Shown here: piece after piece, positions 1 to 64,000 of the stretch
How the letters are laid out: each line of letters starts with the position of its first letter
Numbering within the stretch: the first letter of the stretch is position 1
Source: Bacillota bacterium
Lineage (GTDB): Bacteria > Bacillota > JAAYKD01
Assembly (NCBI GenBank): GCA_012522585.1
Contig: JAAYKD010000157.1
Coordinates: 20,074 to 84,073 of the forward strand
Reading direction: 5' to 3'
Length of the DNA: 64,000 nt
Position numbers and translations under genes: made by a program
The notes under the pieces: generated by a model
Seen by the model: the letters and a program-made list of their open reading frames with translations, nothing else
The model's database searches: none
What the model was told of the DNA's origin: nothing

Positions 1-1602
1 AGCAATCACATGGTATTTTCCGGTCAGAGTTGTACTGATTAGAGCACATTCTCTTTTTACTATGATGACGCTGATTTCCCGAGTTTTCATCTCCGTTCTG
101 ATCGCATCTTTTAGCTCATCCAGATCATAAGCATCCAGTGTCTGGACTCGTTTGACGCCCAGAGCTTTGACGATGTTTTCAATATCGATATTGGGTGCTT
201 CTTGACCATCTAAATGCAAGCCGGTTCCGGGGTTTTGTTGATGCCCGGTCATGGCGGTGATTCTGTTATCCAAGATCATGACAGTGCCCGTGTAGCCATT
301 GTAAACGGCATCGACTAAACCGGTCATGCCGGAATGGAAGAAGGTGGAATCACCAATCACTGCCACTAATTTCTCAGCTAATTCTGGGTGCACCTTTTCA
401 ATACCCATAGCCATGGGTATGGAGGCTCCCATACAGATGGTGGTATCGATGGAATCTAAGGGTGAGAGGGCTCCTAAAGTGTAGCAGCCTATGTCTCCTG
501 TGACGATAGCCCGTAGATCTCTCAGAAGGTGGAAAACGCTGCGATGAGGGCAGCCTGGGCAAAGAACGGGAGGACGGATGGGAGATTGGGGATCTAAGAC
601 CGGTTGAGCCGGTGTGATGCCTAAAATTTTATCCTTTAAAATCGTTGGAGAGAGTTCGCCGATTCTGGGTAGGAGATCTTTGCCATAAAAAGGTATGCAA
701 CCGGATGAGCCAATACAGGGAATATTAGCTGCACTGATTTGGGTTTCCATGAAGGGTTCCAATTCTTCTACAACCCAAAGCTCTTCTACTTGTTGGGCAA
801 ATTGACTGATCAAATTCAATGGCAGAGGATTGGTTGAACCGAGTTTTAAAATGGAAGCATGGGGTATAGCTTCTTTGACATAATGATAGCTGATCCCACT
901 GGTGATGATACCGATGGTCTGGTCATTCATTTCCATCTTGTTGATAGGGGAGGTTTCGTTGTATTCCTTTAGTTTTTGTAAACGCTCTTCCAAGCTGACT
1001 CGCAAGCGTCTGGCGTTAGCGGGAAGGGTAACGTTTTTGGGGAAATTCTTTTCGTAAGGAAGAATTTCTTTTTTAATCGGTTCGTCTAAAGAAACCAAAC
1101 CCTTGGTATGGGCTACTCTAGTTGTAATTCTGACCATAAAAGGCATATCAAAGGTTTCCGATAATTGGAAAGCCAGTTTGACAAAATCCTTACATTCCTG
1201 GCTGTTGGCAGGTTCCAGCAAGCCAATTTTAGCGAAGTGGGCATAAAGCCTGTTATCCTGCTCATTTTGTGAACTGTGCATGCTGGGGTCATCGGCTGAA
1301 ACCAAGACAAAGCCACCTGTTACCCCTGTGTAAGCTAAGGAGAAAAGAGGGTCAGCTGCAACATTTACTCCCACGTGTTTCATCGAAACGATAGTTCTGC
1401 CACCGCCAAAGGAGCCACCTAGGGCTGTTTCAAAAGCAACTTTTTCGTTTGAACCCCACTGCGAGATTATTTCCGGATATTGGGTAATGCTTTCCAAAAT
1501 CTCTGTACTGGGTGTTCCGGGATAGGCAACTGCTAAATGGACGCCGGCTTCATAAGCACCCCGTGCAATGGCTTCGTTCCCGGACAAAAGAACCTTTGAC
1601 AT
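1..1602 (-). CDS. iorA: Indolepyruvate:ferredoxin oxidoreductase alpha subunit (IorA), N-terminal ~534 aa; C-terminus lies beyond the left edge
   Basis: Minus-strand ORF open to the window edge. Its N-terminus translates to MSKVLLSGNEAIARGAYEAGV, and the protein contains the IorA hallmark GDIGCYTLG. An AGGAGG Shine-Dalgarno sits 7 nt upstream of the ATG (complement of 1600-1602). Confidence 0.8.
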   Translation of the reverse strand, partial: MSKVLLSGNEAIARGAYEAGVHLAVAYPGTPSTEILESITQYPEIISQWGSNEKVAFETALGGSFGGGRTIVSMKHVGVNVAADPLFSLAYTGVTGGFVLVSADDPSMHSSQNEQDNRLYAHFAKIGLLEPANSQECKDFVKLAFQLSETFDMPFMVRITTRVAHTKGLVSLDEPIKKEILPYEKNFPKNVTLPANARRLRVSLEERLQKLKEYNETSPINKMEMNDQTIGIITSGISYHYVKEAIPHASILKLGSTNPLPLNLISQFAQQVEELWVVEELEPFMETQISAANIPCIGSSGCIPFYGKDLLPRIGELSPTILKDKILGITPAQPVLDPQSPIRPPVLCPGCPHRSVFHLLRDLRAIVTGDIGCYTLGALSPLDSIDTTICMGASIPMAMGIEKVHPELAEKLVAVIGDSTFFHSGMTGLVDAVYNGYTGTVMILDNRITAMTGHQQNPGTGLHLDGQEAPNIDIENIVKALGVKRVQTLDAYDLDELKDAIRTEMKTREISVIIVKRECALISTTLTGKYHVIA

Positions 1603-1752
1603 TAAACATCCTCCTCGTCATTTTATTTTATATTTTTTCTATTCGTTATTTGTTTCCTTTCTTCCTGCTTGAGATTTTTTCAACCTGGGAAGAAAAAGCT
1701 CAGTATTAAAGGAATTGATTAATCGAAAAGGGAAAACTAAGAAAGTGAAGGA

Positions 1753-3009
1753 GTGACGAAAATGCTGTATAAATTTAAATATGATCAGAGCCAATTGGCT
1801 TTAGATATCGATCAGAAAAGAGTCTTGGCAGAAATAAAACCCGCTGTCGTTCCTATCCTAATTGACCCGGTGGTTGAAATCCATCGCAGCTTAAATAATC
1901 CAATCGGGACAGCTCCGCTCAAGGAAATAGCCAGGGGCAAGAAAAAGGCAGTCATAGTGATCAGCGATCATACCAGACCTGTCAAAACAGAGCTTTTGTT
2001 GCCGCCTCTTTTGGAGCATTTAGATGAGGCCGGACTTGATTCTAAACAAATAACCATTATCGTGGCTTTGGGTATCCATCGCCCTCTAACTGAAACAGAA
2101 TTGGAAAACTTGGTTGGCCCTAGAATTTATGAGAATTATAGGGTGATCAATCATCAGCCGGAAGCGACCAAAAATTATGGCCAGACCTCTGCCGGAACCC
2201 CCTTGGATTTAAATCCTCTTTACTATGAAGCGGATTTGCGCATCTGTACCGGCAATATTGACCTGCACTTTTTTGCCGGCTATTCTGGTGGGGCCAAAGC
2301 TATGATGCCCGGATTATCCAGCCGCCGCGCCATCTCCAACAATCATAAAATGCAATTGGACCCTCGTTCGACCAGCGGCAACCTCGACGATAATCCGGTC
2401 CGTAGGGACATCGATCAGGCAGGAGAAATAATCGGTGTGGATTTTATTCTCAATCTGGTTCAAAATGAAGAAAAAGAAATCGTTGCAGTCTGTGCCGGTC
2501 ATTTTATCCAGGCCCACCGCCAGGGTTGCCGGGAAGTTGACCGTTTGTGCAAGGTGAAGATTCCCGCCAGAGCAGATTTGGTCATAGCTTCTGCCGGCGG
2601 CTACCCGAAGGATGTCAATCTCTATCAGGCCCAAAAGGCTTTGGATAATGCTGCTTATGCTGTCAAACCGGGAGGCACAATTATTCTGATTGCTGCAGCG
2701 CCGGAGGGCTATGGAGAGGATACATTTGAACAATGGCTCTTAGATGCTAAAAAAGATCCTCAACAGGTTTTAAAACGCCTCAAGAAAGAATTTGTTTTAG
2801 GTGGCCACAAAGCAGCTGCCATAGCTCGGGTGGCAGTCAAGAATAAAATCATAGCAGTTTCTGAGATGGACCCAGAACTCATCTCTTTAGCCTTCATGGA
2901 GCCAGCCGAAAGCCTCCACCAGGCTTGGCAAGAGTTCGATGAAGAACAAGACCTGAGTATTTTAGTCATGCCCTATGCAGGCTACACACTGCCCTATGAG
3001 GAGAAATAA
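1753..3009 (+). CDS. LarA-family (DUF2088) nickel-pincer-cofactor-dependent 2-hydroxyacid racemase/epimerase homolog
   Basis: 418 aa, the typical LarA length. Residues align with the L. plantarum LarA catalytic positions: Arg75 (DHTRP), His109 (GIHRP), Lys182 (AGYSGGAKAM) and His198. Confidence 0.65.
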   Translation: MTKMLYKFKYDQSQLALDIDQKRVLAEIKPAVVPILIDPVVEIHRSLNNPIGTAPLKEIARGKKKAVIVISDHTRPVKTELLLPPLLEHLDEAGLDSKQITIIVALGIHRPLTETELENLVGPRIYENYRVINHQPEATKNYGQTSAGTPLDLNPLYYEADLRICTGNIDLHFFAGYSGGAKAMMPGLSSRRAISNNHKMQLDPRSTSGNLDDNPVRRDIDQAGEIIGVDFILNLVQNEEKEIVAVCAGHFIQAHRQGCREVDRLCKVKIPARADLVIASAGGYPKDVNLYQAQKALDNAAYAVKPGGTIILIAAAPEGYGEDTFEQWLLDAKKDPQQVLKRLKKEFVLGGHKAAAIARVAVKNKIIAVSEMDPELISLAFMEPAESLHQAWQEFDEEQDLSILVMPYAGYTLPYEEK

Positions 3010-5012
3010 TGGAAATTTTAGAGAGAATTTTTGAGCAGGACGGATTGCTAGAGCAAAATTTGTCCTATTATGAACAAAGAGAAGGCCAACTGCTGATGGC
3101 TCAAGGGGTTTATTCCGCTTTGCAAGAGGAAGAGAATCTTGCAGTCCAAGCAGGAACTGGCTTAGGTAAAACCTTTGCTTATTTGATTCCTGCCTTAATC
3201 TGGGCTCTTGAAAATAAAAAGAGAGTGGTTGTATCGACTGCTACCTTGCAATTGCAAGCCCAGTTGATCAATAAGGATTTGCCTTTTTTACATGATTTTC
3301 TCAAGCAGGAATTGAAATTCAAATTTGCTTTGGTCAAAGGTAGGAATAATTATATTTGTCTGCGAAAATTCATGGCCTTTGCCCGTGCTGGTTTACAGAC
3401 ACCTCTTTTTAGGGATAGGAGCGATGCTTCTGTCTGGGAAAGATTGAGCGAACTCTTCTATTCCGATCAATTGGTCGAAGGTGATTTAGATGAAATTCCT
3501 TTTAGGATACCGGAAAGCCTCTGGTCAGAATTGGGCTCAGAGAGTGAAATCTGCTTGCGGGGTCGCTGTCCTTATTACAATGAGTGCTTCTTTTATAAAG
3601 CTCGTCAAAAGCAAAAGGATGCCGATCTTTTAATCACCAATCACGCTCTTTTCTTTGCCGATTTAGCTTTGCGCCGAGCCAACGACTTCAATGAGGAAAT
3701 AGAAAGCGTCTTGGCCGATTATGCTGCGGTAATTTTTGATGAAGCTCAAAATACTGAAGATTATGCCACGGATTATTTTAGTCATGAGTTTTCCTATGGG
3801 AAGATTTTTTATTTTGCCATTTCTTTGCGCAATGCCATGAGACCAAATGGTATTTTACAGTGGTCCGACGAAAATGATAGTGCTCATATCGAGGCTAAAT
3901 TGGAAGTCTTGTTAAAAAAAGCAGCGGAATTTTTAATCGATTTGGCGATGAAATTCCAGGACAGAACGACCAGGTTCATGGAACCCTTTACAAGTGATGA
4001 AACAATCAGTTCAGAATTGCTCGATCTGTTTCAGGTCATAGAAGGCTTAGTCTCCTTGGCGGAGACCGATGAACAGAGGTTGACCTTGGAAAGCTATGCT
4101 CAAAGAGGAGCCTTGATCCTCAACGATTTGAACCATTGCTTAGCCGTGGAAAACCCAGAAGATTTTGCCTATTGGCTGGAAAACAGAGGGGGCAACGAGC
4201 TAAATGCTGTCAGAATAAAATCGGCACCGATTTCTTTGTCAGAAATTTTAGGCGAAAGCCTTTTCAAGCGTTTGCCGGTGATCATGACTTCAGCTACCTT
4301 AGCCTCGGAACTTCTGTTTAGAATGGGTTTGGAAAAACCAAAGTTTTTGCGTTTTGACTCGCCCTTTGATTATAAAAATCAAGCCAGACTTTATATCCCT
4401 CTTGCCGGACCGATTCCCAGCCAAAATGAAGCCTTCGATGACTTTACAGCTGAGCAAGTCTTGGAATTAGTCCAGTACAGCAAGGGTAGAGCCTTTGTTT
4501 TGTTCACATCCTACCGCTCCATGGATGCAGTTTTTGATCAATGTTCGGAGCAATTGGAAGAAATGGGTTTTAATTTGCTCAGGCAAGGAGATTATCCTCG
4601 GGAAGAAACATTGCGAAGATTTAGAGAAGGTAAGGCCAGTGTGCTCTTTGCAGTTTCCAGTTTCTGGGAAGGTGTGGACATCCAAGGAGACGATCTAAAG
4701 CTGGTAATTTTAGTTAAGCTGCCCTTTGCAGTTCCCACAGAACCAATTTTGCAAGCCAGAATGGAGGATTTAGAGCGGCAAGGCAAAAACCCTTTTTATC
4801 ACTTTACCGTTCCCATGGCTTCATTGCGCTTAAAGCAGGGCTTTGGTCGCCTGATCAGGTCAAAATCTGACAGAGGTGTGATTGCCATTTTGGATAAGAG
4901 AATCAAGACGAAATCCTATGGTCGTCGCTTTTTTAAAGACCTTCCGGTCACCCCGGTTATCCATGAGCTTTCTGAAGTTGAGGCCTTTTACAGCCTAGAG
5001 GAAAATCAATAA
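3009..5012 (+). CDS. DinG/XPD-family ATP-dependent DNA helicase with an Fe-S cluster domain and no exonuclease domain
   Basis: Walker A motif TGLGKTFAYLIPAL, DEAH-like box IFDEAQN, and a 4-Cys cluster (CLRGRCPYYNEC). The start codon overlaps the upstream stop (TAATGG). Confidence 0.7.
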   Translation: MEILERIFEQDGLLEQNLSYYEQREGQLLMAQGVYSALQEEENLAVQAGTGLGKTFAYLIPALIWALENKKRVVVSTATLQLQAQLINKDLPFLHDFLKQELKFKFALVKGRNNYICLRKFMAFARAGLQTPLFRDRSDASVWERLSELFYSDQLVEGDLDEIPFRIPESLWSELGSESEICLRGRCPYYNECFFYKARQKQKDADLLITNHALFFADLALRRANDFNEEIESVLADYAAVIFDEAQNTEDYATDYFSHEFSYGKIFYFAISLRNAMRPNGILQWSDENDSAHIEAKLEVLLKKAAEFLIDLAMKFQDRTTRFMEPFTSDETISSELLDLFQVIEGLVSLAETDEQRLTLESYAQRGALILNDLNHCLAVENPEDFAYWLENRGGNELNAVRIKSAPISLSEILGESLFKRLPVIMTSATLASELLFRMGLEKPKFLRFDSPFDYKNQARLYIPLAGPIPSQNEAFDDFTAEQVLELVQYSKGRAFVLFTSYRSMDAVFDQCSEQLEEMGFNLLRQGDYPREETLRRFREGKASVLFAVSSFWEGVDIQGDDLKLVILVKLPFAVPTEPILQARMEDLERQGKNPFYHFTVPMASLRLKQGFGRLIRSKSDRGVIAILDKRIKTKSYGRRFFKDLPVTPVIHELSEVEAFYSLEENQ

Positions 5013-5076
5013 GAAGATTTGGGTTTTGGCTAAGATTATTAATAATTGAGTTTAACTTTGTTGATGAGGAGATTTT

Positions 5077-5466
5077 ATGAGAATTTGTTTTTCCGGTCCT
5101 ATAGTAGCTGGCAGAGGTTTGGGCAAGACGGTTGAAATGCCCACTGTGAATATAGATTGGCAGGCTGAACAGCCTGAAGTTTTGCCTTCCCACGGAGTTT
5201 ACCTGAGTGAAATAACCATTCACAATCAAAAACACTATGGGCTCAGCAATTTTGGATTGAGGCCAACTGTTGACGCTGAAGATAGAGTTACCTTGGAAAC
5301 TTACCTTTTTCAATATATAGAAGGCCCCTTAGGTCAAAGGGCAGAAGTTTGCTTGCTGGAATTCATTCGCCCAACTAAAGCCTTTGCCTCTTTGCAAGAA
5401 GTAAAAGACCAAGTTGATCTTGATCTGCTCAGGGCTAAAGAGTTGATTGAAAAATCTAAAGCTTAG
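5077..5466 (+). CDS. Monofunctional riboflavin kinase (RibF C-terminal domain only)
   Basis: 129 aa with a GRGLGKT...PTVN motif resembling the RFK signature GRGxG...PTAN. No FAD synthetase domain is present. Confidence 0.55.
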   Translation: MRICFSGPIVAGRGLGKTVEMPTVNIDWQAEQPEVLPSHGVYLSEITIHNQKHYGLSNFGLRPTVDAEDRVTLETYLFQYIEGPLGQRAEVCLLEFIRPTKAFASLQEVKDQVDLDLLRAKELIEKSKA

Positions 5467-5497
5467 TATTTTGCCTTAGTATTTTCCATTCCTGTCT

Positions 5498-5526
5498 TGT
5501 CAAGGCATTTTATTCATGCTATAATT
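5498..5526 (+). promoter_or_regulatory. Sigma-A type promoter (TTGTCA-17 nt-TATAAT) driving the SRP RNA
   Basis: A near-consensus -35/-10 pair with a 17-nt spacer, just upstream of the structured RNA. Confidence 0.5.
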
Positions 5527-5539
5527 AGCTTTGCTTCAT

Positions 5540-5778
5540 CTCATTTATGGGTTGTAACGGCCAGAATTCGGTCGGTCTCTAAAGCGTTGACCTCGGGCCT
5601 CGTACGACGTTGCCCTGTGAACCTCGTCAGGATCGGAAGATAGCAGCGATAAGCAGTCCGCGCGGGTGATACGAGTCGTCTGAGTGAGTTTTCTTGCACT
5701 GACACGGTCTGAGCCCTACAACTTGAGATGGAGCTTTAATATTTTATTGAAGAAGCCGATGTATCATCGGCTTTTTTT
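5540..5778 (+). ncRNA. ffs: Signal recognition particle RNA (scRNA/ffs, long Firmicutes type), ending in an intrinsic terminator at 5752-5778
   Basis: A domain IV-like motif (GUGAACCuCGUCAGGauCGGAAGauAGCAGC) is present. The 5' segment (GGGUUGUAacGGCCAG) pairs with the 3' segment (CUGAGCCCUACAAC). Its position immediately upstream of dnaX matches B. subtilis. A hairpin (aagccgatgtatcatcggcttttttt) follows. Confidence 0.7.
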
Positions 5779-5851
5779 GTAGTCAGAGCGGTTTAACCCC
5801 TTGGCCAAATATGCTATAATTAAATCAGATAAGGAAAAAGGAGAAAATTTG

Positions 5852-7750
5852 ATGTCCTATTTAGCTTTGTATCGTCAGCATCGACCGAAAGCATTTTCTC
5901 AAATAGTCGAACAAATGCATATCGTAAAAACCCTGTCCAATGCTATTGAACTAGGGCGTTTAAGCCATGCTTATCTTTTTACCGGCCCTAGGGGTACTGG
6001 AAAAACTACAATCGCCAGAATTTTGGCTCGTTCCCTCAATTGTCAAGAAGGCCCCACTCTCAATCCATGTGGCGTTTGTGCTTCTTGTAAGAGCATAGAT
6101 GGGGGAACTTCCATCGATGTAATTGAAATTGATGCCGCCTCCAACCGAGGTATTGACGATGTCAGGGGCTTGAGGCAAAACTTACAATACATGTCCGATT
6201 CTCGCTATCGAATTTATATAATTGATGAAGTTCATATGCTGACCGAGCCGGCATTTAATGCGCTTTTAAAAACATTGGAAGAACCACCGGAAAATTCAAT
6301 TTTAATTTTAGCCACGACGGAATTGCATAAAGTACCTCTGACCATATTGTCCCGTTGCCAACGTTTTGATTTTCATCGGATCAGTCCTGAAGGGATTTTC
6401 AATCATCTCAAAGAGGTGGCTCAGCTAGAGGGCATTGAGGCAGAGGACAGTGCTTTAAGAGCCATAGCCCAAAGAGCCCAAGGGGGCTTAAGGGATGCTC
6501 TTTCTCTCTTTGATCAGAGCTTATCCTATGCCGGAAATCAAGTCAGTCTAAACGATGTTCTAGAGCTCTTAGGTTCTGTGGATGAAAGCACTTTGCTCAA
6601 GGCCATCGATCATTTGATTCAAGGAAGTTTTTTAGAAATAATCAATTTAACTGCCAAGATTGAAGGTCAGGGCAAGGATCTGGTGCGCTTTTTAAATGAT
6701 TTGATTTTGCTTTTGAAGGATTGTCTGAGCAATCCCAGAGCAGGAATAGATTTAGAAAAGGCGGAACTCGTCGAGGTTTTACAAGTTTTGATTGATACTG
6801 AGATGGAAATGAAAAGGAGTAACCAACCTAAATTGGTCTTGGAATTGGCTTTATTTAGGGGTGGTGAATTGCTGCGCTCAGGAGGAAAAATCAATCAATT
6901 GGAAGCTCGGATCAAAGCTCTGGAGGCCTTGATCAACAAAAAAAGTTCCTTCGATTTTTTCCAGCCCTCTCAGGTAAGCAAAGAAAAAGTACAGAGGGCT
7001 GACTTGAGCAAGTCAGAGCCAAAACAAGAAAAGGTACAAAGACCTGACTTGAGTGGTTCAGAGCCAAAACAAGAAAAGATGCAAAGAGCTGATTTGAGTA
7101 GCTCTGAGTCAAAACAAGAAGAAGAGCAAAGAGCAGACTTGAGTAGTTCTGAGCCAAAACCAGAGGAGATAAAAAGGGTTAAAGCAGATTTTTCCTTTGT
7201 GCCTGAATCAAAATCAATTATCGAAAGACTCCAATCCCAGACGAAAAGTAATTTACCTGCTGAAAAGGAGCCGGAAGATCAAGTAGCAGATATTGCAATA
7301 AGTCAAGCAGGCCCCCAAGATGAAGGCAACCAGCCTCTTAATTTGTTGCGGGATAATTGGGATAATATCATGGAGCAAATCTATCGAGAGAAAATTTCCC
7401 TACATGCAATCTTTAAAAAAGGTGTTATTCATAAAATTGACGAAAAAGAGCTTATAGTCGTCTATCAAAACGATTTTTTCAAAAAAGTGCTGAATAAACC
7501 TGAGAGTAAAAGTCTGATTGAAGCAGTCATCGATAAGAAGACGGGTTTAAATCTCAGCTTTAAGGCTATAACAGCAAGTGAAGCCAATGAGTATTTGCAA
7601 AACGAAATAAATCTTAACTCGGCCAGTCAAAAAGAGCAGATCATCAAAGAAAAAAAAGAACAGGATGAAAAGGAAAACTGGATCGAACAAGCAGCCTTGC
7701 TCTTTGCCGGTGCCGATAAAACTGAATTTGTAAAAAAAGAAAAAATATAA
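5852..7750 (+). CDS. dnaX: DNA polymerase III subunits tau/gamma
   Basis: AAA+ clamp-loader motifs (GPRGTGKTT) and a Zn-binding C-x-x-C pair. The AAGGAG RBS favours ATG 5852; the track ORF starts at 5801. The linker holds four 48-nt tandem repeats. Confidence 0.9.
   Translation: MSYLALYRQHRPKAFSQIVEQMHIVKTLSNAIELGRLSHAYLFTGPRGTGKTTIARILARSLNCQEGPTLNPCGVCASCKSIDGGTSIDVIEIDAASNRGIDDVRGLRQNLQYMSDSRYRIYIIDEVHMLTEPAFNALLKTLEEPPENSILILATTELHKVPLTILSRCQRFDFHRISPEGIFNHLKEVAQLEGIEAEDSALRAIAQRAQGGLRDALSLFDQSLSYAGNQVSLNDVLELLGSVDESTLLKAIDHLIQGSFLEIINLTAKIEGQGKDLVRFLNDLILLLKDCLSNPRAGIDLEKAELVEVLQVLIDTEMEMKRSNQPKLVLELALFRGGELLRSGGKINQLEARIKALEALINKKSSFDFFQPSQVSKEKVQRADLSKSEPKQEKVQRPDLSGSEPKQEKMQRADLSSSESKQEEEQRADLSSSEPKPEEIKRVKADFSFVPESKSIIERLQSQTKSNLPAEKEPEDQVADIAISQAGPQDEGNQPLNLLRDNWDNIMEQIYREKISLHAIFKKGVIHKIDEKELIVVYQNDFFKKVLNKPESKSLIEAVIDKKTGLNLSFKAITASEANEYLQNEINLNSASQKEQIIKEKKEQDEKENWIEQAALLFAGADKTEFVKKEKI
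6979..7170 (+). repeat. Four tandem ~48-nt repeats inside dnaX, encoding 16-aa units (QEKVQRADLSxSEPKQ)
   Basis: Direct reading of the sequence: aaaacaagaaaaggtacaaagacctgacttgagtggttcagagcc recurs with minor variation. Confidence 0.8.
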
Positions 7751-7829
7751 ATCTATAAAAAGAAACGAAAGGTTGATCAAGATGCGCGGAGGCAGAAACA
7801 AAGGATTTCCTCGAAGTGGAGGAAACAAT

Positions 7830-8147
7830 ATGCAACAATTGTTAAAACAGGCTCAGAAGATGCAGGAACAGATGCAAACTGATATGGTTCGCTTAGAAGA
7901 AGAGATGAAGGTCAAAACCGTTGAAGCCAGTGTAGGTGGCGGAGCGGTCACGGTTGTTTTTAATGGTCAAAGAGAATTGGTAGATTTACAGATCCAACCT
8001 GAAGTAATCGACCCAGAAGACACTGAAATGTTGCAGGATTTGCTGACTGCGGCAATCAACGAAGGCTTACGCCAGGCTAAAGAGATGTACGACCAAGAAA
8101 TGGAGAAAGTAAGCGGTAGCTTGAAAATGCCAGGGGGTATCTTCTAA
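7830..8147 (+). CDS. ybaB: Nucleoid-associated protein YbaB/EbfC
   Basis: Conserved dnaX-ybaB-recR synteny. A GGAGG RBS lies upstream of ATG 7830; the track ORF starts at 7773. Confidence 0.85.
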
Positions 8148-8746
8148 TGTTTTCCTTTGGCGATTCTATGGCCAGGCTTATTTCCCAGCTCAGCCGTTTG
8201 CCCGGGATTGGTCCGAAAACTGCTCAGCGCTTAGCCATGCACATCATTCAATTGGATGATGCCAGGGTAAAGGATCTGGCCAATTCTTTAGTAGAAGCCA
8301 AAGAAAAGATGCGATTTTGCTCTCTCTGCTGTAATCTTTCAGAAACTGATCCCTGCTCCATTTGTTCAGATGAAAAAAGGGATCAGAGCACCATCTGTGT
8401 GGTCTCCGACCCTCGAGATGTCATGGCGATGGAGAAGACCAGAGAATATAAGGGTCTCTATCATGTTCTCCATGGTTCGATTCAGCCCAATGAAGGCATA
8501 GGACCCGAGAAATTAAAAATCAGAGAATTGCAAATTCGACTCTACGATGGAGAAGTAAAGGAACTCATATTAGCAACCAACCCCAATATAGAAGGGGAAA
8601 CAACTGCACTTTATCTTTCCCGCTTGATTAAGCCTTTGGGCTTGAAGATTACCCGAATAGCCCGAGGCTTGCCGGTCGGGGGAGATTTGGAATACGCTGA
8701 TGAAATCACCTTGCTCAAAGCTTTAGAAGGCCGTAGAGAAATCTAG
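8147..8746 (+). CDS. recR: Recombination protein RecR
   Basis: C4 zinc finger (CSLCCN...CSICSDE) and a Toprim domain. The start overlaps the ybaB stop. Confidence 0.9.
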
Positions 8747-8760
8747 GCAGTTTAATTTAA

Positions 8761-8880
8761 TAGCCCAAGCTTTTAGCTTTGAGTATTACCCGAATGGTCC
8801 GAGGCTGGCTGGTAATGGAGATTTGGAATTATCTGATGAAATCATTTAGCCCAAAGCTTCATAGAAAAGCAGAGAAATAT
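8761..8880 (+). repeat. Degenerate tandem duplicate of the last ~110 nt of recR
   Basis: About 80% identity to 8640-8746 (ttacccgaat.gcccgaggct.gc.ggt...ggagatttggaat...ctgatgaaatca). It contains an in-frame stop. Confidence 0.75.
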
Positions 8881-8920
8881 AAACGGTTTAACCTAGCGAA
8901 AAAAGAGAGGGTGTGTCTTC

Positions 8921-9424
8921 GTGGATCGGTCAGATTTTCTTAAAGAACAAGACCTTTTTGTCTTACAGCCCTTAGAGTCACATCAAGTGTCAGCAGCAGC
9001 TGATTTAGTTTTAGGCAACCATGTTTTCAATCGTTATAATTATAATAAAGAAATCCTCGAGGGCCTTTTGCTCAAAGGCCTCGAACAAAAGGATGTTATC
9101 TTAGCCGCTTGTGAGGGAGATGAAATTAGAGGTTTCGTCTGGATGCAGAAGCAGGCGGTCTTCGGACTCAGCGATTACATTAGGCTGATAGTTGTGGAAG
9201 CCGGTCAACATGGTCGAGGCATTGGCCAATTTCTGATGATGGCAGTTGAAGTCATAGCTCAGGAGAGCGGCCCAAATCTCTTCATCTTAACCTCTATGGA
9301 TAATTTAGCAGCTCAAAAATTCTACTTGCGTTTAGGTTACGAACACATAGGTACAATCAAAAACTATGTGATCGATGGCATCGATGAGCTTCTGTTGAGG
9401 AAAACTTGGGGATCAATCAGATAA
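8921..9424 (+). CDS. GNAT-family N-acetyltransferase
   Basis: Acetyl-CoA-binding motif (Q/R-x-x-G-x-G/A: GQHGRGIGQ) in a 167-aa GNAT fold. It has a GTG start. Confidence 0.6.
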   Translation: MDRSDFLKEQDLFVLQPLESHQVSAAADLVLGNHVFNRYNYNKEILEGLLLKGLEQKDVILAACEGDEIRGFVWMQKQAVFGLSDYIRLIVVEAGQHGRGIGQFLMMAVEVIAQESGPNLFILTSMDNLAAQKFYLRLGYEHIGTIKNYVIDGIDELLLRKTWGSIR

Positions 9425-9505
9425 ACGATTGACCTTCCCTGACCTTTCTGTTATAATTATTTATGCTCAGAAGTTTTTCTGATTTTAAATGACAGGAGGA
9501 TTATT

Positions 9506-10093
9506 ATGGATATAAGATCTAATTTAGTGCCCATGGTTGTAGAACAAACCAGTCGTGGTGAGAGAGCCTACGATATTTTTTCCCGCATGTTAAAAGATAG
9601 AATTGTCTTTTTAAACGGTGAAATAAACATGTATAGTGTCAATCTTTTGATTGCTCAGCTTTTATTTTTGGAAGCTGAGGATCCAGAGAAGGACATAAAT
9701 ATTTATATCAATTCGCCAGGTGGGGAAGTATATTCCGGCATGGCCCTCTACGATACCATTCAATATATTAAAGCGCCTGTTAACACCATTTGTGTGGGTT
9801 TGGCAGCCTCTATGGCAGCGGTTATACTGGCTTCCGGTCAAAAACGCTTGGCCTTACCCCATTCTCGAATTATGATTCATCAGCCTTTGGGCGGAGCTTC
9901 CGGCCAGGCAGCTGATATTCAGATTCAGGCCGAGGAAATTTTACGAGTGCGCAATATGCTCAACGAAGTCTTGGTCAAACACACAGGCCAATCTTTGGAA
10001 GTTATCGAAAAGAGAACCGACAGAGATAATTATTTCTCAGCTGAAGAAGCTAAAGAGTTTGGCTTAATCGATGAGGTTTTTGGCAAACGCTAA
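9506..10093 (+). CDS. clpP: ATP-dependent Clp protease proteolytic subunit
   Basis: Catalytic Ser (GLAASMAA), His (MIHQP) and Asp (RDNYFSA) are all present, with strong overall similarity to ClpP. Confidence 0.9.
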
Positions 10094-10127
10094 CTCAATG
10101 AAGTATAGGGAATGCACAGCATTCGTC

Positions 10128-10173
10128 AAGACAGGTCTGGCCTATCACTAAAGGGATAGGCCAGACCTGTCCC
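10128..10173 (+). terminator. Intrinsic terminator after clpP (17-bp perfect stem)
   Basis: gacaggtctggcctatc-actaaagg-gataggccagacctgtc, followed by a U-rich tail. Confidence 0.6.
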
Positions 10174-10449
10174 TTTATCCTCATTGCAGTCGTATTTCGT
10201 GTTAATGGACTTGCTATATCTCCTTGTAGTCGTGTTTCACTCTAGTGAAATAGTAAAGTTGATCGTTGTTTTATTATAGTAACAAGCTAGTGAGTTCTTA
10301 TGATTCCCTTCGTCTTATTGTAGCTGTATTTTAAGCAAGTAAAACAAAAAGGTCACAAGATCATGGTGCTGCAGCTACTCATGATTCCCTTTCGCTGATG
10401 GGAAAGTCACTTGCACAAAAAACAAAGGTTAAAAAATATAATATAGTTT

Positions 10450-10487
10450 GAGCAGAAGTTTTTAAAAACTTCTGCTCGTTTTTTTGA
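10450..10487 (+). terminator. Intrinsic terminator inside the 750-bp non-coding region
   Basis: Hairpin agcagaagt-ttttaaaa-acttctgct followed by cgttttttt. Confidence 0.65.
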
Positions 10488-10841
10488 ATTCAAAATATAT
10501 TATCTGATTGTTGCGAAACTCAAATTTTTGATTTAGCCTTGGTTTTTCCGATTACAAAATCCGGATTTTATTTAAGATGAGCCAGTGCTTTTTATAGAAC
10601 AAGCTACTCTTCTTTTAGTAAATTATTCGTGGCAAAGCTTAAAATAATTGAGCCGAAGCAAAAGTTTAAACATTTTGGTTTTGAATAGATTTTTTAAAAA
10701 TTCAACTCTCTTTCCTTTGGCTTTTCTAATTTTGGAAAAAATATCCTGAGTAAAGATAAAAACCAGGGAGAGTTTAAAGGATTTCAGCTTGAAAATAGGG
10801 AATAAAGGCAGAGAATAAAAGTTAAATTAGGAGGATCAACC

Positions 10842-11597
10842 ATGCATAAAAGATTACAGAAATTGAGAATCGGTCCAACCTTTATTGAATACACAAAATA
10901 CCAACATCAATTGGAACATAGCGATCAAATGCAATTTTTACCTCAGCCAGAGCTGACGGATCCAACCCCAACGGATTTACCTCTTTTCGATTTACCCAAG
11001 CCGGATCAATTGAACATCGGAGAAATTGATTTGACTAAGGCGATTAATCAAAGGGTCAGTGTGCGTAAATATACTGATCAAAAATTCAGTTTAGAAGAAT
11101 TGTCCTATTTACTTTGGACGACTCAGGGTATCAGAGAAATAACCGACCGACCGGCAACTTTGAGAACGGTTCCCTCAGCAGGCTCAAGGCATTCTTTTGA
11201 GACCTACCTTCTGATCAACCGAGTTGAAACTCTCAAGCCGGGCCTTTACAAATACTGTGCTTTGGATCATAAATTGGCTTTGCTCAGTGACGCCCCCAGT
11301 TTAGCGGACGAACTGACCGACATCTGTCATCGTCAGGGCATGGTGCGAAATTCCGCAGTCACGTTTTTCTGGGCTGCCGAAATTTACAGAAATGTCTGGC
11401 GCTATCAGGAAAGAGCTTATCGTTATGTTCACCTTGATGCCGGCCATGTCTGTCAAAATCTTTATTTAGCCTGCGAAGCCATAGCTTCAGGTTGTTGCGG
11501 CATTGCAGCTTTCGACGATGACCGGCTCAGTGAAGTTCTTCAAATCGATGGGGTCAATCGTTTCCCTGTCTATGTAGCCACTGTTGGTAAAAAATAA
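10842..11597 (+). CDS. SagB/ThcOx-type dehydrogenase (nitroreductase superfamily), with no partner genes nearby
   Basis: SagB-type dehydrogenase motif RTVPSAGSRHSFETYL (P-S-A-G-x-x-x-x-x-E-x-Y) in a 251-aa nitroreductase-fold protein. A good RBS (AGGAGG) precedes the start. Confidence 0.6.
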   Translation: MHKRLQKLRIGPTFIEYTKYQHQLEHSDQMQFLPQPELTDPTPTDLPLFDLPKPDQLNIGEIDLTKAINQRVSVRKYTDQKFSLEELSYLLWTTQGIREITDRPATLRTVPSAGSRHSFETYLLINRVETLKPGLYKYCALDHKLALLSDAPSLADELTDICHRQGMVRNSAVTFFWAAEIYRNVWRYQERAYRYVHLDAGHVCQNLYLACEAIASGCCGIAAFDDDRLSEVLQIDGVNRFPVYVATVGKK

Positions 11598-11794
11598 GAA
11601 TTTGAACCTAAGCTAGAAGCTGGATCATAAATTATTCTAGAGTTTTCCAGGCAGTTCATTTACTTATTAGTTGAGAATCTATTAAGCCTTGAAGTCTTAG
11701 AGAATTAATAGTTGTTTGTTATATTCCCAGATCTTGCACTTACTAGCCTAGGAAGAAACATCTATTTAGAAAATAATTACAAGGAATGTAAAAA

Positions 11795-13348
11795 ATGGAA
11801 CAGATGGAACTGTTTGAGCGTGAGCTCCAACTTTTATTGGACATTCTTCCCGAAGAATTGCTGGTTCATTTACCCAAGGAAGAAATGTTCGATTTAATTG
11901 AAATAGTCTTGGATTTAGGAAGAATTCCTCAAGCTCGTTATTCCAATCATTTTAGATTTTTAGGTGAAAGCCCTGTGAATCACGAGGAATTGGAAAGAAT
12001 AGTCCAGCACTTGGGCCCTTTTGGTGACGACAATCGCACTGGTATCGAGCGGACCTTGCACCGAATTTCTGCTATTCGCAACCGAGTCGGCGATATAGTC
12101 GGTTTGACTTTGCGGGTAGGTAGAGCATTATACGGCACAATTGAGCCTTTAAGAGATGTGGTTGCTCAAAATCGCAGCATTCTTCTTTTAGGTAAACCTG
12201 GCGTAGGCAAAACCACTATGCTCAGAGAAATGGCTAGAGTTTTAGCAGATGAAATGGAGAAAAGAGTCGTCATCGTCGATACTTCCAATGAAATTGGCGG
12301 TGACGGTGATATTCCTCATCCCGGCATAGGTTACGCCAGGCGCATGCAAGTGCCCAAGGTTACCCAACAACACGCAGTCATGATTGAAGCGGTAGAGAAT
12401 CATATGCCAGAAGTAGTGGTTATTGATGAAATTGGAACAGCGGAAGAAGCTGCTGCAGCTAGAACCATTGCTGAAAGAGGTGTCATGCTGATTGCTACGG
12501 CTCATGGTATAACTTTGCAAAATCTGATTCAGAATCCAACCCTCTCTGATATTGTTGGAGGTATTCAGACGGTTACTTTGAGCGATGAAGAAGCTCGCAG
12601 GAGAGGTACTCAAAAATCCGTTTTAGAAAGAAAAGAAACCCCGACTTTCGATATTTTAATAGAGATCTTCAGTCGTGAGACCCTCTATGTTCACCAAGAT
12701 GTGGCAGCTACAGTTGATCTGGTTTTGCGCGGACTTGAGGCTACTCCGGAGATTCGGGCCAAAGACCAAGAGGGCAATTGGGCGATTAAACAGGAGAGTC
12801 AGATTCAAGAGCAACGGGAGGATTTGGCAGTCTTAGATCACGGAACGAACTTGGAGAAAACATCTCGGTTTGTCAGTGTGATCAGTCTCTATCCTTATGC
12901 CGTAAATCGCAATCAAATTGAGAAAGCAATAAAAAACCATAAATTACCCATTCAAATCAGTAGGGATGTCAGCAACAGTGACGTCTTTATGACCTTAAAA
13001 TCCCAATTGCGTCGACTTCCTGAGAGGCTGAAAGAAGCCCATCAATACGGTGTGCCGGTCATAACGATTAGAGCAAATACCAGAGTTCAAATCGAGAATG
13101 CTTTAAAAGATCTGGTTCGTCGCAGACCGGAAGGTAAAAACCCCAAGGACAGAGCTTCAAATTGGATTGATCCTTTAGAGGAAGCGGAATTGGCAGTTGA
13201 GAAAGCGATGAATACTCATAAATCCGTAGAACTGCAGCCCCAAGACTCTTATACCAGACGTTTGCAACATGAGCTGGCTGAACAATATCGTCTCAGGTCT
13301 CGTTCTATCGGTTCTGAGCCCTATCGAAGAGTTGTCATTTTTCCCTAG
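11795..13348 (+). CDS. SpoIIIAA-like AAA ATPase with a C-terminal R3H nucleic-acid-binding domain (Ycf45 family)
   Basis: Walker A GKPGVGKTT and Walker B VVVIDEIG, with a C-terminal R3H motif (YTRRLQHELAEQY). Confidence 0.6.
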   Translation: MEQMELFERELQLLLDILPEELLVHLPKEEMFDLIEIVLDLGRIPQARYSNHFRFLGESPVNHEELERIVQHLGPFGDDNRTGIERTLHRISAIRNRVGDIVGLTLRVGRALYGTIEPLRDVVAQNRSILLLGKPGVGKTTMLREMARVLADEMEKRVVIVDTSNEIGGDGDIPHPGIGYARRMQVPKVTQQHAVMIEAVENHMPEVVVIDEIGTAEEAAAARTIAERGVMLIATAHGITLQNLIQNPTLSDIVGGIQTVTLSDEEARRRGTQKSVLERKETPTFDILIEIFSRETLYVHQDVAATVDLVLRGLEATPEIRAKDQEGNWAIKQESQIQEQREDLAVLDHGTNLEKTSRFVSVISLYPYAVNRNQIEKAIKNHKLPIQISRDVSNSDVFMTLKSQLRRLPERLKEAHQYGVPVITIRANTRVQIENALKDLVRRRPEGKNPKDRASNWIDPLEEAELAVEKAMNTHKSVELQPQDSYTRRLQHELAEQYRLRSRSIGSEPYRRVVIFP

Positions 13349-13350
13349 TC

Positions 13351-13379
13351 TTGACGCTTAAAAACAAAGGATGTATAAT
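13351..13379 (+). promoter_or_regulatory. Sigma-A promoter (TTGACG-17 nt-TATAAT) for darA
   Basis: Consensus-like -35/-10 hexamers with a 17-nt spacer. Confidence 0.5.
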
Positions 13380-13421
13380 TAATATGGAAACTCCGCTATA
13401 AGTTAAAAGGAGGTTTTAGCT

Positions 13422-13751
13422 ATGAAAATGGTTATAGCTGTTATTCAAGATCAAGATGCCCACGAAGCAGCCGGTGCTCTAGTTGCAGCTGGTTTTCGTT
13501 CCACCCGCCTTTCTTCTACAGGTGGTTTTTTGCGTTCAGGAAATACAACCCTTTTAATCGGTGTTGAAGACGAAGAAGTTGATAAAGTTTGTGAGGTCAT
13601 TCGTGAAGTTTGTCAAGCCAGAAAACAAGTAGTCAACCCAATAACTCCTATGGCTTCCACATTGGATACATATTCTAGTTTCCCAGTTGAAGTAGTTGTC
13701 GGCGGAGCTATAATTTTTGTATTGGATGTTACCCGTTTTGAACGCGCCTAA
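13422..13751 (+). CDS. darA: PII-like cyclic-di-AMP receptor protein DarA (YaaQ)
   Basis: 109 aa with the PII-like motif STGGFLRSGNTTLLIGVEDE. Conserved position upstream of yaaR-holB. Confidence 0.8.
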   Translation: MKMVIAVIQDQDAHEAAGALVAAGFRSTRLSSTGGFLRSGNTTLLIGVEDEEVDKVCEVIREVCQARKQVVNPITPMASTLDTYSSFPVEVVVGGAIIFVLDVTRFERA

Positions 13752-14112
13752 GAGAAACCAAAATAAAACTTTAAACCAAGAACAGATAGATAAACTCTTC
13801 AGGGAAATAGAACTTTTGGGTGAGGAAATCATTGCCCACAGAAAAAAGGATGATTTTCGCTCTTTTTTAAGAGCAGTCCATACCTTGGCTGATTGGGCTG
13901 TACAGCCGGCAGACCAGGATGATCCGAATGGTTATCTAGAAGTTGACGCTTATGCACCGGTGCAAAGAAGAATTGTCGAAAGATCTTTGAACCGTCTAAA
14001 GAATTGTATTAACCAAACATCGGACAATAATTTCGAGCTGAGTGATTTAGTTGACACAACCCAAGGAGATTTAGCCAGGCTTGTTTCATTAAAAATCAAG
14101 AGCTCAAATTAA
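13717..14112 (+). CDS. YaaR-like (DUF327) protein; start codon uncertain
   Basis: Occupies the yaaR position between darA and holB. The ORF overlaps the darA 3' end by 35 nt, so the true start may be ATG 13726 or TTG 13738. Confidence 0.4.
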   Translation: MYWMLPVLNAPKRNQNKTLNQEQIDKLFREIELLGEEIIAHRKKDDFRSFLRAVHTLADWAVQPADQDDPNGYLEVDAYAPVQRRIVERSLNRLKNCINQTSDNNFELSDLVDTTQGDLARLVSLKIKSSN

Positions 14113-14130
14113 ATTAAAAATGTTTACAGC

Positions 14131-14197
14131 GCCATCTGTTTGTCAACGCTGTTCGAATGATTTTATCTTCGATGGCTTTGCGACAGATGGTTTTTTA
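14131..14197 (+). terminator. Structured intrinsic terminator between yaaR-like and holB
   Basis: ccatctgt...acagatgg enclosing a nested hairpin, followed by tttttt. Confidence 0.5.
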
Positions 14198-14211
14198 TAA
14201 GGGGTTATCTT

Positions 14212-15210
14212 ATGTGGTATGAAAACATAATCGGGCAAGAACAGGCCATTGAACATTTTCAAAGAGTGTTTAAAAACAATCGTTTAAATCATGCTTATAT
14301 CTTTCAAGGTGGAGAAGGTGTTGGTAAAAAAGAATTCTCCATCTATTTGAGTCAGGCAATTCTCTGCGATCAGGGCTTTGGCCTTGGCTGTGGAAAATGC
14401 TCGTCCTGTTTGCGGGTAAAAAATCAAACCCATCCTGATTTCATTTTGCTTGAGCCCCTTGAGCAGAGAAAGACCATCAGTATTGAGCAGATCAGGTCCT
14501 TGATTTCCCGACTGAGCAGACGTATTCACCAAGGCCGCAAGCGCTTGGTCATCATCAATCCTTTTGACGCAGTCACCGATCAAGGAGTAAATGCTTTTTT
14601 AAAGACTCTGGAAGAGCCTCCTGAAGATACTGTTTTTATTTTAATTAGCAGCAATCCCGTGGCAATCAGGGCGACCATCTTGAGTCGTTGCCAATTGATT
14701 CATTTTAGGGCGTTGACCAAAAAAGAAATGAAGGCGTTCCTTTTAGAAGAAACGGCTGATCTAAATCTTTTAAATTCCGCCATAGCTCTGGCAGCGGGAA
14801 ATAAAGAGCAGGCCTTGAGTTTTCTTCGTGATCAAGAGATGAGAAAAAATATTTCAGCAATCATCGACTGGTTTTTTCAGGAAGAGAATTGGAACCTGGA
14901 AGACAGAGGGAATTGGATAGATGCCAGAGAAAAAGACAATTGGAACTGGGAAGATTATCAGGTTTTTTGGCAGATTTGGTCCAGTATGTATCGGGACAGA
15001 CTGCTGATTGAACTGGGCTCCCAGTCGGATCAGTTAAATTATCCCGATTTGCGAGGGCGCTATGAAGCTATGAAGGCTAAGTCCATTTTGCAGCTCAATC
15101 GGCGTATACAAGAAATTCAAAAAGCCATCGGGCTTTTAAGTGTCAGACCTCCCCGTAATCCCATAGTTTTTGCGGAGGCAATATTAATGAATTGGAACGG
15201 TGAATCTTAA
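14212..15210 (+). CDS. holB: DNA polymerase III delta-prime subunit
   Basis: AAA+ clamp-loader fold with a Zn module (CGKCSSC). Conserved synteny. Confidence 0.85.
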   Translation: MWYENIIGQEQAIEHFQRVFKNNRLNHAYIFQGGEGVGKKEFSIYLSQAILCDQGFGLGCGKCSSCLRVKNQTHPDFILLEPLEQRKTISIEQIRSLISRLSRRIHQGRKRLVIINPFDAVTDQGVNAFLKTLEEPPEDTVFILISSNPVAIRATILSRCQLIHFRALTKKEMKAFLLEETADLNLLNSAIALAAGNKEQALSFLRDQEMRKNISAIIDWFFQEENWNLEDRGNWIDAREKDNWNWEDYQVFWQIWSSMYRDRLLIELGSQSDQLNYPDLRGRYEAMKAKSILQLNRRIQEIQKAIGLLSVRPPRNPIVFAEAILMNWNGES

Positions 15211-16013
15211 TGTCCATTGTTGTAGGAGTGCGCTTTAAAAGCGTAGGTAAAATATATTATTTTGACCCGTCATCTCTGAGTTTAGAGCGAGGTGACAGGG
15301 TTATAGTGGAAACCTCAAGAGGAATAGAATTAGGAGAACTGGTCTTGCCGGCCCGTCAGGTCGATACTTTGACCTCTCCTTTGAAACCGGTCTTGAGGAA
15401 AGCCACAGCTCACGATTTAGCAATTAGTGAAAGGCTAAAAAAGGAAGAAAAGGAAGCCTTGCTGATCTGCCAAGAAAAGATTGAGAATCACCGCTTGGAA
15501 ATGAAGCTGATCGATGTGGAGTATTCCTTTGATCGCAGTAAGCTTACTTTCTATTTCACTGCTGACGGGCGGGTTGATTTTCGCGAATTGGTTAAGGATT
15601 TAGCTTCGGTCTTTCATACTCGCATAGAATTGCGACAAATAGGTGTCAGGGATGAAGCTAAAGCTCTAGGCGGTTTAGGGCCCTGTGGTCGCAGCATCTG
15701 TTGTGCTACATTTTTAGGGGATTTTGTTCCGGTTTCAATTAAAATGGCCAAGGAGCAAAATTTGTCTCTAAATCCTGCTAAAATCTCAGGGATTTGTGGC
15801 AGGCTTCTCTGTTGTTTAAAATACGAATCCGATGATTATAGTTCAAAAAACACCGGTTACCCTAGGAAAAACAGTTTAGTAGAAACTCCCTTAGGGGAAG
15901 CTAAAGTTGTTTCGGTTCGGGCAAAGAAGGGAACTCTCAGAGTCCGACTTTTGGAAAGTGGCAAAGAGCAGGAATTTCCCTTGGAAGAGGTCGATTTACT
16001 GGAAAAGAATTGA
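15210..16013 (+). CDS. ricT: PSP1-domain protein RicT (YaaT)
   Basis: PSP1 C-terminal domain with a Cys cluster (CGRSICC...CGRLLCC). Confidence 0.85.
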   Translation: MSIVVGVRFKSVGKIYYFDPSSLSLERGDRVIVETSRGIELGELVLPARQVDTLTSPLKPVLRKATAHDLAISERLKKEEKEALLICQEKIENHRLEMKLIDVEYSFDRSKLTFYFTADGRVDFRELVKDLASVFHTRIELRQIGVRDEAKALGGLGPCGRSICCATFLGDFVPVSIKMAKEQNLSLNPAKISGICGRLLCCLKYESDDYSSKNTGYPRKNSLVETPLGEAKVVSVRAKKGTLRVRLLESGKEQEFPLEEVDLLEKN

Positions 16014-16037
16014 CCATACATTCTTTTAATAAAGGTT

Positions 16038-16823
16038 TTGAGGATTATGAACCAACTGAAGCAGAAATACCTAAGAGAAGATGAGCGTCTTGACCAATAT
16101 TATCAGAGCTCCAGTTTTATCATTCAAAAGCCCAGTGGCTTTAGGTTTAATACCGATTCGGTTCTTTTAGCTCAACTGGCTAGACTGAAAAAAGACGAGA
16201 GAGTCTGTGATTTCGGCAGCGGTACAGGCATTATACCTATTATTCTGGCCAATCGTCGCCTCGATTGCCGAATTATTGGCTTGGAAATTCAAAAGGATAT
16301 TGCTGAGATGGCGCAAAGATCGCTGTTTTTAAACAATTTACAAAGCAGAGTTTCGATTCTCCGCTGGGATGTTTTACAAGCTCCTTCTCTCTTGGGTTAT
16401 CAAACATGTAGTCTGGTCATTGCCAATCCACCCTATAGAACAATAGGTCAAGGCAGAGGCAGCAGTTCAAAAGGAAATCTGATAGCTCGTCATGCTCCCC
16501 AAGGAGCTCTCTCCGCTTGGATTGAAAGTGCAGCCCTTTGTCTGAAAAACAAAGGACGCTTAGCCATGATTTTACAGGCGGATAGATTAGCCGAGTTGAT
16601 CCAATTGTCCCAAGTCCACTCCTTGCAACCAAAGCGCATGATCCTAATTCATCCCAGTTTGAAAGAAAAACCCAATCTGGTTTTTTTAGAGAGCGTCAAG
16701 GGGGCCAATCCGGGCTTGGCTATAGAGCCGCCCTTGGCAATTTATGATGCAAAGGGCGAATATACACAAGAAGTAAAGAATATCTATCAGGGCAGGGGAA
16801 GGTTTGATGACTGCAAGAAATGA
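16038..16823 (+). CDS. tRNA1(Val) (adenine37-N6)-methyltransferase-like SAM methyltransferase (YabB/TrmN6 family)
   Basis: NPPY motif (IANPPYRT) and SAM-binding motif DFGSGTG. The track start is TTG 16038; ATG 16047 is an alternative. Confidence 0.7.
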   Translation: MRIMNQLKQKYLREDERLDQYYQSSSFIIQKPSGFRFNTDSVLLAQLARLKKDERVCDFGSGTGIIPIILANRRLDCRIIGLEIQKDIAEMAQRSLFLNNLQSRVSILRWDVLQAPSLLGYQTCSLVIANPPYRTIGQGRGSSSKGNLIARHAPQGALSAWIESAALCLKNKGRLAMILQADRLAELIQLSQVHSLQPKRMILIHPSLKEKPNLVFLESVKGANPGLAIEPPLAIYDAKGEYTQEVKNIYQGRGRFDDCKK

Positions 16824-17673
16824 GCCTCAAGAGCAGCTTTTTTTAGTGGCGACACCCATCGGTAATCTGAGGGATATAACCCTCAGAGCCTTGGATGTTT
16901 TCCGTCATGTTGATTATATAGCTGCTGAAGATACAAGAAGAACATATCAATTGTTGCAGGCTTATCATATCGATAAGCCTATTTTGTCTTACCACGAGCA
17001 CAATTATAAAAGGGCAGGGGAGAAAATATTCAAACTAATAGACGAAGGGAAAAAAGTAGCCTTAGTCAGCGACGCCGGTATGCCTTCTCTTTCTGACCCC
17101 GGCAGAGATTTAGTCCTTCAAGCTATTCAAAAAAATATAGCCTACACTGTGTTGCCCGGTGCCAGTGCCGGCCTGACCGCTTTGGTCTATTCAGGTTTGC
17201 CCATGGATAGTTATCTCTACCAGGGCTTTCTGCCGGTTAAAAAGAATCAGCGTCTAATAATTTTGCAACAGTTAGCCCAAGAGAAGCGAACTCTTGTTTT
17301 CTTTGAAGCCCCTCACCGTATTTTGACAACCCTAGATGATTTTGTTCAGGTTTTCGGCCCTGACCGCCATTGTGTTTTGGTTCGAGAATTGACAAAAATC
17401 TATGAAGAAGCTATTAGAGGCAGCTTAGAGCAGATTATCTCTGATTTGCAAAATCAGAATATTAGAGGAGAATTCGTCATTCTCTTATCCGGCTACCAAG
17501 AGGAGATAATAAGGCCCAGTGAGCAAGCGCTTGTTATTGAATTCTCAGATTTGATCGAATCAGGAAAATCAAAGAGTGATTCCATTGCCATGCTGGCTCA
17601 AAAGTATAAAATAAAAAAACAAGAATTATATTTACTTTTTCAAAAGGCTGATAAAACTGAAAAAGAGGGTTGA
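16804..17673 (+). CDS. rsmI: 16S rRNA (cytidine1402-2'-O)-methyltransferase
   Basis: Tetrapyrrole-methylase fold with the typical RsmI N-terminus (LFLVATPIGNLRDIT). Confidence 0.85.
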   Translation: MMTARNEPQEQLFLVATPIGNLRDITLRALDVFRHVDYIAAEDTRRTYQLLQAYHIDKPILSYHEHNYKRAGEKIFKLIDEGKKVALVSDAGMPSLSDPGRDLVLQAIQKNIAYTVLPGASAGLTALVYSGLPMDSYLYQGFLPVKKNQRLIILQQLAQEKRTLVFFEAPHRILTTLDDFVQVFGPDRHCVLVRELTKIYEEAIRGSLEQIISDLQNQNIRGEFVILLSGYQEEIIRPSEQALVIEFSDLIESGKSKSDSIAMLAQKYKIKKQELYLLFQKADKTEKEG

Positions 17674-17676
17674 TCG

Positions 17677-18486
17677 ATGAATAAATTTACAGAAAATCTT
17701 CCGAAAAAATACACAAAATCTATTTGGCGAGCGATCATGGAGTTTGATATGATCTCCCCGGGTGATCGCATTATGGTGGGTTTTTCAGGAGGCAAAGACT
17801 CAGCCTTTTTGCTCTATGCTTTAAAAGTTTTACAAAAACAAAATGTCTTGCCTTATGAATTAGCTGCTGTGACCATCGATCCTCAATTTGCAGGAAGCTC
17901 CCTGAAAGCTCATTTACATGAGCTTTGTCAGGAATTGGAAATTCCATATTACTATGAAGCTCTGCCGCAATTTGAAGAATTGATTTTTAATCAAGATAAA
18001 AGCCAAAATGCTTGTGCCCAATGTGCCTTTTTTCGCCGTGGAGCCATCAATAGATTGGCAGCCGAACATGGATATAATAAATTAGCTCTGGGCCATCACC
18101 ACGATGACGCCGTAGAGACTTTTTTAATGAGCATACTCCATTCCGGTCAGATTACCACTTTTTTGCCGGTTACCCCTCAGGACAGAAGTGGCATTACCGT
18201 GATCAGGCCCCTCATCTATTTACGGGAAAAGGAGATTTTAAAAGCTAAAGAATTTTTCCCTTACCAAGCAGTAGATTCCTGTTGTCCCTTAGATGGCAAT
18301 TCGACCAGAAGTAAAATAAAGGGTTTGATCAAAGAACTGAACTCTGAGAACAAATCCCTTTACAATAATTTAGGTGCGGCTATGAGAGTACCTAAAGACC
18401 GGGTAATTTTATGGCCTCCTGTCATGAAAAGAGAGGAAATGCGGGAAGCTTATTTGAAAAAAATGGCTTGGAAGAGAGAAAAATAA
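17677..18486 (+). CDS. ttcA: PP-loop ATPase, tRNA 2-thiocytidine synthetase TtcA family
   Basis: SGGKDS PP-loop plus CAQC and a later CC motif for a Fe-S cluster. Confidence 0.7.
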   Translation: MNKFTENLPKKYTKSIWRAIMEFDMISPGDRIMVGFSGGKDSAFLLYALKVLQKQNVLPYELAAVTIDPQFAGSSLKAHLHELCQELEIPYYYEALPQFEELIFNQDKSQNACAQCAFFRRGAINRLAAEHGYNKLALGHHHDDAVETFLMSILHSGQITTFLPVTPQDRSGITVIRPLIYLREKEILKAKEFFPYQAVDSCCPLDGNSTRSKIKGLIKELNSENKSLYNNLGAAMRVPKDRVILWPPVMKREEMREAYLKKMAWKREK

Positions 18487-18513
18487 AGATTGAATCAAAG
18501 GAGGATTTTTCAG

Positions 18514-20457
18514 ATGAATATTTTGACTGTGCACCGGATCAGCAAATATTATGGCAGCCGTGAAATATTTGCTGATATTTCCTTTAGCCTTCATCAAGGT
18601 GAGCGAATTGGTTTGATCGGACGCAATGGTTGTGGCAAAACCACTCTTCTAAAAATCCTAGCTGGTCAGGAAGATTATGATGGTGACGAACAGGACCAGC
18701 CTTTTTATCGTCTGGCTACCGATGTTACGATTGGTTGGTTAAAGCAGCAGGATGAATTGGGCAGCGATCTTACTCTTTGGCAGGATGTCTATTCAGTCAA
18801 AGGGGAACTCCTGACTTTGGAAGATAGAATGCGCTATTTGGAAAAAGAGATGGAAAAGGTTGAAATCTATTCTGAACCGGAAAAACTCGAAGAAATCAGC
18901 AAAAGATACGAGCACAGCAGTGCCGAGTTTGAACGTCTGGGAGGATATACGGTTTTAGCAGAAATTAGGAGTATGCTTTTTGGTTTAGGTTTTAGGGAAG
19001 AAGATTTTTCCTTGAAAACCAGTGAACTTTCCGGTGGTCAGCGCATGCGGGGAGCTTTAGCCAAAGTGCTCTTGAGTCAGCCTTCCTTGTTGCTTTTAGA
19101 TGAGCCGACCAATCACCTGGACTTAGCCGGAATTGCCTGGTTGGAACAATTTTTGAGCAAGTATCAGGGCACTGTCATCCTGGTTTCTCATGATCGCTAT
19201 TTTTTAAACAGCGTAGTCACCAGAATTATGGAGATAGATGAACAAAAGCTCTACGATTACAAAGGCAATTATGATGATTTCCTCCGCCAAAAAAGCCAAG
19301 AAATCACTTTGCAGACAAGGCTCTACCAGCAAGCAGAGAAGGAAAGAGCCCATTTGCAAAAATTTATCGATCGTTTTGCTTCTGGAACCAGGGCTAGATC
19401 AGCTCAAAGCAAAGGCAAAAGGCTGGCTAAGCTGGATAAAGTCGAAGGGCCCAGGAAAACCTCCCCTACTATGAAGGTGAGGTTTAAACCAAAATTTCAG
19501 AGTGCTCCCCGAGCTCTCATTTTAGAGGGCTTGTCAAAAAGCTACGATAAGAAGTTGTTTGGGCCTTTGGATATGACAGTCTATCGGGGCGAAAGAATCG
19601 CTTTGGTAGGGCCAAACGGAGCCGGAAAAAGCACTTTGCTCTCTGTTATTACCGGCCTGATTGCAGCAGATGGAGGAAAAGCCCAATGGGGAGTCGGAGT
19701 TCACTGGAATTATTATCATCCGGCCTTGGATGATCTGGTCGATGAAAATACAGTCTTAGATGAAATGATGGAAGCAGGTTCTGAAAATTATCAAGAAGCA
19801 AGGGATATCCTGGGCAGATTTTTATTCACTGGCCAAGAAGTTTTTAAAAGAATCGGCAATCTGAGTGGAGGCGAGCGCAGCCGGGTTATGTTGGCCAAGC
19901 TTTTTTTACAGGGTTCAAATTTTTTACTTTTGGATGAGCCGACCAACCATTTGGATATAGCAGCTAAGGAATCTTTGGAAGAAGCCTTGGCTCACTATAG
20001 CGGCACGATGATTTTTGTTTCTCATGACCGCTATTTTGTCGAAAAAATAGCCAATAAAATCTGGGAATTAGACCAAGGAAAACTTCGAGTCTTTTCAGGA
20101 GCTTGGTCTGATTATGCAGATTTTATCGAAGCGGAAAGTCAAAGAGAACAATCTAAAAAGGAAGTAGCTAAAACCAGGACAAGGGATGATCGACAGCAGC
20201 AACATAAAGAAACACAGGAGAGGCAAAGAATCCTCCAAGAAATTGAAAGACTGGAAAAGGAAATCGACAATTTGGAAAAGGAAAAATTGGGATTGGAATT
20301 GTCCATGGCCGAACCTTCTTTCAATCAAAACCCTGAAATCAATGAATTGATGCGTCATTACCACAGTTTGCCGGAAAAAATTGAGAAAAAAATCAAAAGC
20401 TGGGAAAGCTTGCACCAAGAATTGGATACTTTGGATGCTCTGGCCAGTCAAGCTTAA
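18514..20457 (+). CDS. ABC-F family ATPase (tandem ABC domains, C-terminal coiled coil; Uup/YdiF-like)
   Basis: Two Walker A motifs (GRNGCGKTT, GPNGAGKST), two ABC signatures (LSGGQ, LSGGE) and a lysine/glutamate-rich C-terminal tail. AAGGAGG RBS before ATG 18514; the track starts at TTG 18490. Confidence 0.85.
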   Translation: MNILTVHRISKYYGSREIFADISFSLHQGERIGLIGRNGCGKTTLLKILAGQEDYDGDEQDQPFYRLATDVTIGWLKQQDELGSDLTLWQDVYSVKGELLTLEDRMRYLEKEMEKVEIYSEPEKLEEISKRYEHSSAEFERLGGYTVLAEIRSMLFGLGFREEDFSLKTSELSGGQRMRGALAKVLLSQPSLLLLDEPTNHLDLAGIAWLEQFLSKYQGTVILVSHDRYFLNSVVTRIMEIDEQKLYDYKGNYDDFLRQKSQEITLQTRLYQQAEKERAHLQKFIDRFASGTRARSAQSKGKRLAKLDKVEGPRKTSPTMKVRFKPKFQSAPRALILEGLSKSYDKKLFGPLDMTVYRGERIALVGPNGAGKSTLLSVITGLIAADGGKAQWGVGVHWNYYHPALDDLVDENTVLDEMMEAGSENYQEARDILGRFLFTGQEVFKRIGNLSGGERSRVMLAKLFLQGSNFLLLDEPTNHLDIAAKESLEEALAHYSGTMIFVSHDRYFVEKIANKIWELDQGKLRVFSGAWSDYADFIEAESQREQSKKEVAKTRTRDDRQQQHKETQERQRILQEIERLEKEIDNLEKEKLGLELSMAEPSFNQNPEINELMRHYHSLPEKIEKKIKSWESLHQELDTLDALASQA

Positions 20458-20477
20458 ATTCTTTTATTGAGAAATTC

Positions 20478-20760
20478 TTGACAGTACAAATTGAAGTTGT
20501 TATAATTTTCTGTAAAGCGATGAAGAGAAGAGTAAATTGATTTAAGGGAAACAGAGAGCCCTCTGAGCTGAGAAAGGGCCGAATTGATCAATTGAAGATG
20601 GCCTCTGAGCAGCAAGGGTGAATATTTAACCCTTGACGGGTGCGACCGTTATATCGTTTTGTTCATAATTATGTAACAAATAAAGGATGCTTTAGCATTG
20701 AACAAGGGTGGTACCGCGGCTTCTCGCCCCTTTTGAGGGTTGGAAGCCTATTTTTATTTT
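20478..20760 (+). promoter_or_regulatory. Promoter (TTGACA-18 nt-TATAAT) plus a T-box riboswitch leader for metS, with an AUG specifier codon
   Basis: T-box motif aacaAGGGTGGTACCGCG at 20701-20718. A candidate specifier sits in gaagAUGGcc, and a U-run precedes the RBS. Confidence 0.85.
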
Positions 20761-20775
20761 TAAGGAGATGATTTC

Positions 20776-22782
20776 ATGAGCAAAACTTATTATCTTACTA
20801 CGCCCATATATTACACCAGTGGTTCTCCTCATGTGGGCCATGCCTATTGTTCGATTATGGCTGACACTTTGGCCAGATTCCATCGATTGATTGGAGACGA
20901 AGTTTTTTTCTTGACCGGGACAGATGAGCATGGTCAAAAGGTCGAGGAGAAAGCTCAGGAAAGTGGAAAATCCCCTCAGGATTATGTCGACACTATAGAT
21001 CTTGAATTCAAAGCTTTGTGGAAAAAGCTGGGTATTTCCTATGATGCTTATATCAGAACGACAGACCAGAAGCATAAGCTGGCGGTGCAAAAAATATTCT
21101 TGAAACTATATGAGCAGGGAGACATTTATAAAAAGGATTATGAAGGTCATTATTGTGTACCCTGCGAGGCTTATTGGACAGATCATCAATTGGATGAGGA
21201 AAAGAATTGTCCCGATTGTGGTCGTCAGGTCATCTGGTTGAAAGAAGAGAGTTATTTTTTCAAAGCTTCAAAATATGCCGATCGTTTGATAGAACATATT
21301 GAAACCAATCCAAAATTCATCCAACCTGTCTCCAGGGCCAATGAGATGATGAATAATTTTCTCAAGCCAGGCCTTCAGGATATCTCTGTGACCAGAACAA
21401 GTGTGGACTGGGGTATTCCTGTTCCTTTTGATCCGGAACATAAAATCTATGTTTGGATCGATGCACTACCCAATTATATTACGGCTCTGGGCTATACAGA
21501 CGAGCACGATCAATTGATGCAAAAATTCTGGCCCGCCGACCTTCATCTAGTGGGCAAAGAGATAATTCGTTTTCATACCATCATCTGGCCGATCATCTTG
21601 ATGGCCTTAGATTTGCCCTTGCCTAAACAGATTTTCGGCCATGGTTGGTTGCTTTTTGATAACGATAAAATGTCAAAATCTAAAGGCAATGTAGTCGACC
21701 CCGTTGAGCTTATCGATCAGTATGGCAGTGATGCTCTCAGACATTATCTTTTGTCCAAGGTGCCTGTTGGCAATGATGGTAATTTTACTATTGACCTTTT
21801 TAAACAGAGCTATAATACGGATTTGGCCAATGATCTAGGCAATCTCTTGAGCAGAACTGTTGCCATGCAAGAGCGTTATTTTCAAGGTGTCGTGCAAAAT
21901 TGTCAAGAGCTGACCGAGGAAGACAGGTCCATGTCAGAATTGGCCAGAAAGACTCCTGAAATAGTTTTGTCGGCCATGCTGGTCAATGATTTCAATAAAG
22001 CTTTAGCCGCTATTTGGCGCTTAATCGATCGTAGCAATAAATACATCGATGAAAATGAGCCCTGGGTTTTAGCCAGAAGCGAGGATAAAAGGGAAAGATT
22101 AGGCACTGTCCTCTATTATTTGTCTGAAAACTTGAGATATATCGGTGTCTTGTTGCAGCCCTTTATGCCGGAAACCACGCCAAAAATCTTCCGCCAATTG
22201 GGTTTGATGGGGCGGACACCTTTACAGACTTGGCAATCTTTAGAAACTTACGGTCGCTTGCCTCAAGGTACAGTCATGGTCAAAGAAGAAGCCTTGTTTC
22301 CCCGAATTGATTTAAAGAATAAAAAAGCTGAACAGAATGACCGAGCCAAAGCCCAAGCCGGAAAGAAAAAAGAGAAAGATAAAGGAGCTGCCCAAAAGAT
22401 GGAAACAGAAAAGCAAGAAGTAGAAACAGAAAATATTTTGCCCGAATTAAAGCCTCAGATAACCATCGATGACTTTGCCAAAGTAGATTTTCGCATAGCC
22501 GAAATCATAGCTTGTGAGAGAGTGCCCAAAGCCGATAGATTGTTAAAGCTGACAGTAAAAATTGGTGAAACTTCCAGAACAATAGTCTCCGGCATAGCCG
22601 AACACTATACGCCGGAAGAATTAGTGGGTAAGCAAGTTTGTGTCGTGGTCAATTTGGCCCCTCATGTTTTCCGCGGAATTAAATCGGAAGGTATGCTATT
22701 GGCAGCTTCTGATGACAAGGATAGCAAGATCATTATTTTGGAGCCGGAAAAAAGAGCAGAAAGCGGCTGGAAGGTGAGATAA
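20776..22782 (+). CDS. metG: Methionyl-tRNA synthetase with a C-terminal EMAP-like tRNA-binding domain
   Basis: HIGH motif (SPHVGHAY), KMSKS, and a Zn knuckle (CVPCEAY...CPDCG). Confidence 0.95.
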   Translation: MSKTYYLTTPIYYTSGSPHVGHAYCSIMADTLARFHRLIGDEVFFLTGTDEHGQKVEEKAQESGKSPQDYVDTIDLEFKALWKKLGISYDAYIRTTDQKHKLAVQKIFLKLYEQGDIYKKDYEGHYCVPCEAYWTDHQLDEEKNCPDCGRQVIWLKEESYFFKASKYADRLIEHIETNPKFIQPVSRANEMMNNFLKPGLQDISVTRTSVDWGIPVPFDPEHKIYVWIDALPNYITALGYTDEHDQLMQKFWPADLHLVGKEIIRFHTIIWPIILMALDLPLPKQIFGHGWLLFDNDKMSKSKGNVVDPVELIDQYGSDALRHYLLSKVPVGNDGNFTIDLFKQSYNTDLANDLGNLLSRTVAMQERYFQGVVQNCQELTEEDRSMSELARKTPEIVLSAMLVNDFNKALAAIWRLIDRSNKYIDENEPWVLARSEDKRERLGTVLYYLSENLRYIGVLLQPFMPETTPKIFRQLGLMGRTPLQTWQSLETYGRLPQGTVMVKEEALFPRIDLKNKKAEQNDRAKAQAGKKKEKDKGAAQKMETEKQEVETENILPELKPQITIDDFAKVDFRIAEIIACERVPKADRLLKLTVKIGETSRTIVSGIAEHYTPEELVGKQVCVVVNLAPHVFRGIKSEGMLLAASDDKDSKIIILEPEKRAESGWKVR

Positions 22783-23558
22783 TGGTCGGCTTAATAGACT
22801 CACACGTCCATTTAGATGATAAAAGATTTGCCGGAGAAATACCTCAGTTAATTGACAGAGCCAAAAAAGCTGGGGTTGCAGAGATGATTCAGATTGGAAT
22901 TGATCTCAGAACCTCTAAGATAGCCATAGAACTGTCTGAAAAACATCCGGAAATTTATCCGGTCGTCGGCTTTCATCCTAATGAGTTAGCCAGTTACGAG
23001 GACCATGAAGAAAAGCTGATAGAATTGGCTCAAGGAGAAGAAGTAGTGGCTATCGGTGAAATAGGTTTGGACTATCATTGGGACAAATATAGTCGCGAAA
23101 AGCAAAAGGAATTATTTTTGCGTCAAATTGATATCGCCAAAAATCTAAATAAGCCCATTGTCATCCACAATCGAGATGCTCATCAGGACACCATGGATAT
23201 TCTGCGCCAAGAGCATAAGTATTTGCCGGGAGGAGTTCTCCATTGCTTTTCCGGTAGCTGGGAGATGGCCAAAATGTGCCTGCGGTGGGGCTTTTATATC
23301 TCCTTCGCAGGACCTTTGACCTTTCCTAAATCGAACAAACTCCGAGAAATAGCTACAAATGTTCCTAATGACCGGGTGCTGATTGAGACGGATTGCCCCT
23401 ATTTAGCTCCCCAGGCCTTTCGTGGCAAGCGCAACGAGCCTGCCTATGTGGTCGAGCAAGCTAAGATGCTGGCTCAGCTCAAAGGGCTTGATTATCAAGA
23501 GGTAGCTCGCTTGACCAGGGAAAACACGATCAGACTTTTCAATTTAAAAGATGATTGA
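22782..23558 (+). CDS. tatD: TatD-family metal-dependent DNase/hydrolase (YabD)
   Basis: TatD motifs IDSHVHLD and HCFSG. Conserved metS-tatD synteny. Confidence 0.85.
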   Translation: MVGLIDSHVHLDDKRFAGEIPQLIDRAKKAGVAEMIQIGIDLRTSKIAIELSEKHPEIYPVVGFHPNELASYEDHEEKLIELAQGEEVVAIGEIGLDYHWDKYSREKQKELFLRQIDIAKNLNKPIVIHNRDAHQDTMDILRQEHKYLPGGVLHCFSGSWEMAKMCLRWGFYISFAGPLTFPKSNKLREIATNVPNDRVLIETDCPYLAPQAFRGKRNEPAYVVEQAKMLAQLKGLDYQEVARLTRENTIRLFNLKDD

Positions 23559-24111
23559 GATCAAAGAAGTTATTGTAGTCGAAGGAGAAAATGATCGTCG
23601 GGCAGTTTTACAATCAGTTTTAGCTGATGTTGTAGTGACTAAGGGTCATGCTTTAAAAGAAGAATTGATCCAACAATTAAAAGTATTACAAAATCAAAGA
23701 GGGCTGATCATCTTGACTGACCCTGATTACACCGGCCGCTTGATCAGGCGGAGGCTGAGCGAACAGATTCCCGGAGTCAAACACGCTCACATTTCCCGGG
23801 AAGAAGCGATTAAAAAAGGGGATATTGGCATCGAAAATGTTAACCCCCAGGCTATTCTAAGAGCTTTACAATCGATCAGCACACCGAAACGAAATCCTTC
23901 CACTGATTTAGAAATAAACGACCTCTATCGTCTCGGTTTGAATGGTCGAGCCAACAGCAGCAACTTGCGTCGTCTGCTTTGTCAAGAATTGTCTTTGGAA
24001 TTCGGTAGCAGCAAGAATCTTTTCAGGCAATTTAAACTATTCGGCTTGAATAAAGCTGATATTGTTGGAGCTCTGCAAAGGATTGAAAATAGATTTGAAA
24101 AGAACATTTAG
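23551..24111 (+). CDS. rnmV: Ribonuclease M5 (5S rRNA maturase)
   Basis: Toprim N-terminus (VIVVEGENDRRAV). Conserved position before rsmA. Confidence 0.85.
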   Translation: MIEIKEVIVVEGENDRRAVLQSVLADVVVTKGHALKEELIQQLKVLQNQRGLIILTDPDYTGRLIRRRLSEQIPGVKHAHISREEAIKKGDIGIENVNPQAILRALQSISTPKRNPSTDLEINDLYRLGLNGRANSSNLRRLLCQELSLEFGSSKNLFRQFKLFGLNKADIVGALQRIENRFEKNI

Positions 24112-24122
24112 ATTTTTGGGAG

Positions 24123-24989
24123 GTGATTTTGATCAATTTGATCTCGATTAAAAATGTGCAAAAAATTCTCAAAGAACATAATTTTCCTATCAGAAAAAAA
24201 TACGGTCAAAACTTTTTGGTCGATGAGAATATCATGCAAAGGATTGTCGATACGGCAGATTTGAGCCCCGAGACCTTAGTCTTAGAGATTGGTCCCGGCT
24301 TAGGCAGTCTGACTCAGCGCTTAGCTGACCGGGCCAAAGAGGTTGTAGCTATCGAAATAGATGAATTGTTGCTGCCGATCTTAAACAGCACCTTGGCTTC
24401 ATATGACAATGTCCAGTTAATTCATGCTGATGCCCTCAAGTATGATTGGTCTAAAATCTTCAAGCCAGAAGCTCAGGTCAAAATAGTATCGAACCTCCCA
24501 TATTATATAACTTCGCCCCTTTTGGAAAAGATGATTAGAGCTCCTTTTCAAGTGGATACTTGTGTTCTTTTAGTTCAAAAGGAAGTAGCCCAAAGAATGG
24601 CTGCTGAGGCAGGGACGCCCAGCTACGGCAGTTTAAGTGTCTTTATACAAAGTCAGGCCCAAGTTGAATATGTGGCTACAGTTTCCAACAATGTTTTTTA
24701 CCCCAGACCGAAAATTGATTCGGCCATAGTGAGGTTGGGGTTCGATCCTCAATTGAAAGATAAAATCGCCAATCAAGAAATTTTAGAGAAGGTATTACGC
24801 AGTGTCTTCGGCCAAAGGCTTAAAACTCTGCGCAACAGCTTGCTCAACTCTCCTCATATTAAAATAGAAAAGAGTAAATTAGAGGAAATTGAAGAGCATT
24901 TACCATTTTCTTTAAAAATTCGAGGAGAACAATTGAGCCCGGATGAATTGGTTCTGCTCTCAAATTTAATTGTTCAAGCAAACCTTTGA
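24123..24989 (+). CDS. rsmA: 16S rRNA (adenine1518/1519-N6)-dimethyltransferase
   Basis: KsgA motifs GQNFL and EIGPGLG. Confidence 0.9.
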   Translation: MILINLISIKNVQKILKEHNFPIRKKYGQNFLVDENIMQRIVDTADLSPETLVLEIGPGLGSLTQRLADRAKEVVAIEIDELLLPILNSTLASYDNVQLIHADALKYDWSKIFKPEAQVKIVSNLPYYITSPLLEKMIRAPFQVDTCVLLVQKEVAQRMAAEAGTPSYGSLSVFIQSQAQVEYVATVSNNVFYPRPKIDSAIVRLGFDPQLKDKIANQEILEKVLRSVFGQRLKTLRNSLLNSPHIKIEKSKLEEIEEHLPFSLKIRGEQLSPDELVLLSNLIVQANL

Positions 24990-25111
24990 TTTTAAATAAA
25001 ATATATAAAAATATAAACTTGTCAAAAGAAAGCTTAAATGATATTATGTTAGAGAAAGAAAGAACAATCAGGGTAAGTAATTGCTCTTTCTTATAGATAA
25101 TTTTATAGGAA

Positions 25112-25768
25112 GTGAGTTGGTTAGTAGTGAAAACTGCCGAGATACCGCGCCCTACTTTGGAGCGCCTACCTCTTTATTATCGCAGTCTTTCCCTCTGGAG
25201 AGAACAGGGTATCATCACAGTTTCATCGGTTGATATCGGTCGTGATGTAGGAGTCAATGTCGTTCAAGTCAGAAAGGATCTGGCCTATTTTGGTGAATTC
25301 GGACGACCTGGTGTGGGCTATAATGTTGAGTATTTGATGGATGAACTGGGGAAGCTCATGGGTTTCACTACTGAAACCAAGGCTGTCTTAATCGGAGCAG
25401 GTCGTTTAGGCACGGCAGTGGTCAGTTATGGTGGTTTTAAGCGCTATAGCGTCAAGATTGCTGCAATGTTCGATACAGACAAGGAGAAAATAGGCACTGA
25501 AGTTTCCGACGTTCCCATCTTGGATATGGCCTATTTGCCCCAATTTTTAGGCGAAAATGAAATAGAATTAGGAATTATAACTGTGCCATCCCTTGCGGCT
25601 CAAGAAGTTGCAGATATTTTAACTGCCAATGATATTAAAGCGATTTGGAATTTTGCTCCTGTCTCATTGCAAGTTCCTGAGGAGATCAAGGTTCGCAACG
25701 AAGATCTGGCAGTTGGTCTGGCCACACTCTGTTATTTTTTAAACAAAGAAAAGAAAGACGCACCTTAA
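25112..25768 (+). CDS. rex: Redox-sensing transcriptional repressor Rex
   Basis: N-terminal winged-helix region (RLPLYYR) plus a Rossmann NADH-binding region (GAGRLG). The start is a GTG, either 25112 or 25127. Confidence 0.85.
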   Translation: MSWLVVKTAEIPRPTLERLPLYYRSLSLWREQGIITVSSVDIGRDVGVNVVQVRKDLAYFGEFGRPGVGYNVEYLMDELGKLMGFTTETKAVLIGAGRLGTAVVSYGGFKRYSVKIAAMFDTDKEKIGTEVSDVPILDMAYLPQFLGENEIELGIITVPSLAAQEVADILTANDIKAIWNFAPVSLQVPEEIKVRNEDLAVGLATLCYFLNKEKKDAP

Positions 25769-25783
25769 AAAGTGCGTTTTTTC
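25757..25783 (+). terminator. Intrinsic terminator overlapping the rex stop codon
   Basis: gacgcac-cttaaaaa-gtgcgt followed by ttttt. Confidence 0.5.
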
Positions 25784-25799
25784 ATATAGGTGGATAAGC

Positions 25800-27275
25800 A
25801 TGAAATTAAATGAATTAATCAAGGATTTGCCGGTTATTTCAGCACCGGAAAATGAAATCGAGATAAAAGGTCTGACTATGGACTCGCGTTTAGTCGAGCC
25901 GGGCTATCTTTTTGTTGCCGAAAAAGGACTGCATTTTGACGGTCATGACTTTGCTCAAGCAGCCTGGAAAAAAGGTGCAAGTGCTATTTTGACTGAACGC
26001 CCTTTAGAGCTGCCAATCCCTCAGGTTTTAGTAGCCGATACGAAAAAAATGGCGGGCTTTTTAGCATCCAGGTTTTATTTAGAACCGGCCAGCAAGATGC
26101 GGGTCCTGGCTATAACAGGAACCAAGGGCAAAACAACTACCAGTTTTATCCTGCATCATTTGCTAGATCGAGGTCGAACAGCTTTACTCGGCTCAATTTG
26201 TTTTAAAATTGGTCAGCACCACAGCGCCTCCTCCTTTACCACCTTGCCTTCCATAGCCTTACAGGAAAAATTGCACCAAGCACATTATGATCACGGTGCA
26301 GAAAATATTATCTTAGAAGTGTCTTCCCACGCTTTAAAACAAAGAAGGGTTGCTGAAGTTGATTTTGATCTAGCTGTTTTTACAAATTTTAGCAGGGATC
26401 ATCTGGATTTTCACCATACCATGGAGGAATATCTACAAGCAAAATCCCTTTTATTCAGTCGCTTAGGCAATAGTGCTTTGGGTTTAAAAGGGCGGAGATA
26501 TGCTCTAGTCAACGGGGACGATCCGGCGGCAGCTGAAATCAAAGAAGCCTGTGGAGTCCCTCTCTATACCTATGGCTGTGCTGAGGGCAATTTCTATCGA
26601 GCTGTAAATATAAAATTGAACCCTCAGGGTTCTGAGTTTACCCTCCTAGTCAAGGACAAGAGTATAGATATCAAAATCAAGATGCCGGGAAAATTCAATG
26701 TCTACAATGCTCTGGCAGCTATAGCCGTTGCTCATCTGGAAGGTCTGAGTTTGCAGGAAATCAGTGAGAAACTCCTTGACTTTTCAGGAGTTCCCGGGCG
26801 TCTACAGAAGCTGGACCTCAACCTACCTTTCCAAGTCATCGTGGATTATGCCCATACGGAGGAGAGCCTGCGCCAAACCCTCTTGGCTGTTCGAGAATTC
26901 AGCGCTAACAGAGTTTTGCTGGCCTTTGGTTGTACCGGCGATCGAGATAAAGGCAAGAGGCCTAAAATGGGGCAAATAGCCTATGAGTTGGCCGATTTTA
27001 CCATGGTCACCTCAGATGATCCCTACAGTGAAGAACCAGAAAGCATAATCGATGAAATCATGTCTGAATTGCCTCAAGGTTCGGATAAGCTTGCTCGCAA
27101 TGCAGACCGGACCGAAGCCATTGCAGCTCTCTTAGAGCTGGCTGAAGCAGGTGATACCGTCCTCTTGGCCGGTAAGGGTCATGAGCAAGTTCAGATAATC
27201 AAAGGTGAACAAATTGCTTATTCCGATGAAAAGGCGGTCGAGCAATGGTTGCATAGAAAGATGAAAAAGGTGTGA
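25800..27275 (+). CDS. murE: Mur ligase, MurE-like (UDP-MurNAc-L-Ala-D-Glu:diamino acid ligase); specificity motif is DDPY rather than DNPR
   Basis: Three-domain Mur ligase with ITGTKGKTTT. The C-terminal TSDDPYSEEP occupies the position of the mDAP-specific DNPR motif. It lies outside any dcw cluster. Confidence 0.75.
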   Translation: MKLNELIKDLPVISAPENEIEIKGLTMDSRLVEPGYLFVAEKGLHFDGHDFAQAAWKKGASAILTERPLELPIPQVLVADTKKMAGFLASRFYLEPASKMRVLAITGTKGKTTTSFILHHLLDRGRTALLGSICFKIGQHHSASSFTTLPSIALQEKLHQAHYDHGAENIILEVSSHALKQRRVAEVDFDLAVFTNFSRDHLDFHHTMEEYLQAKSLLFSRLGNSALGLKGRRYALVNGDDPAAAEIKEACGVPLYTYGCAEGNFYRAVNIKLNPQGSEFTLLVKDKSIDIKIKMPGKFNVYNALAAIAVAHLEGLSLQEISEKLLDFSGVPGRLQKLDLNLPFQVIVDYAHTEESLRQTLLAVREFSANRVLLAFGCTGDRDKGKRPKMGQIAYELADFTMVTSDDPYSEEPESIIDEIMSELPQGSDKLARNADRTEAIAALLELAEAGDTVLLAGKGHEQVQIIKGEQIAYSDEKAVEQWLHRKMKKV

Positions 27276-27625
27276 GTGAAATGAAGGATTGTTTGTTTTG
27301 TCGTATAGTAAAAAGGGAAATACCATCAGAGATTGTCTATGAAGATGAGGAGATCTTAGCTTTTAAAGATATTTCTCCCCAAGCTCCTGTTCATCTTCTT
27401 TGGATCAGTAAAAGACATATTGAGGGCTTAGACGAAATTGCTGCTCAGGACCAATTGCTTATAGGAAAAATCCTCTTGAAAATAAGCGAATATGCCCAAA
27501 AGGATGAAGAATTGGCCTCTGGTTATAGAGTTTGTACCAACATAGGTTTGGATGGTGGCCAAACAGTCAGACATCTGCATTTTCATCTTTTAGGCGGAAA
27601 GGTTTTGGAGCCAAAAATGGCCTAA
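27272..27625 (+). CDS. HIT-family (histidine triad) hydrolase
   Basis: Histidine triad HLHFHLLGG. The start overlaps the murE stop. Confidence 0.8.
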   Translation: MSEMKDCLFCRIVKREIPSEIVYEDEEILAFKDISPQAPVHLLWISKRHIEGLDEIAAQDQLLIGKILLKISEYAQKDEELASGYRVCTNIGLDGGQTVRHLHFHLLGGKVLEPKMA

Positions 27626-27629
27626 AGTA

Positions 27630-27658
27630 TTGACTAAACGATGAAATTTTTGTATAAT
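27630..27658 (+). promoter_or_regulatory. Sigma-A promoter (TTGACT-17 nt-TATAAT) for rpsU-yqeY
   Basis: Consensus -35/-10 hexamers with a 17-nt spacer. Confidence 0.55.
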
Positions 27659-27749
27659 CGATTTACGTGCAGTTATATCTTTCTGCTTTTTCCCAAAACC
27701 GTCCAGATTTTATCCGGGACAATTCATGAATACGGAGGGAGGGAAATTC

Positions 27750-27926
27750 ATGGCAGAAATTAAAGTAGGTAAAACCGAATCATTAGAAAGCGCCTTGAGA
27801 CGCTTTAAAAGACAAATACAGCGCTCAGGTGTTTTAGCTGAAACAAGAAAGCGAGAGCATTACGAGAAACCCAGTGTGAAGCGTAAAAAGAAAGCTGAAG
27901 CTGCTCGTAAACGCAAGTACAAATAG
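27750..27926 (+). CDS. rpsU: 30S ribosomal protein S21
   Basis: [21 protein letters not shown] is characteristic. GGAGGGAGG RBS; the track ORF starts at 27726. Confidence 0.9.
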
Positions 27927-27939
27927 GCGGTAGCTTGAA

Positions 27940-28395
27940 ATGAAACTGAAAGAGCGGTTGCTTTTCGATATGAAAACAGCCATGAAAGTTCAGGATAAAA
28001 ATAGTCTGTCGGTTATTCGTATGGTAAGAGCCGTTTTGTTACAAACGGAAAAAGATCAACAAAGGCAGCTTTCAGATGATGATGTTTTAGCTATAATTGC
28101 TAAAGAAGTGAAACAAAGAAGCGATGTCATAGCTGAAGTTGGTCAGGTGCGACCAGCATATGCTCAAAAACTAAGCTCTGAGATCGAGATTCTATCAAAG
28201 TATTTACCCCAACCCTTCAGTCAAGAAGAAATAGAAGATCTGATAGCAAAAACCATTTTTGAGCTCCAGGCCTCTGGTCTCAAGGATATCGGCAAAGTCA
28301 TGCCGGTGCTTATGCCCGTAATCAGAGGTAGGGCCGATACGAAAATGGTCAGCCAAATGGTGAGAGAAATACTTCTTACAAGAGAAGAAGTATAA
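27940..28395 (+). CDS. yqeY: GatB/YqeY domain protein
   Basis: Conserved rpsU-yqeY pairing and the YqeY family signature. Confidence 0.8.
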   Translation: MKLKERLLFDMKTAMKVQDKNSLSVIRMVRAVLLQTEKDQQRQLSDDDVLAIIAKEVKQRSDVIAEVGQVRPAYAQKLSSEIEILSKYLPQPFSQEEIEDLIAKTIFELQASGLKDIGKVMPVLMPVIRGRADTKMVSQMVREILLTREEV

Positions 28396-28407
28396 GTTGT
28401 GCGTTAC

Positions 28408-28444
28408 AGAGGGATTTATTGTCTAAAAGGCAATAAATCCCTCT
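28408..28444 (+). terminator. Intrinsic terminator after yqeY
   Basis: agagggatttattg-tctaaaagg-caataaatccctct, followed by a T-rich tail. Confidence 0.55.
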
Positions 28445-28551
28445 TGTTTATTGGGAAATATCTAAAAGAGCTCAAATAGATGCTTGCTCGTCTATACATA
28501 CTATGTTATACTACGGTATATTTAAAAAGAAGAAGGAGTGAGGTTTAACCC

Positions 28552-28908
28552 ATGGCCGAATCTATGAAAATAATCGAGAGAGTAGAAATGCTGATGCAAA
28601 ACAAGCAGATAACGCAGGCTGAATTTTCCCGAAGAATAGGTGTCCCGGTTTCAAGGGTGGCCAATTGGCGACGCAAGGGGTCAACTCCTTCAGCCGATTT
28701 AATTCCCTTAATTGCTCAAGTTTTAGATGTGGATACCCATTTTATCCTGACCGGTGATCAAATTAGCCAGAAAAGTACAAACTACGATTTGTCCGTCGAT
28801 GAAGTGGAACTCGTTGAGGGTTACCGCTGTCTCGATAAGGTCTGGCAAAAAGTAGCCCTTGGTAATGTCTATGAATTAGTTGGAACGACGGCTAAAATTA
28901 AGGAGTAA
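28552..28908 (+). CDS. XRE-family helix-turn-helix transcriptional regulator (standalone)
   Basis: Cro/CI-type HTH (QAEFSRRIGVPVSRVANWRRKGSTPSADLIPLIAQVL). Confidence 0.7.
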   Translation: MAESMKIIERVEMLMQNKQITQAEFSRRIGVPVSRVANWRRKGSTPSADLIPLIAQVLDVDTHFILTGDQISQKSTNYDLSVDEVELVEGYRCLDKVWQKVALGNVYELVGTTAKIKE

Positions 28909-28937
28909 ATTGTAAATTTTTATCTGGAAAAATCTAT

Positions 28938-28961
28938 TGACCAAGGTAATATTACCTTGGT
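28938..28961. promoter_or_regulatory. Perfect 24-bp palindrome GACCAAGGTAAT-ATTACCTTGGTC; a terminator or an operator
   Basis: Seen directly; T-rich sequence follows. It lies between the XRE gene and phoH. Confidence 0.5.
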
Positions 28962-29073
28962 CTTTCTTTTCTGTAAAATAAATTCAATTAAATGCAGGAA
29001 TGAGATTATAGATGACGAAGTATAGTAGGATAACGAATCTTTGTAAGAAATAGAAATATGAGGAGGCTTTTGA

Positions 29074-30093
29074 TTGCACGAAGATATGGAGAGGCTAATC
29101 GTCTTTCGAGACAGTAAGGAAGCTATGGCCTTATGCGGACGCCAAGACGAAAATTTAAAGATTATTTCAGAAGGATTGAATACTGAATTCTTTCCTTCAG
29201 GTAATCAAATTAAACTCAGAGGTACAGAAAAAGATGTTCTGGCAGCGGAAAGTCTGATCAAACAGATGGTTTTGTTTTTACGCCAAGGTATCGTTATTGG
29301 CCCTCGAGAGATCACATATGGAACTAAAATGGCGGCAGCCGGCCAGGTAGAACAATTGAGAAACCTTTTTAACGATGTGATTGTTTCAACCTATAGAGGC
29401 CAACAGATCAGGCCAAAAACCCTAGGTCAAAAGGATTATATTGCCAGTATCAGACGCAATGACATGGTCTTTGGCATAGGTCCTGCCGGAACCGGCAAAA
29501 CATATTTGGCTATGGCCGCTGCTGTAGCTGCTTTGAAAGAAAAGCGAATACAGCGATTGGTTCTGTGCCGACCGGCTGTCGAAGCCGGAGAAAAGCTGGG
29601 CTTTCTCCCTGGAGATCTGCAAGAAAAAGTCGATCCTTATCTCAGACCTCTTTATGATGCTCTTTATGAGATGATAGGCTTAGAGAATTTTCAACGCTAC
29701 CAGGAAAAGGGTATTATTGAAGTAGCTCCTTTAGCTTATATGCGCGGTCGGACTCTAGATGATGCTTTTATAATTTTGGACGAGGCTCAAAACACTACTC
29801 TGGAACAGATGAAAATGTTTTTAACCCGTTTGGGCTTTGGTTCTAAAGCTGTTGTTACCGGTGACATAACTCAAGTAGACTTGGCCAAAGGTACTGCCAG
29901 TGGCCTGGTCTTGGTTCAAAATGTTTTGAACAATGTTGACGGCATAGGTTTTATTCATCTTACTGAACAGGATGTAGTCAGACATCCTTTAGTTCAAAGG
30001 GTAATTAAAGCATTTGACAACTTTCAACAGCTATCCCTTGAAAATAAGGAGGCAGTAAGAAATGCTGAAAAAAAGGAAAGAAATAAGCAGTAA
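29074..30093 (+). CDS. phoH: PhoH-like ATPase (PhoH/YbeZ)
   Basis: Walker A GPAGTGKTY, Walker B ILDEAQN, and an N-terminal KH-like region. Conserved phoH-pgpH-ybeY synteny. Confidence 0.9.
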   Translation: MHEDMERLIVFRDSKEAMALCGRQDENLKIISEGLNTEFFPSGNQIKLRGTEKDVLAAESLIKQMVLFLRQGIVIGPREITYGTKMAAAGQVEQLRNLFNDVIVSTYRGQQIRPKTLGQKDYIASIRRNDMVFGIGPAGTGKTYLAMAAAVAALKEKRIQRLVLCRPAVEAGEKLGFLPGDLQEKVDPYLRPLYDALYEMIGLENFQRYQEKGIIEVAPLAYMRGRTLDDAFIILDEAQNTTLEQMKMFLTRLGFGSKAVVTGDITQVDLAKGTASGLVLVQNVLNNVDGIGFIHLTEQDVVRHPLVQRVIKAFDNFQQLSLENKEAVRNAEKKERNKQ

Positions 30094-32149
30094 ATTCAAA
30101 GGTAAAAATAATTTTAAAATAAGTACAAAGCTGGCTGAGGCTTTGATTATTTTCCTTGCCCTGACTGCTGTAGTTTTTATCATATCTCCCTCGATAGTGC
30201 CTCAGAGAGTTGATCTGGAACTGGGTCAGCCCAGCTCCATGGATATAATCGCTCCCAGAACGATTATCGACCGGGTGAGTACGGAAGAACTGCAACAAAA
30301 AGCCGTTGAAGCAGTGCCAACAATTTGGGAATTGAGCACTTCGGTTAAGCTGAACACGGAAAAGGATTTGGATACCCTGGTCAAAGCCATCGGGGACGCC
30401 AAGAAAACAGTCGACGAGGAAGAACGGATCCTCTACTTACAGGAAAACTTACCTGAACGCTTTTCTTTTTTTAGAGTGGAACAGCTGAATTGGTTGCTTG
30501 AACTGAGTTCCGATGACTTAAAAAAAGATGTTAAAAATCTGTCCGAAGTTCTTGCCGATATCTACGACAGGGGAGTCAAGGAAGAAGACTTGGAACAAGT
30601 AAGGGTTCAAGGCAGCGACGAGCTCTATGATAAGCTTGCCTCCTCCTCTTTGATCTTTACCTGGCAAGAAGCTTTCGAAAACATCTTGCAGGTCAATGTC
30701 AAGGCCAACCTTGAAGCCACGGAAAAAGAAAGAGAGACAGCTAAGAACAAGGTTGAGGCTGTAATGATTTTGAAAAAACAAAACATTATCAGAACCGGCC
30801 AGATTGTAACCCAACATCATCTGCTTTTGCTGGAAGATTTAGGCATGTTGGATTCCAATCTGGATTGGTCAGCCATAACTTCAAGTGTGGCCCTGGTCCT
30901 ACTCTTATTCGGTGTCCTCGCCCTTTACATTCGTCGGCATTTCACTCATATTTTGGAAAAACCTTCCCTCTTGCTGGCGATTGCCTTGATTATAATTTCT
31001 GCTTTGCTTTTAGGCAGAGTCTTTTTGACGGTAGCACCGCCGGTCATGGTTCCCGTAGCCGCGGCAGCTCTGATTTTGGCAGTGCTTTTCGATGAGCATT
31101 TGGCCTTGGTCCTAGGCTTGATCCTGAGTATCCTAGCCGGTGTTTTGACCAATTTCGATGTTCAGGCTTTCCTAACTTATCTGATTACTACCGCCACAGC
31201 GGTTTTTGGTGCGGATTTAATTCATCAAAGGACTGAGCTGATGAAAAAGGGCATCTGGGTGGGTTTGGTTGCTACAATCTCCATGGCAATAATGTCGGTT
31301 ATGAATTCCGGACTGTCTTGGGTTTTATTAGTCCAATCCCTCTGGGGATTGATCTTAGGGGTGGTTACAGGAATACTCGCCCTGGGAACACTGCCTTTCT
31401 TGGAAACAGGCTTTAATATTCTGACCCCTTTGAAATTAGTCGAATTAGCCAATCCCAATCATCCTTTGATGAAGAGATTGTTATTGGAAGCTCCGGGGAC
31501 TTATCAGCACAGTATGATGGTGGCCAATTTAGCTGAAGGTGCAGCCGAGGCCATTGGAGCCGACACCCTTCTGATCAGAGCGGGGGGCTTCTTCCATGAT
31601 GTTGGTAAGATGGTGAAACCTCTTTATTTTACTGAAAATCAATCTCAATGGGATAATCCTCACGATGGTTTGGATCCTAAAATCTCGGCTAATATCATCA
31701 TCTCTCATGTTAAAGAGGGCCTCGATTTAGCCAGAGAATACTCCTTGCCCACAGAAATAACTGAATTTATTGCAACTCATCACGGGAATATGCGGGCCGG
31801 TCATTTTTATAATCTGGCCAAAGAGCAAAACCCTGAAGAAGAATTGAATGTAGAAGAATTTACCTATCCAGGGCCCTTGCCCAAAAGCAAAGAGGCTTCA
31901 ATCCTGATGTTGGCAGATTGCACTGAAGCAGCTGTGCGCTCCATGCCCGAACCTACTCACGAAAATATTTCTCAAATGGTTCAGCGCTTAGTTCAAGCTC
32001 GGATGTCCACAGGTCAATTTGCGGACTCTTCCTTGAGTTTGAGTGAAATCAAGCAAGTTGAAGAAAATCTAGTCAAACGACTGACCAGCATGTATCACAA
32101 GCGGGTCCAGTATCGATTCACACCTGAACAATTGGCGGAAGAAAAGTAA
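30062..32149 (+). CDS. pgpH: 7TM-HD membrane phosphohydrolase PgpH (c-di-AMP phosphodiesterase, YqfF family)
   Basis: Multiple transmembrane segments plus an HD domain (HSMMVANLAEGAAEAIGAD...FFHDVGK). Confidence 0.85.
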   Translation: MLKKRKEISSKFKGKNNFKISTKLAEALIIFLALTAVVFIISPSIVPQRVDLELGQPSSMDIIAPRTIIDRVSTEELQQKAVEAVPTIWELSTSVKLNTEKDLDTLVKAIGDAKKTVDEEERILYLQENLPERFSFFRVEQLNWLLELSSDDLKKDVKNLSEVLADIYDRGVKEEDLEQVRVQGSDELYDKLASSSLIFTWQEAFENILQVNVKANLEATEKERETAKNKVEAVMILKKQNIIRTGQIVTQHHLLLLEDLGMLDSNLDWSAITSSVALVLLLFGVLALYIRRHFTHILEKPSLLLAIALIIISALLLGRVFLTVAPPVMVPVAAAALILAVLFDEHLALVLGLILSILAGVLTNFDVQAFLTYLITTATAVFGADLIHQRTELMKKGIWVGLVATISMAIMSVMNSGLSWVLLVQSLWGLILGVVTGILALGTLPFLETGFNILTPLKLVELANPNHPLMKRLLLEAPGTYQHSMMVANLAEGAAEAIGADTLLIRAGGFFHDVGKMVKPLYFTENQSQWDNPHDGLDPKISANIIISHVKEGLDLAREYSLPTEITEFIATHHGNMRAGHFYNLAKEQNPEEELNVEEFTYPGPLPKSKEASILMLADCTEAAVRSMPEPTHENISQMVQRLVQARMSTGQFADSSLSLSEIKQVEENLVKRLTSMYHKRVQYRFTPEQLAEEK

Positions 32150-32173
32150 TAGAAATTTCGGGGGTTAAACAAG

Positions 32174-32641
32174 ATGATTTATCTGGATTTACCGGACAAT
32201 CTCCTGGACAGAGAAGAATTTGAAGAAATAATCAATAGGGTGAAAACAGAGCTATTGGTCTTAGAAAAAATCGTCGAAGCAGTTGAAGTATCAGTGATGA
32301 TAACTGACAGTGCCCAAATTAAGGAATTGAACGCCCAATATCGAGGCAGAGACGAAGTTACCGATGTCCTATCCTTTGCTCTTGAAGCTGGGGGAGACTT
32401 TTGGCCCGAGAGGCCAAAAGGTCAGCCCAGGCTTTTAGGTGATATCGTCATAGCCTTGGATCAACTCAAGCTGCAAGCTCAAGAGTATGGCCATTCCTGG
32501 CAAAGGGAATTGGGCTTTTTAGTCAGTCATGGTTTGCTTCATCTTCTGGGTTATGAACATGGAGAAGAAGATGATGAGAATTTACAAATAATGTTAAAAA
32601 AACAAGAATCCGTTTTAGAAAAATTGGGTTTAAAACGCTAA
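32174..32641 (+). CDS. ybeY: rRNA maturation endoribonuclease YbeY
   Basis: HGLLHLLGYEH metal-binding motif. Confidence 0.9.
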   Translation: MIYLDLPDNLLDREEFEEIINRVKTELLVLEKIVEAVEVSVMITDSAQIKELNAQYRGRDEVTDVLSFALEAGGDFWPERPKGQPRLLGDIVIALDQLKLQAQEYGHSWQRELGFLVSHGLLHLLGYEHGEEDDENLQIMLKKQESVLEKLGLKR

Positions 32642-32661
32642 GAGCATTTTAAGGAGATAAG

Positions 32662-33567
32662 ATGATCGAAAACAACAACTATAAATCAGGTTTTATCAGT
32701 ATAATCGGAAGGCCTAATGTGGGAAAATCCACTCTTTTGAATACCATGATGGGAGAAAAACTTTCTATAGTTTCCGATAAGCCGCAAACCACCAGAAACA
32801 GAATTCAGTGTATTTTAACCCTTGATCATGGCCAAGCGGTCTTTTTGGATACTCCGGGAATTCATAAACCTAAGCATCAGTTGGGTCAGAGGATGAACAA
32901 ATATGCTTTGGAGACATTGAGAGAAGTGGATTTAATCTTCTTTGTGGTCAGCGCCGATAGTGCAAAACCGGGGCCCGGAGATAATCTGATCAGGCAATTT
33001 TTACAAGAAGCAAAGACTCCTGTCGTCTTGATCATCAACAAAAAAGATTTGGCTGCCAAAGACGCGGATTTTACTCAGATTGCCCTGGACTACGGTCATG
33101 ATTTGAATTTATTACAGACTTTTGTCATTTCCGCTTACGATTATGAGGATGTTAAAAATCTTGTCGACTTCACCTTTGAGCAATTGCCTTTTGGCCCTCA
33201 ATATTATCCCGATGATATGGTCATAGATCATCCCGAGAGATTTTTAGCGGCCGAATTGATCAGGGAAAAGGTCTTGTTTTTAACCAAGGAAGAAATTCCT
33301 CATTCCGTCGCAGTAGAAGTTGAAAGCATGAAGGAAAAAGAAGATATTATCGTCATCGATGCTACAGTCTATGTAGATCGAGAGTCACAAAAAGGGATCA
33401 TCATCGGGGCTGGCGGTTCCATGTTAAAGAACATAGGAAGCCTGGCTCGCAAGGATTTAGAATCACTTTTGGGTAATAAGGTTTATTTGAATCTTTGGGC
33501 TAAGACCAAGAGGGATTGGCGAGATAACGAGGGTTTTTTACGACAACTTGGATACAGGAAAGGATAG
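32662..33567 (+). CDS. era: GTPase Era
   Basis: G1 GRPNVGKST, G3 DTPG, G4 NKKD, and a C-terminal KH domain. Confidence 0.95.
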   Translation: MIENNNYKSGFISIIGRPNVGKSTLLNTMMGEKLSIVSDKPQTTRNRIQCILTLDHGQAVFLDTPGIHKPKHQLGQRMNKYALETLREVDLIFFVVSADSAKPGPGDNLIRQFLQEAKTPVVLIINKKDLAAKDADFTQIALDYGHDLNLLQTFVISAYDYEDVKNLVDFTFEQLPFGPQYYPDDMVIDHPERFLAAELIREKVLFLTKEEIPHSVAVEVESMKEKEDIIVIDATVYVDRESQKGIIIGAGGSMLKNIGSLARKDLESLLGNKVYLNLWAKTKRDWRDNEGFLRQLGYRKG

Positions 33568-33570
33568 ATT

Positions 33571-34329
33571 ATGGCAACCTATAGTACGCAGGCTATCGTT
33601 TTGAGTTCCAGAAATTTTGGAGAAGCTGACCGTATTTTAACCCTTTTGACCTTTGAAAGAGGTAAAGTGAGAGCTGTCGCCAGGGGAGCCAGAAGGCCTC
33701 GCAATCGCCTGGCGGCTTTGGTCCAGCCCCTTTCTCATATTGAAGCTCTGATTATGGAAGGCAATCAATTGGATACATTGAGCCAGGGGCAATTGCTCAA
33801 TTCCTTTAGGTTTTTGGGAGAGGATTTAGACAAGATGTCCCATGCTCTTTATCTCAATGAACTCTTCGAAATGGCTATAGAAGGAGCTACCGAAGTTCGG
33901 GATTATTTTATACTCCTTTTAACAGGATATGAGCTTTTGCAGAATCTTGATAATTTACAAATTATTCGAGCTTTTATTGAGGTGAAATTGAACATTTTGC
34001 AGGGTTTCGCACCTGTCTTGTCGAAATGTTCAATCTGTGGCAAGGGCTCTGAGCAAGTTCAAGAGCAACTTTGGAATTACTATCCCGATGAAGGTGCAAT
34101 CAAGTGCAAGGGGTGTAGCCAAGGGGCTTATTTTGTCGAATTAACTCAGCCGGCTCTTTTGCTCTGGCGAACCTTGAGCAGAGAGGACAGTCGTTGGCTG
34201 GTCAATCAAAATGTATCCGGAAAAGTCTTGGCGGAATTGCGGCCGGCTTTGAACGCATCCCTTTCTTTAGCTTTAGGAAAATTGCCCAAATCATCTAGCT
34301 TTTTAAATTCACTATATCAATTAGATTAA
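33571..34329 (+). CDS. recO: DNA repair protein RecO
   Basis: N-terminal OB fold and a C4 zinc motif (CSICG...CKGC). Conserved era-recO synteny. Confidence 0.85.
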   Translation: MATYSTQAIVLSSRNFGEADRILTLLTFERGKVRAVARGARRPRNRLAALVQPLSHIEALIMEGNQLDTLSQGQLLNSFRFLGEDLDKMSHALYLNELFEMAIEGATEVRDYFILLLTGYELLQNLDNLQIIRAFIEVKLNILQGFAPVLSKCSICGKGSEQVQEQLWNYYPDEGAIKCKGCSQGAYFVELTQPALLLWRTLSREDSRWLVNQNVSGKVLAELRPALNASLSLALGKLPKSSSFLNSLYQLD

Positions 34330-34349
34330 AAACAACAGGAGGTAGAAAG

Positions 34350-35006
34350 ATGGACGAAAGACAAAATCAAGAAATCAGTTTGGAAAAAATCGATTTAATC
34401 AGAAACAGAATGAATGTTGGCTACAGAGAAGCCAGAGAAGCTTTGGAACAAAGTCAAGGTGATTTGGTCTTGGCTTTAATTCAAATGGAAGAAAAATTAA
34501 ATCAAGAGGAAACCGTCGTCGAAGCTCAAGCCGATCTCTGGAAGGAAGAAATTGTAACCAAAGGTTCAGAATTGATTGAAAAGGTCAAGACCTTGATCGC
34601 TGAAGGCAATGCGACAAAAATTAGAATTAGACAAGGTGAGCGCACAATTTTAGATATTCCTGTTTTGTTTGGAACAGCAGGGGTTATTTTGTTGCCTCAA
34701 TTGGCTGCGGTTGGCGCCATTGCCGCTCTTTTCAGCTCTGTGACCATTGAAGTGCATCGTCAAGGCAAACCTGACAAGAAGGTGTTTGACAGCAGTTTAG
34801 AAGAGGAAGATTTGGTCGAACAAGCTGAAGAGCTGGTCGATGAGGTTTGGCAAAAGCTAGAAGAAACTGAGCTGGCTCGAGAAGCAGAAGAAGCAGTAGA
34901 GGAAGCAGTGGAAGAAGCCCGGGTCTTCGCAGAAGAAGTAATCAATGATTTAGAAGATACTTTGGAAGAAGTGTTAGATCCGGAAGAGCAAGATCCCCAA
35001 TTCTAG
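34350..35006 (+). CDS. DUF4342-like protein with an N-terminal UBA-like domain and a strongly acidic C-terminal tail
   Basis: N-terminal VGYREAREALEQSQGDLVLALIQM is UBA/EF-Ts-N-like. The central hydrophobic segment (LFGTAGVILLPQLAAVGAIAALF) is typical of DUF4342. The tail is rich in glutamate and aspartate. Confidence 0.4.
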   Translation: MDERQNQEISLEKIDLIRNRMNVGYREAREALEQSQGDLVLALIQMEEKLNQEETVVEAQADLWKEEIVTKGSELIEKVKTLIAEGNATKIRIRQGERTILDIPVLFGTAGVILLPQLAAVGAIAALFSSVTIEVHRQGKPDKKVFDSSLEEEDLVEQAEELVDEVWQKLEETELAREAEEAVEEAVEEARVFAEEVINDLEDTLEEVLDPEEQDPQF

Positions 35007-35033
35007 CTTGTTTTTTAAAAAGAAAGATCACTC

Positions 35034-35072
35034 CCCATAGCTTATAAAAGCAAAGCTATGGGGTTTTATTTT
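35034..35072 (+). terminator. Intrinsic terminator
   Basis: ccccatagc-(13-nt loop)-gctatgggg followed by tttt. Confidence 0.55.
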
Positions 35073-35191
35073 CATGAACTAATCCCTTTAAAATAGGCAT
35101 AATTGACTAATAAGTTGCCCATTTGGAAGGAGAAAGTAAGTATTATGTTTAATTATTTAAATATAATATCTTGTTAAAGGAGAGAGGCACT

Positions 35192-35836
35192 GTGAAACTG
35201 ACCGAAAGACAAGAGCGTCTAGTTAGTATTCTGCGCAACGGTGGCCCTTTTACAGCAGAACAATTATCTAAGAAGATGGAAATTAAAAAAACCACCCTGA
35301 GACCTGATCTAACATTCTTAGTGCGCTCCGGAATTTTAAATGCCAAACCTAAAGTAGGATATTTTTTTAACGGCCTGAGTGCTCCTTTTTTCAACGAAAA
35401 TTATTTGAATTTAAGAGTCGGAGATGTGATGGGGCCGGTTCAAATAATAAAAGAAAAAGCCAGTGTTTATGAAGCAGTCGTTTCTTTGTTTTTACAAGAG
35501 GAGGATAATCTCTTTGTGATCAATGACGATGATTATTTAAGCGGTACCCTGTCCCGAAAAGACTTGTTAAAAGCTACGGTTGGCGGAGGAGATTTGCATA
35601 TAATGCCAGTCGGAATGGTCATGACGAGATTGAATCATATTATTTCAGTCTATGAGGAAGACCTTCTTTCCTTGGCGGTAGGCAAATTGGTTGAATATGA
35701 TCTGGATGCTCTGCCGGTAGTCAGGGATACTGAAAATAATAAAAGAAAATTGACAATCATGGGCATGGTCAATAAATCCATCATAACTCGATTGTTTTAT
35801 GATCAATGGCAAATTGAAGACAGCAAAAGAAACTAG
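35192..35836 (+). CDS. ccpN: CcpN-like transcriptional repressor (HTH plus two CBS domains)
   Basis: HTH plus CBS pair. Conserved ccpN-yqfL-dnaG-sigA synteny. AAGGAGAGAGG RBS before GTG 35192; the track starts at TTG 35171. Confidence 0.75.
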   Translation: MKLTERQERLVSILRNGGPFTAEQLSKKMEIKKTTLRPDLTFLVRSGILNAKPKVGYFFNGLSAPFFNENYLNLRVGDVMGPVQIIKEKASVYEAVVSLFLQEEDNLFVINDDDYLSGTLSRKDLLKATVGGGDLHIMPVGMVMTRLNHIISVYEEDLLSLAVGKLVEYDLDALPVVRDTENNKRKLTIMGMVNKSIITRLFYDQWQIEDSKRN

Positions 35837-35845
35837 GAGGAAATT

Positions 35846-36676
35846 ATGTCTGATAAAACTGGAAGATTTGTATATATATTATCCGATTCTTTTGGAGAAA
35901 CAGCTGAAAGGGTTGTTTTAGCTTGTCTGGCTCAGTTTCCCCGCTATAGCAATCTGGAAATAAAGAGAAGCACAAACGTCAACAACAAGACCGAGGTGGA
36001 AAACGTTCTTGCTGAAGCTAAAAAGGCAGGAGCCTTCGTCGTCTATACAATAGTTTTACAAGAATTGCGCCATTTTGTGATCAGTAAAGCGGAGGCAATG
36101 GGCGTCAGAGCAGTCGATGTCATGGGCCCTATTTTGCACGCTTTTACTGATTATCTAGGACAAAAGCCGATATATCAGCCGGGTTTAATGCATCGTCTCG
36201 ATGAAGATTATTTTAAGAAGATTGAAGCTGTGGAATTTGCAGTTAAGTATGATGACGGTAAGGACCCCAGAGGTTTTCTCTTGGCTGATATTGTTCTCTT
36301 AGGTGTTTCCCGGACTTCTAAGACACCTTTATCCATGTATTTGGCAAACAAACGCTACAAAGTTGCAAATTTGCCAATTGTGCCGGAGCTGCGACTACCG
36401 AAAGAGTTGTCTTTGATTGGAAAGAATAAAATCATTGGGCTGACAATTTCTTCAAACCATTTGGTCGATGTCAGAGCTGAAAGATTGCGGACCTTGGGAT
36501 TGACCGGGCAGGCAACATACGCTTTACCTGCCAGGATTGAAGAGGAAATAGAACATGCCAATAAGGTTTTTGAAAAACTAGATTGTCATGTCATAGATGT
36601 TACTTATCGAGCCATTGAAGAAACTGCGACCAAGATAATTGAAAGAGTTGAGAGATTGAAAAATCACCAAATTTGA
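35846..36676 (+). CDS. yqfL: Putative pyruvate, phosphate dikinase / PEP synthase regulatory protein (DUF299, YqfL)
   Basis: P-loop GVSRTSKTPLS. Conserved partner of ccpN. Confidence 0.8.
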   Translation: MSDKTGRFVYILSDSFGETAERVVLACLAQFPRYSNLEIKRSTNVNNKTEVENVLAEAKKAGAFVVYTIVLQELRHFVISKAEAMGVRAVDVMGPILHAFTDYLGQKPIYQPGLMHRLDEDYFKKIEAVEFAVKYDDGKDPRGFLLADIVLLGVSRTSKTPLSMYLANKRYKVANLPIVPELRLPKELSLIGKNKIIGLTISSNHLVDVRAERLRTLGLTGQATYALPARIEEEIEHANKVFEKLDCHVIDVTYRAIEETATKIIERVERLKNHQI

Positions 36677-36690
36677 TTGGAGGGTTTTAG

Positions 36691-38502
36691 GTGGCAGCCA
36701 GAATTCCTGAGCATATAATTGATGAAATAAATAGCCGAGTCAGACTGGTTGATATTGTCGGAGAAACAGTCCAATTAAAAAGACAGGGCAATCGCTATTT
36801 AGGTCTTTGTCCTTTTCACCAGGAAAAAACTCCTTCTTTCACCGTTGACCCTGAGAGGCAGCTTTTTTATTGTTTTGGTTGTCAAGCAGGTGGCAATCTT
36901 TTTGGTTATGTACAGAAAAGAGAAAATGTCAATTTCGTCGAAGCAGTCAAAATTTTGGCGGAACAAGCCGGTATCCCACTGCCTGATCAAAGGGGTCATG
37001 TAGACGAAGGGCGGTTGCATAAAAGACAGCAGCTTTTCGATTTAATTGAGGCGGCTAAAGACTTCTTCAGTTATCAGTTGAAAAATCACCCCCAGGGAAA
37101 ATATGCCCGACAGTATTTGATCAAGCGACAATTGGCTGAAGATACAATTGCTTCCTTTGCTGTGGGCTATGCCCCGGCAGGCTGGAGGAATTTGAGCGAA
37201 CATCTGATTAAAGCAGGTTACAGTCCAGATTTGATTGTGGAAGCTGGTTTAGCCGTAAAATCCCAGGATTCAGAGGATATCTTCGATGTTTTCCGGGAGC
37301 GGATTATCCTGCCTATTCTGGATCAGCGCAAGCGAACAATTGGTTTTGGTGGACGTTTGCTCTATGATGGTCAACCAAAATATTTAAATTCCCCTCAGAC
37401 CATACTTTTCGACAAAAGTAAAACTTTTTATGGTTTGGATAAATTGAACAGATACCAGCAATTGCCTTACATAATCATTTTTGAAGGCTATTTCGATTTG
37501 ATCAGTGCCTGGCAAGGTGGAATCCACAATGGTTTAGCCAGCTTAGGAACAGCACTCTCTTTCGATCAATCCAGGATGCTCAAACGCTTTACCGACCGGG
37601 TTGTCCTTTGCTATGATGCCGATCAAGCCGGGGAAAGAGCGACCCAGAGGAGCATGCAATTGCTTCGGCAGGTTGGTTTAAAAGTGGATATAGCCATGAT
37701 GCCTCCAGGTCAAGATCCAGATGATTTTATTAGGAACCATGGCGGCCAAGCCTTTTTGGAGCAGGTGATTGAGCCGGCACTTCCCATGTATGGCTATTTT
37801 ATGCATGTCCTGCAAAAAAAACATAATCTGCAAAGTATAGAAGGAAAAAGCGCCTTCGTTCGTGAATATGCCACTCTCTTAGCCGAGAGCGATTCGCCCG
37901 TTGAAATAGATGGATATGTGCGTGAATTGGCTGGTTTATTGGATATTACCGAGAACGCAATTTATAGAGAAATTCAAAAAGAACAACGGGTCTATAGAAG
38001 ACAAGTACAAAAAAAAGAAGGAACTAGCGCTCCTATCGACGAAATTAAAGGCTCAAATATTGATTATACAGCTGAGGGTCTGAACAAAGCTCAGGAAATT
38101 GTAATTTATTTGGCTTTGCACGATACGAGCTATGGGTCTAAACTGACGGACGATTTAAAATTTGAACACTTTGATCATCGCTATCAGGTGCTTTTAGAAA
38201 AGCTCTGGCCCTTTTGGCAAGGTAACCAAAGTATTCAGATGGATAAAATTAGTAACCTTTTCGATCATGCTGAGTTATCCTTACTAGCTGAAATCATTCT
38301 CAAGAACGAAGATTCCATAGGCGATCCAGATAAGGCTCTATACGATTGTATCGAGCATTTAAAAGTTAACAATTACAAAAACGAACTAAAAAAGCTTGTT
38401 TCTTTGTTTGAACAGGTTAATGAACAAGGCGATTTAAATGCAGCAACTGATGTTTTAAAGCAAATTCAAGAATTACAAAGGAAGTTGGGGCGCCAGCGTT
38501 GA
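36691..38502 (+). CDS. dnaG: DNA primase
   Basis: Zn ribbon CPFHQEKTPSF...CFGC and a Toprim domain (EGYFD). Confidence 0.95.
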   Translation: MAARIPEHIIDEINSRVRLVDIVGETVQLKRQGNRYLGLCPFHQEKTPSFTVDPERQLFYCFGCQAGGNLFGYVQKRENVNFVEAVKILAEQAGIPLPDQRGHVDEGRLHKRQQLFDLIEAAKDFFSYQLKNHPQGKYARQYLIKRQLAEDTIASFAVGYAPAGWRNLSEHLIKAGYSPDLIVEAGLAVKSQDSEDIFDVFRERIILPILDQRKRTIGFGGRLLYDGQPKYLNSPQTILFDKSKTFYGLDKLNRYQQLPYIIIFEGYFDLISAWQGGIHNGLASLGTALSFDQSRMLKRFTDRVVLCYDADQAGERATQRSMQLLRQVGLKVDIAMMPPGQDPDDFIRNHGGQAFLEQVIEPALPMYGYFMHVLQKKHNLQSIEGKSAFVREYATLLAESDSPVEIDGYVRELAGLLDITENAIYREIQKEQRVYRRQVQKKEGTSAPIDEIKGSNIDYTAEGLNKAQEIVIYLALHDTSYGSKLTDDLKFEHFDHRYQVLLEKLWPFWQGNQSIQMDKISNLFDHAELSLLAEIILKNEDSIGDPDKALYDCIEHLKVNNYKNELKKLVSLFEQVNEQGDLNAATDVLKQIQELQRKLGRQR

Positions 38503-38535
38503 AAATAAAAATAAAGATAAAAGGAGGAAACGGCC

Positions 38536-39792
38536 ATGAAGGATAAGCAAACGGCAGAAACAGTACAAGCTTCGACAGACACAGTTGACGCTTCTCTTGA
38601 TCAAGGCCGTGAAATGCCTTTAAATAAAACTAAATCTCCAAAAAAGGATAGTAAAAAAACCAAACGTAGCAAAAACAATGGAAAAATCGATTTTAATCCT
38701 GTGATTAAAAAGATTATTGCTATTGTCAAAAAGACAAATGAAATTCCTTACGAAGAAATAGCCGACCAACTTCAGCATTTTGATATGAGCACAGAGCAGA
38801 TAGAAAAGTTTTATCAGGAATTAGAAAATCTGCTCAATAAAGAAGCAGGCTTACCTATTCGCAGAAAAGAAATCGAAGCTTTAGAAGTTTCTGATGATGA
38901 ATTTGAAAAGGAAGAGGAAGAGGAAGCCGTAGTTGAAGTGGATTCCAGCATACCTGATAATATTTCTCTGGAAGATCCGGTGCGCATGTACTTAAAAGAA
39001 ATCGGCAGAGTCGATCTTTTGACAGCCGAGGAAGAAGTCATCTTAGCCAAGCGCATGGAAATGGGAGATGAACTGGCTCGAGAAGAGCTGGCAGAAGCCA
39101 ACCTCAGATTGGTAGTCAGCATCGCCAAGCGTTACGTGGGGCGAGGCATGCAGCTGCTCGATTTGATTCAAGAGGGAAACCTGGGCTTGCTCAAAGCTGT
39201 AGAAAAATTCGATTATCATAAAGGTTATAAATTCTCCACTTACGCTACTTGGTGGATTCGTCAAGCGATAACCAGAGCCATCGCCGATCAAGCAAGGACG
39301 ATTCGCATACCCGTGCATATGGTGGAAACAATCAATAAATTGATCAGAATCAATCGTTCTCTATTGCAGGAGCTGGGTAGAGATCCAACTCCACAGGAAA
39401 TAGCTGAAGTCATGGAAGTGACGCCGGAGCGAGTCAGGGAAATCATGAAGATTGCCCAAGAGCCTGTATCCTTGGAAACGCCCATTGGCGAAGAAGAGGA
39501 CAGCCACTTAGGTGACTTTATCGAAGATCAAGAAGCCTTGGCTCCGGGAGACGCAGCAGCTTCCACTCTTTTAAGAGAGCAATTGGAAGACGTTCTTTCT
39601 ACTCTGACGGAAAGAGAAGAAAATGTTCTGCGCTTACGTTTCGGTTTGGATGACGGTCGCAATCGGACTTTAGAAGAAGTCGGACAGATTTTTGGTGTAA
39701 CCAGAGAAAGAATTCGTCAGATTGAAGCCAAAGCACTGCGCAAGTTGAGACATCCAAGCCGCAGTAAGAGGCTGAAAGACTATCTTGAATAA
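38536..39792 (+). CDS. sigA: RNA polymerase sigma factor SigA (RpoD)
   Basis: Regions 1.2-4 are present, including the rpoD box [29 protein letters not shown]. Confidence 0.97.
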
Positions 39793-39828
39793 AGAAAAAT
39801 CTTACAATCTTTTCTTTTAAAATATGGG

Positions 39829-39857
39829 TTGACGAAATAATCAGGCTCTGTTATAAT
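39829..39857 (+). promoter_or_regulatory. Sigma-A promoter (TTGACG-17 nt-TATAAT) for the tRNA Asn-CAT-Glu cluster
   Basis: Consensus hexamers with a 17-nt spacer, about 20 nt upstream of tRNA-Asn. Confidence 0.6.
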
Positions 39858-39878
39858 TCGTCTTGCACTTTGTTAGAT

Positions 39879-39953
39879 TCCACAATAGCTCAACGGTAGA
39901 GCAACCGGCTGTTAACCGGTAGGCTGTAGGTTCGAATCCTACTTGTGGAGCCA
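39879..39953 (+). tRNA. tRNA-Asn (GTT)
   Basis: Cloverleaf with a 7-bp acceptor stem (tccacaa/ttgtgga), anticodon loop cuGUUaa, and a CCA end. Confidence 0.9.
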
Positions 39954-39992
39954 GCGATCATGAGGTTTTTTAACCTTTGATATATTAAGGAC

Positions 39993-40069
39993 GGGCCCAT
40001 AGCTCAGTTGGTCAGAGCCACCGGCTCATAACCGGTTAGTCCTAGGTTCGAGTCCTAGTGGGCCCACCA
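39993..40069 (+). tRNA. tRNA with a CAT anticodon; elongator Met or Ile2 (lysidine), with the loop CUCAUAA favouring Ile2
   Basis: gggccca acceptor stem, anticodon loop ctCATaa, TΨC loop GGTTCGAGTCC, CCA end. Confidence 0.85.
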
Positions 40070-40102
40070 ATAATGAATTGGACCGTCCATGAAAAAGATA
40101 AT

Positions 40103-40177
40103 GGCCCCATAGTGAAGCGGTTAACACACCAGCCTTTCACGCTGGCGACGTGGGTTCGAATCCCACTGGGGTCACCA
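40103..40177 (+). tRNA. tRNA-Glu (TTC)
   Basis: Anticodon loop cuUUCac; GGTTCGAATCC T-loop; CCA end. Confidence 0.9.
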
Positions 40178-40234
40178 TTTTTTTTCACCTAAATGAAAAG
40201 GGAGATTAAAATCTTTCCCCACAAAAAGATGAAG

Positions 40235-40260
40235 CAGAGAGTTGAAGCTCTCTGTTTTTT
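40235..40260 (+). terminator. Intrinsic terminator after the tRNA cluster
   Basis: cagagag-ttgaag-ctctctg followed by tttttt. Confidence 0.65.
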
Positions 40261-40400
40261 GTTTAAATTATAAAAATAATTTTAATATTGAGAAAGGCAC
40301 TGATCTTAGTGTCGGCTAAACTAACTCCTCGTTTAGATGCTCTAGCCAGCAATTGGAAACTTCTGACCTGCTCCTAGATGCGGGGCAGCTTAGGCCTACT
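40255..40400 (+). repeat. Degenerate upstream tandem duplicate of the trmK promoter-proximal region and first ~25 codons (frameshifted pseudo-fragment)
   Basis: About 85% identical to 40407-40555 and includes gagaaagg.gctg.tcttagtgtcgg.taaactaac.cctcgtttagatgc.ctagc. It encodes VSAKLTPRLDALASNWKLLTCS*, against the genuine VSVKLTPRLDALAQQLETSDLLLDVG. Confidence 0.75.
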
Positions 40401-40460
40401 GTGTCATTTTTTGTTTAAATTATCAAATTGCCTTTAATCTAGAGAAAGGTGCTGTTCTTA

Positions 40461-41168
40461 GTGTCGGTTAAACTAACCCCTCGTTTAGATGCGCTAGCTC
40501 AACAATTGGAGACTTCTGACCTGCTCCTAGACGTGGGAGCAGATCATGCTTACTTGGCCATTCATGCTGTTCAAAAGCAAATAGTGAAAAGAGCTTTAGC
40601 TCTGGACATCAATCAGGACCCCTTGATAATGGCAGCCAAGAATGTTGCTTCTTTTGGCCTTGAAGCGGAGATTGAGTGTCGTCTCAGTGATGGTTTAGCG
40701 GAAGTTCAAGAAGAAGAAATTGACACTGTTGTCATAGCTGGGATGGGTGGTCATACTATCAAAGCCATCATTCAAGCCAGCCTGAGCAAAGCCCAAGCTG
40801 CCAGATTTTTATTACTCCAGCCTAATAATGGTGAAGAAAAGCTGCGCAGATTTCTCTATAGTCAAGGGTTTATTGTTAAATCTCAAGGGGTAGTCAATGA
40901 GAAAAAACATTTTTATCAATGGATAAAGGTGGTCTATGAGGGCAAGCCAAGAGAAATTGATCGGTTTTATGGGGCCTATGGGGACCCCTTAAAACATCAG
41001 GACCCAGATCAAACTGTGGCTTGGCTGCAATGGGAAAGCCAAAGAATTGAAAAAATTCTCAGCGGTTTAAAGAAATCTAAGACTAAAAATGCCAGAGAAA
41101 AAAAACTAAGAGAGAACTTGTTCAAATTGAACAAATTGGCCAATGAATTGACAATTCACCAAGATTAA
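40461..41168 (+). CDS. trmK: tRNA (adenine22-N1)-methyltransferase TrmK (YqfN)
   Basis: TrmK family similarity, including a SAM-binding motif (DVGADHAYL). Its position after sigA matches B. subtilis yqfN. GTG 40461 is preferred on RBS spacing; the track starts at GTG 40449. Confidence 0.75.
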   Translation: MSVKLTPRLDALAQQLETSDLLLDVGADHAYLAIHAVQKQIVKRALALDINQDPLIMAAKNVASFGLEAEIECRLSDGLAEVQEEEIDTVVIAGMGGHTIKAIIQASLSKAQAARFLLLQPNNGEEKLRRFLYSQGFIVKSQGVVNEKKHFYQWIKVVYEGKPREIDRFYGAYGDPLKHQDPDQTVAWLQWESQRIEKILSGLKKSKTKNAREKKLRENLFKLNKLANELTIHQD

Positions 41169-41197
41169 ATTATAATAATAGTCCAAACAGAAGAAAA

Positions 41198-41562
41198 TGG
41201 GTTAGTTGGGTGATCGCGGGGAGAATATCGAAAGATGCTCTCTGAGGAAAGTCCGAGCTTCGCAGAGCAGGATGCTGGATAACGTCCAGTGAGGGTAACC
41301 TTAAGGATAGTGCCACAGAAATAAACCGCCTAAAATTTTTAGGTAAGGGTGCAAAGGTGCGGTAAGAGCGCACCAGCAATCGGGCGACCGCTTGGCTAGG
41401 TAAACCCCATCCGAAGCAAGACCGAATAGGGAAGGGATGAAGTTGCTCGCTGATCTTCCGGGTAGGTTGCTGGATATTTTGGGCAATCAAAATACAAGAT
41501 AAATGATCACCTCGTGCTTTTTTAGGCATAGGACAGAACTCGGCTTACAGACTAACCCCTTT
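41198..41562 (+). ncRNA. rnpB: RNase P RNA (rnpB), bacterial type-A-like
   Basis: P4 halves GGAAAGUCCGAGC and ACAGAAcuCGGCUUA are present, along with the conserved GGUGCGGUAAGAGCGCACCAG and AGUGCCACAGAAA. P1 pairs gggttagt (5') with actaaccc (3'). Confidence 0.85.
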
Positions 41563-41629
41563 CTTTTCTTTGTCTGGAACACAGATTTTTAGAACTTTTT
41601 ACTAAAAACAAATTTTCTTCAAATATTAT

Positions 41630-41658
41630 TTGACAAGTTAAAAACAAGTTGCTATAAT
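41630..41658 (+). promoter_or_regulatory. Sigma-A promoter (TTGACA-17 nt-TATAAT) for tRNA-Gln/Ala
   Basis: Perfect consensus hexamers. Confidence 0.65.
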
Positions 41659-41671
41659 AACACACGTTGAT

Positions 41672-41747
41672 TGGGGCATCGCCAAGTTGGTAAGGCACGG
41701 GACTTTGACTCCCGTATGCGTTGGTTCGAGTCCAGCTGCCCCAACCA
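41672..41747 (+). tRNA. tRNA-Gln (TTG)
   Basis: Anticodon loop cuUUGac, acceptor uggggca/ugcccca, CCA end. Confidence 0.9.
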
Positions 41748-41768
41748 GCTTTTCTTTTTGTCAATTAT

Positions 41769-41844
<76 letters not shown>

Positions 41845-41854
41845 ACAATAAAAA

Positions 41855-41880
41855 AACAGCCTGTTCAGGCTGTTTTTTTG
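41855..41880 (+). terminator. Intrinsic terminator after tRNA-Ala
   Basis: acagcctg-ttcaggctgt followed by ttttttt. Confidence 0.65.
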
Positions 41881-42251
41881 CTTTCTAAGATCAAATTTGC
41901 CGAAAGCATTTTGCTCTTTTGATTTGTTGAGCCAAATAAAAGTATTAACTGTTTCTGGAAATTAAGATAATTGTTCTAATCCTAGCACAACTGCACCAAG
42001 ATTAAATAAAAAGCAATAACAAAGATTGGATTTTGGTCCAATAGGTAAGGTAAGGGAAGCTGCTCAGACGTCTATTAGATAGCTGTGGTTGCGATCTTTT
42101 GTTTCCATCTATAATAAAAAACCACAGGGTAATTACCCTGTGGTTTTTAATATTCTTTCACATAAGGAAGATTAGAAAAATTCAGCACCGATTTTCAAGG
42201 GAGAAAGAAATTCATTGGGTTGCTTATCTTCGATCTAGTTAAAATGCAGCT

Positions 42252-43619
42252 TTATAATCCTTGTGGTTCCTGGCTTAAGATTTCAAGTTGCTTTAACTGT
42301 CGAACCTCGAAGAGCAGCCAGGTTCCGGTCAAGAGGAAAGCGCCTAAATCAGATAGAGGTGCAGACCACCATACTCCTTCCAGTCCCCAGAAGTGAGGAA
42401 GCACAATTAACAGAGGTATGAAGATTATGATTTGTCTCAACAAGCCTAAGAGAGTAGCATGATTTGGTTTGCCAACGGCTTGGAAATAACTAGCTCCCAG
42501 CATTTGCACACCGACCAAAGGAATTAGTTTGAAGAAGATGTTCATTCCATGGGCACCCAATTCGATTAAATCGGGGTTTTTATTAAACAAACCGATCAGT
42601 TGGAGGGGCCAGATCTTTGAGACGATAAATCCTAGGAAGATCACGGATGTAGCCGCCAGAATCGACAGGCCAAGGGTTTCTTTAACCCGGCCATATTCCT
42701 TAGCCCCTTTGTTAAAGCCTAAGATAGGCTGAGCGCCTTGTCCTATACCCATGGCAGGCATGATCAAGAAGGTGGTGATGCTCATAATCACCCCGATTGC
42801 TGCCAAGGCCAAATCTCCTCCATAGCGAGCCAGGCTGCGGTTGAGTATCAGCTGCTGAATGCTGCTAGTCACTTGGATGATGAAGGTCGGGATCCCTAAA
42901 CGAATAATCTGAGTGACTATAATGCTCTCTAATTGTAATTTCTTCCCCCTGATCTTCAGAGTGCTTCTCCCTGAGTAAAAATGGTACAAGACCCAGGTGC
43001 TGGTCAGCACATAGGATAGAATTGTCGCGAAGGCTGCACCTTCAATTCCCCATTTAAAAATAAAAATAAATACATAGTCGAGAATTATATTGGTGATGGC
43101 TCCAATAAACATAGTGACCATTGCGGTCTTGGGGTTGCCTTCAGCCCGGATAAAATTGTTCATTCCTGTTCCGATTGCTAAAAATACACTGCCAATCAAA
43201 ATAATTCTCAGGTATTTAGTGGCATAGGGCAGGACTGTTGGGGTTGCTCCAAAGAGGAGTAGAATTTCTTCGAGAAAAATTAACCCTAAGACAGTCAATG
43301 AAATTCCCATGACGATAAACAAGATCAGAGCATTGATCACAATGGTTTCCGCTTCCTCTTGCTTCTGTTCTCCCAGTCTAATCGAGATCAGAGCAGTCGC
43401 CCCCATCCCGACCAACATGATAAAGGCAATGAAGGTTGTGACAATAGGAAAGCAGATAGTGACTCCTGCCAAGCCTAAGTCTCCTACGCCTTGCCCGACA
43501 AAGATACTATCGACAATGTTATATAGGGCATTTACTATTAAGGCTACTATGGCAGGTAAAGAAAACTTCAATAATAGTTTTGGAATGCTGTCGGTTGCCA
43601 ATTGATTTGATTTTACCAC
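42252..43619 (-). CDS. MATE-family multidrug/sodium efflux transporter
   Basis: 455 aa with 12 predicted transmembrane helices and a typical MATE N-terminus (IPKLLLKFSLPAIVALIVNALYNIVDSIFVGQGVG). Confidence 0.85.
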   Translation of the reverse strand: MVKSNQLATDSIPKLLLKFSLPAIVALIVNALYNIVDSIFVGQGVGDLGLAGVTICFPIVTTFIAFIMLVGMGATALISIRLGEQKQEEAETIVINALILFIVMGISLTVLGLIFLEEILLLFGATPTVLPYATKYLRIILIGSVFLAIGTGMNNFIRAEGNPKTAMVTMFIGAITNIILDYVFIFIFKWGIEGAAFATILSYVLTSTWVLYHFYSGRSTLKIRGKKLQLESIIVTQIIRLGIPTFIIQVTSSIQQLILNRSLARYGGDLALAAIGVIMSITTFLIMPAMGIGQGAQPILGFNKGAKEYGRVKETLGLSILAATSVIFLGFIVSKIWPLQLIGLFNKNPDLIELGAHGMNIFFKLIPLVGVQMLGASYFQAVGKPNHATLLGLLRQIIIFIPLLIVLPHFWGLEGVWWSAPLSDLGAFLLTGTWLLFEVRQLKQLEILSQEPQGL

Positions 43620-43938
43620 ATCTTACCCCTCCGCTAATCTTTAAAATATCAAGAAGATTGAATTATGATGAAAAAGCAAAAAGTTTATCCAAGATTTACA
43701 TTCTTGCTCTAAATGCTTTTTGTTAAACAGTGTGTAGCTTATCACAAAAGTCAATCTGTGGCAATTATCACAATCTTTTGAATTGTCATTTAACAAACTA
43801 GGATGGCAGACTTGTTGCCAAAGTCCCTTAACTCATGAAAATAATGGGGCGAAAAATCTTATTCCAGCTCTGTTTACTCGGATATACTGCTTTTTAATGA
43901 GGGAATTTATGAAGCCAGAGGTTAATATAATTTAACCC

Positions 43939-43968
43939 TTGACATTTTCCCAACTTGGATAGTATAAT
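43939..43968 (+). promoter_or_regulatory. Sigma-A promoter (TTGACA-18 nt-TATAAT) for tRNA-Glu/Tyr
   Basis: Consensus hexamers upstream of 44020. Confidence 0.6.
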
Positions 43969-44019
43969 AGCATTCGTCAGTTTGAGAGAATTCTTAAACT
44001 TGCAATTTAGTCAAAATGT

Positions 44020-44094
44020 GGCCCCATAGTGAAGCGGTTAACACACCAGCCTTTCACGCTGGCGACGTGGGTTCGAATCCCACTGGGGTCACCA
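44020..44094 (+). tRNA. tRNA-Glu (TTC), identical second copy
   Basis: Sequence is identical to 40103-40177. Confidence 0.9.
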
Positions 44095-44099
44095 TATAC

Positions 44100-44185
44100 G
44101 GTGGGATACCCAAGTTGGCCAAAGGGGGCAGACTGTAAATCTGCTAGCACTGCTTTCGCTGGTTCGAATCCAGCTCCCACCACCA
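44100..44185 (+). tRNA. tRNA-Tyr (GTA) with a long variable arm
   Basis: Anticodon loop cuGUAaa, long variable arm (ctgctagcactgctttcgc), CCA end. Confidence 0.9.
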
Positions 44186-44186
44186 A

Positions 44187-44215
44187 CCTCGTCCTTTTCA
44201 GGGCGAGGTTTTTTA
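44187..44215 (+). terminator. Intrinsic terminator after tRNA-Tyr
   Basis: cctcgtcc-ttttca-gggcgagg followed by tttttt. Confidence 0.65.
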
Positions 44216-44295
44216 TGCTCTTTTTATGCTCTATAGAGGATTAACATAATGGCGTGTTAAATTAAATAGATAGAGATAACAAAAAAGGTGATGAT

Positions 44296-45024
44296 ATGGA
44301 AGAAAGATTACAGAAGATCATCGCTGCAGCCGGTCTGGCTTCTCGCCGTGAGGCTGAGGAGTGGATAAAAACAGGACTAGTCAAGGTCAATGGTCAGATA
44401 GTCAAAGAACTGGGAAGTAAAGCAGACCCAAGGCGCGATAATATTACAGTGGGCGGTCAGCCCTTGCCCCAGCCCCAGCAAAAGATGGTAGTGATGTTGA
44501 ACAAACCCCGAGGGGTCGTTACAACTTTAAAGGATCCCCAAGGCCGACTCAATGTTGGTCAATTCGTCGAAAGCTATGAGCGCCGACTCTATCCTGTGGG
44601 GCGATTGGATATGCAGAGCGAGGGTCTTTTACTCTTGACCGATGACGGTGATTTTGCCTATCGCATGGCCCATCCGAAATTTAACGTGGAAAAAACATAT
44701 TTGGTCTGGCTCAATCAAGCACTTCGGGAAGAGGATAGACTTAAACTTGAAAAGGGGATTCTCCTTGAAGGTAAAATGACCTTGCCTGCTCGGATCAAGA
44801 AGGTCAGGCAGGAAGAAGATGCTCAGAACTTGTGCCGGATTACCATCAGGGAAGGCAGAAATCGACAGATCCGCAAGATGTTCAAGGAACTAGACTATCG
44901 TACTTTGCGCTTGATGAGAGTTCAAATCGGCAATCTTTCCTTAGGAGCCTTGCCCAGCGGCAAGACCAGAAAACTCAGGGATTCTGAAATAGCAGAACTC
45001 CTTGAAAAAATTGAGGGTAAATAA
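44296..45024 (+). CDS. rluB: 23S rRNA pseudouridine synthase (RluB/RsuA family) with an N-terminal S4 domain
   Basis: S4 domain (RLQKIIAAAGLASRREAEEWIK) and catalytic motif PVGRLDMQSEGLLLLTDDG. Confidence 0.85.
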   Translation: MEERLQKIIAAAGLASRREAEEWIKTGLVKVNGQIVKELGSKADPRRDNITVGGQPLPQPQQKMVVMLNKPRGVVTTLKDPQGRLNVGQFVESYERRLYPVGRLDMQSEGLLLLTDDGDFAYRMAHPKFNVEKTYLVWLNQALREEDRLKLEKGILLEGKMTLPARIKKVRQEEDAQNLCRITIREGRNRQIRKMFKELDYRTLRLMRVQIGNLSLGALPSGKTRKLRDSEIAELLEKIEGK

Positions 45025-46282
45025 AGCAGTGATAAAAAATGACTTTAAGAAAAAGAAAGTTTTAGTTGTAGGTGCAGGAGCTGCCGGAATCATGGCGGCC
45101 ATCAAGGCAGCTGAAACGGGAGCAGAGGTAACTCTCTTCGAAAAAAACGAGCGCCTAGGAAAAAAGCTTGGAATAACCGGGAAGGGCCGCTGTAATTTGA
45201 CTAACGATTGTAGCGTCAAAGAGTTGGTAGCCAATATGCCCGGAAACGGTAAATTTCTATTCAGCTCACTGTCCAGACTGAACAGCCAAAAAACTCAGGA
45301 ACTTTTCACAAATTGGGGAGTTCCTTTGAAGGTTGAACGAGGCAGGAGGGTTTTTCCCTCATCAGATAAGGCAGCCGATGTCATCTTGGCTTTGCGCAAG
45401 CGTCTAGAAGAGCTGGACGTTAAAGTGATTTACAATCAAAGAGTCACTGCTCTTTTACAGGCAGACAATGAAATTATCGGTCTCAAGACCTCTGATGGTG
45501 TTTTCTCGGGCCAAGCAGTGATTTTAGCAGCCGGAGGTTCATCCTATCCGACGACCGGTTCCACAGGTGACGGCTATCAATTAGCTCAAGAGATTGGTCA
45601 CCAAATTATACCTTTGAAGCCTGCTTTGATCCCTTTGCAGACCGAGTCCATTTACAAAAAAGATCTGCAAGGGCTGAGCTTGCGCAATGTTTCAGTATCC
45701 ATTGCAACGGAAAGCAAAGTCCTAGGCCAAGAGTTTGGCGAGATGCTCTTCACCCATTTTGGCTTCAGCGGCCCGGTGGTGCTTACCCTGAGTCGCTTGC
45801 TGCTCAATTGGAATGGAAGTTCACCTCGTTATTTAAAAATAGATTTGAAGCCTGCTTTGAGCTTCGAACAGTTGGATCTGCGCATCCAAAGAGATTTTTT
45901 GAAATTTAAGAATCGGGCTTTCAAAAATTCACTGAATGAGTTGTTGCCCAAAAGCTTGATACCTGTAATAATAGAGATGAGCAAAATCGATCCGGATAAG
46001 CCGGTTCACTCAGTGACCCGGGAAGAAAGGTTATATTTGATCGATTTGTTGAAAAATTTGAGTTTTAGAATCAGTGGAACCAGACCTTTGGCCGAGGCCA
46101 TAGTCACAGCTGGAGGAGTCAGTACAGCCCAAATCGATCCTAAAACTATGGAATCAAAACTGATTAAAAACCTATATTTTGCCGGTGAAGTCATTGATAT
46201 CGATGGTTTTACCGGGGGCTATAATCTTCAGGCTGCCTTTTCAACAGGGTTTACAGCCGGGTATTTTGCAGCAATCGATTAA
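45002..46282 (+). CDS. HI0933/BaiN-like NAD(P)/FAD-binding flavoprotein (aminoacetone oxidase family)
   Basis: Dinucleotide-binding motif VLVVGAGAAGIMAA and the BaiN-like GRCNLTN motif. The ORF overlaps the rluB end; GTG 45029 is an alternative start. Confidence 0.7.
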   Translation: MKKLRVNKAVIKNDFKKKKVLVVGAGAAGIMAAIKAAETGAEVTLFEKNERLGKKLGITGKGRCNLTNDCSVKELVANMPGNGKFLFSSLSRLNSQKTQELFTNWGVPLKVERGRRVFPSSDKAADVILALRKRLEELDVKVIYNQRVTALLQADNEIIGLKTSDGVFSGQAVILAAGGSSYPTTGSTGDGYQLAQEIGHQIIPLKPALIPLQTESIYKKDLQGLSLRNVSVSIATESKVLGQEFGEMLFTHFGFSGPVVLTLSRLLLNWNGSSPRYLKIDLKPALSFEQLDLRIQRDFLKFKNRAFKNSLNELLPKSLIPVIIEMSKIDPDKPVHSVTREERLYLIDLLKNLSFRISGTRPLAEAIVTAGGVSTAQIDPKTMESKLIKNLYFAGEVIDIDGFTGGYNLQAAFSTGFTAGYFAAID

Positions 46283-46300
46283 AATAAAATTCACAGTGAA

Positions 46301-47020
46301 ATGAGTGGAATGGTATCTATGTCTAATAATAATCTGCCTGTCATAGCTATTGACGGTCCGGCCGGTGCCGGTAAGAGTACCATCGCCAAAGAATTGGCAG
46401 AAAGATTGAACATCCCTTATTTGGATACAGGAGCCATGTACAGAGCTCTGACCTATTGGGCTTTGCAACATCAAGTGGAAATAGATGATCCGGAAGGCCT
46501 TCGAGACTTATACAAGGAAATAGTAATGGATGTCAGGTTTGCTCAGGGCAAACAGGAAATCTACATCGACGAGACGGATGTGACACCATATTTGCGTCTA
46601 AAAGATGTGAGCGAATTGGTTTCACCCTTGTCCGCTCATCCTTTTATTCGAGAGCTCATGGTCAAAAAGCAACGGGAAATCGCTGCCAGAAACGGTATCG
46701 TTTTAGATGGCCGGGATATAGGCACCGTTGTTTTGCCCGATGCTCCCATGAAAATCTTTCTCACAGCCTCTTTAGAGGAGAGGACCAGAAGGCGCCATTT
46801 GGATTTTATCAATCTCGGTATCTCCATGGATTTTGAGCAGCTTAAAGAGGAAATAGCAGCTCGAGACCTGAGGGATTCCACCAGGGAGATTGCTCCTCTA
46901 GAGCAAGCCAAGGATGCTTGTCTTGTTGATACGACGAATCTAAATATAGAAGAAGTGGTGGATCTGATCATCGCTCTCTTAAAACAAAAGAACTTATTGC
47001 CGGAAGGAAATTGCCTATGA
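46301..47020 (+). CDS. cmk: Cytidylate kinase
   Basis: IAIDGPAGAGKST P-loop and the Cmk family signature. Confidence 0.9.
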   Translation: MSGMVSMSNNNLPVIAIDGPAGAGKSTIAKELAERLNIPYLDTGAMYRALTYWALQHQVEIDDPEGLRDLYKEIVMDVRFAQGKQEIYIDETDVTPYLRLKDVSELVSPLSAHPFIRELMVKKQREIAARNGIVLDGRDIGTVVLPDAPMKIFLTASLEERTRRRHLDFINLGISMDFEQLKEEIAARDLRDSTREIAPLEQAKDACLVDTTNLNIEEVVDLIIALLKQKNLLPEGNCL

Positions 47021-47601
47021 GCTTTTATTCGTTTTTTTTGAATCTGATTTCTTTCTTTCTGAAAATATTCTGGCGGCCTAATTTTCAGGGTCAGGAAAAC
47101 ATACCTGATCAAGGTGCAGTTATTCTCTGTGCCAATCATCTCAATGCCAAGGACCCTTTCTTCATCGCTATGGGCTTACCCAGAAAAATTCGGTTTTTGG
47201 CTAAGGAGGAATTATTTCGCAATAGGATCTTGCGTTTTATCCTCTTGAAAAGTGAAATGATTCCGGTCAAACGGGGCCAAACAGACAGAACAGCAGTGCG
47301 TTCGGTTCTAAATTCTTTAAAGGCCCAAGAGATGGTTGGAATTTTCCCTGAAGGGACACGCTCAGATGGTCTGGAGATGAAAGGCTTCCACGAAGGAGCT
47401 GTTTATTTTGCTCAAAAAACAGGTGCCCCTCTTTTACCGGCGGCGATTATCGGCGACTATTCCCTTTTCAAACCGATCGAGATAGTCTACGGTCAAATTA
47501 TCGAAGTGGAAAAAGAGACCAGAGCCCAAAGAGCAGAGATGCAGAGGATTAACGAAAAATTAAAAACAGAAATTGAAAAATTGCGGGGAATTAATCTATG
47601 A
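47011..47601 (+). CDS. plsC: 1-acyl-sn-glycerol-3-phosphate acyltransferase
   Basis: HX4D-type motif ANHLNAKDP and FPEGTRS. Confidence 0.85.
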   Translation: MPMSFYSFFLNLISFFLKIFWRPNFQGQENIPDQGAVILCANHLNAKDPFFIAMGLPRKIRFLAKEELFRNRILRFILLKSEMIPVKRGQTDRTAVRSVLNSLKAQEMVGIFPEGTRSDGLEMKGFHEGAVYFAQKTGAPLLPAAIIGDYSLFKPIEIVYGQIIEVEKETRAQRAEMQRINEKLKTEIEKLRGINL

Positions 47602-49925
47602 AAATTATCAGAGCAGACCATATGGGTTTTTGCGGAGGAGTCAGGCGAGCCATCTTGATGGCGGAAGCTGAGTTGGCCAAACAAGGGGAATTAAATGTCT
47701 TAGGCTCCCTGGTGCACAATCCTCGTCTGATCGATCAATTGACTCAAAAAGGATTGAATACACTGGAATCCTTGGAAGAACTCGGGGCAGAGGAAAAAGT
47801 GATGATCAGAGCTCACGGAACCGGCCCCAGCGTCTATGCCAAACTTTCAGAAAAATCAGTGGAAATTCTCGATGCAACTTGTCCCAGTGTAAAAAAGATC
47901 TTTGCCTTAGCTGAGGATTATTCTCAAAAAGGTTATAGAATATTAATCATCGGAGAAAAAGAACACCCGGAAGTTGAGGCAATAAAAGAATGGGCGGGGG
48001 ACAGAGGAGTCATTCTTGAAACTGAAGAAGATTTAAAAAACTTGGAAAAAAACGAAAAAGTTGCCGTTATTTGTCAATCAACCCTGGCTCAAGAAGATTT
48101 TGATAGATTTCTTTCTATTATTAGAAGGATTTTTCCCGTCCATGTCGTATTTAATACTATATGTTCAGCGACCAGAGTTAGGCAGGACGCTGCAGTAGCC
48201 GTGGCCAAGCAAGTCGACCTTATGTTGGTAGTGGGCAGCCAACAAAGTGCAAACACAAGGCATCTATACGATTTGTGCATCCAGGTTAACAAAAACACAT
48301 TTTTGGTCGGTGGTGCCGCCGATTTGCAGGCTGAATGGTTTGATAGAGCGAAAGTTGTTGGGCTTACAGCCGGAGCATCCGCTCCGGACTGGATAATTAA
48401 GGAGGTAGAAAATAACGTGTTGGAAAAAGAACTCAAAGTCAACGAAACAGAAAAGGAAGAATCTGTAGAAGTTGAAGATCAAGAAGCCGCAGAAGTTGTT
48501 GCTGAAGGTGACGAAACTGTCGAAGTTGAAGCTCAAGAAGAAGTAGAAGCTGAAGCAGAAGTAGAAGAGCAAGAAGAAACAACCGAACCTGTGGAAGAAG
48601 TGGAAGAAACCACGGAAGAGCCGGCCACGGAGCCCGAAGAATTTGATATGGATTCATTCCATCTGCCCCGTTATAACCCGGGTGATATTATTCAAGCTAC
48701 GGTTGTACAGGTGGGTAACGATGAAGTTTTGGTGGATGTGGGGCAAAAGTCCGAAGGTGTCATTCCGCGCAGAGAGTTTTCCGCCGATTCATCTATTCTG
48801 CCTACCGATGTTTTAAATGTTGGAGATGTTATTACCGTAATGGTAATTCGCAGCGAAGACCAAGAAGGTCGACTGACTTTCTCCAAAAGAAGAGCAGACC
48901 AGCATCAGCATTGGATCGAATTTGGTGAATCCCTAGATAAAAACGAGATTTTAGAAGGTAAAGTTCTGGAAACTGTCAAGGGCGGATTGATTGTTGATAT
49001 CGGTGTAAGGGCATTCATGCCAGCTTCTTTGTCGGAGCTACGCTTCACCAGTGATTTGAAACATTTGGTTGGCCAGACCGTCAGGGTTCATCTGATTGAA
49101 TTGGAACCGGAAAAAAGACGAGCAATTGTCAATCGCAAGAGCGTTTTAGAAGAAGAAGCTAAAGAAAAAAGAGAAGCTTTTTGGGCTAATACGGTTGAAG
49201 GCGATGTTGTCCATGGTATCGTTCGTCGCATCACAAAATTCGGTGCTTTTGTCGATTTAGGCGGAGTTGATGGTTTGCTTCATATTTCCGATTTGGAGTA
49301 TTTCCGGGTCAACGATCCCTCTGATGTAGTCAGCATTGACGAAGAGCTGGATTTAAAAGTTTTAAAACTCGATCCCGAATCAGGGCGTATTTCCTTAGGT
49401 TTGAAACAAATGAAAATGGAACCATGGGAAGCTTTTGCTCAGGATCACGCAGCCGATGAAGAAATTCAAGGAACTGTAGTCAGAATTACTCCTTGGGGAG
49501 CATTTGTCAATGTTCGTCCGGGTATTGATGGTCTGATTCATATTTCCGAGTTGACCGACTATCGAGTCGAAAAAGTCGAAGATGTAGTCAATGTAGGTCA
49601 AGAAGTGACTGCGAAAATTTTAGACATTGACCTGGTTAGAAAACGTTTGAGCTTATCTTTGCGCGCTATGCTCTATACAGAAGAGTATGAAGATGACTAC
49701 GAAGATGAGTATGAAGACGATTATGAAGAAGAATACGAAGAAGAGTATGATGAAAATGTTCAGGTAGCCTATGATGACGGTGGCGGAACAGGGCTCTTGG
49801 AAGAAGTAGCTGGATTAGAGCAATTAGCCGAATCATTGGAAGCTGCAGCTTCTGAAGAAGCCGAAGAAGTGGAAGAATCAGAAGAAACCGAAGTAGAGCC
49901 TGAAGAAGATCCTGAACTGAATTAA
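47598..49925 (+). CDS. ispH-rpsA: Bifunctional IspH (HMBPP reductase, LytB) fused to ribosomal protein S1 (four S1 domains), with polyacidic linker and tail
   Basis: N-terminal ~280 aa are IspH (Fe-S Cys in HMGFCGGV, ATCPSV, NTICSAT). Four S1 repeats follow. The linker and C-terminal tail are strongly acidic, rich in glutamate and aspartate. Confidence 0.85.
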   Translation: MKIIRADHMGFCGGVRRAILMAEAELAKQGELNVLGSLVHNPRLIDQLTQKGLNTLESLEELGAEEKVMIRAHGTGPSVYAKLSEKSVEILDATCPSVKKIFALAEDYSQKGYRILIIGEKEHPEVEAIKEWAGDRGVILETEEDLKNLEKNEKVAVICQSTLAQEDFDRFLSIIRRIFPVHVVFNTICSATRVRQDAAVAVAKQVDLMLVVGSQQSANTRHLYDLCIQVNKNTFLVGGAADLQAEWFDRAKVVGLTAGASAPDWIIKEVENNVLEKELKVNETEKEESVEVEDQEAAEVVAEGDETVEVEAQEEVEAEAEVEEQEETTEPVEEVEETTEEPATEPEEFDMDSFHLPRYNPGDIIQATVVQVGNDEVLVDVGQKSEGVIPRREFSADSSILPTDVLNVGDVITVMVIRSEDQEGRLTFSKRRADQHQHWIEFGESLDKNEILEGKVLETVKGGLIVDIGVRAFMPASLSELRFTSDLKHLVGQTVRVHLIELEPEKRRAIVNRKSVLEEEAKEKREAFWANTVEGDVVHGIVRRITKFGAFVDLGGVDGLLHISDLEYFRVNDPSDVVSIDEELDLKVLKLDPESGRISLGLKQMKMEPWEAFAQDHAADEEIQGTVVRITPWGAFVNVRPGIDGLIHISELTDYRVEKVEDVVNVGQEVTAKILDIDLVRKRLSLSLRAMLYTEEYEDDYEDEYEDDYEEEYEEEYDENVQVAYDDGGGTGLLEEVAGLEQLAESLEAAASEEAEEVEESEETEVEPEEDPELN

Positions 49926-49946
49926 TCTAGACAAACTTAAAAATCT

Positions 49947-49980
49947 TTTAGGCTGCGGCTTCAAGGCTGCAGCCTAAAAA
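49947..49980. promoter_or_regulatory. Inverted repeat (ttttaggctgc...gcagcctaaaa), possibly a factor-independent terminator
   Basis: 11-bp stem. It is flanked by a T-run upstream and an A-run downstream, which is atypical for a plus-strand terminator. Confidence 0.35.
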
Positions 49981-50049
49981 AATGCTCAAAATTTCCCTTT
50001 GAAATATTTTTGTGGTAGACTCAAGGTGGATCAAAAAGGAGTGAGTTAT

Positions 50050-51369
50050 TTGGAAGCAATCATTGCCATCGTGGGCCGGCCTAATGTAGGCAAGTCTACA
50101 CTTTTTAATCGTTTGATCGGACAGCGTTTAGCCATCGTCGAGGATGTACCTGGGATAACCCGTGACCGCCTCTATGGCACTGCCGAATGGACCGGTCGTC
50201 ATTTTACCGTAATCGATACCGGTGGTATTGAAATAGAGGGAAGCAACGATGTTTCTTTGGAAACAAAAAAACAAGCAGAAATCGCTATTGCTGAGGCCGA
50301 CCTGATCGTCTTTTTAGCAGATGGCAAGGAAGGCTTGCAGAGAGACGATTTGGAAATAGCCGACTATTTGAGGCGTTCCAAAAAGCCGATTGTTTTAGCG
50401 ATCAATAAAATAGATAATTTGCAAATGGTTCAAAACATTTATGATTTTTATGAATTGGGTTTAGGTGATCCAATAGAAATTTCAGCAATTAACGGACTCA
50501 ACATTGGCGACCTGCTCGATCTTATTGTGGATCAATTGCCTGTCGACTTAGAGGAACCGGAAGAAGACGATAGCATCAAGATTTCCTTTATCGGTCGACC
50601 CAATGTGGGTAAATCCTCTTTGATCAACGCTATCCTGGGTGAACAACGGGTCATAGTCAATGAACAGCCGGGAACTACCAGAGACGCTATTGATTCGCCT
50701 TTTTCTTGGGAAGGAACCTATTATACCTTGATCGATACAGCCGGGATGAGGCGGAAGAGTAAAATCTACGAAAACGTGGAAAGATTTAGTGTGATCCGGG
50801 CTTTAAGAGCAGTTGACCGTTCCGATATTGTCATGATGGTCATCGATGCCACCGAAGGAGTTACCGAGCAAGACCAGCGAATAGTCGGTTATGCTCACGA
50901 AAAGGGCCGAGGAATTATTTTAGTCGTCAACAAATGGGATTTAATCGAAAAGGACTCCAAGACTGCGGATAAAATGGCGGAACAAATCAGGGATGCTTTG
51001 GTTTTCGTCGCCTATGCCCCCATTGTTTTCGTTTCGGCTCTGACCAAACAGCGGATTCCCCGACTCTTAGAACTGGTAAATTTCGTCAGCGAACAGCAGA
51101 ATATGCGTTTGATGACCAGCGATATCAACGATCTTTTACAGGATATCCTGCGCTTCAATCCACCACCCAGTGTTGGTGGTCGAAGGTTGCGAATTTACTA
51201 CGTCAGCCAAGTCGCGGTTAAACCTCCGGTTTTCGTCTTTTTTGTCAACAATCCTGAATTGGCTCATTTTTCTTATATCAGACATTTAGAAAATCAGATT
51301 CGTCAAAACTACGGTTTTGAAGGGACTCCAATCAGGCTGAGCTTAAGAGGAAGGGATCGAAGCAAATGA
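50050..51369 (+). CDS. der: Ribosome-biogenesis GTPase Der (EngA), tandem GTPase domains plus KH
   Basis: Two G1 motifs (GRPNVGKST, both copies). AAAGGAG RBS before TTG 50050; the track ORF starts at 49999. Confidence 0.9.
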   Translation: MEAIIAIVGRPNVGKSTLFNRLIGQRLAIVEDVPGITRDRLYGTAEWTGRHFTVIDTGGIEIEGSNDVSLETKKQAEIAIAEADLIVFLADGKEGLQRDDLEIADYLRRSKKPIVLAINKIDNLQMVQNIYDFYELGLGDPIEISAINGLNIGDLLDLIVDQLPVDLEEPEEDDSIKISFIGRPNVGKSSLINAILGEQRVIVNEQPGTTRDAIDSPFSWEGTYYTLIDTAGMRRKSKIYENVERFSVIRALRAVDRSDIVMMVIDATEGVTEQDQRIVGYAHEKGRGIILVVNKWDLIEKDSKTADKMAEQIRDALVFVAYAPIVFVSALTKQRIPRLLELVNFVSEQQNMRLMTSDINDLLQDILRFNPPPSVGGRRLRIYYVSQVAVKPPVFVFFVNNPELAHFSYIRHLENQIRQNYGFEGTPIRLSLRGRDRSK

Positions 51370-52394
51370 AAAAAATAGCACTTTTAGGAGCTGGTGCCTG
51401 GGGCACGGTGATTTCAAAAATGCTGGCAGAAAATGGACATTCGGTCAACCTTTGGAGCTATGAAGAAGAAGTAGCCGTTTCGATCAATGAAAACAGGATC
51501 AATCATAAGTTTTTGCCCGAGGTGCTTTTGCCGCCGGGAATAACTGCCTTTAGCTCATTGGACCAAGTTGTTCAAGATGCGGAGGCGGTGGTCAATGTGG
51601 TCATTGCCAAGGGTTTGCGGGATGTTCTGGAAAAACTACCTGCCTCAACTTTTGACCTGCCCTGGCTTTCCGCTACCAAAGGCCTGGAGCCTGAAACAGG
51701 ACAGCGCATCTCGGAAATAATTTTGAATTCTCAAAGAGCCGAGCAATCGAAATTGGCAATACTTTCCGGCCCGAATTTGGCCAGCGAAATAGCCAGAAAA
51801 TCACCCGCTTCAGCCGTCATCGGTTCTGAATCAAAGAGCACGGCTATATATTTTCAAGAATTATTGATGCGCCCTTATTTTCGCCTTTATAGCAGTGCCG
51901 ACCCTTTAGGGGTTGAGCTGGGAGGAGCTTTGAAGAACATCATTGCCTTGGCGGCCGGTATTTGCGATGGCTTGAAGATAGGCGACAATGGCAAAGCTGC
52001 CTTGATTTCCAGAGGCTTAGCAGAAATAGTCAGATTGGCCCAAGCTTTAGGAGCCGAGAAGGAAACCCTTTTTGGTCTTTCCGGCTTGGGAGATTTAGTT
52101 GCCACCTGTGCCAGTCCACTGAGCCGCAACCGTTGGTGCGGTGAAGAATTGGGCAAGGGCAGAAAAATAGATGAGATTATCGCTTCCACAAATTCTGTGG
52201 TGGAAGGAGTTCGAACTACCCAAGCTGTGGTTGAGCTGGCTCAAAAGTATGATTTGGATATGCCCATTACCCAGGCAGTTTACGATATTGTCTTCATGGA
52301 TCAAGACCCGGCAGCTCAAGTGGAGACTTTGATGAATCGCATGGCTAAAGCCGAAAATGCCTCCTTATCTGAGAGCAGATGGAAGCATTTCTAA
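51366..52394 (+). CDS. gpsA: NAD(P)H-dependent glycerol-3-phosphate dehydrogenase
   Basis: GAGAWGT NAD-binding motif. Conserved der-gpsA synteny. Confidence 0.9.
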   Translation: MKKIALLGAGAWGTVISKMLAENGHSVNLWSYEEEVAVSINENRINHKFLPEVLLPPGITAFSSLDQVVQDAEAVVNVVIAKGLRDVLEKLPASTFDLPWLSATKGLEPETGQRISEIILNSQRAEQSKLAILSGPNLASEIARKSPASAVIGSESKSTAIYFQELLMRPYFRLYSSADPLGVELGGALKNIIALAAGICDGLKIGDNGKAALISRGLAEIVRLAQALGAEKETLFGLSGLGDLVATCASPLSRNRWCGEELGKGRKIDEIIASTNSVVEGVRTTQAVVELAQKYDLDMPITQAVYDIVFMDQDPAAQVETLMNRMAKAENASLSESRWKHF

Positions 52395-52412
52395 ATATAT
52401 CCTAATCTAAGG

Positions 52413-52690
52413 TTGACAAAGAGAATCAACTAGACTTATAATGGTGGAAATCAAAAACAGTGCAATGATAAAGAAAAACTTCAAGTGAAAAGCTTTGCAG
52501 AGAGGGTTTGTTGGTGGAAAAACTCAAGTTGAGCTTGAAGAGGCCGCTTTTGAGCATTTTGTGTTCAAACACAAACGGAAGCACTCCGATATCAGCAGAA
52601 TGAGATCGAAATTTTCATTTCGATGAATCAGGGTGGTACCACGAATATTTCGTCCCTGAGCCAAAGGGCTCGGGGATTTTTTTATTATGG
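52413..52690 (+). promoter_or_regulatory. Promoter (TTGACA-17 nt-TATAAT) plus a T-box riboswitch leader for alaS, with a probable GCC/GCU specifier
   Basis: T-box aatcAGGGTGGTACCACG at 52626-52643. Terminator ccctgagcc-aaag-ggctcgggg followed by attttttt. Confidence 0.85.
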
Positions 52691-52701
52691 AGGTTTGAAA
52701 A

Positions 52702-55323
52702 ATGAGAAATATGAGCGGAAATGAAATTCGCCAGGAATTCCTAGATTTTTTTGAGAAAAAAGGTCATCTGATTATGCCCAGCGCATCCTTAGTGCCTCAA
52801 AATGACCCCAGCTTGCTCCTCGTCGGAGCAGGCATGGCACCCTTCAAGGCATATTTTACCGGCACGGCTCAGCCTCCGGCTAAAAGAATTGCCACCTCGC
52901 AAAAATGTATTCGCACTCCGGACATTGAAAGGGTAGGAAAAACAGCCCGCCACGCTACCTTCTTTGAAATGTTAGGCAATTTTTCCTTTGGCGATTATTT
53001 TAAAAAGGACGCTATTTTTTGGGCTTGGGAATTTCTGACTGATGTCATTGAAATGGACCCTCAGCGCCTCTATATTACTGTCCATCAAGATGATCAAGAA
53101 GCCTATGACATCTGGCATCAGGAAGTGGGCATACCGGCTGAACGCATTTATTTAGGCGATGATGAAGAAAACTTCTGGGAGATTGGAGTGGGTCCTAGCG
53201 GCCCTTGCTCGGAAATCTTTTATGATCAAGGGGAGGAGTATTCCTGTGGCGATACCTGTCAAATGGGTTGTGATTGTGATCGTTATCTGGAAGTTTGGAA
53301 TCTAGTCTTTACCCAATACGATAAGGATGAGGATGGAAATTATAACCCCCTGGAGCGCAAGAGCATCGATACGGGCATGGGCTTAGATCGCTTAGCTGCA
53401 GTTGTTCAGGGGAAATCCTCCATTTTTGAAATAGATTTAAATTACCCGATGCTTGAGCGCTTAATTGAGTTGAGCAAGATTGACTACGATGGTCAATCGA
53501 AAGAGAGTTTAGCCGCTCGAGTTATCATCGACCATATCAAAGGAGTAACCTTCTTGATCGCTGACGGTGTGCTGCCGGCTAATGAGGGCAGAGGATATGT
53601 CCTGCGCCGTCTCTTGAGAAGAGCTATCCGCAATGGCCGTCTGATTGGTCTGAACCAGCCCTTCACTCAGGAAATTGCCAAAGAAGTTATTAAGTCCTTT
53701 AGCGTTGGTTATCCTGATCTATTGGAAAAAGAGGAATTCATCCTGCAGCTCTTGGCTTTAGAGGAAAAACGCTTCAACGAAACATTGGAGGCCGGTTTGA
53801 ATCTAGTCCAGCAATTTTTAACTAAAATGTGGGAGCAAAAAGAAAAGACTTTAGCAGGTGAAGCTGCTTTCAGGCTCCATGATACCTTTGGTTTTCCCTT
53901 GGAATTGACCCAGGAAATTTTAGCCGAATCAGGTTTTTCCCTGGACATTGAAGGATTCAAAAAAGAGATGGAAAAACAGAGGCAAAGAGCCCGAGCCGCA
54001 CGCAGTCAGGTGGATGCCATGGGCAGCCAGCGTTTGGATACCAGCGGTGTTTTAAGCCTGTTCAGAGGCTATGAGGTCCTGGAAGAAAGCTGTCGAGTTG
54101 AAGCTATCTATCTCCAAGGAGAAAAAGTAGATGAAGCCAAAGCAACTCAGCAGGTTAAATTAGTTTTAAACCCCAATCCTTTTTATGGAGAGAGCGGTGG
54201 TCAGGTGGGGGATATTGGTTCTCTGCTCAAAAATGATCTGGAGTCCTTTGTTTCTGATACGGAAAGCATCGATGAAGTTCAAGTTTTACAGGTGGAATTA
54301 GCCTTCGACCTTGTTGTCGGAGAGGAAATAATTGCTAAGGTTGATGCTCAAAGAAGAGCAGCCATCGCAAGACACCACTCAGCCACCCATCTTTTGCACA
54401 AAGCCCTCAGCCTTATCTTAGGAGACCATGTTCATCAAGCAGGTTCCTGGGTTGGCCCGGATCGCCTGCGCTTTGACTTCAGCCACTTTAATTCGATTAG
54501 TGCTGAAGAGTTGAAACAAATCGAAGACCTAGTCAACAGATGGATCATGGAAAATCACCCGGTCTTAGCTGAAGAAATGACCTTGGATCAAGCTAAGGAA
54601 CAGCATGTGACTGCTCTCTTTGGTGAAAAATATAGTGATATAGTCAGAGTTGTAAAAATGGGGGAATCCCAAGAATTGTGCGGAGGCACTCATGTCAGAG
54701 CGACCGGAGAAATAGGACCCTTTAAAATTCTTTCCGAAGCCAGTATAGGTTCAGGAGTAAGACGGATCGAAGCCTTGGCTGGTTTTCAAACCTTGGATTA
54801 TTATGCCGGCAAAGAAGAGCTCTTGCTGGAGATTTCTGCTTTGACCAAGAGCAAAGAAGAGGATATTATCAGACGCATTCAGTCTTTGCAGGAACAAGTC
54901 AAAGAGCAGGAAAGACAATTAGCCAGTCTGAGCGCTCAAAACACTATGAGTCAAATCGATAATCTGATCAGTCAAAAGATCAAAATCAACGGGGTGGATG
55001 TTCTGGCCCTTGAAATTGAGGCGGATAAAACTGATGATTTGCGCCATATGGCCGATCTTCTCAGGGATAAAATGGGCAGTGGCATTGTCGTCTTGGGTTC
55101 CAACATCGAAGGCAAAGCCAGCCTCTTGGCAGCTGCGACCAAGGATCTGAAAGATCTGTTCCATGCAGGAAATCTGATCAGAGAAGCCGCTAAACTGGTC
55201 GGTGGCGGAGGAGGCGGACGTCCCGACTTAGCTCAAGCCGGAGGCCCCAGCCCAGAAAAATTAAAAGCAGCTCTGCCTCAAATAATCGAAATGATCAAAG
55301 AACAAATGAAAGAAAAGAATTGA
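52702..55323 (+). CDS. alaS: Alanyl-tRNA synthetase
   Basis: 873 aa with the class II catalytic core, the editing domain HxxxH...CxxxH (HSATHLLH...CGGTH), and a C-terminal DHHA1 domain with GGGGG. Confidence 0.95.
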   Translation: MRNMSGNEIRQEFLDFFEKKGHLIMPSASLVPQNDPSLLLVGAGMAPFKAYFTGTAQPPAKRIATSQKCIRTPDIERVGKTARHATFFEMLGNFSFGDYFKKDAIFWAWEFLTDVIEMDPQRLYITVHQDDQEAYDIWHQEVGIPAERIYLGDDEENFWEIGVGPSGPCSEIFYDQGEEYSCGDTCQMGCDCDRYLEVWNLVFTQYDKDEDGNYNPLERKSIDTGMGLDRLAAVVQGKSSIFEIDLNYPMLERLIELSKIDYDGQSKESLAARVIIDHIKGVTFLIADGVLPANEGRGYVLRRLLRRAIRNGRLIGLNQPFTQEIAKEVIKSFSVGYPDLLEKEEFILQLLALEEKRFNETLEAGLNLVQQFLTKMWEQKEKTLAGEAAFRLHDTFGFPLELTQEILAESGFSLDIEGFKKEMEKQRQRARAARSQVDAMGSQRLDTSGVLSLFRGYEVLEESCRVEAIYLQGEKVDEAKATQQVKLVLNPNPFYGESGGQVGDIGSLLKNDLESFVSDTESIDEVQVLQVELAFDLVVGEEIIAKVDAQRRAAIARHHSATHLLHKALSLILGDHVHQAGSWVGPDRLRFDFSHFNSISAEELKQIEDLVNRWIMENHPVLAEEMTLDQAKEQHVTALFGEKYSDIVRVVKMGESQELCGGTHVRATGEIGPFKILSEASIGSGVRRIEALAGFQTLDYYAGKEELLLEISALTKSKEEDIIRRIQSLQEQVKEQERQLASLSAQNTMSQIDNLISQKIKINGVDVLALEIEADKTDDLRHMADLLRDKMGSGIVVLGSNIEGKASLLAAATKDLKDLFHAGNLIREAAKLVGGGGGGRPDLAQAGGPSPEKLKAALPQIIEMIKEQMKEKN

Positions 55324-55339
55324 AATTAAGGAGCTACAG

Positions 55340-55804
55340 ATGTCGATCAATATAGTCTTGTTCGAACCGGAAATACCTCCCAACACGGGTAATGTTTCCA
55401 GACTCTGTGCTGCCAGCAACACAGTTTTGCACTTGATCGAGCCTTTGGGTTTTTCTCTTGCAGATAAATATTTAAAAAGAGCCGGTTTAGATTATTGGCA
55501 GTTTTTAAAATTGGAAGTCCATCCCGATTGGTCAAGCTTTTGCTACAAGTATGGTCAAGCTCGCCATTTTTTCGCAACCACCAAAGGACATAAAAATTAT
55601 GCTGAAATAGATTTTCAAGAAGGTGATTTTATCATCTTTGGGCCTGAAACTAGAGGACTCCCTCAGAGCATTTTAGATTTGAATCGGGAAAACAATATAC
55701 GCATTCCCATTCTGTCTGAAACCAGATCCTTAAACCTATCCAGTTCTGTGGCGATTGTCCTCTATGAGGCTTTGCGTCAATTGAATTTTCCCCATTTGAA
55801 CTGA
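55340..55804 (+). CDS. trmL: tRNA (cytidine/uridine34-2'-O)-methyltransferase TrmL (SPOUT family)
   Basis: 154-aa SPOUT fold with an N-terminus typical of TrmL/YibK (IVLFEPEIPPNTGNVSRLCAA). Confidence 0.8.
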   Translation: MSINIVLFEPEIPPNTGNVSRLCAASNTVLHLIEPLGFSLADKYLKRAGLDYWQFLKLEVHPDWSSFCYKYGQARHFFATTKGHKNYAEIDFQEGDFIIFGPETRGLPQSILDLNRENNIRIPILSETRSLNLSSSVAIVLYEALRQLNFPHLN

Positions 55805-55927
55805 GTTTAAAAATCAAATCGGGGTCTAACTACCAATCGCCAATAAAAAACCTGTGTTCATAGATGATTGGACCAAAGTTGAAGAAGAAAGGAGTGTATG
55901 GTGTTTTAAATATCATACAAGAGTGAG

Positions 55928-56926
55928 ATGATAAAAAAGAAACGTATTTTAACCGGTGATCGGCCTACCGGTAAATTGCATTTAGGTCACTATGTAGGCT
56001 CCTTAGCCAATCGGGTGGCCTTACAAGAGGATTACGACGCCTTTGTAATCGTAGCAGATGTCCAGGCTCTGACCACTGATTGGGAATACCCTGAGCAGTT
56101 GGCTGAGTCGGTCAGACAGGTTACTGAAGATTATTTGGCTGTGGGCATTGACCCTGAGCAAACCACTATCTTTGTTCAATCTTTGGTGCCGCAAATAGCT
56201 GAGCTGACAGTCTTCTATTCAAATTTTGTTTCTGTCAATGTCTTACGTCATAACCCCACAATAAAAACAGAAGCAGAGCAAAGAGGGTATTCTGATATGA
56301 CCTATGGTTTTTTAGGCTATCCCATTTCTCAAGCTGCTGATATAACATTTTGTAAAGCGGATTTGGTTCCGGTGGGTCAGGACCAAGTGCCTCATATAGA
56401 GTTTACCCGCAGAATTGCTCGCCGCTTCAACGAGCTCTATGGCCCGGTTTTAGTAGTGCCTGAGGTCTTAGTAGGTGAGGTGGGCCGTTTAGTCGGTTTA
56501 GACGGCAAGGCTAAGATGTCAAAAAGCCTAAATAATGCCATTTACTTGTCTGACTCGCCACAAGAAGTTGAAGCCAAAGTCAGAAAGGCTGTGACTGATC
56601 CAGCCCGTATTCGAGCCACCGATCCGGGGCATCCGGAGGTTTGCACCGTCTTCGCCTATCATCAAATCTTCAATAAGGAAGAATCTGAAGATATCGCTGA
56701 GCGCTGTCGAGCAGGCACAATTAGCTGTGTGGCTTGCAAGAAAAGATTGACCGAAAAGCTCAATCAACTCTTGGAGCCCATGCACGAAAGGCGCCTTGCC
56801 TATCAGAACAACCCTAAAATTATCGATGAAATACTCTTAGCTGGAACGGATCGGGCTCAAAAAATTGCGGAAGAGACGATGAAAGAGGTTCGCCAGGCTA
56901 TGAAAATCAATTATTTTTCCCAATAG
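55928..56926 (+). CDS. trpS: Tryptophanyl-tRNA synthetase
   Basis: HIGH motif (GKLHLGHY) and KMSKS. Confidence 0.95.
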   Translation: MIKKKRILTGDRPTGKLHLGHYVGSLANRVALQEDYDAFVIVADVQALTTDWEYPEQLAESVRQVTEDYLAVGIDPEQTTIFVQSLVPQIAELTVFYSNFVSVNVLRHNPTIKTEAEQRGYSDMTYGFLGYPISQAADITFCKADLVPVGQDQVPHIEFTRRIARRFNELYGPVLVVPEVLVGEVGRLVGLDGKAKMSKSLNNAIYLSDSPQEVEAKVRKAVTDPARIRATDPGHPEVCTVFAYHQIFNKEESEDIAERCRAGTISCVACKKRLTEKLNQLLEPMHERRLAYQNNPKIIDEILLAGTDRAQKIAEETMKEVRQAMKINYFSQ

Positions 56927-56947
56927 CCCTTGAAGGAGGATTCTAAA

Positions 56948-58348
56948 ATGAGTAAAATTACCATGGAAAAACTAGTCGGCTTATGCAAAACCAGGGGATT
57001 TGTCTATCCGGGTTCGGATATTTATGGAGGCCTGGCCAATTCCTGGGATTACGGTCCTTTAGGAGTGGAATTAAAAAACAATATTAAGAAAATTTGGTGG
57101 AACAAATTTATTCGAGAGACTCCTTCTAATGTTGGCATGGATTCCGGGATTTTGATGAACCCTGAAACTTGGGTCGCTTCCGGTCACGTCGGTGGTTTTA
57201 CCGATCCTTTGCTGGATTGTCGAGTTTGTAAAAGCCGTTTCAGAGCGGACAAGCTGATTGAAGAGCGCGCTCATAAGCAGGATCTGGATGTCAATGCCGA
57301 CGGATGGGATATTGAAGAGATGCAAGCCTATATCGCCAAGGAAAGAATTCTCTGCCCCAGATGTGGCTCTTTTGACTATACAGAGATCAGACATTTTAAC
57401 CTGATGTTTAAAACTCATCAGGGTGCTACTGAAGACAGCTCCGCTTTAGTCTATCTGCGACCGGAAACAGCCCAAGGCATTTTCGTCAATTTCAAGAATG
57501 TCTTGATTTCATCGCGGAGAAGACCTCCTTTTGGCATTGGTCAAATCGGTAAAGCTTTTCGCAATGAAATAACCCCCGGTAATTTTGTCTTCAGGACCAG
57601 AGAGTTTGAACAGATGGAATTGGAATTTTTCGTCAAACCCAGTGACGACGAGAATTCCGGAGATATGTACTGGTATGATTATTGGTGTCAATTTGTCTAT
57701 GACTTTTTGCTGTCCCTGGGTGTCAAAGAAGAAAATCTGCGCCGTCGCCAGCATTCTGAAGATGAGCTCTCCCATTATGCTAAAGCAACTACCGATATCG
57801 AATATCTTTTCCCCTTCGGTTGGGGTGAATTATGGGGCATTGCTCACCGCACGGATTTTGACTTGAGAGTCCATCAAGAACATGCCGGTGTTGATCTTTC
57901 CGTTTTGGATCCTCAGACCAACGAAAAATATTTACCCTATTGTATCGAACCTTCGGTCAGTGTTGAGCGCTTGGCTCTCATGTTCTTGCTGGAAGCCTAC
58001 GACGAAGAAGTCTTAGAAAACAATGAGACCAGAGCTCTTCTACGCTTCCATCCGGCATTAGCCCCCATTAAGGCTGCGATTTTACCTCTGTCGAAAAAAT
58101 TATCAGAACCAGCAAAGGAAATTTATTCCATGTTGGCTAAGAAGATGCAGGTTGAATATGACGAAGCAGGCTCGATAGGTCGACGCTATCGTCGCTGGGA
58201 TGAAGCCGGGGCCCCCTTTTGCATAACCGTAGATTTCCAAACAGCTGAAGATAATTGTGTTACAGTGCGCTATCGAGATACGATGGAACAGGATAGAATC
58301 CTCATTTCTGAGCTGACAGAGTATTTAGAAAAACAGTTAGAATTTTAA
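56948..58348 (+). CDS. glyQS: Glycyl-tRNA synthetase, alpha2 dimeric class II type
   Basis: Class II motifs, an anticodon-binding C-terminus, and a Zn-ribbon-like CRVC...CPRCG. GAAGGAGG RBS before ATG 56948; the track starts at 56930. Confidence 0.9.
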
Positions 58349-58351
58349 TTT

Positions 58352-58535
58352 TGCCTTGACAAAAATAATATAATATGTTATATTTTTCGAGTATCAAGAA
58401 GAGGCCATCCGCTTCTCACCCGCCGGTCAACCGTTCGGGTTAATATGGATTTCTCATTGTCATGGGAGAATTCTTATTGCGCGGGTAGCTTACCTGCGCT
58501 TTTTCTATGGGTGGCATAAATTATTTTTAGGAGGA
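58352..58535 (+). promoter_or_regulatory. Promoter (TTGACA-17 nt-TATAAT) plus the L20-binding autoregulatory leader and attenuator of the infC-rpmI-rplT operon
   Basis: Leader hairpin gcgcgggta-gct-tacctgcgc followed by ttttt, just upstream of the infC RBS. The position is analogous to the L20 leader in Firmicutes. Confidence 0.6.
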
Positions 58536-58539
58536 ATGG

Positions 58540-59052
58540 ATTATCAACATCAAAGGGCATCAGGTTAACGATGAAATTCGCAATCGTGAAGTGAGAGTTA
58601 TCGACGAAGAGGGCAATCAATTGGGTATTATGGGTTCAAGAGAGGCTTTAAGAGCAGCTCAGGACCGCGGCCTTGATTTGGTTAAAGTTGCGCCTCAGGC
58701 CAGACCTCCCGTCTGCCGCATAATGGATTACGGAAAATTCCGTTATGAGCAGAGCAAGCAGGAGAGGGAAGCCAGGAAAAAACAAAAAACGATAACTGTT
58801 AAAGAAATTCGTATCACCCCAACCATAGACGACCATGATTTAAACGTTAAAATCAGAGCCTCTGTCCGTTTCTTAACAGATGGAGATAAAGTAAAGGCGA
58901 CTGTGCGTTTCCGCGGTCGCGAAATTGCTCATGCCGAATTGGGCAAGGAAGCTTTGAATAAATTGGCTGAAGGCGTAGCCGAAGTCGGTGTAATCGAGCG
59001 ACCCGCCAGGATCGAAGGGCGTAACATGATTATGATATTAGCTCCCAAATAA
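58540..59052 (+). CDS. infC: Translation initiation factor IF-3, initiating at an AUU codon
   Basis: In-frame upstream extension INIKGHQVNDEIRNREVRVIDEEGNQLG matches the IF3 N-terminus. AGGAGG sits 5 nt before ATT 58540. The track ORF begins at internal GTG 58591. Confidence 0.8.
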   Translation: MINIKGHQVNDEIRNREVRVIDEEGNQLGIMGSREALRAAQDRGLDLVKVAPQARPPVCRIMDYGKFRYEQSKQEREARKKQKTITVKEIRITPTIDDHDLNVKIRASVRFLTDGDKVKATVRFRGREIAHAELGKEALNKLAEGVAEVGVIERPARIEGRNMIMILAPK

Positions 59053-59086
59053 ACTAGGAGCTATTGATTGAGAGGAGTTTTTCACT

Positions 59087-59284
59087 ATGGCTAAAATGAA
59101 AACCCATAGAGGTGCAGCCAAAAGGTTTAAAAAGACAGGTACCGGCAAGATTTCCAGAAAACAAGCTTTCCACAGACATAAAGCTTTGCATAAAAGTGCT
59201 AAGAGAAAACGTCAGTTGCGCGGAAGCGTTTTAGTTTCGGATTCCGAACAACGGCGCATCAGCCGCTTGTTGCCCTATCTATAA
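59087..59284 (+). CDS. rpmI: 50S ribosomal protein L35
   Basis: MAKMKTHRGAAKRFKKTGTGK is characteristic. Confidence 0.95.
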   Translation: MAKMKTHRGAAKRFKKTGTGKISRKQAFHRHKALHKSAKRKRQLRGSVLVSDSEQRRISRLLPYL

Positions 59285-59311
59285 AAACTGTAAATCTAGG
59301 AGGAAATTGCT

Positions 59312-59668
59312 ATGAGAATAACAAGCGGAGCGAGTACCCGCCGCAGACATAAAAAAGTTTTAAAATTAGCTAAAGGTTACCGAGGAGCTGGCAGCAGGCG
59401 CTTCAAGGTAGCAAACCAAGCAGTTTTAAAAGCTGGCTATTATGCCAGAAGAGATCGTCGAACCAGAAAAAGAGACTTCCGTAGACTCTGGATCACCAGA
59501 ATCAATGCCGCTTCCAGAATGAACGGCTTATCCTATAGCCGTCTGATTGCCGGTTTGAAAAAAGCCAATGTTCAAGTCAACCGTAAAATGCTGGCTGACT
59601 TAGCAGTCCATGATATGGATGGTTTTGTTCAATTCGTCGACTTGGCAAAGGCACAATTAGATTCTTAA
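59312..59668 (+). CDS. rplT: 50S ribosomal protein L20
   Basis: [17 protein letters not shown] signature. Confidence 0.95.
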
Positions 59669-59674
59669 ACAAAT

Positions 59675-59712
59675 AAGCCCCTCTCTTGTTTTTCAAGGAG
59701 GGGCTTGTTTTG
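59675..59712 (+). terminator. Intrinsic terminator after rplT
   Basis: aagcccctc-(loop)-gaggggctt followed by gtttt. Confidence 0.6.
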
Positions 59713-59722
59713 AGGTATTTTT

Positions 59723-60499
59723 ATGAAAATTACATCCAAGCAAAACGAATATGTTAAGTACCTAAAGAAGCTGCAGCAAAGAAAGTATCGAGAGCAAGAG
59801 GGAAAGTTCTTGCTTGAAGGCTGGAAGGATCTGTCCACAGCCCTAGAAGAAAATGCAAAAATCGTTGGGATCATCTATGCTGATGAGAAAGTGGATGAAA
59901 ACCACCAGCTTTTGCAGGAGGCCATAAAAAGAGAGATACCTTTGCAGAAAGTCAGTCTGCCGGTTTTAAAGAACTTGAGCCAGACCGTCACACCCCAAGG
60001 GGTTTTAGCTCTGGTCAAGATGAGAAATGTTGAACTCAGTCAAATAGAACCGAAAGATTCCCTTCTCGTTTTAGATAGAATTCAAGACCCAGGCAATCTG
60101 GGCACGATTTTGCGCAGTGCCCTGGCTTTTGGCTATGAAAATATAGTGCTTTTAGAAGGCAGTGTGGATCCTTACAATGACAAGGTTTTGCGGGCTGCAG
60201 CAGGTTCTATTTTTCAGCTTAATCTTTTTACCAATCTAAAGAAACAACAACTCTTTGCTTTGGTTGAGCAATTGGATTTGCCTTTGGTCATTTCCGTTGT
60301 GGAAAAAGGCCAAGAAGGAACGGATCAGAGTTGGCTCAAAGAGCCGATGGCTTTGGTTATAGGCAATGAGGGTCAAGGTGTCGATCCTGAAATTCAAGCT
60401 CAGGGTCAGAGGTTTCTCAGTATCAGAATGAAAAAGGGAATTGAATCTTTAAATGCAGGGGTTGCTGCTTCAATTCTCATGTATCTAACCTCAAAATAA
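59723..60499 (+). CDS. TrmH/SpoU-family RNA 2'-O-methyltransferase (YsgA-like)
   Basis: SPOUT motifs (DPGNLGTILRSA, GNEGQGV). In B. subtilis the rplT-ysgA neighbourhood is conserved. Confidence 0.75.
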   Translation: MKITSKQNEYVKYLKKLQQRKYREQEGKFLLEGWKDLSTALEENAKIVGIIYADEKVDENHQLLQEAIKREIPLQKVSLPVLKNLSQTVTPQGVLALVKMRNVELSQIEPKDSLLVLDRIQDPGNLGTILRSALAFGYENIVLLEGSVDPYNDKVLRAAAGSIFQLNLFTNLKKQQLFALVEQLDLPLVISVVEKGQEGTDQSWLKEPMALVIGNEGQGVDPEIQAQGQRFLSIRMKKGIESLNAGVAASILMYLTSK

Positions 60500-60502
60500 A
60501 CC

Positions 60503-60790
60503 TTGCCAGATAGCCGAAATTATGATATTCTCGTTAACAAAGCGATGACTGAGAAAAGTATTGTAAAATTGAACTAAACAGGGAGATTGGCCTTGGATTG
60601 AAAGCCATGATAGGAAAATTTGCAAGAAGTTCATCTCAAGAGCTGTTTAGCTGAAAGATCAAAAAGAGTAAGCTAAGCCGTGAAAACTGCGTTAAAGTTT
60701 AAATGAGAAATTGATCTTTATCAATGAATCAAGGGTGGTACCGCGAAGACTTCGCCCCTTATGGGCAGGAGTCTTTTTTATTTTTCATTT
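60503..60790 (+). promoter_or_regulatory. T-box riboswitch leader for pheS-pheT, with a probable UUC specifier
   Basis: T-box aatcAAGGGTGGTACCGCG at 60727-60745. A U-run precedes the RBS GGAGG, and a candidate specifier sits in gaagUUCauc. Confidence 0.8.
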
Positions 60791-60801
60791 GGAGGTTTAA
60801 A

Positions 60802-61830
60802 ATGCTGCAAAATTTGGATGATTTAAGAAATGAGGCCCTAAAAGCCATCGACCAAGGGAATAGCCCTGAGGCTTTAAACGATTTAAGGGTGAAATACTTG
60901 GGCAAAAATGGTGAGCTAACCCTGCTTTTGCGTCAAACAGGCAAATTGCCTGCTGAACAGCGGCCGGCCTTTGGCCAAAAAGCCAACACCATTCGAGCTC
61001 AAATAGAAAATTTAATCAACGAGAAGAGAGAAGAGTTGATTAAAGTCCAGCAAGAGAAAAAAATTCAAGAAGAAAAAATTGATTTAAGCTTGCCCGGTTA
61101 TCGCCTGAGAAAAGGCTCAATGCATCCTATCACAATGGTCTTGGATGAAATCAAGGACATTTTTATTGGCTTGGGTTTTAGCGTTGTTGAAGGCCCGGAA
61201 ATTGAAACCGATTATTATGATTTTCAGGCTCTCAATATTCCCTTAGACCATCCGGCCAGAGAGATGCAGGATACCTTTTATCTAAGTGAAGATTTGCTTT
61301 TGCGCACTCATACATCACCGATGCAGGCTCGAACCATGGAAGCCCAGGCGCCTCAATTGCCGATTAAAATAATAGTGCCGGGCAAAGTCTACCGGCGAGA
61401 CGAAGATGCTACTCACACTCCGATGTTTCATCAGGTTGAGGGGCTTTTAGTCGACGAAAGAGTTTCCCTATCCCATCTCAAGGGGATACTCCTTTCCTTT
61501 GCTCAGCAGATGTTTGGGCAAGACAGAGAGATTCGCCTAAGACCCTCTTTCTTTCCCTTTACAGAGCCCAGTGTTGAAGTCGATATTTCCTGTTTTGCCT
61601 GTGGGGGCAGCGGCTGTCGACTCTGTAAAGGCACGGGCTGGATTGAAATTCTAGGAGCCGGCATGGTTCATCCAAATGTTTTGAGGATGAGCGGTTACAA
61701 CCCCCAAGAAGCCAGCGGCTTGGCTTTTGGTATGGGTGTGGAAAGAATTGCTATGCTTAAATACGGCATCGACGATTTACGCCATCTTTTCCAAAACGAC
61801 CTGCGCTTTTTACGCCAATTTGAAAATTAG
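60802..61830 (+). CDS. pheS: Phenylalanyl-tRNA synthetase alpha subunit
   Basis: Class II motifs and the FPFTEPS motif. GGAGG RBS before ATG 60802; the track ORF (60724) reads through the T-box. Confidence 0.93.
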
Positions 61831-61841
61831 GAGGATTAGCT

Positions 61842-63911
61842 ATGAAAATTTTATACAGTTGGTTAAAAGAATTAGTGCCTGATTTGAAAGCTGATGCTCA
61901 AACTGTTGCCACGGCCTTGACTGATGCTGGAGTAGAAGTTGACGGTTTGGTAGAATTGCCCGACCAGGAATATGTAATCGAGCTTGATTTGACTCCAAAT
62001 AGATCTGACTGTCTATCCATGTGGGGCTTGGCCTACGAAGTGGCAGCTATTTTTGGTTTGAAAGCAGAACTGCCCCAAGACGAAGAACTCCCCATTCTAG
62101 TCGATGCAAATAAAATTCAATTGGCAGCGCCTCAGCTCTGCCCCTACTATTTAGGCTTGATTTTAGAGGATGTCAAGATCGGACCTTCCCCTGACTGGTT
62201 GGTCAAACGCTTAGAAGCTTTGGGCATGCGAGGCATCAACAATATAGTCGATATTACCAATTATGTTATGTTAGAAACCGGCCAGCCCTTACACGCTTTC
62301 GATTACGATTGTTTAGTCGACCATAAGATCGTGGTCAGAGAATCAAAAGAAGATGAAGAGATAATCACCCTGGACAATCAATTGAGAAAACCTGAAGCTG
62401 GGACCATCTATATTTGTGACCCGGAAAAGGCCATCGGTATTGGCGGTGTGATGGGTGGGCTGAACAGCGAAACCACTGAACAGACAAAGAATATCTTCTT
62501 CGAAGCAGCTTATTTTGACCGTCGTTCCATTAGAAGAACGGCCAAAGCCTTGGATTTACGCAGTGAAGCGGCCCTTCGTTTTGAAAAAGGTGTTGACCCC
62601 TCAGGTCTCTACAAAGCTTTGCAACGGGTTTATTATTACAGCCAACTTTTGAAGATTGGTCAGCCGCAAAAAGAGATCCTCTCAGGAAGCACCTATGCAC
62701 CTCAAGCTGATCGCCAGATTCTCTTGTCAAGAAAGTATTTGGATGAAAGAATCGGCATGAGTTTTAGCGACCAGCAAGTAGAGGAGTCCTTGCAAAATCT
62801 CGGGTTTGCCTTAAGCCCAACTGAATCAGGTTGGCAGGTTGGTGTTCCCTCCCGTCGCCAGGATGTCCAAGAAGAAGTGGATTTGACTGAAGAAGTCTCA
62901 AGACTTGTTGGCTTGGACCAGCTACCGGCAGTTTTGCCGGAAGGGGCGTCAACCCAAGGCGGCTTGAATAAAGAACAGAAATTATTGCAAAAGGTCCATA
63001 GAGTTTTAAATAAAAGAGGCCTCAATGAAGCCTTGAACTATTCTTTTATTTCTAAAAAGGAATTGAAGGATGTTTTTCAAGATGAAAATCATCCTTTGCT
63101 GCAGGCGATTCCCTTGAAAAACCCGATGACTGAGGCTCAGGAAATCATGCGGACCAGCTTGTTGCCCGGTTTGTTAAAAAATCTGCGGGATAATCAGAAC
63201 AGACAGAATTTGGATATAGGTCTTTACGAAATCGGGCGGATTTATCTACCTGAGCAATTACCTTTGAGAGATCTGCCCAGTGAAGAGCTTCACTTAGGTG
63301 TAGCCTTGACAGGAAGCAGCCAGGCCTTAGGCTGGCAATTGGCTAAAGAACCATACGATTTTTACCATCTGAAAGGGATTTTAGAAGATCTAATGTCGGT
63401 TTTGGGCTGGCCCCTTGCTCTCAAAGAAAAGCAGGATGATCCTCGTTTTCATCCCTATCAATGTGCCGAAATTCTCTTCAATGGTCGAGCTATTGGAATT
63501 ATGGGAGCCATTCACCCGGATCTAGCCGAGAATTGGGATTTAAATCAAAAAGCTTTCCTGGCCGAGTTGAATCTGGACCTAGTCTTGAAGCTGGCCGATC
63601 CCAAGATAAATTACAAACCATTGTCCAGATACCAATCGAGTAAAAGGGATTTGGCTTTGGTGGTTGAAAACAGTATCAGTGCCCAGGCTGTCCTGGCAAC
63701 CATAAAATTGGCGGCAGGGGATTTATTGGAAAATGTTGAGCTCTTTGATGTCTATAGAGGCAGTCAGATCAAAGCAGGCCATAAGAGTTTAGCCTTTTCT
63801 TTGACCTATCGGGCCCAGGACAGAACTTTAACAGATGCTGAAGTAGCCAAGGCTCATAATGAAATTTTGCAATTTTTAAATGATTATTATCAATCAGAAT
63901 TAAGACAGTAA
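61842..63911 (+). CDS. pheT: Phenylalanyl-tRNA synthetase beta subunit, short form lacking the N-terminal EMAP/OB tRNA-binding insert
   Basis: 689 aa, against the typical ~800. B3/4, B5 and FDX-ACB domains are present. The sequence runs directly from MKILYSWLKELV... into ...IELDLTPNRSDCLSMWGLAYEVAA. Confidence 0.9.
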   Translation: MKILYSWLKELVPDLKADAQTVATALTDAGVEVDGLVELPDQEYVIELDLTPNRSDCLSMWGLAYEVAAIFGLKAELPQDEELPILVDANKIQLAAPQLCPYYLGLILEDVKIGPSPDWLVKRLEALGMRGINNIVDITNYVMLETGQPLHAFDYDCLVDHKIVVRESKEDEEIITLDNQLRKPEAGTIYICDPEKAIGIGGVMGGLNSETTEQTKNIFFEAAYFDRRSIRRTAKALDLRSEAALRFEKGVDPSGLYKALQRVYYYSQLLKIGQPQKEILSGSTYAPQADRQILLSRKYLDERIGMSFSDQQVEESLQNLGFALSPTESGWQVGVPSRRQDVQEEVDLTEEVSRLVGLDQLPAVLPEGASTQGGLNKEQKLLQKVHRVLNKRGLNEALNYSFISKKELKDVFQDENHPLLQAIPLKNPMTEAQEIMRTSLLPGLLKNLRDNQNRQNLDIGLYEIGRIYLPEQLPLRDLPSEELHLGVALTGSSQALGWQLAKEPYDFYHLKGILEDLMSVLGWPLALKEKQDDPRFHPYQCAEILFNGRAIGIMGAIHPDLAENWDLNQKAFLAELNLDLVLKLADPKINYKPLSRYQSSKRDLALVVENSISAQAVLATIKLAAGDLLENVELFDVYRGSQIKAGHKSLAFSLTYRAQDRTLTDAEVAKAHNEILQFLNDYYQSELRQ

Positions 63912-63956
63912 GAGCAATATAAATTAGCCAGGATTTTCAGGAGGTGGTAAGAAAAA

Positions 63957-64000
63957 TGCAAGAAAAATCACTGCTAACTTTAGAATTCCCCAAGATTAAA
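63957..64000 (+). CDS. mutS2: Endonuclease MutS2, N-terminal 14 aa only; the gene continues beyond the window
   Basis: MQEKSLLTLEFPKIK resembles the MutS2 N-terminus (M..K.L..LEF.K.K). GGAGGTGG RBS. Confidence 0.4.

Follow-up and report, generated by a model that had tools for sequence, protein, structure and literature searches.

The gene, its signals and its surroundings

The stretch of DNA analysed here (64 kb, referred to as the window) comes from a Bacillota MAG, where it forms an origin-proximal housekeeping region; replication and translation genes surround the gene under study. This gene is a real and intact ATG-start ORF in the ORF list, at 10842..11597 of the plus strand including the stop codon, and by its TIGR03605 and PF00881 matches and its AF2 model it codes for a stand-alone SagB-like protein of the nitroreductase fold, 251 aa long. 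A Shine-Dalgarno sequence, AGGAGG (10829..10834, plus strand), can be read 7 nt 5′ of the ATG. A consensus scan also reported a weak sigma-70-like match on the plus strand, TTGAAA-16-GAGAAT (10789..10816, 9 of 12 positions), which is at most a putative promoter, as the seven such matches near the gene were not clearly more than the mean of 4.5 (sd 2.0) in shuffled sequence.

Both domain models matched the protein with scores far beyond chance. TIGR03605 gave 138.7 bits (E 1.3e-40, cutoff 78.4) over residues 83-250 and the whole model (1-173 of 173), and PF00881 gave 90.9 bits (cutoff 23.5) over residues 68-250. The earlier note had read a SagB/ThcOx-type domain on a nitroreductase fold and had allowed for a TIGR03605 score under the cutoff; the reading stands, with the score well above it. 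TIGR04511 (SagB_rel_DH_2, putative peptide maturation dehydrogenase) reached 110 bits, under its cutoff of 240, and aligned only at model positions 173-368 of 380. An identical protein (P0001) is already deposited under the NCBI/JGI name 'SagB/ThcOx family dehydrogenase', and independent metagenomes contain it on at least 11 contigs.

The gene lies in the order dnaX-ybaB-recR-GNAT-clpP, the gene itself, spoIIIAA-like ATPase-darA-holB-yaaT-rsmI-tilS, and this housekeeping synteny is conserved in relatives at 73-78% identity. Neighbours were assigned from precomputed Pfam calls on conspecific contigs, from about -6.4 to +8.4 kb around the gene, and for the other ORFs of the window, Pfam scans of the 20 largest identified housekeeping genes only. 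Neither these calls and scans nor phmmer revealed a YcaO or E1-like gene in the 64 kb, and the earlier claim that such partners are missing nearby was thereby confirmed. The phmmer search with E. coli YcaO gave 0 matches among 8,671 ORFs of the window and 89 related loci; as this single distant seed is insensitive to divergent TOMM YcaOs, the test was backed by the Pfam scans of window ORFs and by clustering of neighbours. All-vs-all ORF clustering of 80 related loci from many phyla, covering 10 kb on either side, showed no neighbour conserved across phyla, and YcaO and E1-like genes were not among the recurrent ones. The 150 flanking genes fell into 171 Pfam families, none of them a recurrent peptide-maturation family. 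The most frequent family, MurJ, accounted for 15 cases, all in Anaerolineae, and synteny was lineage-specific throughout, an eIF2B-like protein in Methanosarcinales being among the further examples. Several apparent neighbour clusters turned out to be shadow ORFs lying antisense to the target gene or to murJ.

The two gaps flanking the gene (10094-10841 and 11598-11794) were searched for small ORFs, a check that the earlier note had proposed. ORFs of at least 20 aa in these gaps included no plausible precursor peptide with a Cys/Ser/Thr-rich core; they are short and hydrophobic, start mostly with TTG and contain no heterocyclisable core. We also considered the upstream 750-bp gap (10094-10841) as a decayed tandem paralogue, of which tblastn and blastn showed no remnant. 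No riboswitch or other known RNA was detected in it by Rfam at gathering thresholds, where relaxing the search to E<=5 yielded only sub-threshold, chance-level matches.

Conserved residues and predicted structure

The AF2 model of the protein (pLDDT 90.6, pTM 0.89) is confidently predicted to adopt the alpha+beta nitroreductase fold with the FMN-binding residues conserved. Foldseek assigned a probability of 1.00 to ThcOx, 3EO7, BF3017, BT_0217, BmdC and McbC. The best structural match was ThcOx, with a query-normalised TM of 0.81 over approximately 263 aligned columns and with the whole protein superposed.

The protein consists of a conserved N-terminal segment (residues 1-67; 10842..11042, plus strand), located ahead of the Pfam domain, and the nitroreductase/SagB-type FMN domain (residues 68-250; 11043..11591, plus strand), delimited by PF00881, TIGR03605 and Foldseek. 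The family consensus of the N-terminal segment is IGxEFMEKTKYxYLxxSDQxKGLPQPPL...IDLPxP. In an alignment of 40 family members (A1) T18, K19, Q29, Q35, P36, L38, L51 and P52 are invariant, and residues 11-60 are modelled with pLDDT values of 87-96. The earlier note had called a 60-aa N-terminal extension atypical. These first approximately 60 aa are a conserved family feature: the best 120 homologues align over about 96% of the query, and the superposition on ThcOx includes the segment.

In the FMN domain, R71-x-S73-x-R75 (11052..11066, plus strand) is predicted to contact the FMN phosphate and the flavin N1/O2 edge. The three residues are invariant or nearly so in A1, and the profile alignment pairs them with R145, S147 and R149 of BmdC, which touch FMN in the BmdC structure (PMC8795117). 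Q165, also invariant, adjoins the position of BmdC N236 in the alignment. The clade signature P111-S-A-G-S-R116-H117 (11172..11192, plus strand) was recognised in A1 and in alignments to ThcOx, 3EO7 and BmdC. P111, S112, G114, R116 and H117 are invariant in the 40 sequences, and among 164 domains of 50%-identity representatives position 116 is Arg in 111 and position 117 is His in 122. The motif quoted as SagB-type in the earlier note, RTVPSAGSRHSFETYL, is present at residues 108-123; it is only partly SagB-like, as PSAGSRH stands in the clade where TOMM/NRPS oxidases have PSGGALY or SAGGLYP.

W186-R187-Y188 (11397..11405, plus strand) occupies the site of the catalytic Lys-Tyr pair of azoline dehydrogenases. 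It aligns with F-W-K-Y of ThcOx and P-K-Y of BmdC (K259-Y260), so the Tyr is kept and the Lys is replaced by Arg. A catalytic role has been reported for K201 and Y202 of McbC (PMC6395948) and for Tyr260 of BmdC (PMC8795117), and the role of the Lys-Tyr motif is covered also in PMC10557607. The three residues are invariant in A1, and in the 164 domains of the wider representatives WRY occurs in 95 and WKY in 19, with Arg at position 187 in 110. When the clade definition was applied to the query, every position of the N-terminal TKY...SDQ...LPQP...LP, of PSAGSRH, of WRY and of DAGHxxQN was present, all of them invariant or nearly so in A1.

These data bear on the possibility of a trans-acting azoline dehydrogenase (a TOMM B protein), which would oxidise thiazolines or oxazolines made by a YcaO cyclodehydratase encoded elsewhere. 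The protein does pass the SagB-type model TIGR03605, its best structural match is an azoline oxidase, and its catalytic Tyr is conserved; as judged from sequence, the exchange of Lys for Arg is conservative and azoline-dehydrogenase chemistry would be compatible with an Arg-Tyr pair, in which Arg could stand in for Lys. Still, we regard this possibility as very improbable. YcaO, E1-like and precursor genes were not found in the window and do not recur beside the 80 related loci, the synteny that relatives share is a housekeeping one, the Lys of the Lys-Tyr pair is an invariant Arg in A1, and both RRE/peptide-clamp domains of ThcOx (PMC5108345) are missing. Moreover, the sequence is much nearer to 3EO7 than to any TOMM/NRPS oxidase, the TIGR04511 score remains far under its cutoff, and bacterial and methanogen members share 50-55% identity, which would be unusual for pathway-specific tailoring enzymes. 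The gene had been presented in the earlier note as the orphan of a thiazole/oxazole peptide pathway. The data do not support this, because it lies among housekeeping genes and belongs to a stand-alone clade that has no conserved neighbours in the 80 loci, and because its protein carries no RRE and has Arg-Tyr in place of Lys-Tyr.

Family size and distribution

The gene is ordinary within its clade, a very large set of stand-alone proteins approximately 245-255 aa long whose carriers are for the most part anaerobic bacteria and archaea. The homologues number more than 7,781, the best 120 of which are all single-domain proteins of 236-279 aa, and clustering at 50% identity (E<=1e-3) gave 12,122 clusters. 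Relatives at 48-62% identity occur in Bacillota, Anaerolineae, Methanothrix, Methanoregula, Methanolobus, Bathyarchaeia, Thermotogae, Atribacterota and others; most carriers are anaerobes, and approximately 50% identity is kept between Clostridia, Anaerolineae and methanogens. Close homologues are encoded, for example, by Alkaliphilus metalliredigens QYMF, Schnuerera ultunensis, Wukongibacter sp. M2B1 and Proteiniborus sp. MB09-C3. Fused relatives, each a single cluster representative, combine the domain with Fer4_20 and Pyr_redox_2 (a GltD-like NAD(P)H/Fe-S module, P0195) or with a cytochrome P450.

Relatives at 73-78% identity carry a pair of tandem paralogues in the same genomic slot (at 5860-6600 and 6613-7371 of locus L087), where the window has one gene and the 750-bp non-coding gap. 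This difference could be taken to mean that the gene has no current role, being what is left of a tandem pair after loss of the partner and either decaying or no longer functional. However, this is scarcely credible for an intact ORF with a strong RBS that has kept every residue invariant in the family and whose identical protein recurs in independent metagenomes; in other lineages, too, the family members are mostly single-copy.

That stand-alone homologues are functionally uncharacterised, as stated in the earlier note, agrees with the literature. Searches for stand-alone 'SagB-type' or 'SagB-like' proteins returned genome-mining mentions only and no demonstrated activity for this exact clade, and we found no published functional definition for the clade of approximately 250 aa, which PGAP names 'SagB/ThcOx family dehydrogenase'. 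It has been acknowledged that the homologues of TOMM B proteins include many non-TOMM relatives (PMC4603692).

Probable activity and relation to known systems

We consider it probable, at roughly 70%, that the protein is a solitary homodimeric FMN oxidoreductase of the nitroreductase fold, a member of the large stand-alone clade that acts outside TOMM pathways, probably on a small molecule. In such an enzyme the dimer interface would hold two FMN sites; the conserved N-terminal segment would pack over the core and help build the substrate pocket. FMN N5 would exchange a hydride with the substrate, a small molecule or another non-TOMM compound, and Tyr188, polarised by Arg187, could act as a proton relay. 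The basic and polar residues specific to the clade (R116, H117, R187 and H202) suggest an anionic or polar substrate.

As to the physiological direction, a reductive one, from a reduced donor through FMN to the substrate, seems to us more likely than O2-dependent dehydrogenation, because the carriers are predominantly anaerobic, a stand-alone SagB-subgroup enzyme reduces a nitro compound and a GltD-like NAD(P)H/Fe-S module is fused to one relative. Some observations speak against our preferred reading: the enzymes with shown or annotated nitroreductase activity are shorter and distant (E about 1e-13), and the kept catalytic Tyr, together with the conservative Lys-to-Arg exchange, is compatible with C-H abstraction, as in a dehydrogenase. 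Instead of a reductase, the protein might be a dedicated dehydrogenase or desaturase whose substrate is one specific metabolite, non-peptide or small-peptide, and which performs an alpha,beta-dehydrogenation as do cyclodipeptide oxidases and NRPS Ox domains; the hydride would go to FMN and from there to an anaerobic acceptor. The conserved Tyr188 has a basic neighbour, like the Tyr of McbC, BmdC and ThcOx, which abstracts the C-alpha proton, and the SagB-related branch as a whole is known for dehydrogenations (PMC10557607). Many polar active-site residues are strictly conserved, which suggests a single defined substrate, and the tandem paralogues and two-domain fusions such as 3EO7 suggest specialised heterodimers or pseudoheterodimers. 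We nevertheless think such an enzyme unlikely, since the mostly anaerobic carriers have no O2 for reoxidation of FMNH2, no acceptor or substrate-pathway gene is linked, the GltD-like NAD(P)H/Fe-S module is one for electron input, and the activity demonstrated for a stand-alone SagB-subgroup enzyme is nitro-reduction.

A further point against the FMN oxidoreductase as read above is the very strong conservation across domains of life, which argues for one specific substrate and not for promiscuous detoxification. We propose tentatively, giving it slightly less than an even chance, that the W-R-Y/PSAGSRH/DAGH clade with its conserved N-terminus is a distinct, widely shared enzyme of mainly anaerobes that acts on one specific substrate and belongs with neither the azoline oxidases nor the promiscuous nitroreductases. 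Its electrons might come from ferredoxin or from GltD-like partners, as the fusion P0195 hints. If so, the gene in the window would be an ordinary representative of a biologically important family. In itself the gene carries little weight, being one already-annotated member, but the family is sizeable and strongly conserved and occurs mainly in anaerobes (methanogens, Clostridia, Anaerolineae); once its substrate is assigned, the annotation of anaerobic-digester and sediment metagenomes would benefit, modestly but genuinely. For genome mining, a TIGR03605/SagB match alone is no sign of a thiazole/oxazole peptide pathway, because thousands of stand-alone homologues exist without a cyclodehydratase. 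Arg in place of Lys, PSAGSRH, and a short conserved N-terminal segment instead of RRE domains can be used as filters against these stand-alone members.

ThcOx/CyaGox (5LQ4, 8PZ5), a cyanobactin azoline oxidase, shares with the window protein the FMN nitroreductase fold, the position of the active-site Tyr and RxSxR, at 22% identity (E 3e-14 with the single sequence, 2.4e-24 with the profile). In contrast to our protein, it carries Lys-Tyr (W-K-Y) and two RRE/peptide-clamp domains (residues 7-86 and 87-194), and its gene lies within a cyanobactin cluster together with the YcaO heterocyclase. McbC, the microcin B17 synthetase dehydrogenase, and BmdC, the bacillamide NRPS oxidase, have the same fold, and their Y202 and Y260, respectively, align with Y188. 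Both are remote in sequence (profile E 6.6e-07 for McbC and 2e-16 for BmdC), have Lys before the Tyr, and form stable complexes with their own cyclodehydratase or NRPS, encoded by adjacent genes. The TyzC/OxzB-type N-acyl-tyrosine desaturases were considered as an analogy and set aside, as they form a separate FDO/Acg subgroup (PMC10404671).

BF3017 (3HOI), BT_0217 (8CQS) and the metagenomic SagB1 are stand-alone FMN proteins of the SagB-related branch without a cyclodehydratase; of these, SagB1 reduces metronidazole in vivo and has been purified (PMC10055417). Structural matches to these small stand-alone SagB-subgroup nitroreductases have a query-normalised TM of 0.65-0.66. With 187 aa in SagB1 and approximately 193 aa in BT_0217 and BF3017 (about 187-202 aa in the group), they do not have the conserved 60-aa N-terminal segment, and they are only distantly related to the window protein. 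The closest solved structure by sequence is 3EO7 (Ava_2154, a putative nitroreductase of Anabaena variabilis; E 1.8e-37 with the single sequence, 1.4e-55 with the profile), an uncharacterised structural-genomics entry that, like the window protein, lies outside any described TOMM cluster. In 3EO7 two SagB-like halves are fused into a pseudo-dimer of 511 aa, whereas the window protein has one domain only, with 251 aa, and is presumed to form a homodimer. The second half of 3EO7 is degenerate, with AQY and without PSAG, and the protein has PSAGGLYP where the clade of the window protein has PSAGSRH; its first half shares the W-R-Y and xDxGH motifs with the window protein.

Domain assignment and family of the SagB-like gene

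The SagB-like gene at 10842-11597 (+) opens with an ATG, is preceded by a Shine-Dalgarno sequence (AGGAGG, 10829-10834, +) 7 nt before the start codon, and encodes a product of 251 aa. The earlier note had placed this product in the SagB type on a nitroreductase fold, and this domain assignment is correct, far past chance. The NCBIfam model TIGR03605 ("SagB family peptide dehydrogenase") matched with all its 173 positions at residues 83-250 (138.7 bits, E 1.3e-40); the score thus lies above, and not below, the curated cutoff of 78.4 on which the earlier note had made its reading depend. Pfam PF00881 (Nitroreductase) matched residues 68-250 with 90.9 bits, and the peptide-maturation model TIGR04511 gave 110 bits, under its cutoff of 240. 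At least 11 metagenome contigs, some of them from anaerobic-digester samples, encode a protein identical to the query, which is named "MAG: SagB/ThcOx family dehydrogenase [Firmicutes bacterium]" at NCBI and JGI; the query is a family member already deposited and already named.

The family of the query is very large and consists of SagB-like flavoenzymes that stand alone and occur mainly in anaerobes. A word-indexed search, in which 8,000 candidates were scored, returned at least 7,781 homologues, the best 120 of which consist of a single domain, measure 236-279 aa and align over 94-100% of the query with 54-80% identity. An exhaustive search of representatives at 50% identity yielded 12,122 clusters at E<=1e-3, of which 408 reached E<=1e-30. 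With one genome taken per species, at least 574 relatives were confirmed (574 of the 600 pattern matches listed), and the best 80 of these, 48-62% identical to the query, span a broad range of taxa: Bacillota (Schnuerera, Wukongibacter, Tissierella, Pelosinus, Halanaerobiales), Anaerolineae (Leptolinea, Levilinea, Longilinea), methanogens (Methanothrix, Methanoregula, Methanolobus, Methanomethylovorans), Bathyarchaeia, Thermotogae, Atribacterota, Caldisericota, Zixibacteria and one Planctomycetaceae MAG. Judged from their names, the carriers are predominantly anaerobes. Literature searches found no experimental work on the exact clade of the query. Other architectures occur as well: the relative P0137 combines the SagB-like domain with DUF3471, and many relatives of about 350 aa carry an N-terminal stretch of about 100-125 aa without a Pfam match.

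The 60-aa N-terminal extension of the query, which the earlier note had called atypical, turned out to be a conserved and structured part of the family, as indicated by invariant residues, a confident model and structural superposition. An alignment of 40 family sequences has a mean column identity of 60% and 54 invariant positions, eight of which (T18, K19, Q29, Q35, P36, L38, L51 and P52) fall within the N-terminal 60 residues, where the family consensus reads IGxEFMEKTKYxYLxxSDQxKGLPQPPL...IDLPxP. In the AlphaFold2 model of the query (pLDDT 90.6, pTM 0.89) residues 11-60 have pLDDT values of 87-96, and the full-length model superposes on the cyanobactin azoline oxidase ThcOx with a TM score of 0.81 over about 263 columns.

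Genomic setting and tandem paralogues

The window is a housekeeping region of the kind classically found near the origin of Bacillota chromosomes. Precomputed Pfam annotation of conspecific contigs gave the order DinG-like helicase, flavokinase-like gene, dnaX, ybaB, recR, GNAT and clpP on the 5′ side of the SagB-like gene, and spoIIIAA-like/R3H ATPase, darA (CdAMP_rec), one unknown gene, holB, PSP1/yaaT, methyltransferase, rsmI and tilS on the 3′ side. Pfam scanning of the 20 largest remaining window ORFs added a LarA-like protein, an ABC-F ATPase, a Mur ligase, a 7TM-HD protein, DnaG, a sigma-70 factor, a MATE transporter, an HI0933-like flavoprotein, an IspH-S1 fusion, Der, GpsA, Era, PhoH and several aminoacyl-tRNA synthetases (MetRS, AlaRS, a class-II enzyme, a Trp/TyrRS-type enzyme and PheS/PheT). 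The genes almost all run in the + direction and every 2-kb bin shows positive GC skew, which together with the dnaX-recR...holB...metS order fits a leading-strand, origin-proximal chromosomal segment. Rfam models detected SRP RNA (5591-5688), bacterial class A RNase P RNA (41198-41563, +, 311.6 bits), nine tRNAs, with clusters at 39879-40174, 41672-41841 and 44020-44182, and three T-box leaders, at 20511-20734 preceding metS (20776-22782), at 52456-52660 preceding alaS (52702-55323) and at 60536-60762 preceding pheS/pheT (60724-63911).

In the 775-aa ORF at 47598-49925, four S1 RNA-binding domains are fused to IspH/LytB (ispH-rpsA type), and a 119-aa minus-strand ORF (41170-41529) that overlaps the RNase P RNA is almost certainly spurious. 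A 129-aa ORF at 5077-5466 matches the Flavokinase domain; riboflavin kinase is the enzyme that makes FMN. About 5.4 kb separate this ORF from the SagB-like gene downstream of it, with SRP RNA, dnaX, ybaB, recR, GNAT and clpP in between, and the nearness of the ORF to an FMN-dependent gene is probably a coincidence. While clpP is intact in the window (9506-10093, 195 aa), it is called as two fragments of 94 and 93 aa on the conspecific contig L002 (5042-5648), a frameshift or assembly error of that contig.

In relatives at 73-78% identity, the slot between clpP and the spoIIIAA-like gene is filled by a tandem pair of SagB-like paralogues of 245-246 and 252 aa (loci L087, 5860-7371; L088, 5826-7337; L091, 5794-7302; L092, 202-1710). 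The two copies of L087 share 64% identity; in L087 and L088, genes for both subunits (alpha and beta) of a class-I fumarase come after the pair. The window lineage has a single SagB-like gene, corresponding to the second copy of the pair, which points to heterodimer formation in the relatives and, in the window lineage, to a gene that was lost or replaced. Two-domain fused forms are also known, among them the Anabaena variabilis protein 3EO7 and, from the 50%-identity representatives, P0131, P0132, P0156 and others; these forms and the tandem paralogues point to a common occurrence of the enzyme in heterodimeric or pseudo-dimeric form.

An unusually long AT-rich non-coding gap of 748 bp (10094-10841) separates clpP from the SagB-like gene. 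It was considered as a decayed tandem paralogue, and no remnant of one was detectable in it; nor did it match any Rfam family. On its + strand lie two strong hairpins that resemble terminators, one after clpP (10130-10171) and one further within (10449-10478). Folding of the stretch 10175-10490 was beaten by only 1 of 100 shuffles (z -2.83), and this stretch could correspond to a small RNA or to what remains of the 3′ end of a lost gene. The conspecific locus L004 (1221-2033) differs from the gap by a 70-nt insertion right after the clpP stop and by substitutions clustered in the first ~330 nt, with few differences across the 400 nt nearest the SagB-like gene.

Likely activity

Enzymes of the nitroreductase fold are generally homodimers with two FMN sites at the interface (PMC10404671; PMC8795117), and the query would be expected to adopt the same arrangement. 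Its conserved R71, S73 and R75 align with R145, S147 and R149 of the bacillamide NRPS oxidase BmdC, which contact the FMN phosphate and N1/O2 (PMC8795117); Q165, which adjoins the position of BmdC N236, and Y188 are invariant. In the mechanism that we infer, the conserved N-terminal segment probably helps to close the pocket, Tyr188 and Arg187 would form a proton relay during hydride transfer between FMN N5 and the substrate, and the clade-specific basic or polar residues R116, H117 and H202 would favour an anionic or polar ligand.

As to the catalytic direction, we lean towards reduction, since the carriers are predominantly anaerobes, which are without O2 for the recycling of FMNH2. A stand-alone enzyme of the SagB subgroup, obtained in a functional metagenomic screen, reduces metronidazole (PMC10055417), and the structurally related small stand-alone proteins BF3017 and BT_0217 were deposited as FMN-dependent nitroreductases. 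Fusions point the same way, as P0195 joins the SagB-like domain to Fer4_20 and Pyr_redox_2, a GltD-like NAD(P)H/Fe-S electron-input module, and P0269 has an N-terminal cytochrome P450. The main rival reading, a dedicated dehydrogenase of one metabolite, draws on the retained catalytic Tyr and on the strong conservation, which argues for a single specific substrate; the evidence for reduction weighs against it.

Comparison with azoline dehydrogenases

The earlier note reported no cyclodehydratase near the gene and implied a tie to thiazole/oxazole-modified peptide (TOMM) biosynthesis. The absence was borne out across all 64 kb: no YcaO, E1/ThiF-like or TfuA protein was found among the window ORFs scanned with Pfam, and phmmer with the E. 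coli YcaO seed, a low-sensitivity test, gave zero matches even at E<=10 when run against every stop-to-stop ORF of the window and of 89 loci. ORFs of at least 20 aa in both flanking gaps were short, hydrophobic and mostly with TTG starts, and none had a Cys/Ser/Thr-rich core. The implied tie found no support, as four independent lines, neighbourhood, synteny, architecture and active site, speak against it.

All ORFs of 80 related loci (10 kb on each side) were clustered by all-vs-all BLASTP, and the recurrent neighbours are lineage-specific only. A MurJ-like flippase lies directly upstream in 21 of the 80 loci, nearly every one of them from Anaerolineae; generic ABC ATPases, a CYTH protein and DnaE also recur, and eIF2B-like isomerase (Methanosarcinales), Map, DnaJ, HtrA and GatA were spotted by eye. 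The 150 immediate flanking genes matched 171 Pfam families, led by MurJ (15), MatE (13, probably the same MurJ proteins), GNAT (5) and Cdd1, ABC, CYTH and UvrD (4 each), with no peptide-maturation family among the recurrent ones. Having no conserved neighbour across these loci, the gene is unlike a pathway-bound tailoring enzyme. In relatives at 78% and 73% identity it likewise lies between clpP and the spoIIIAA-like gene, with housekeeping genes around it.

ThcOx carries two N-terminal RRE/peptide-clamp domains (residues 7-86 and 87-194; PMC5108345), whereas the 251-aa query has no equivalent. In the microcin B17 enzyme McbC, Lys201-Tyr202 is positioned over the C-alpha of the bound azole, and the Lys-activated Tyr takes the proton while hydride passes to FMN N5 (PMC6395948); the Lys-Tyr motif is strongly conserved among TOMM dehydrogenases (PMC10557607), and BmdC employs the equivalent Tyr260 (PMC8795117). 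In HMMER alignments F-W-K-Y of ThcOx and P-K-Y of BmdC fall exactly on W186-R187-Y188 of the query, where the Tyr is retained but the Lys is replaced by an Arg that is invariant in the 40-sequence alignment. WRY occurs in 95 and WKY in 19 of 164 domains of 150 representatives at 50% identity. The motif quoted in the earlier note, RTVPSAGSRHSFETYL, is present at residues 108-123, but where TOMM and NRPS oxidases and 3EO7 have PS(A/G)G-(A/G)LY or SAGGLYP, the query clade has an invariant PSAGSRH; DAGHxxQN is specific to the clade. By sequence, the uncharacterised tandem protein 3EO7 is much nearer to the query (E 1.8e-37; profile 1.4e-55) than are ThcOx (E 3e-14; profile 2.4e-24), BmdC and McbC.

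Homologues of TOMM B proteins, the azoline dehydrogenases, have many non-TOMM relatives, and TOMM mining is therefore anchored on YcaO (PMC4603692). The practical value of our finding lies in the features that separate the query clade from true azoline dehydrogenases, namely the Arg-Tyr pair in place of Lys-Tyr, PSAGSRH, DAGH, the short conserved N-terminal segment in place of RRE domains, and the lack of conserved neighbours.
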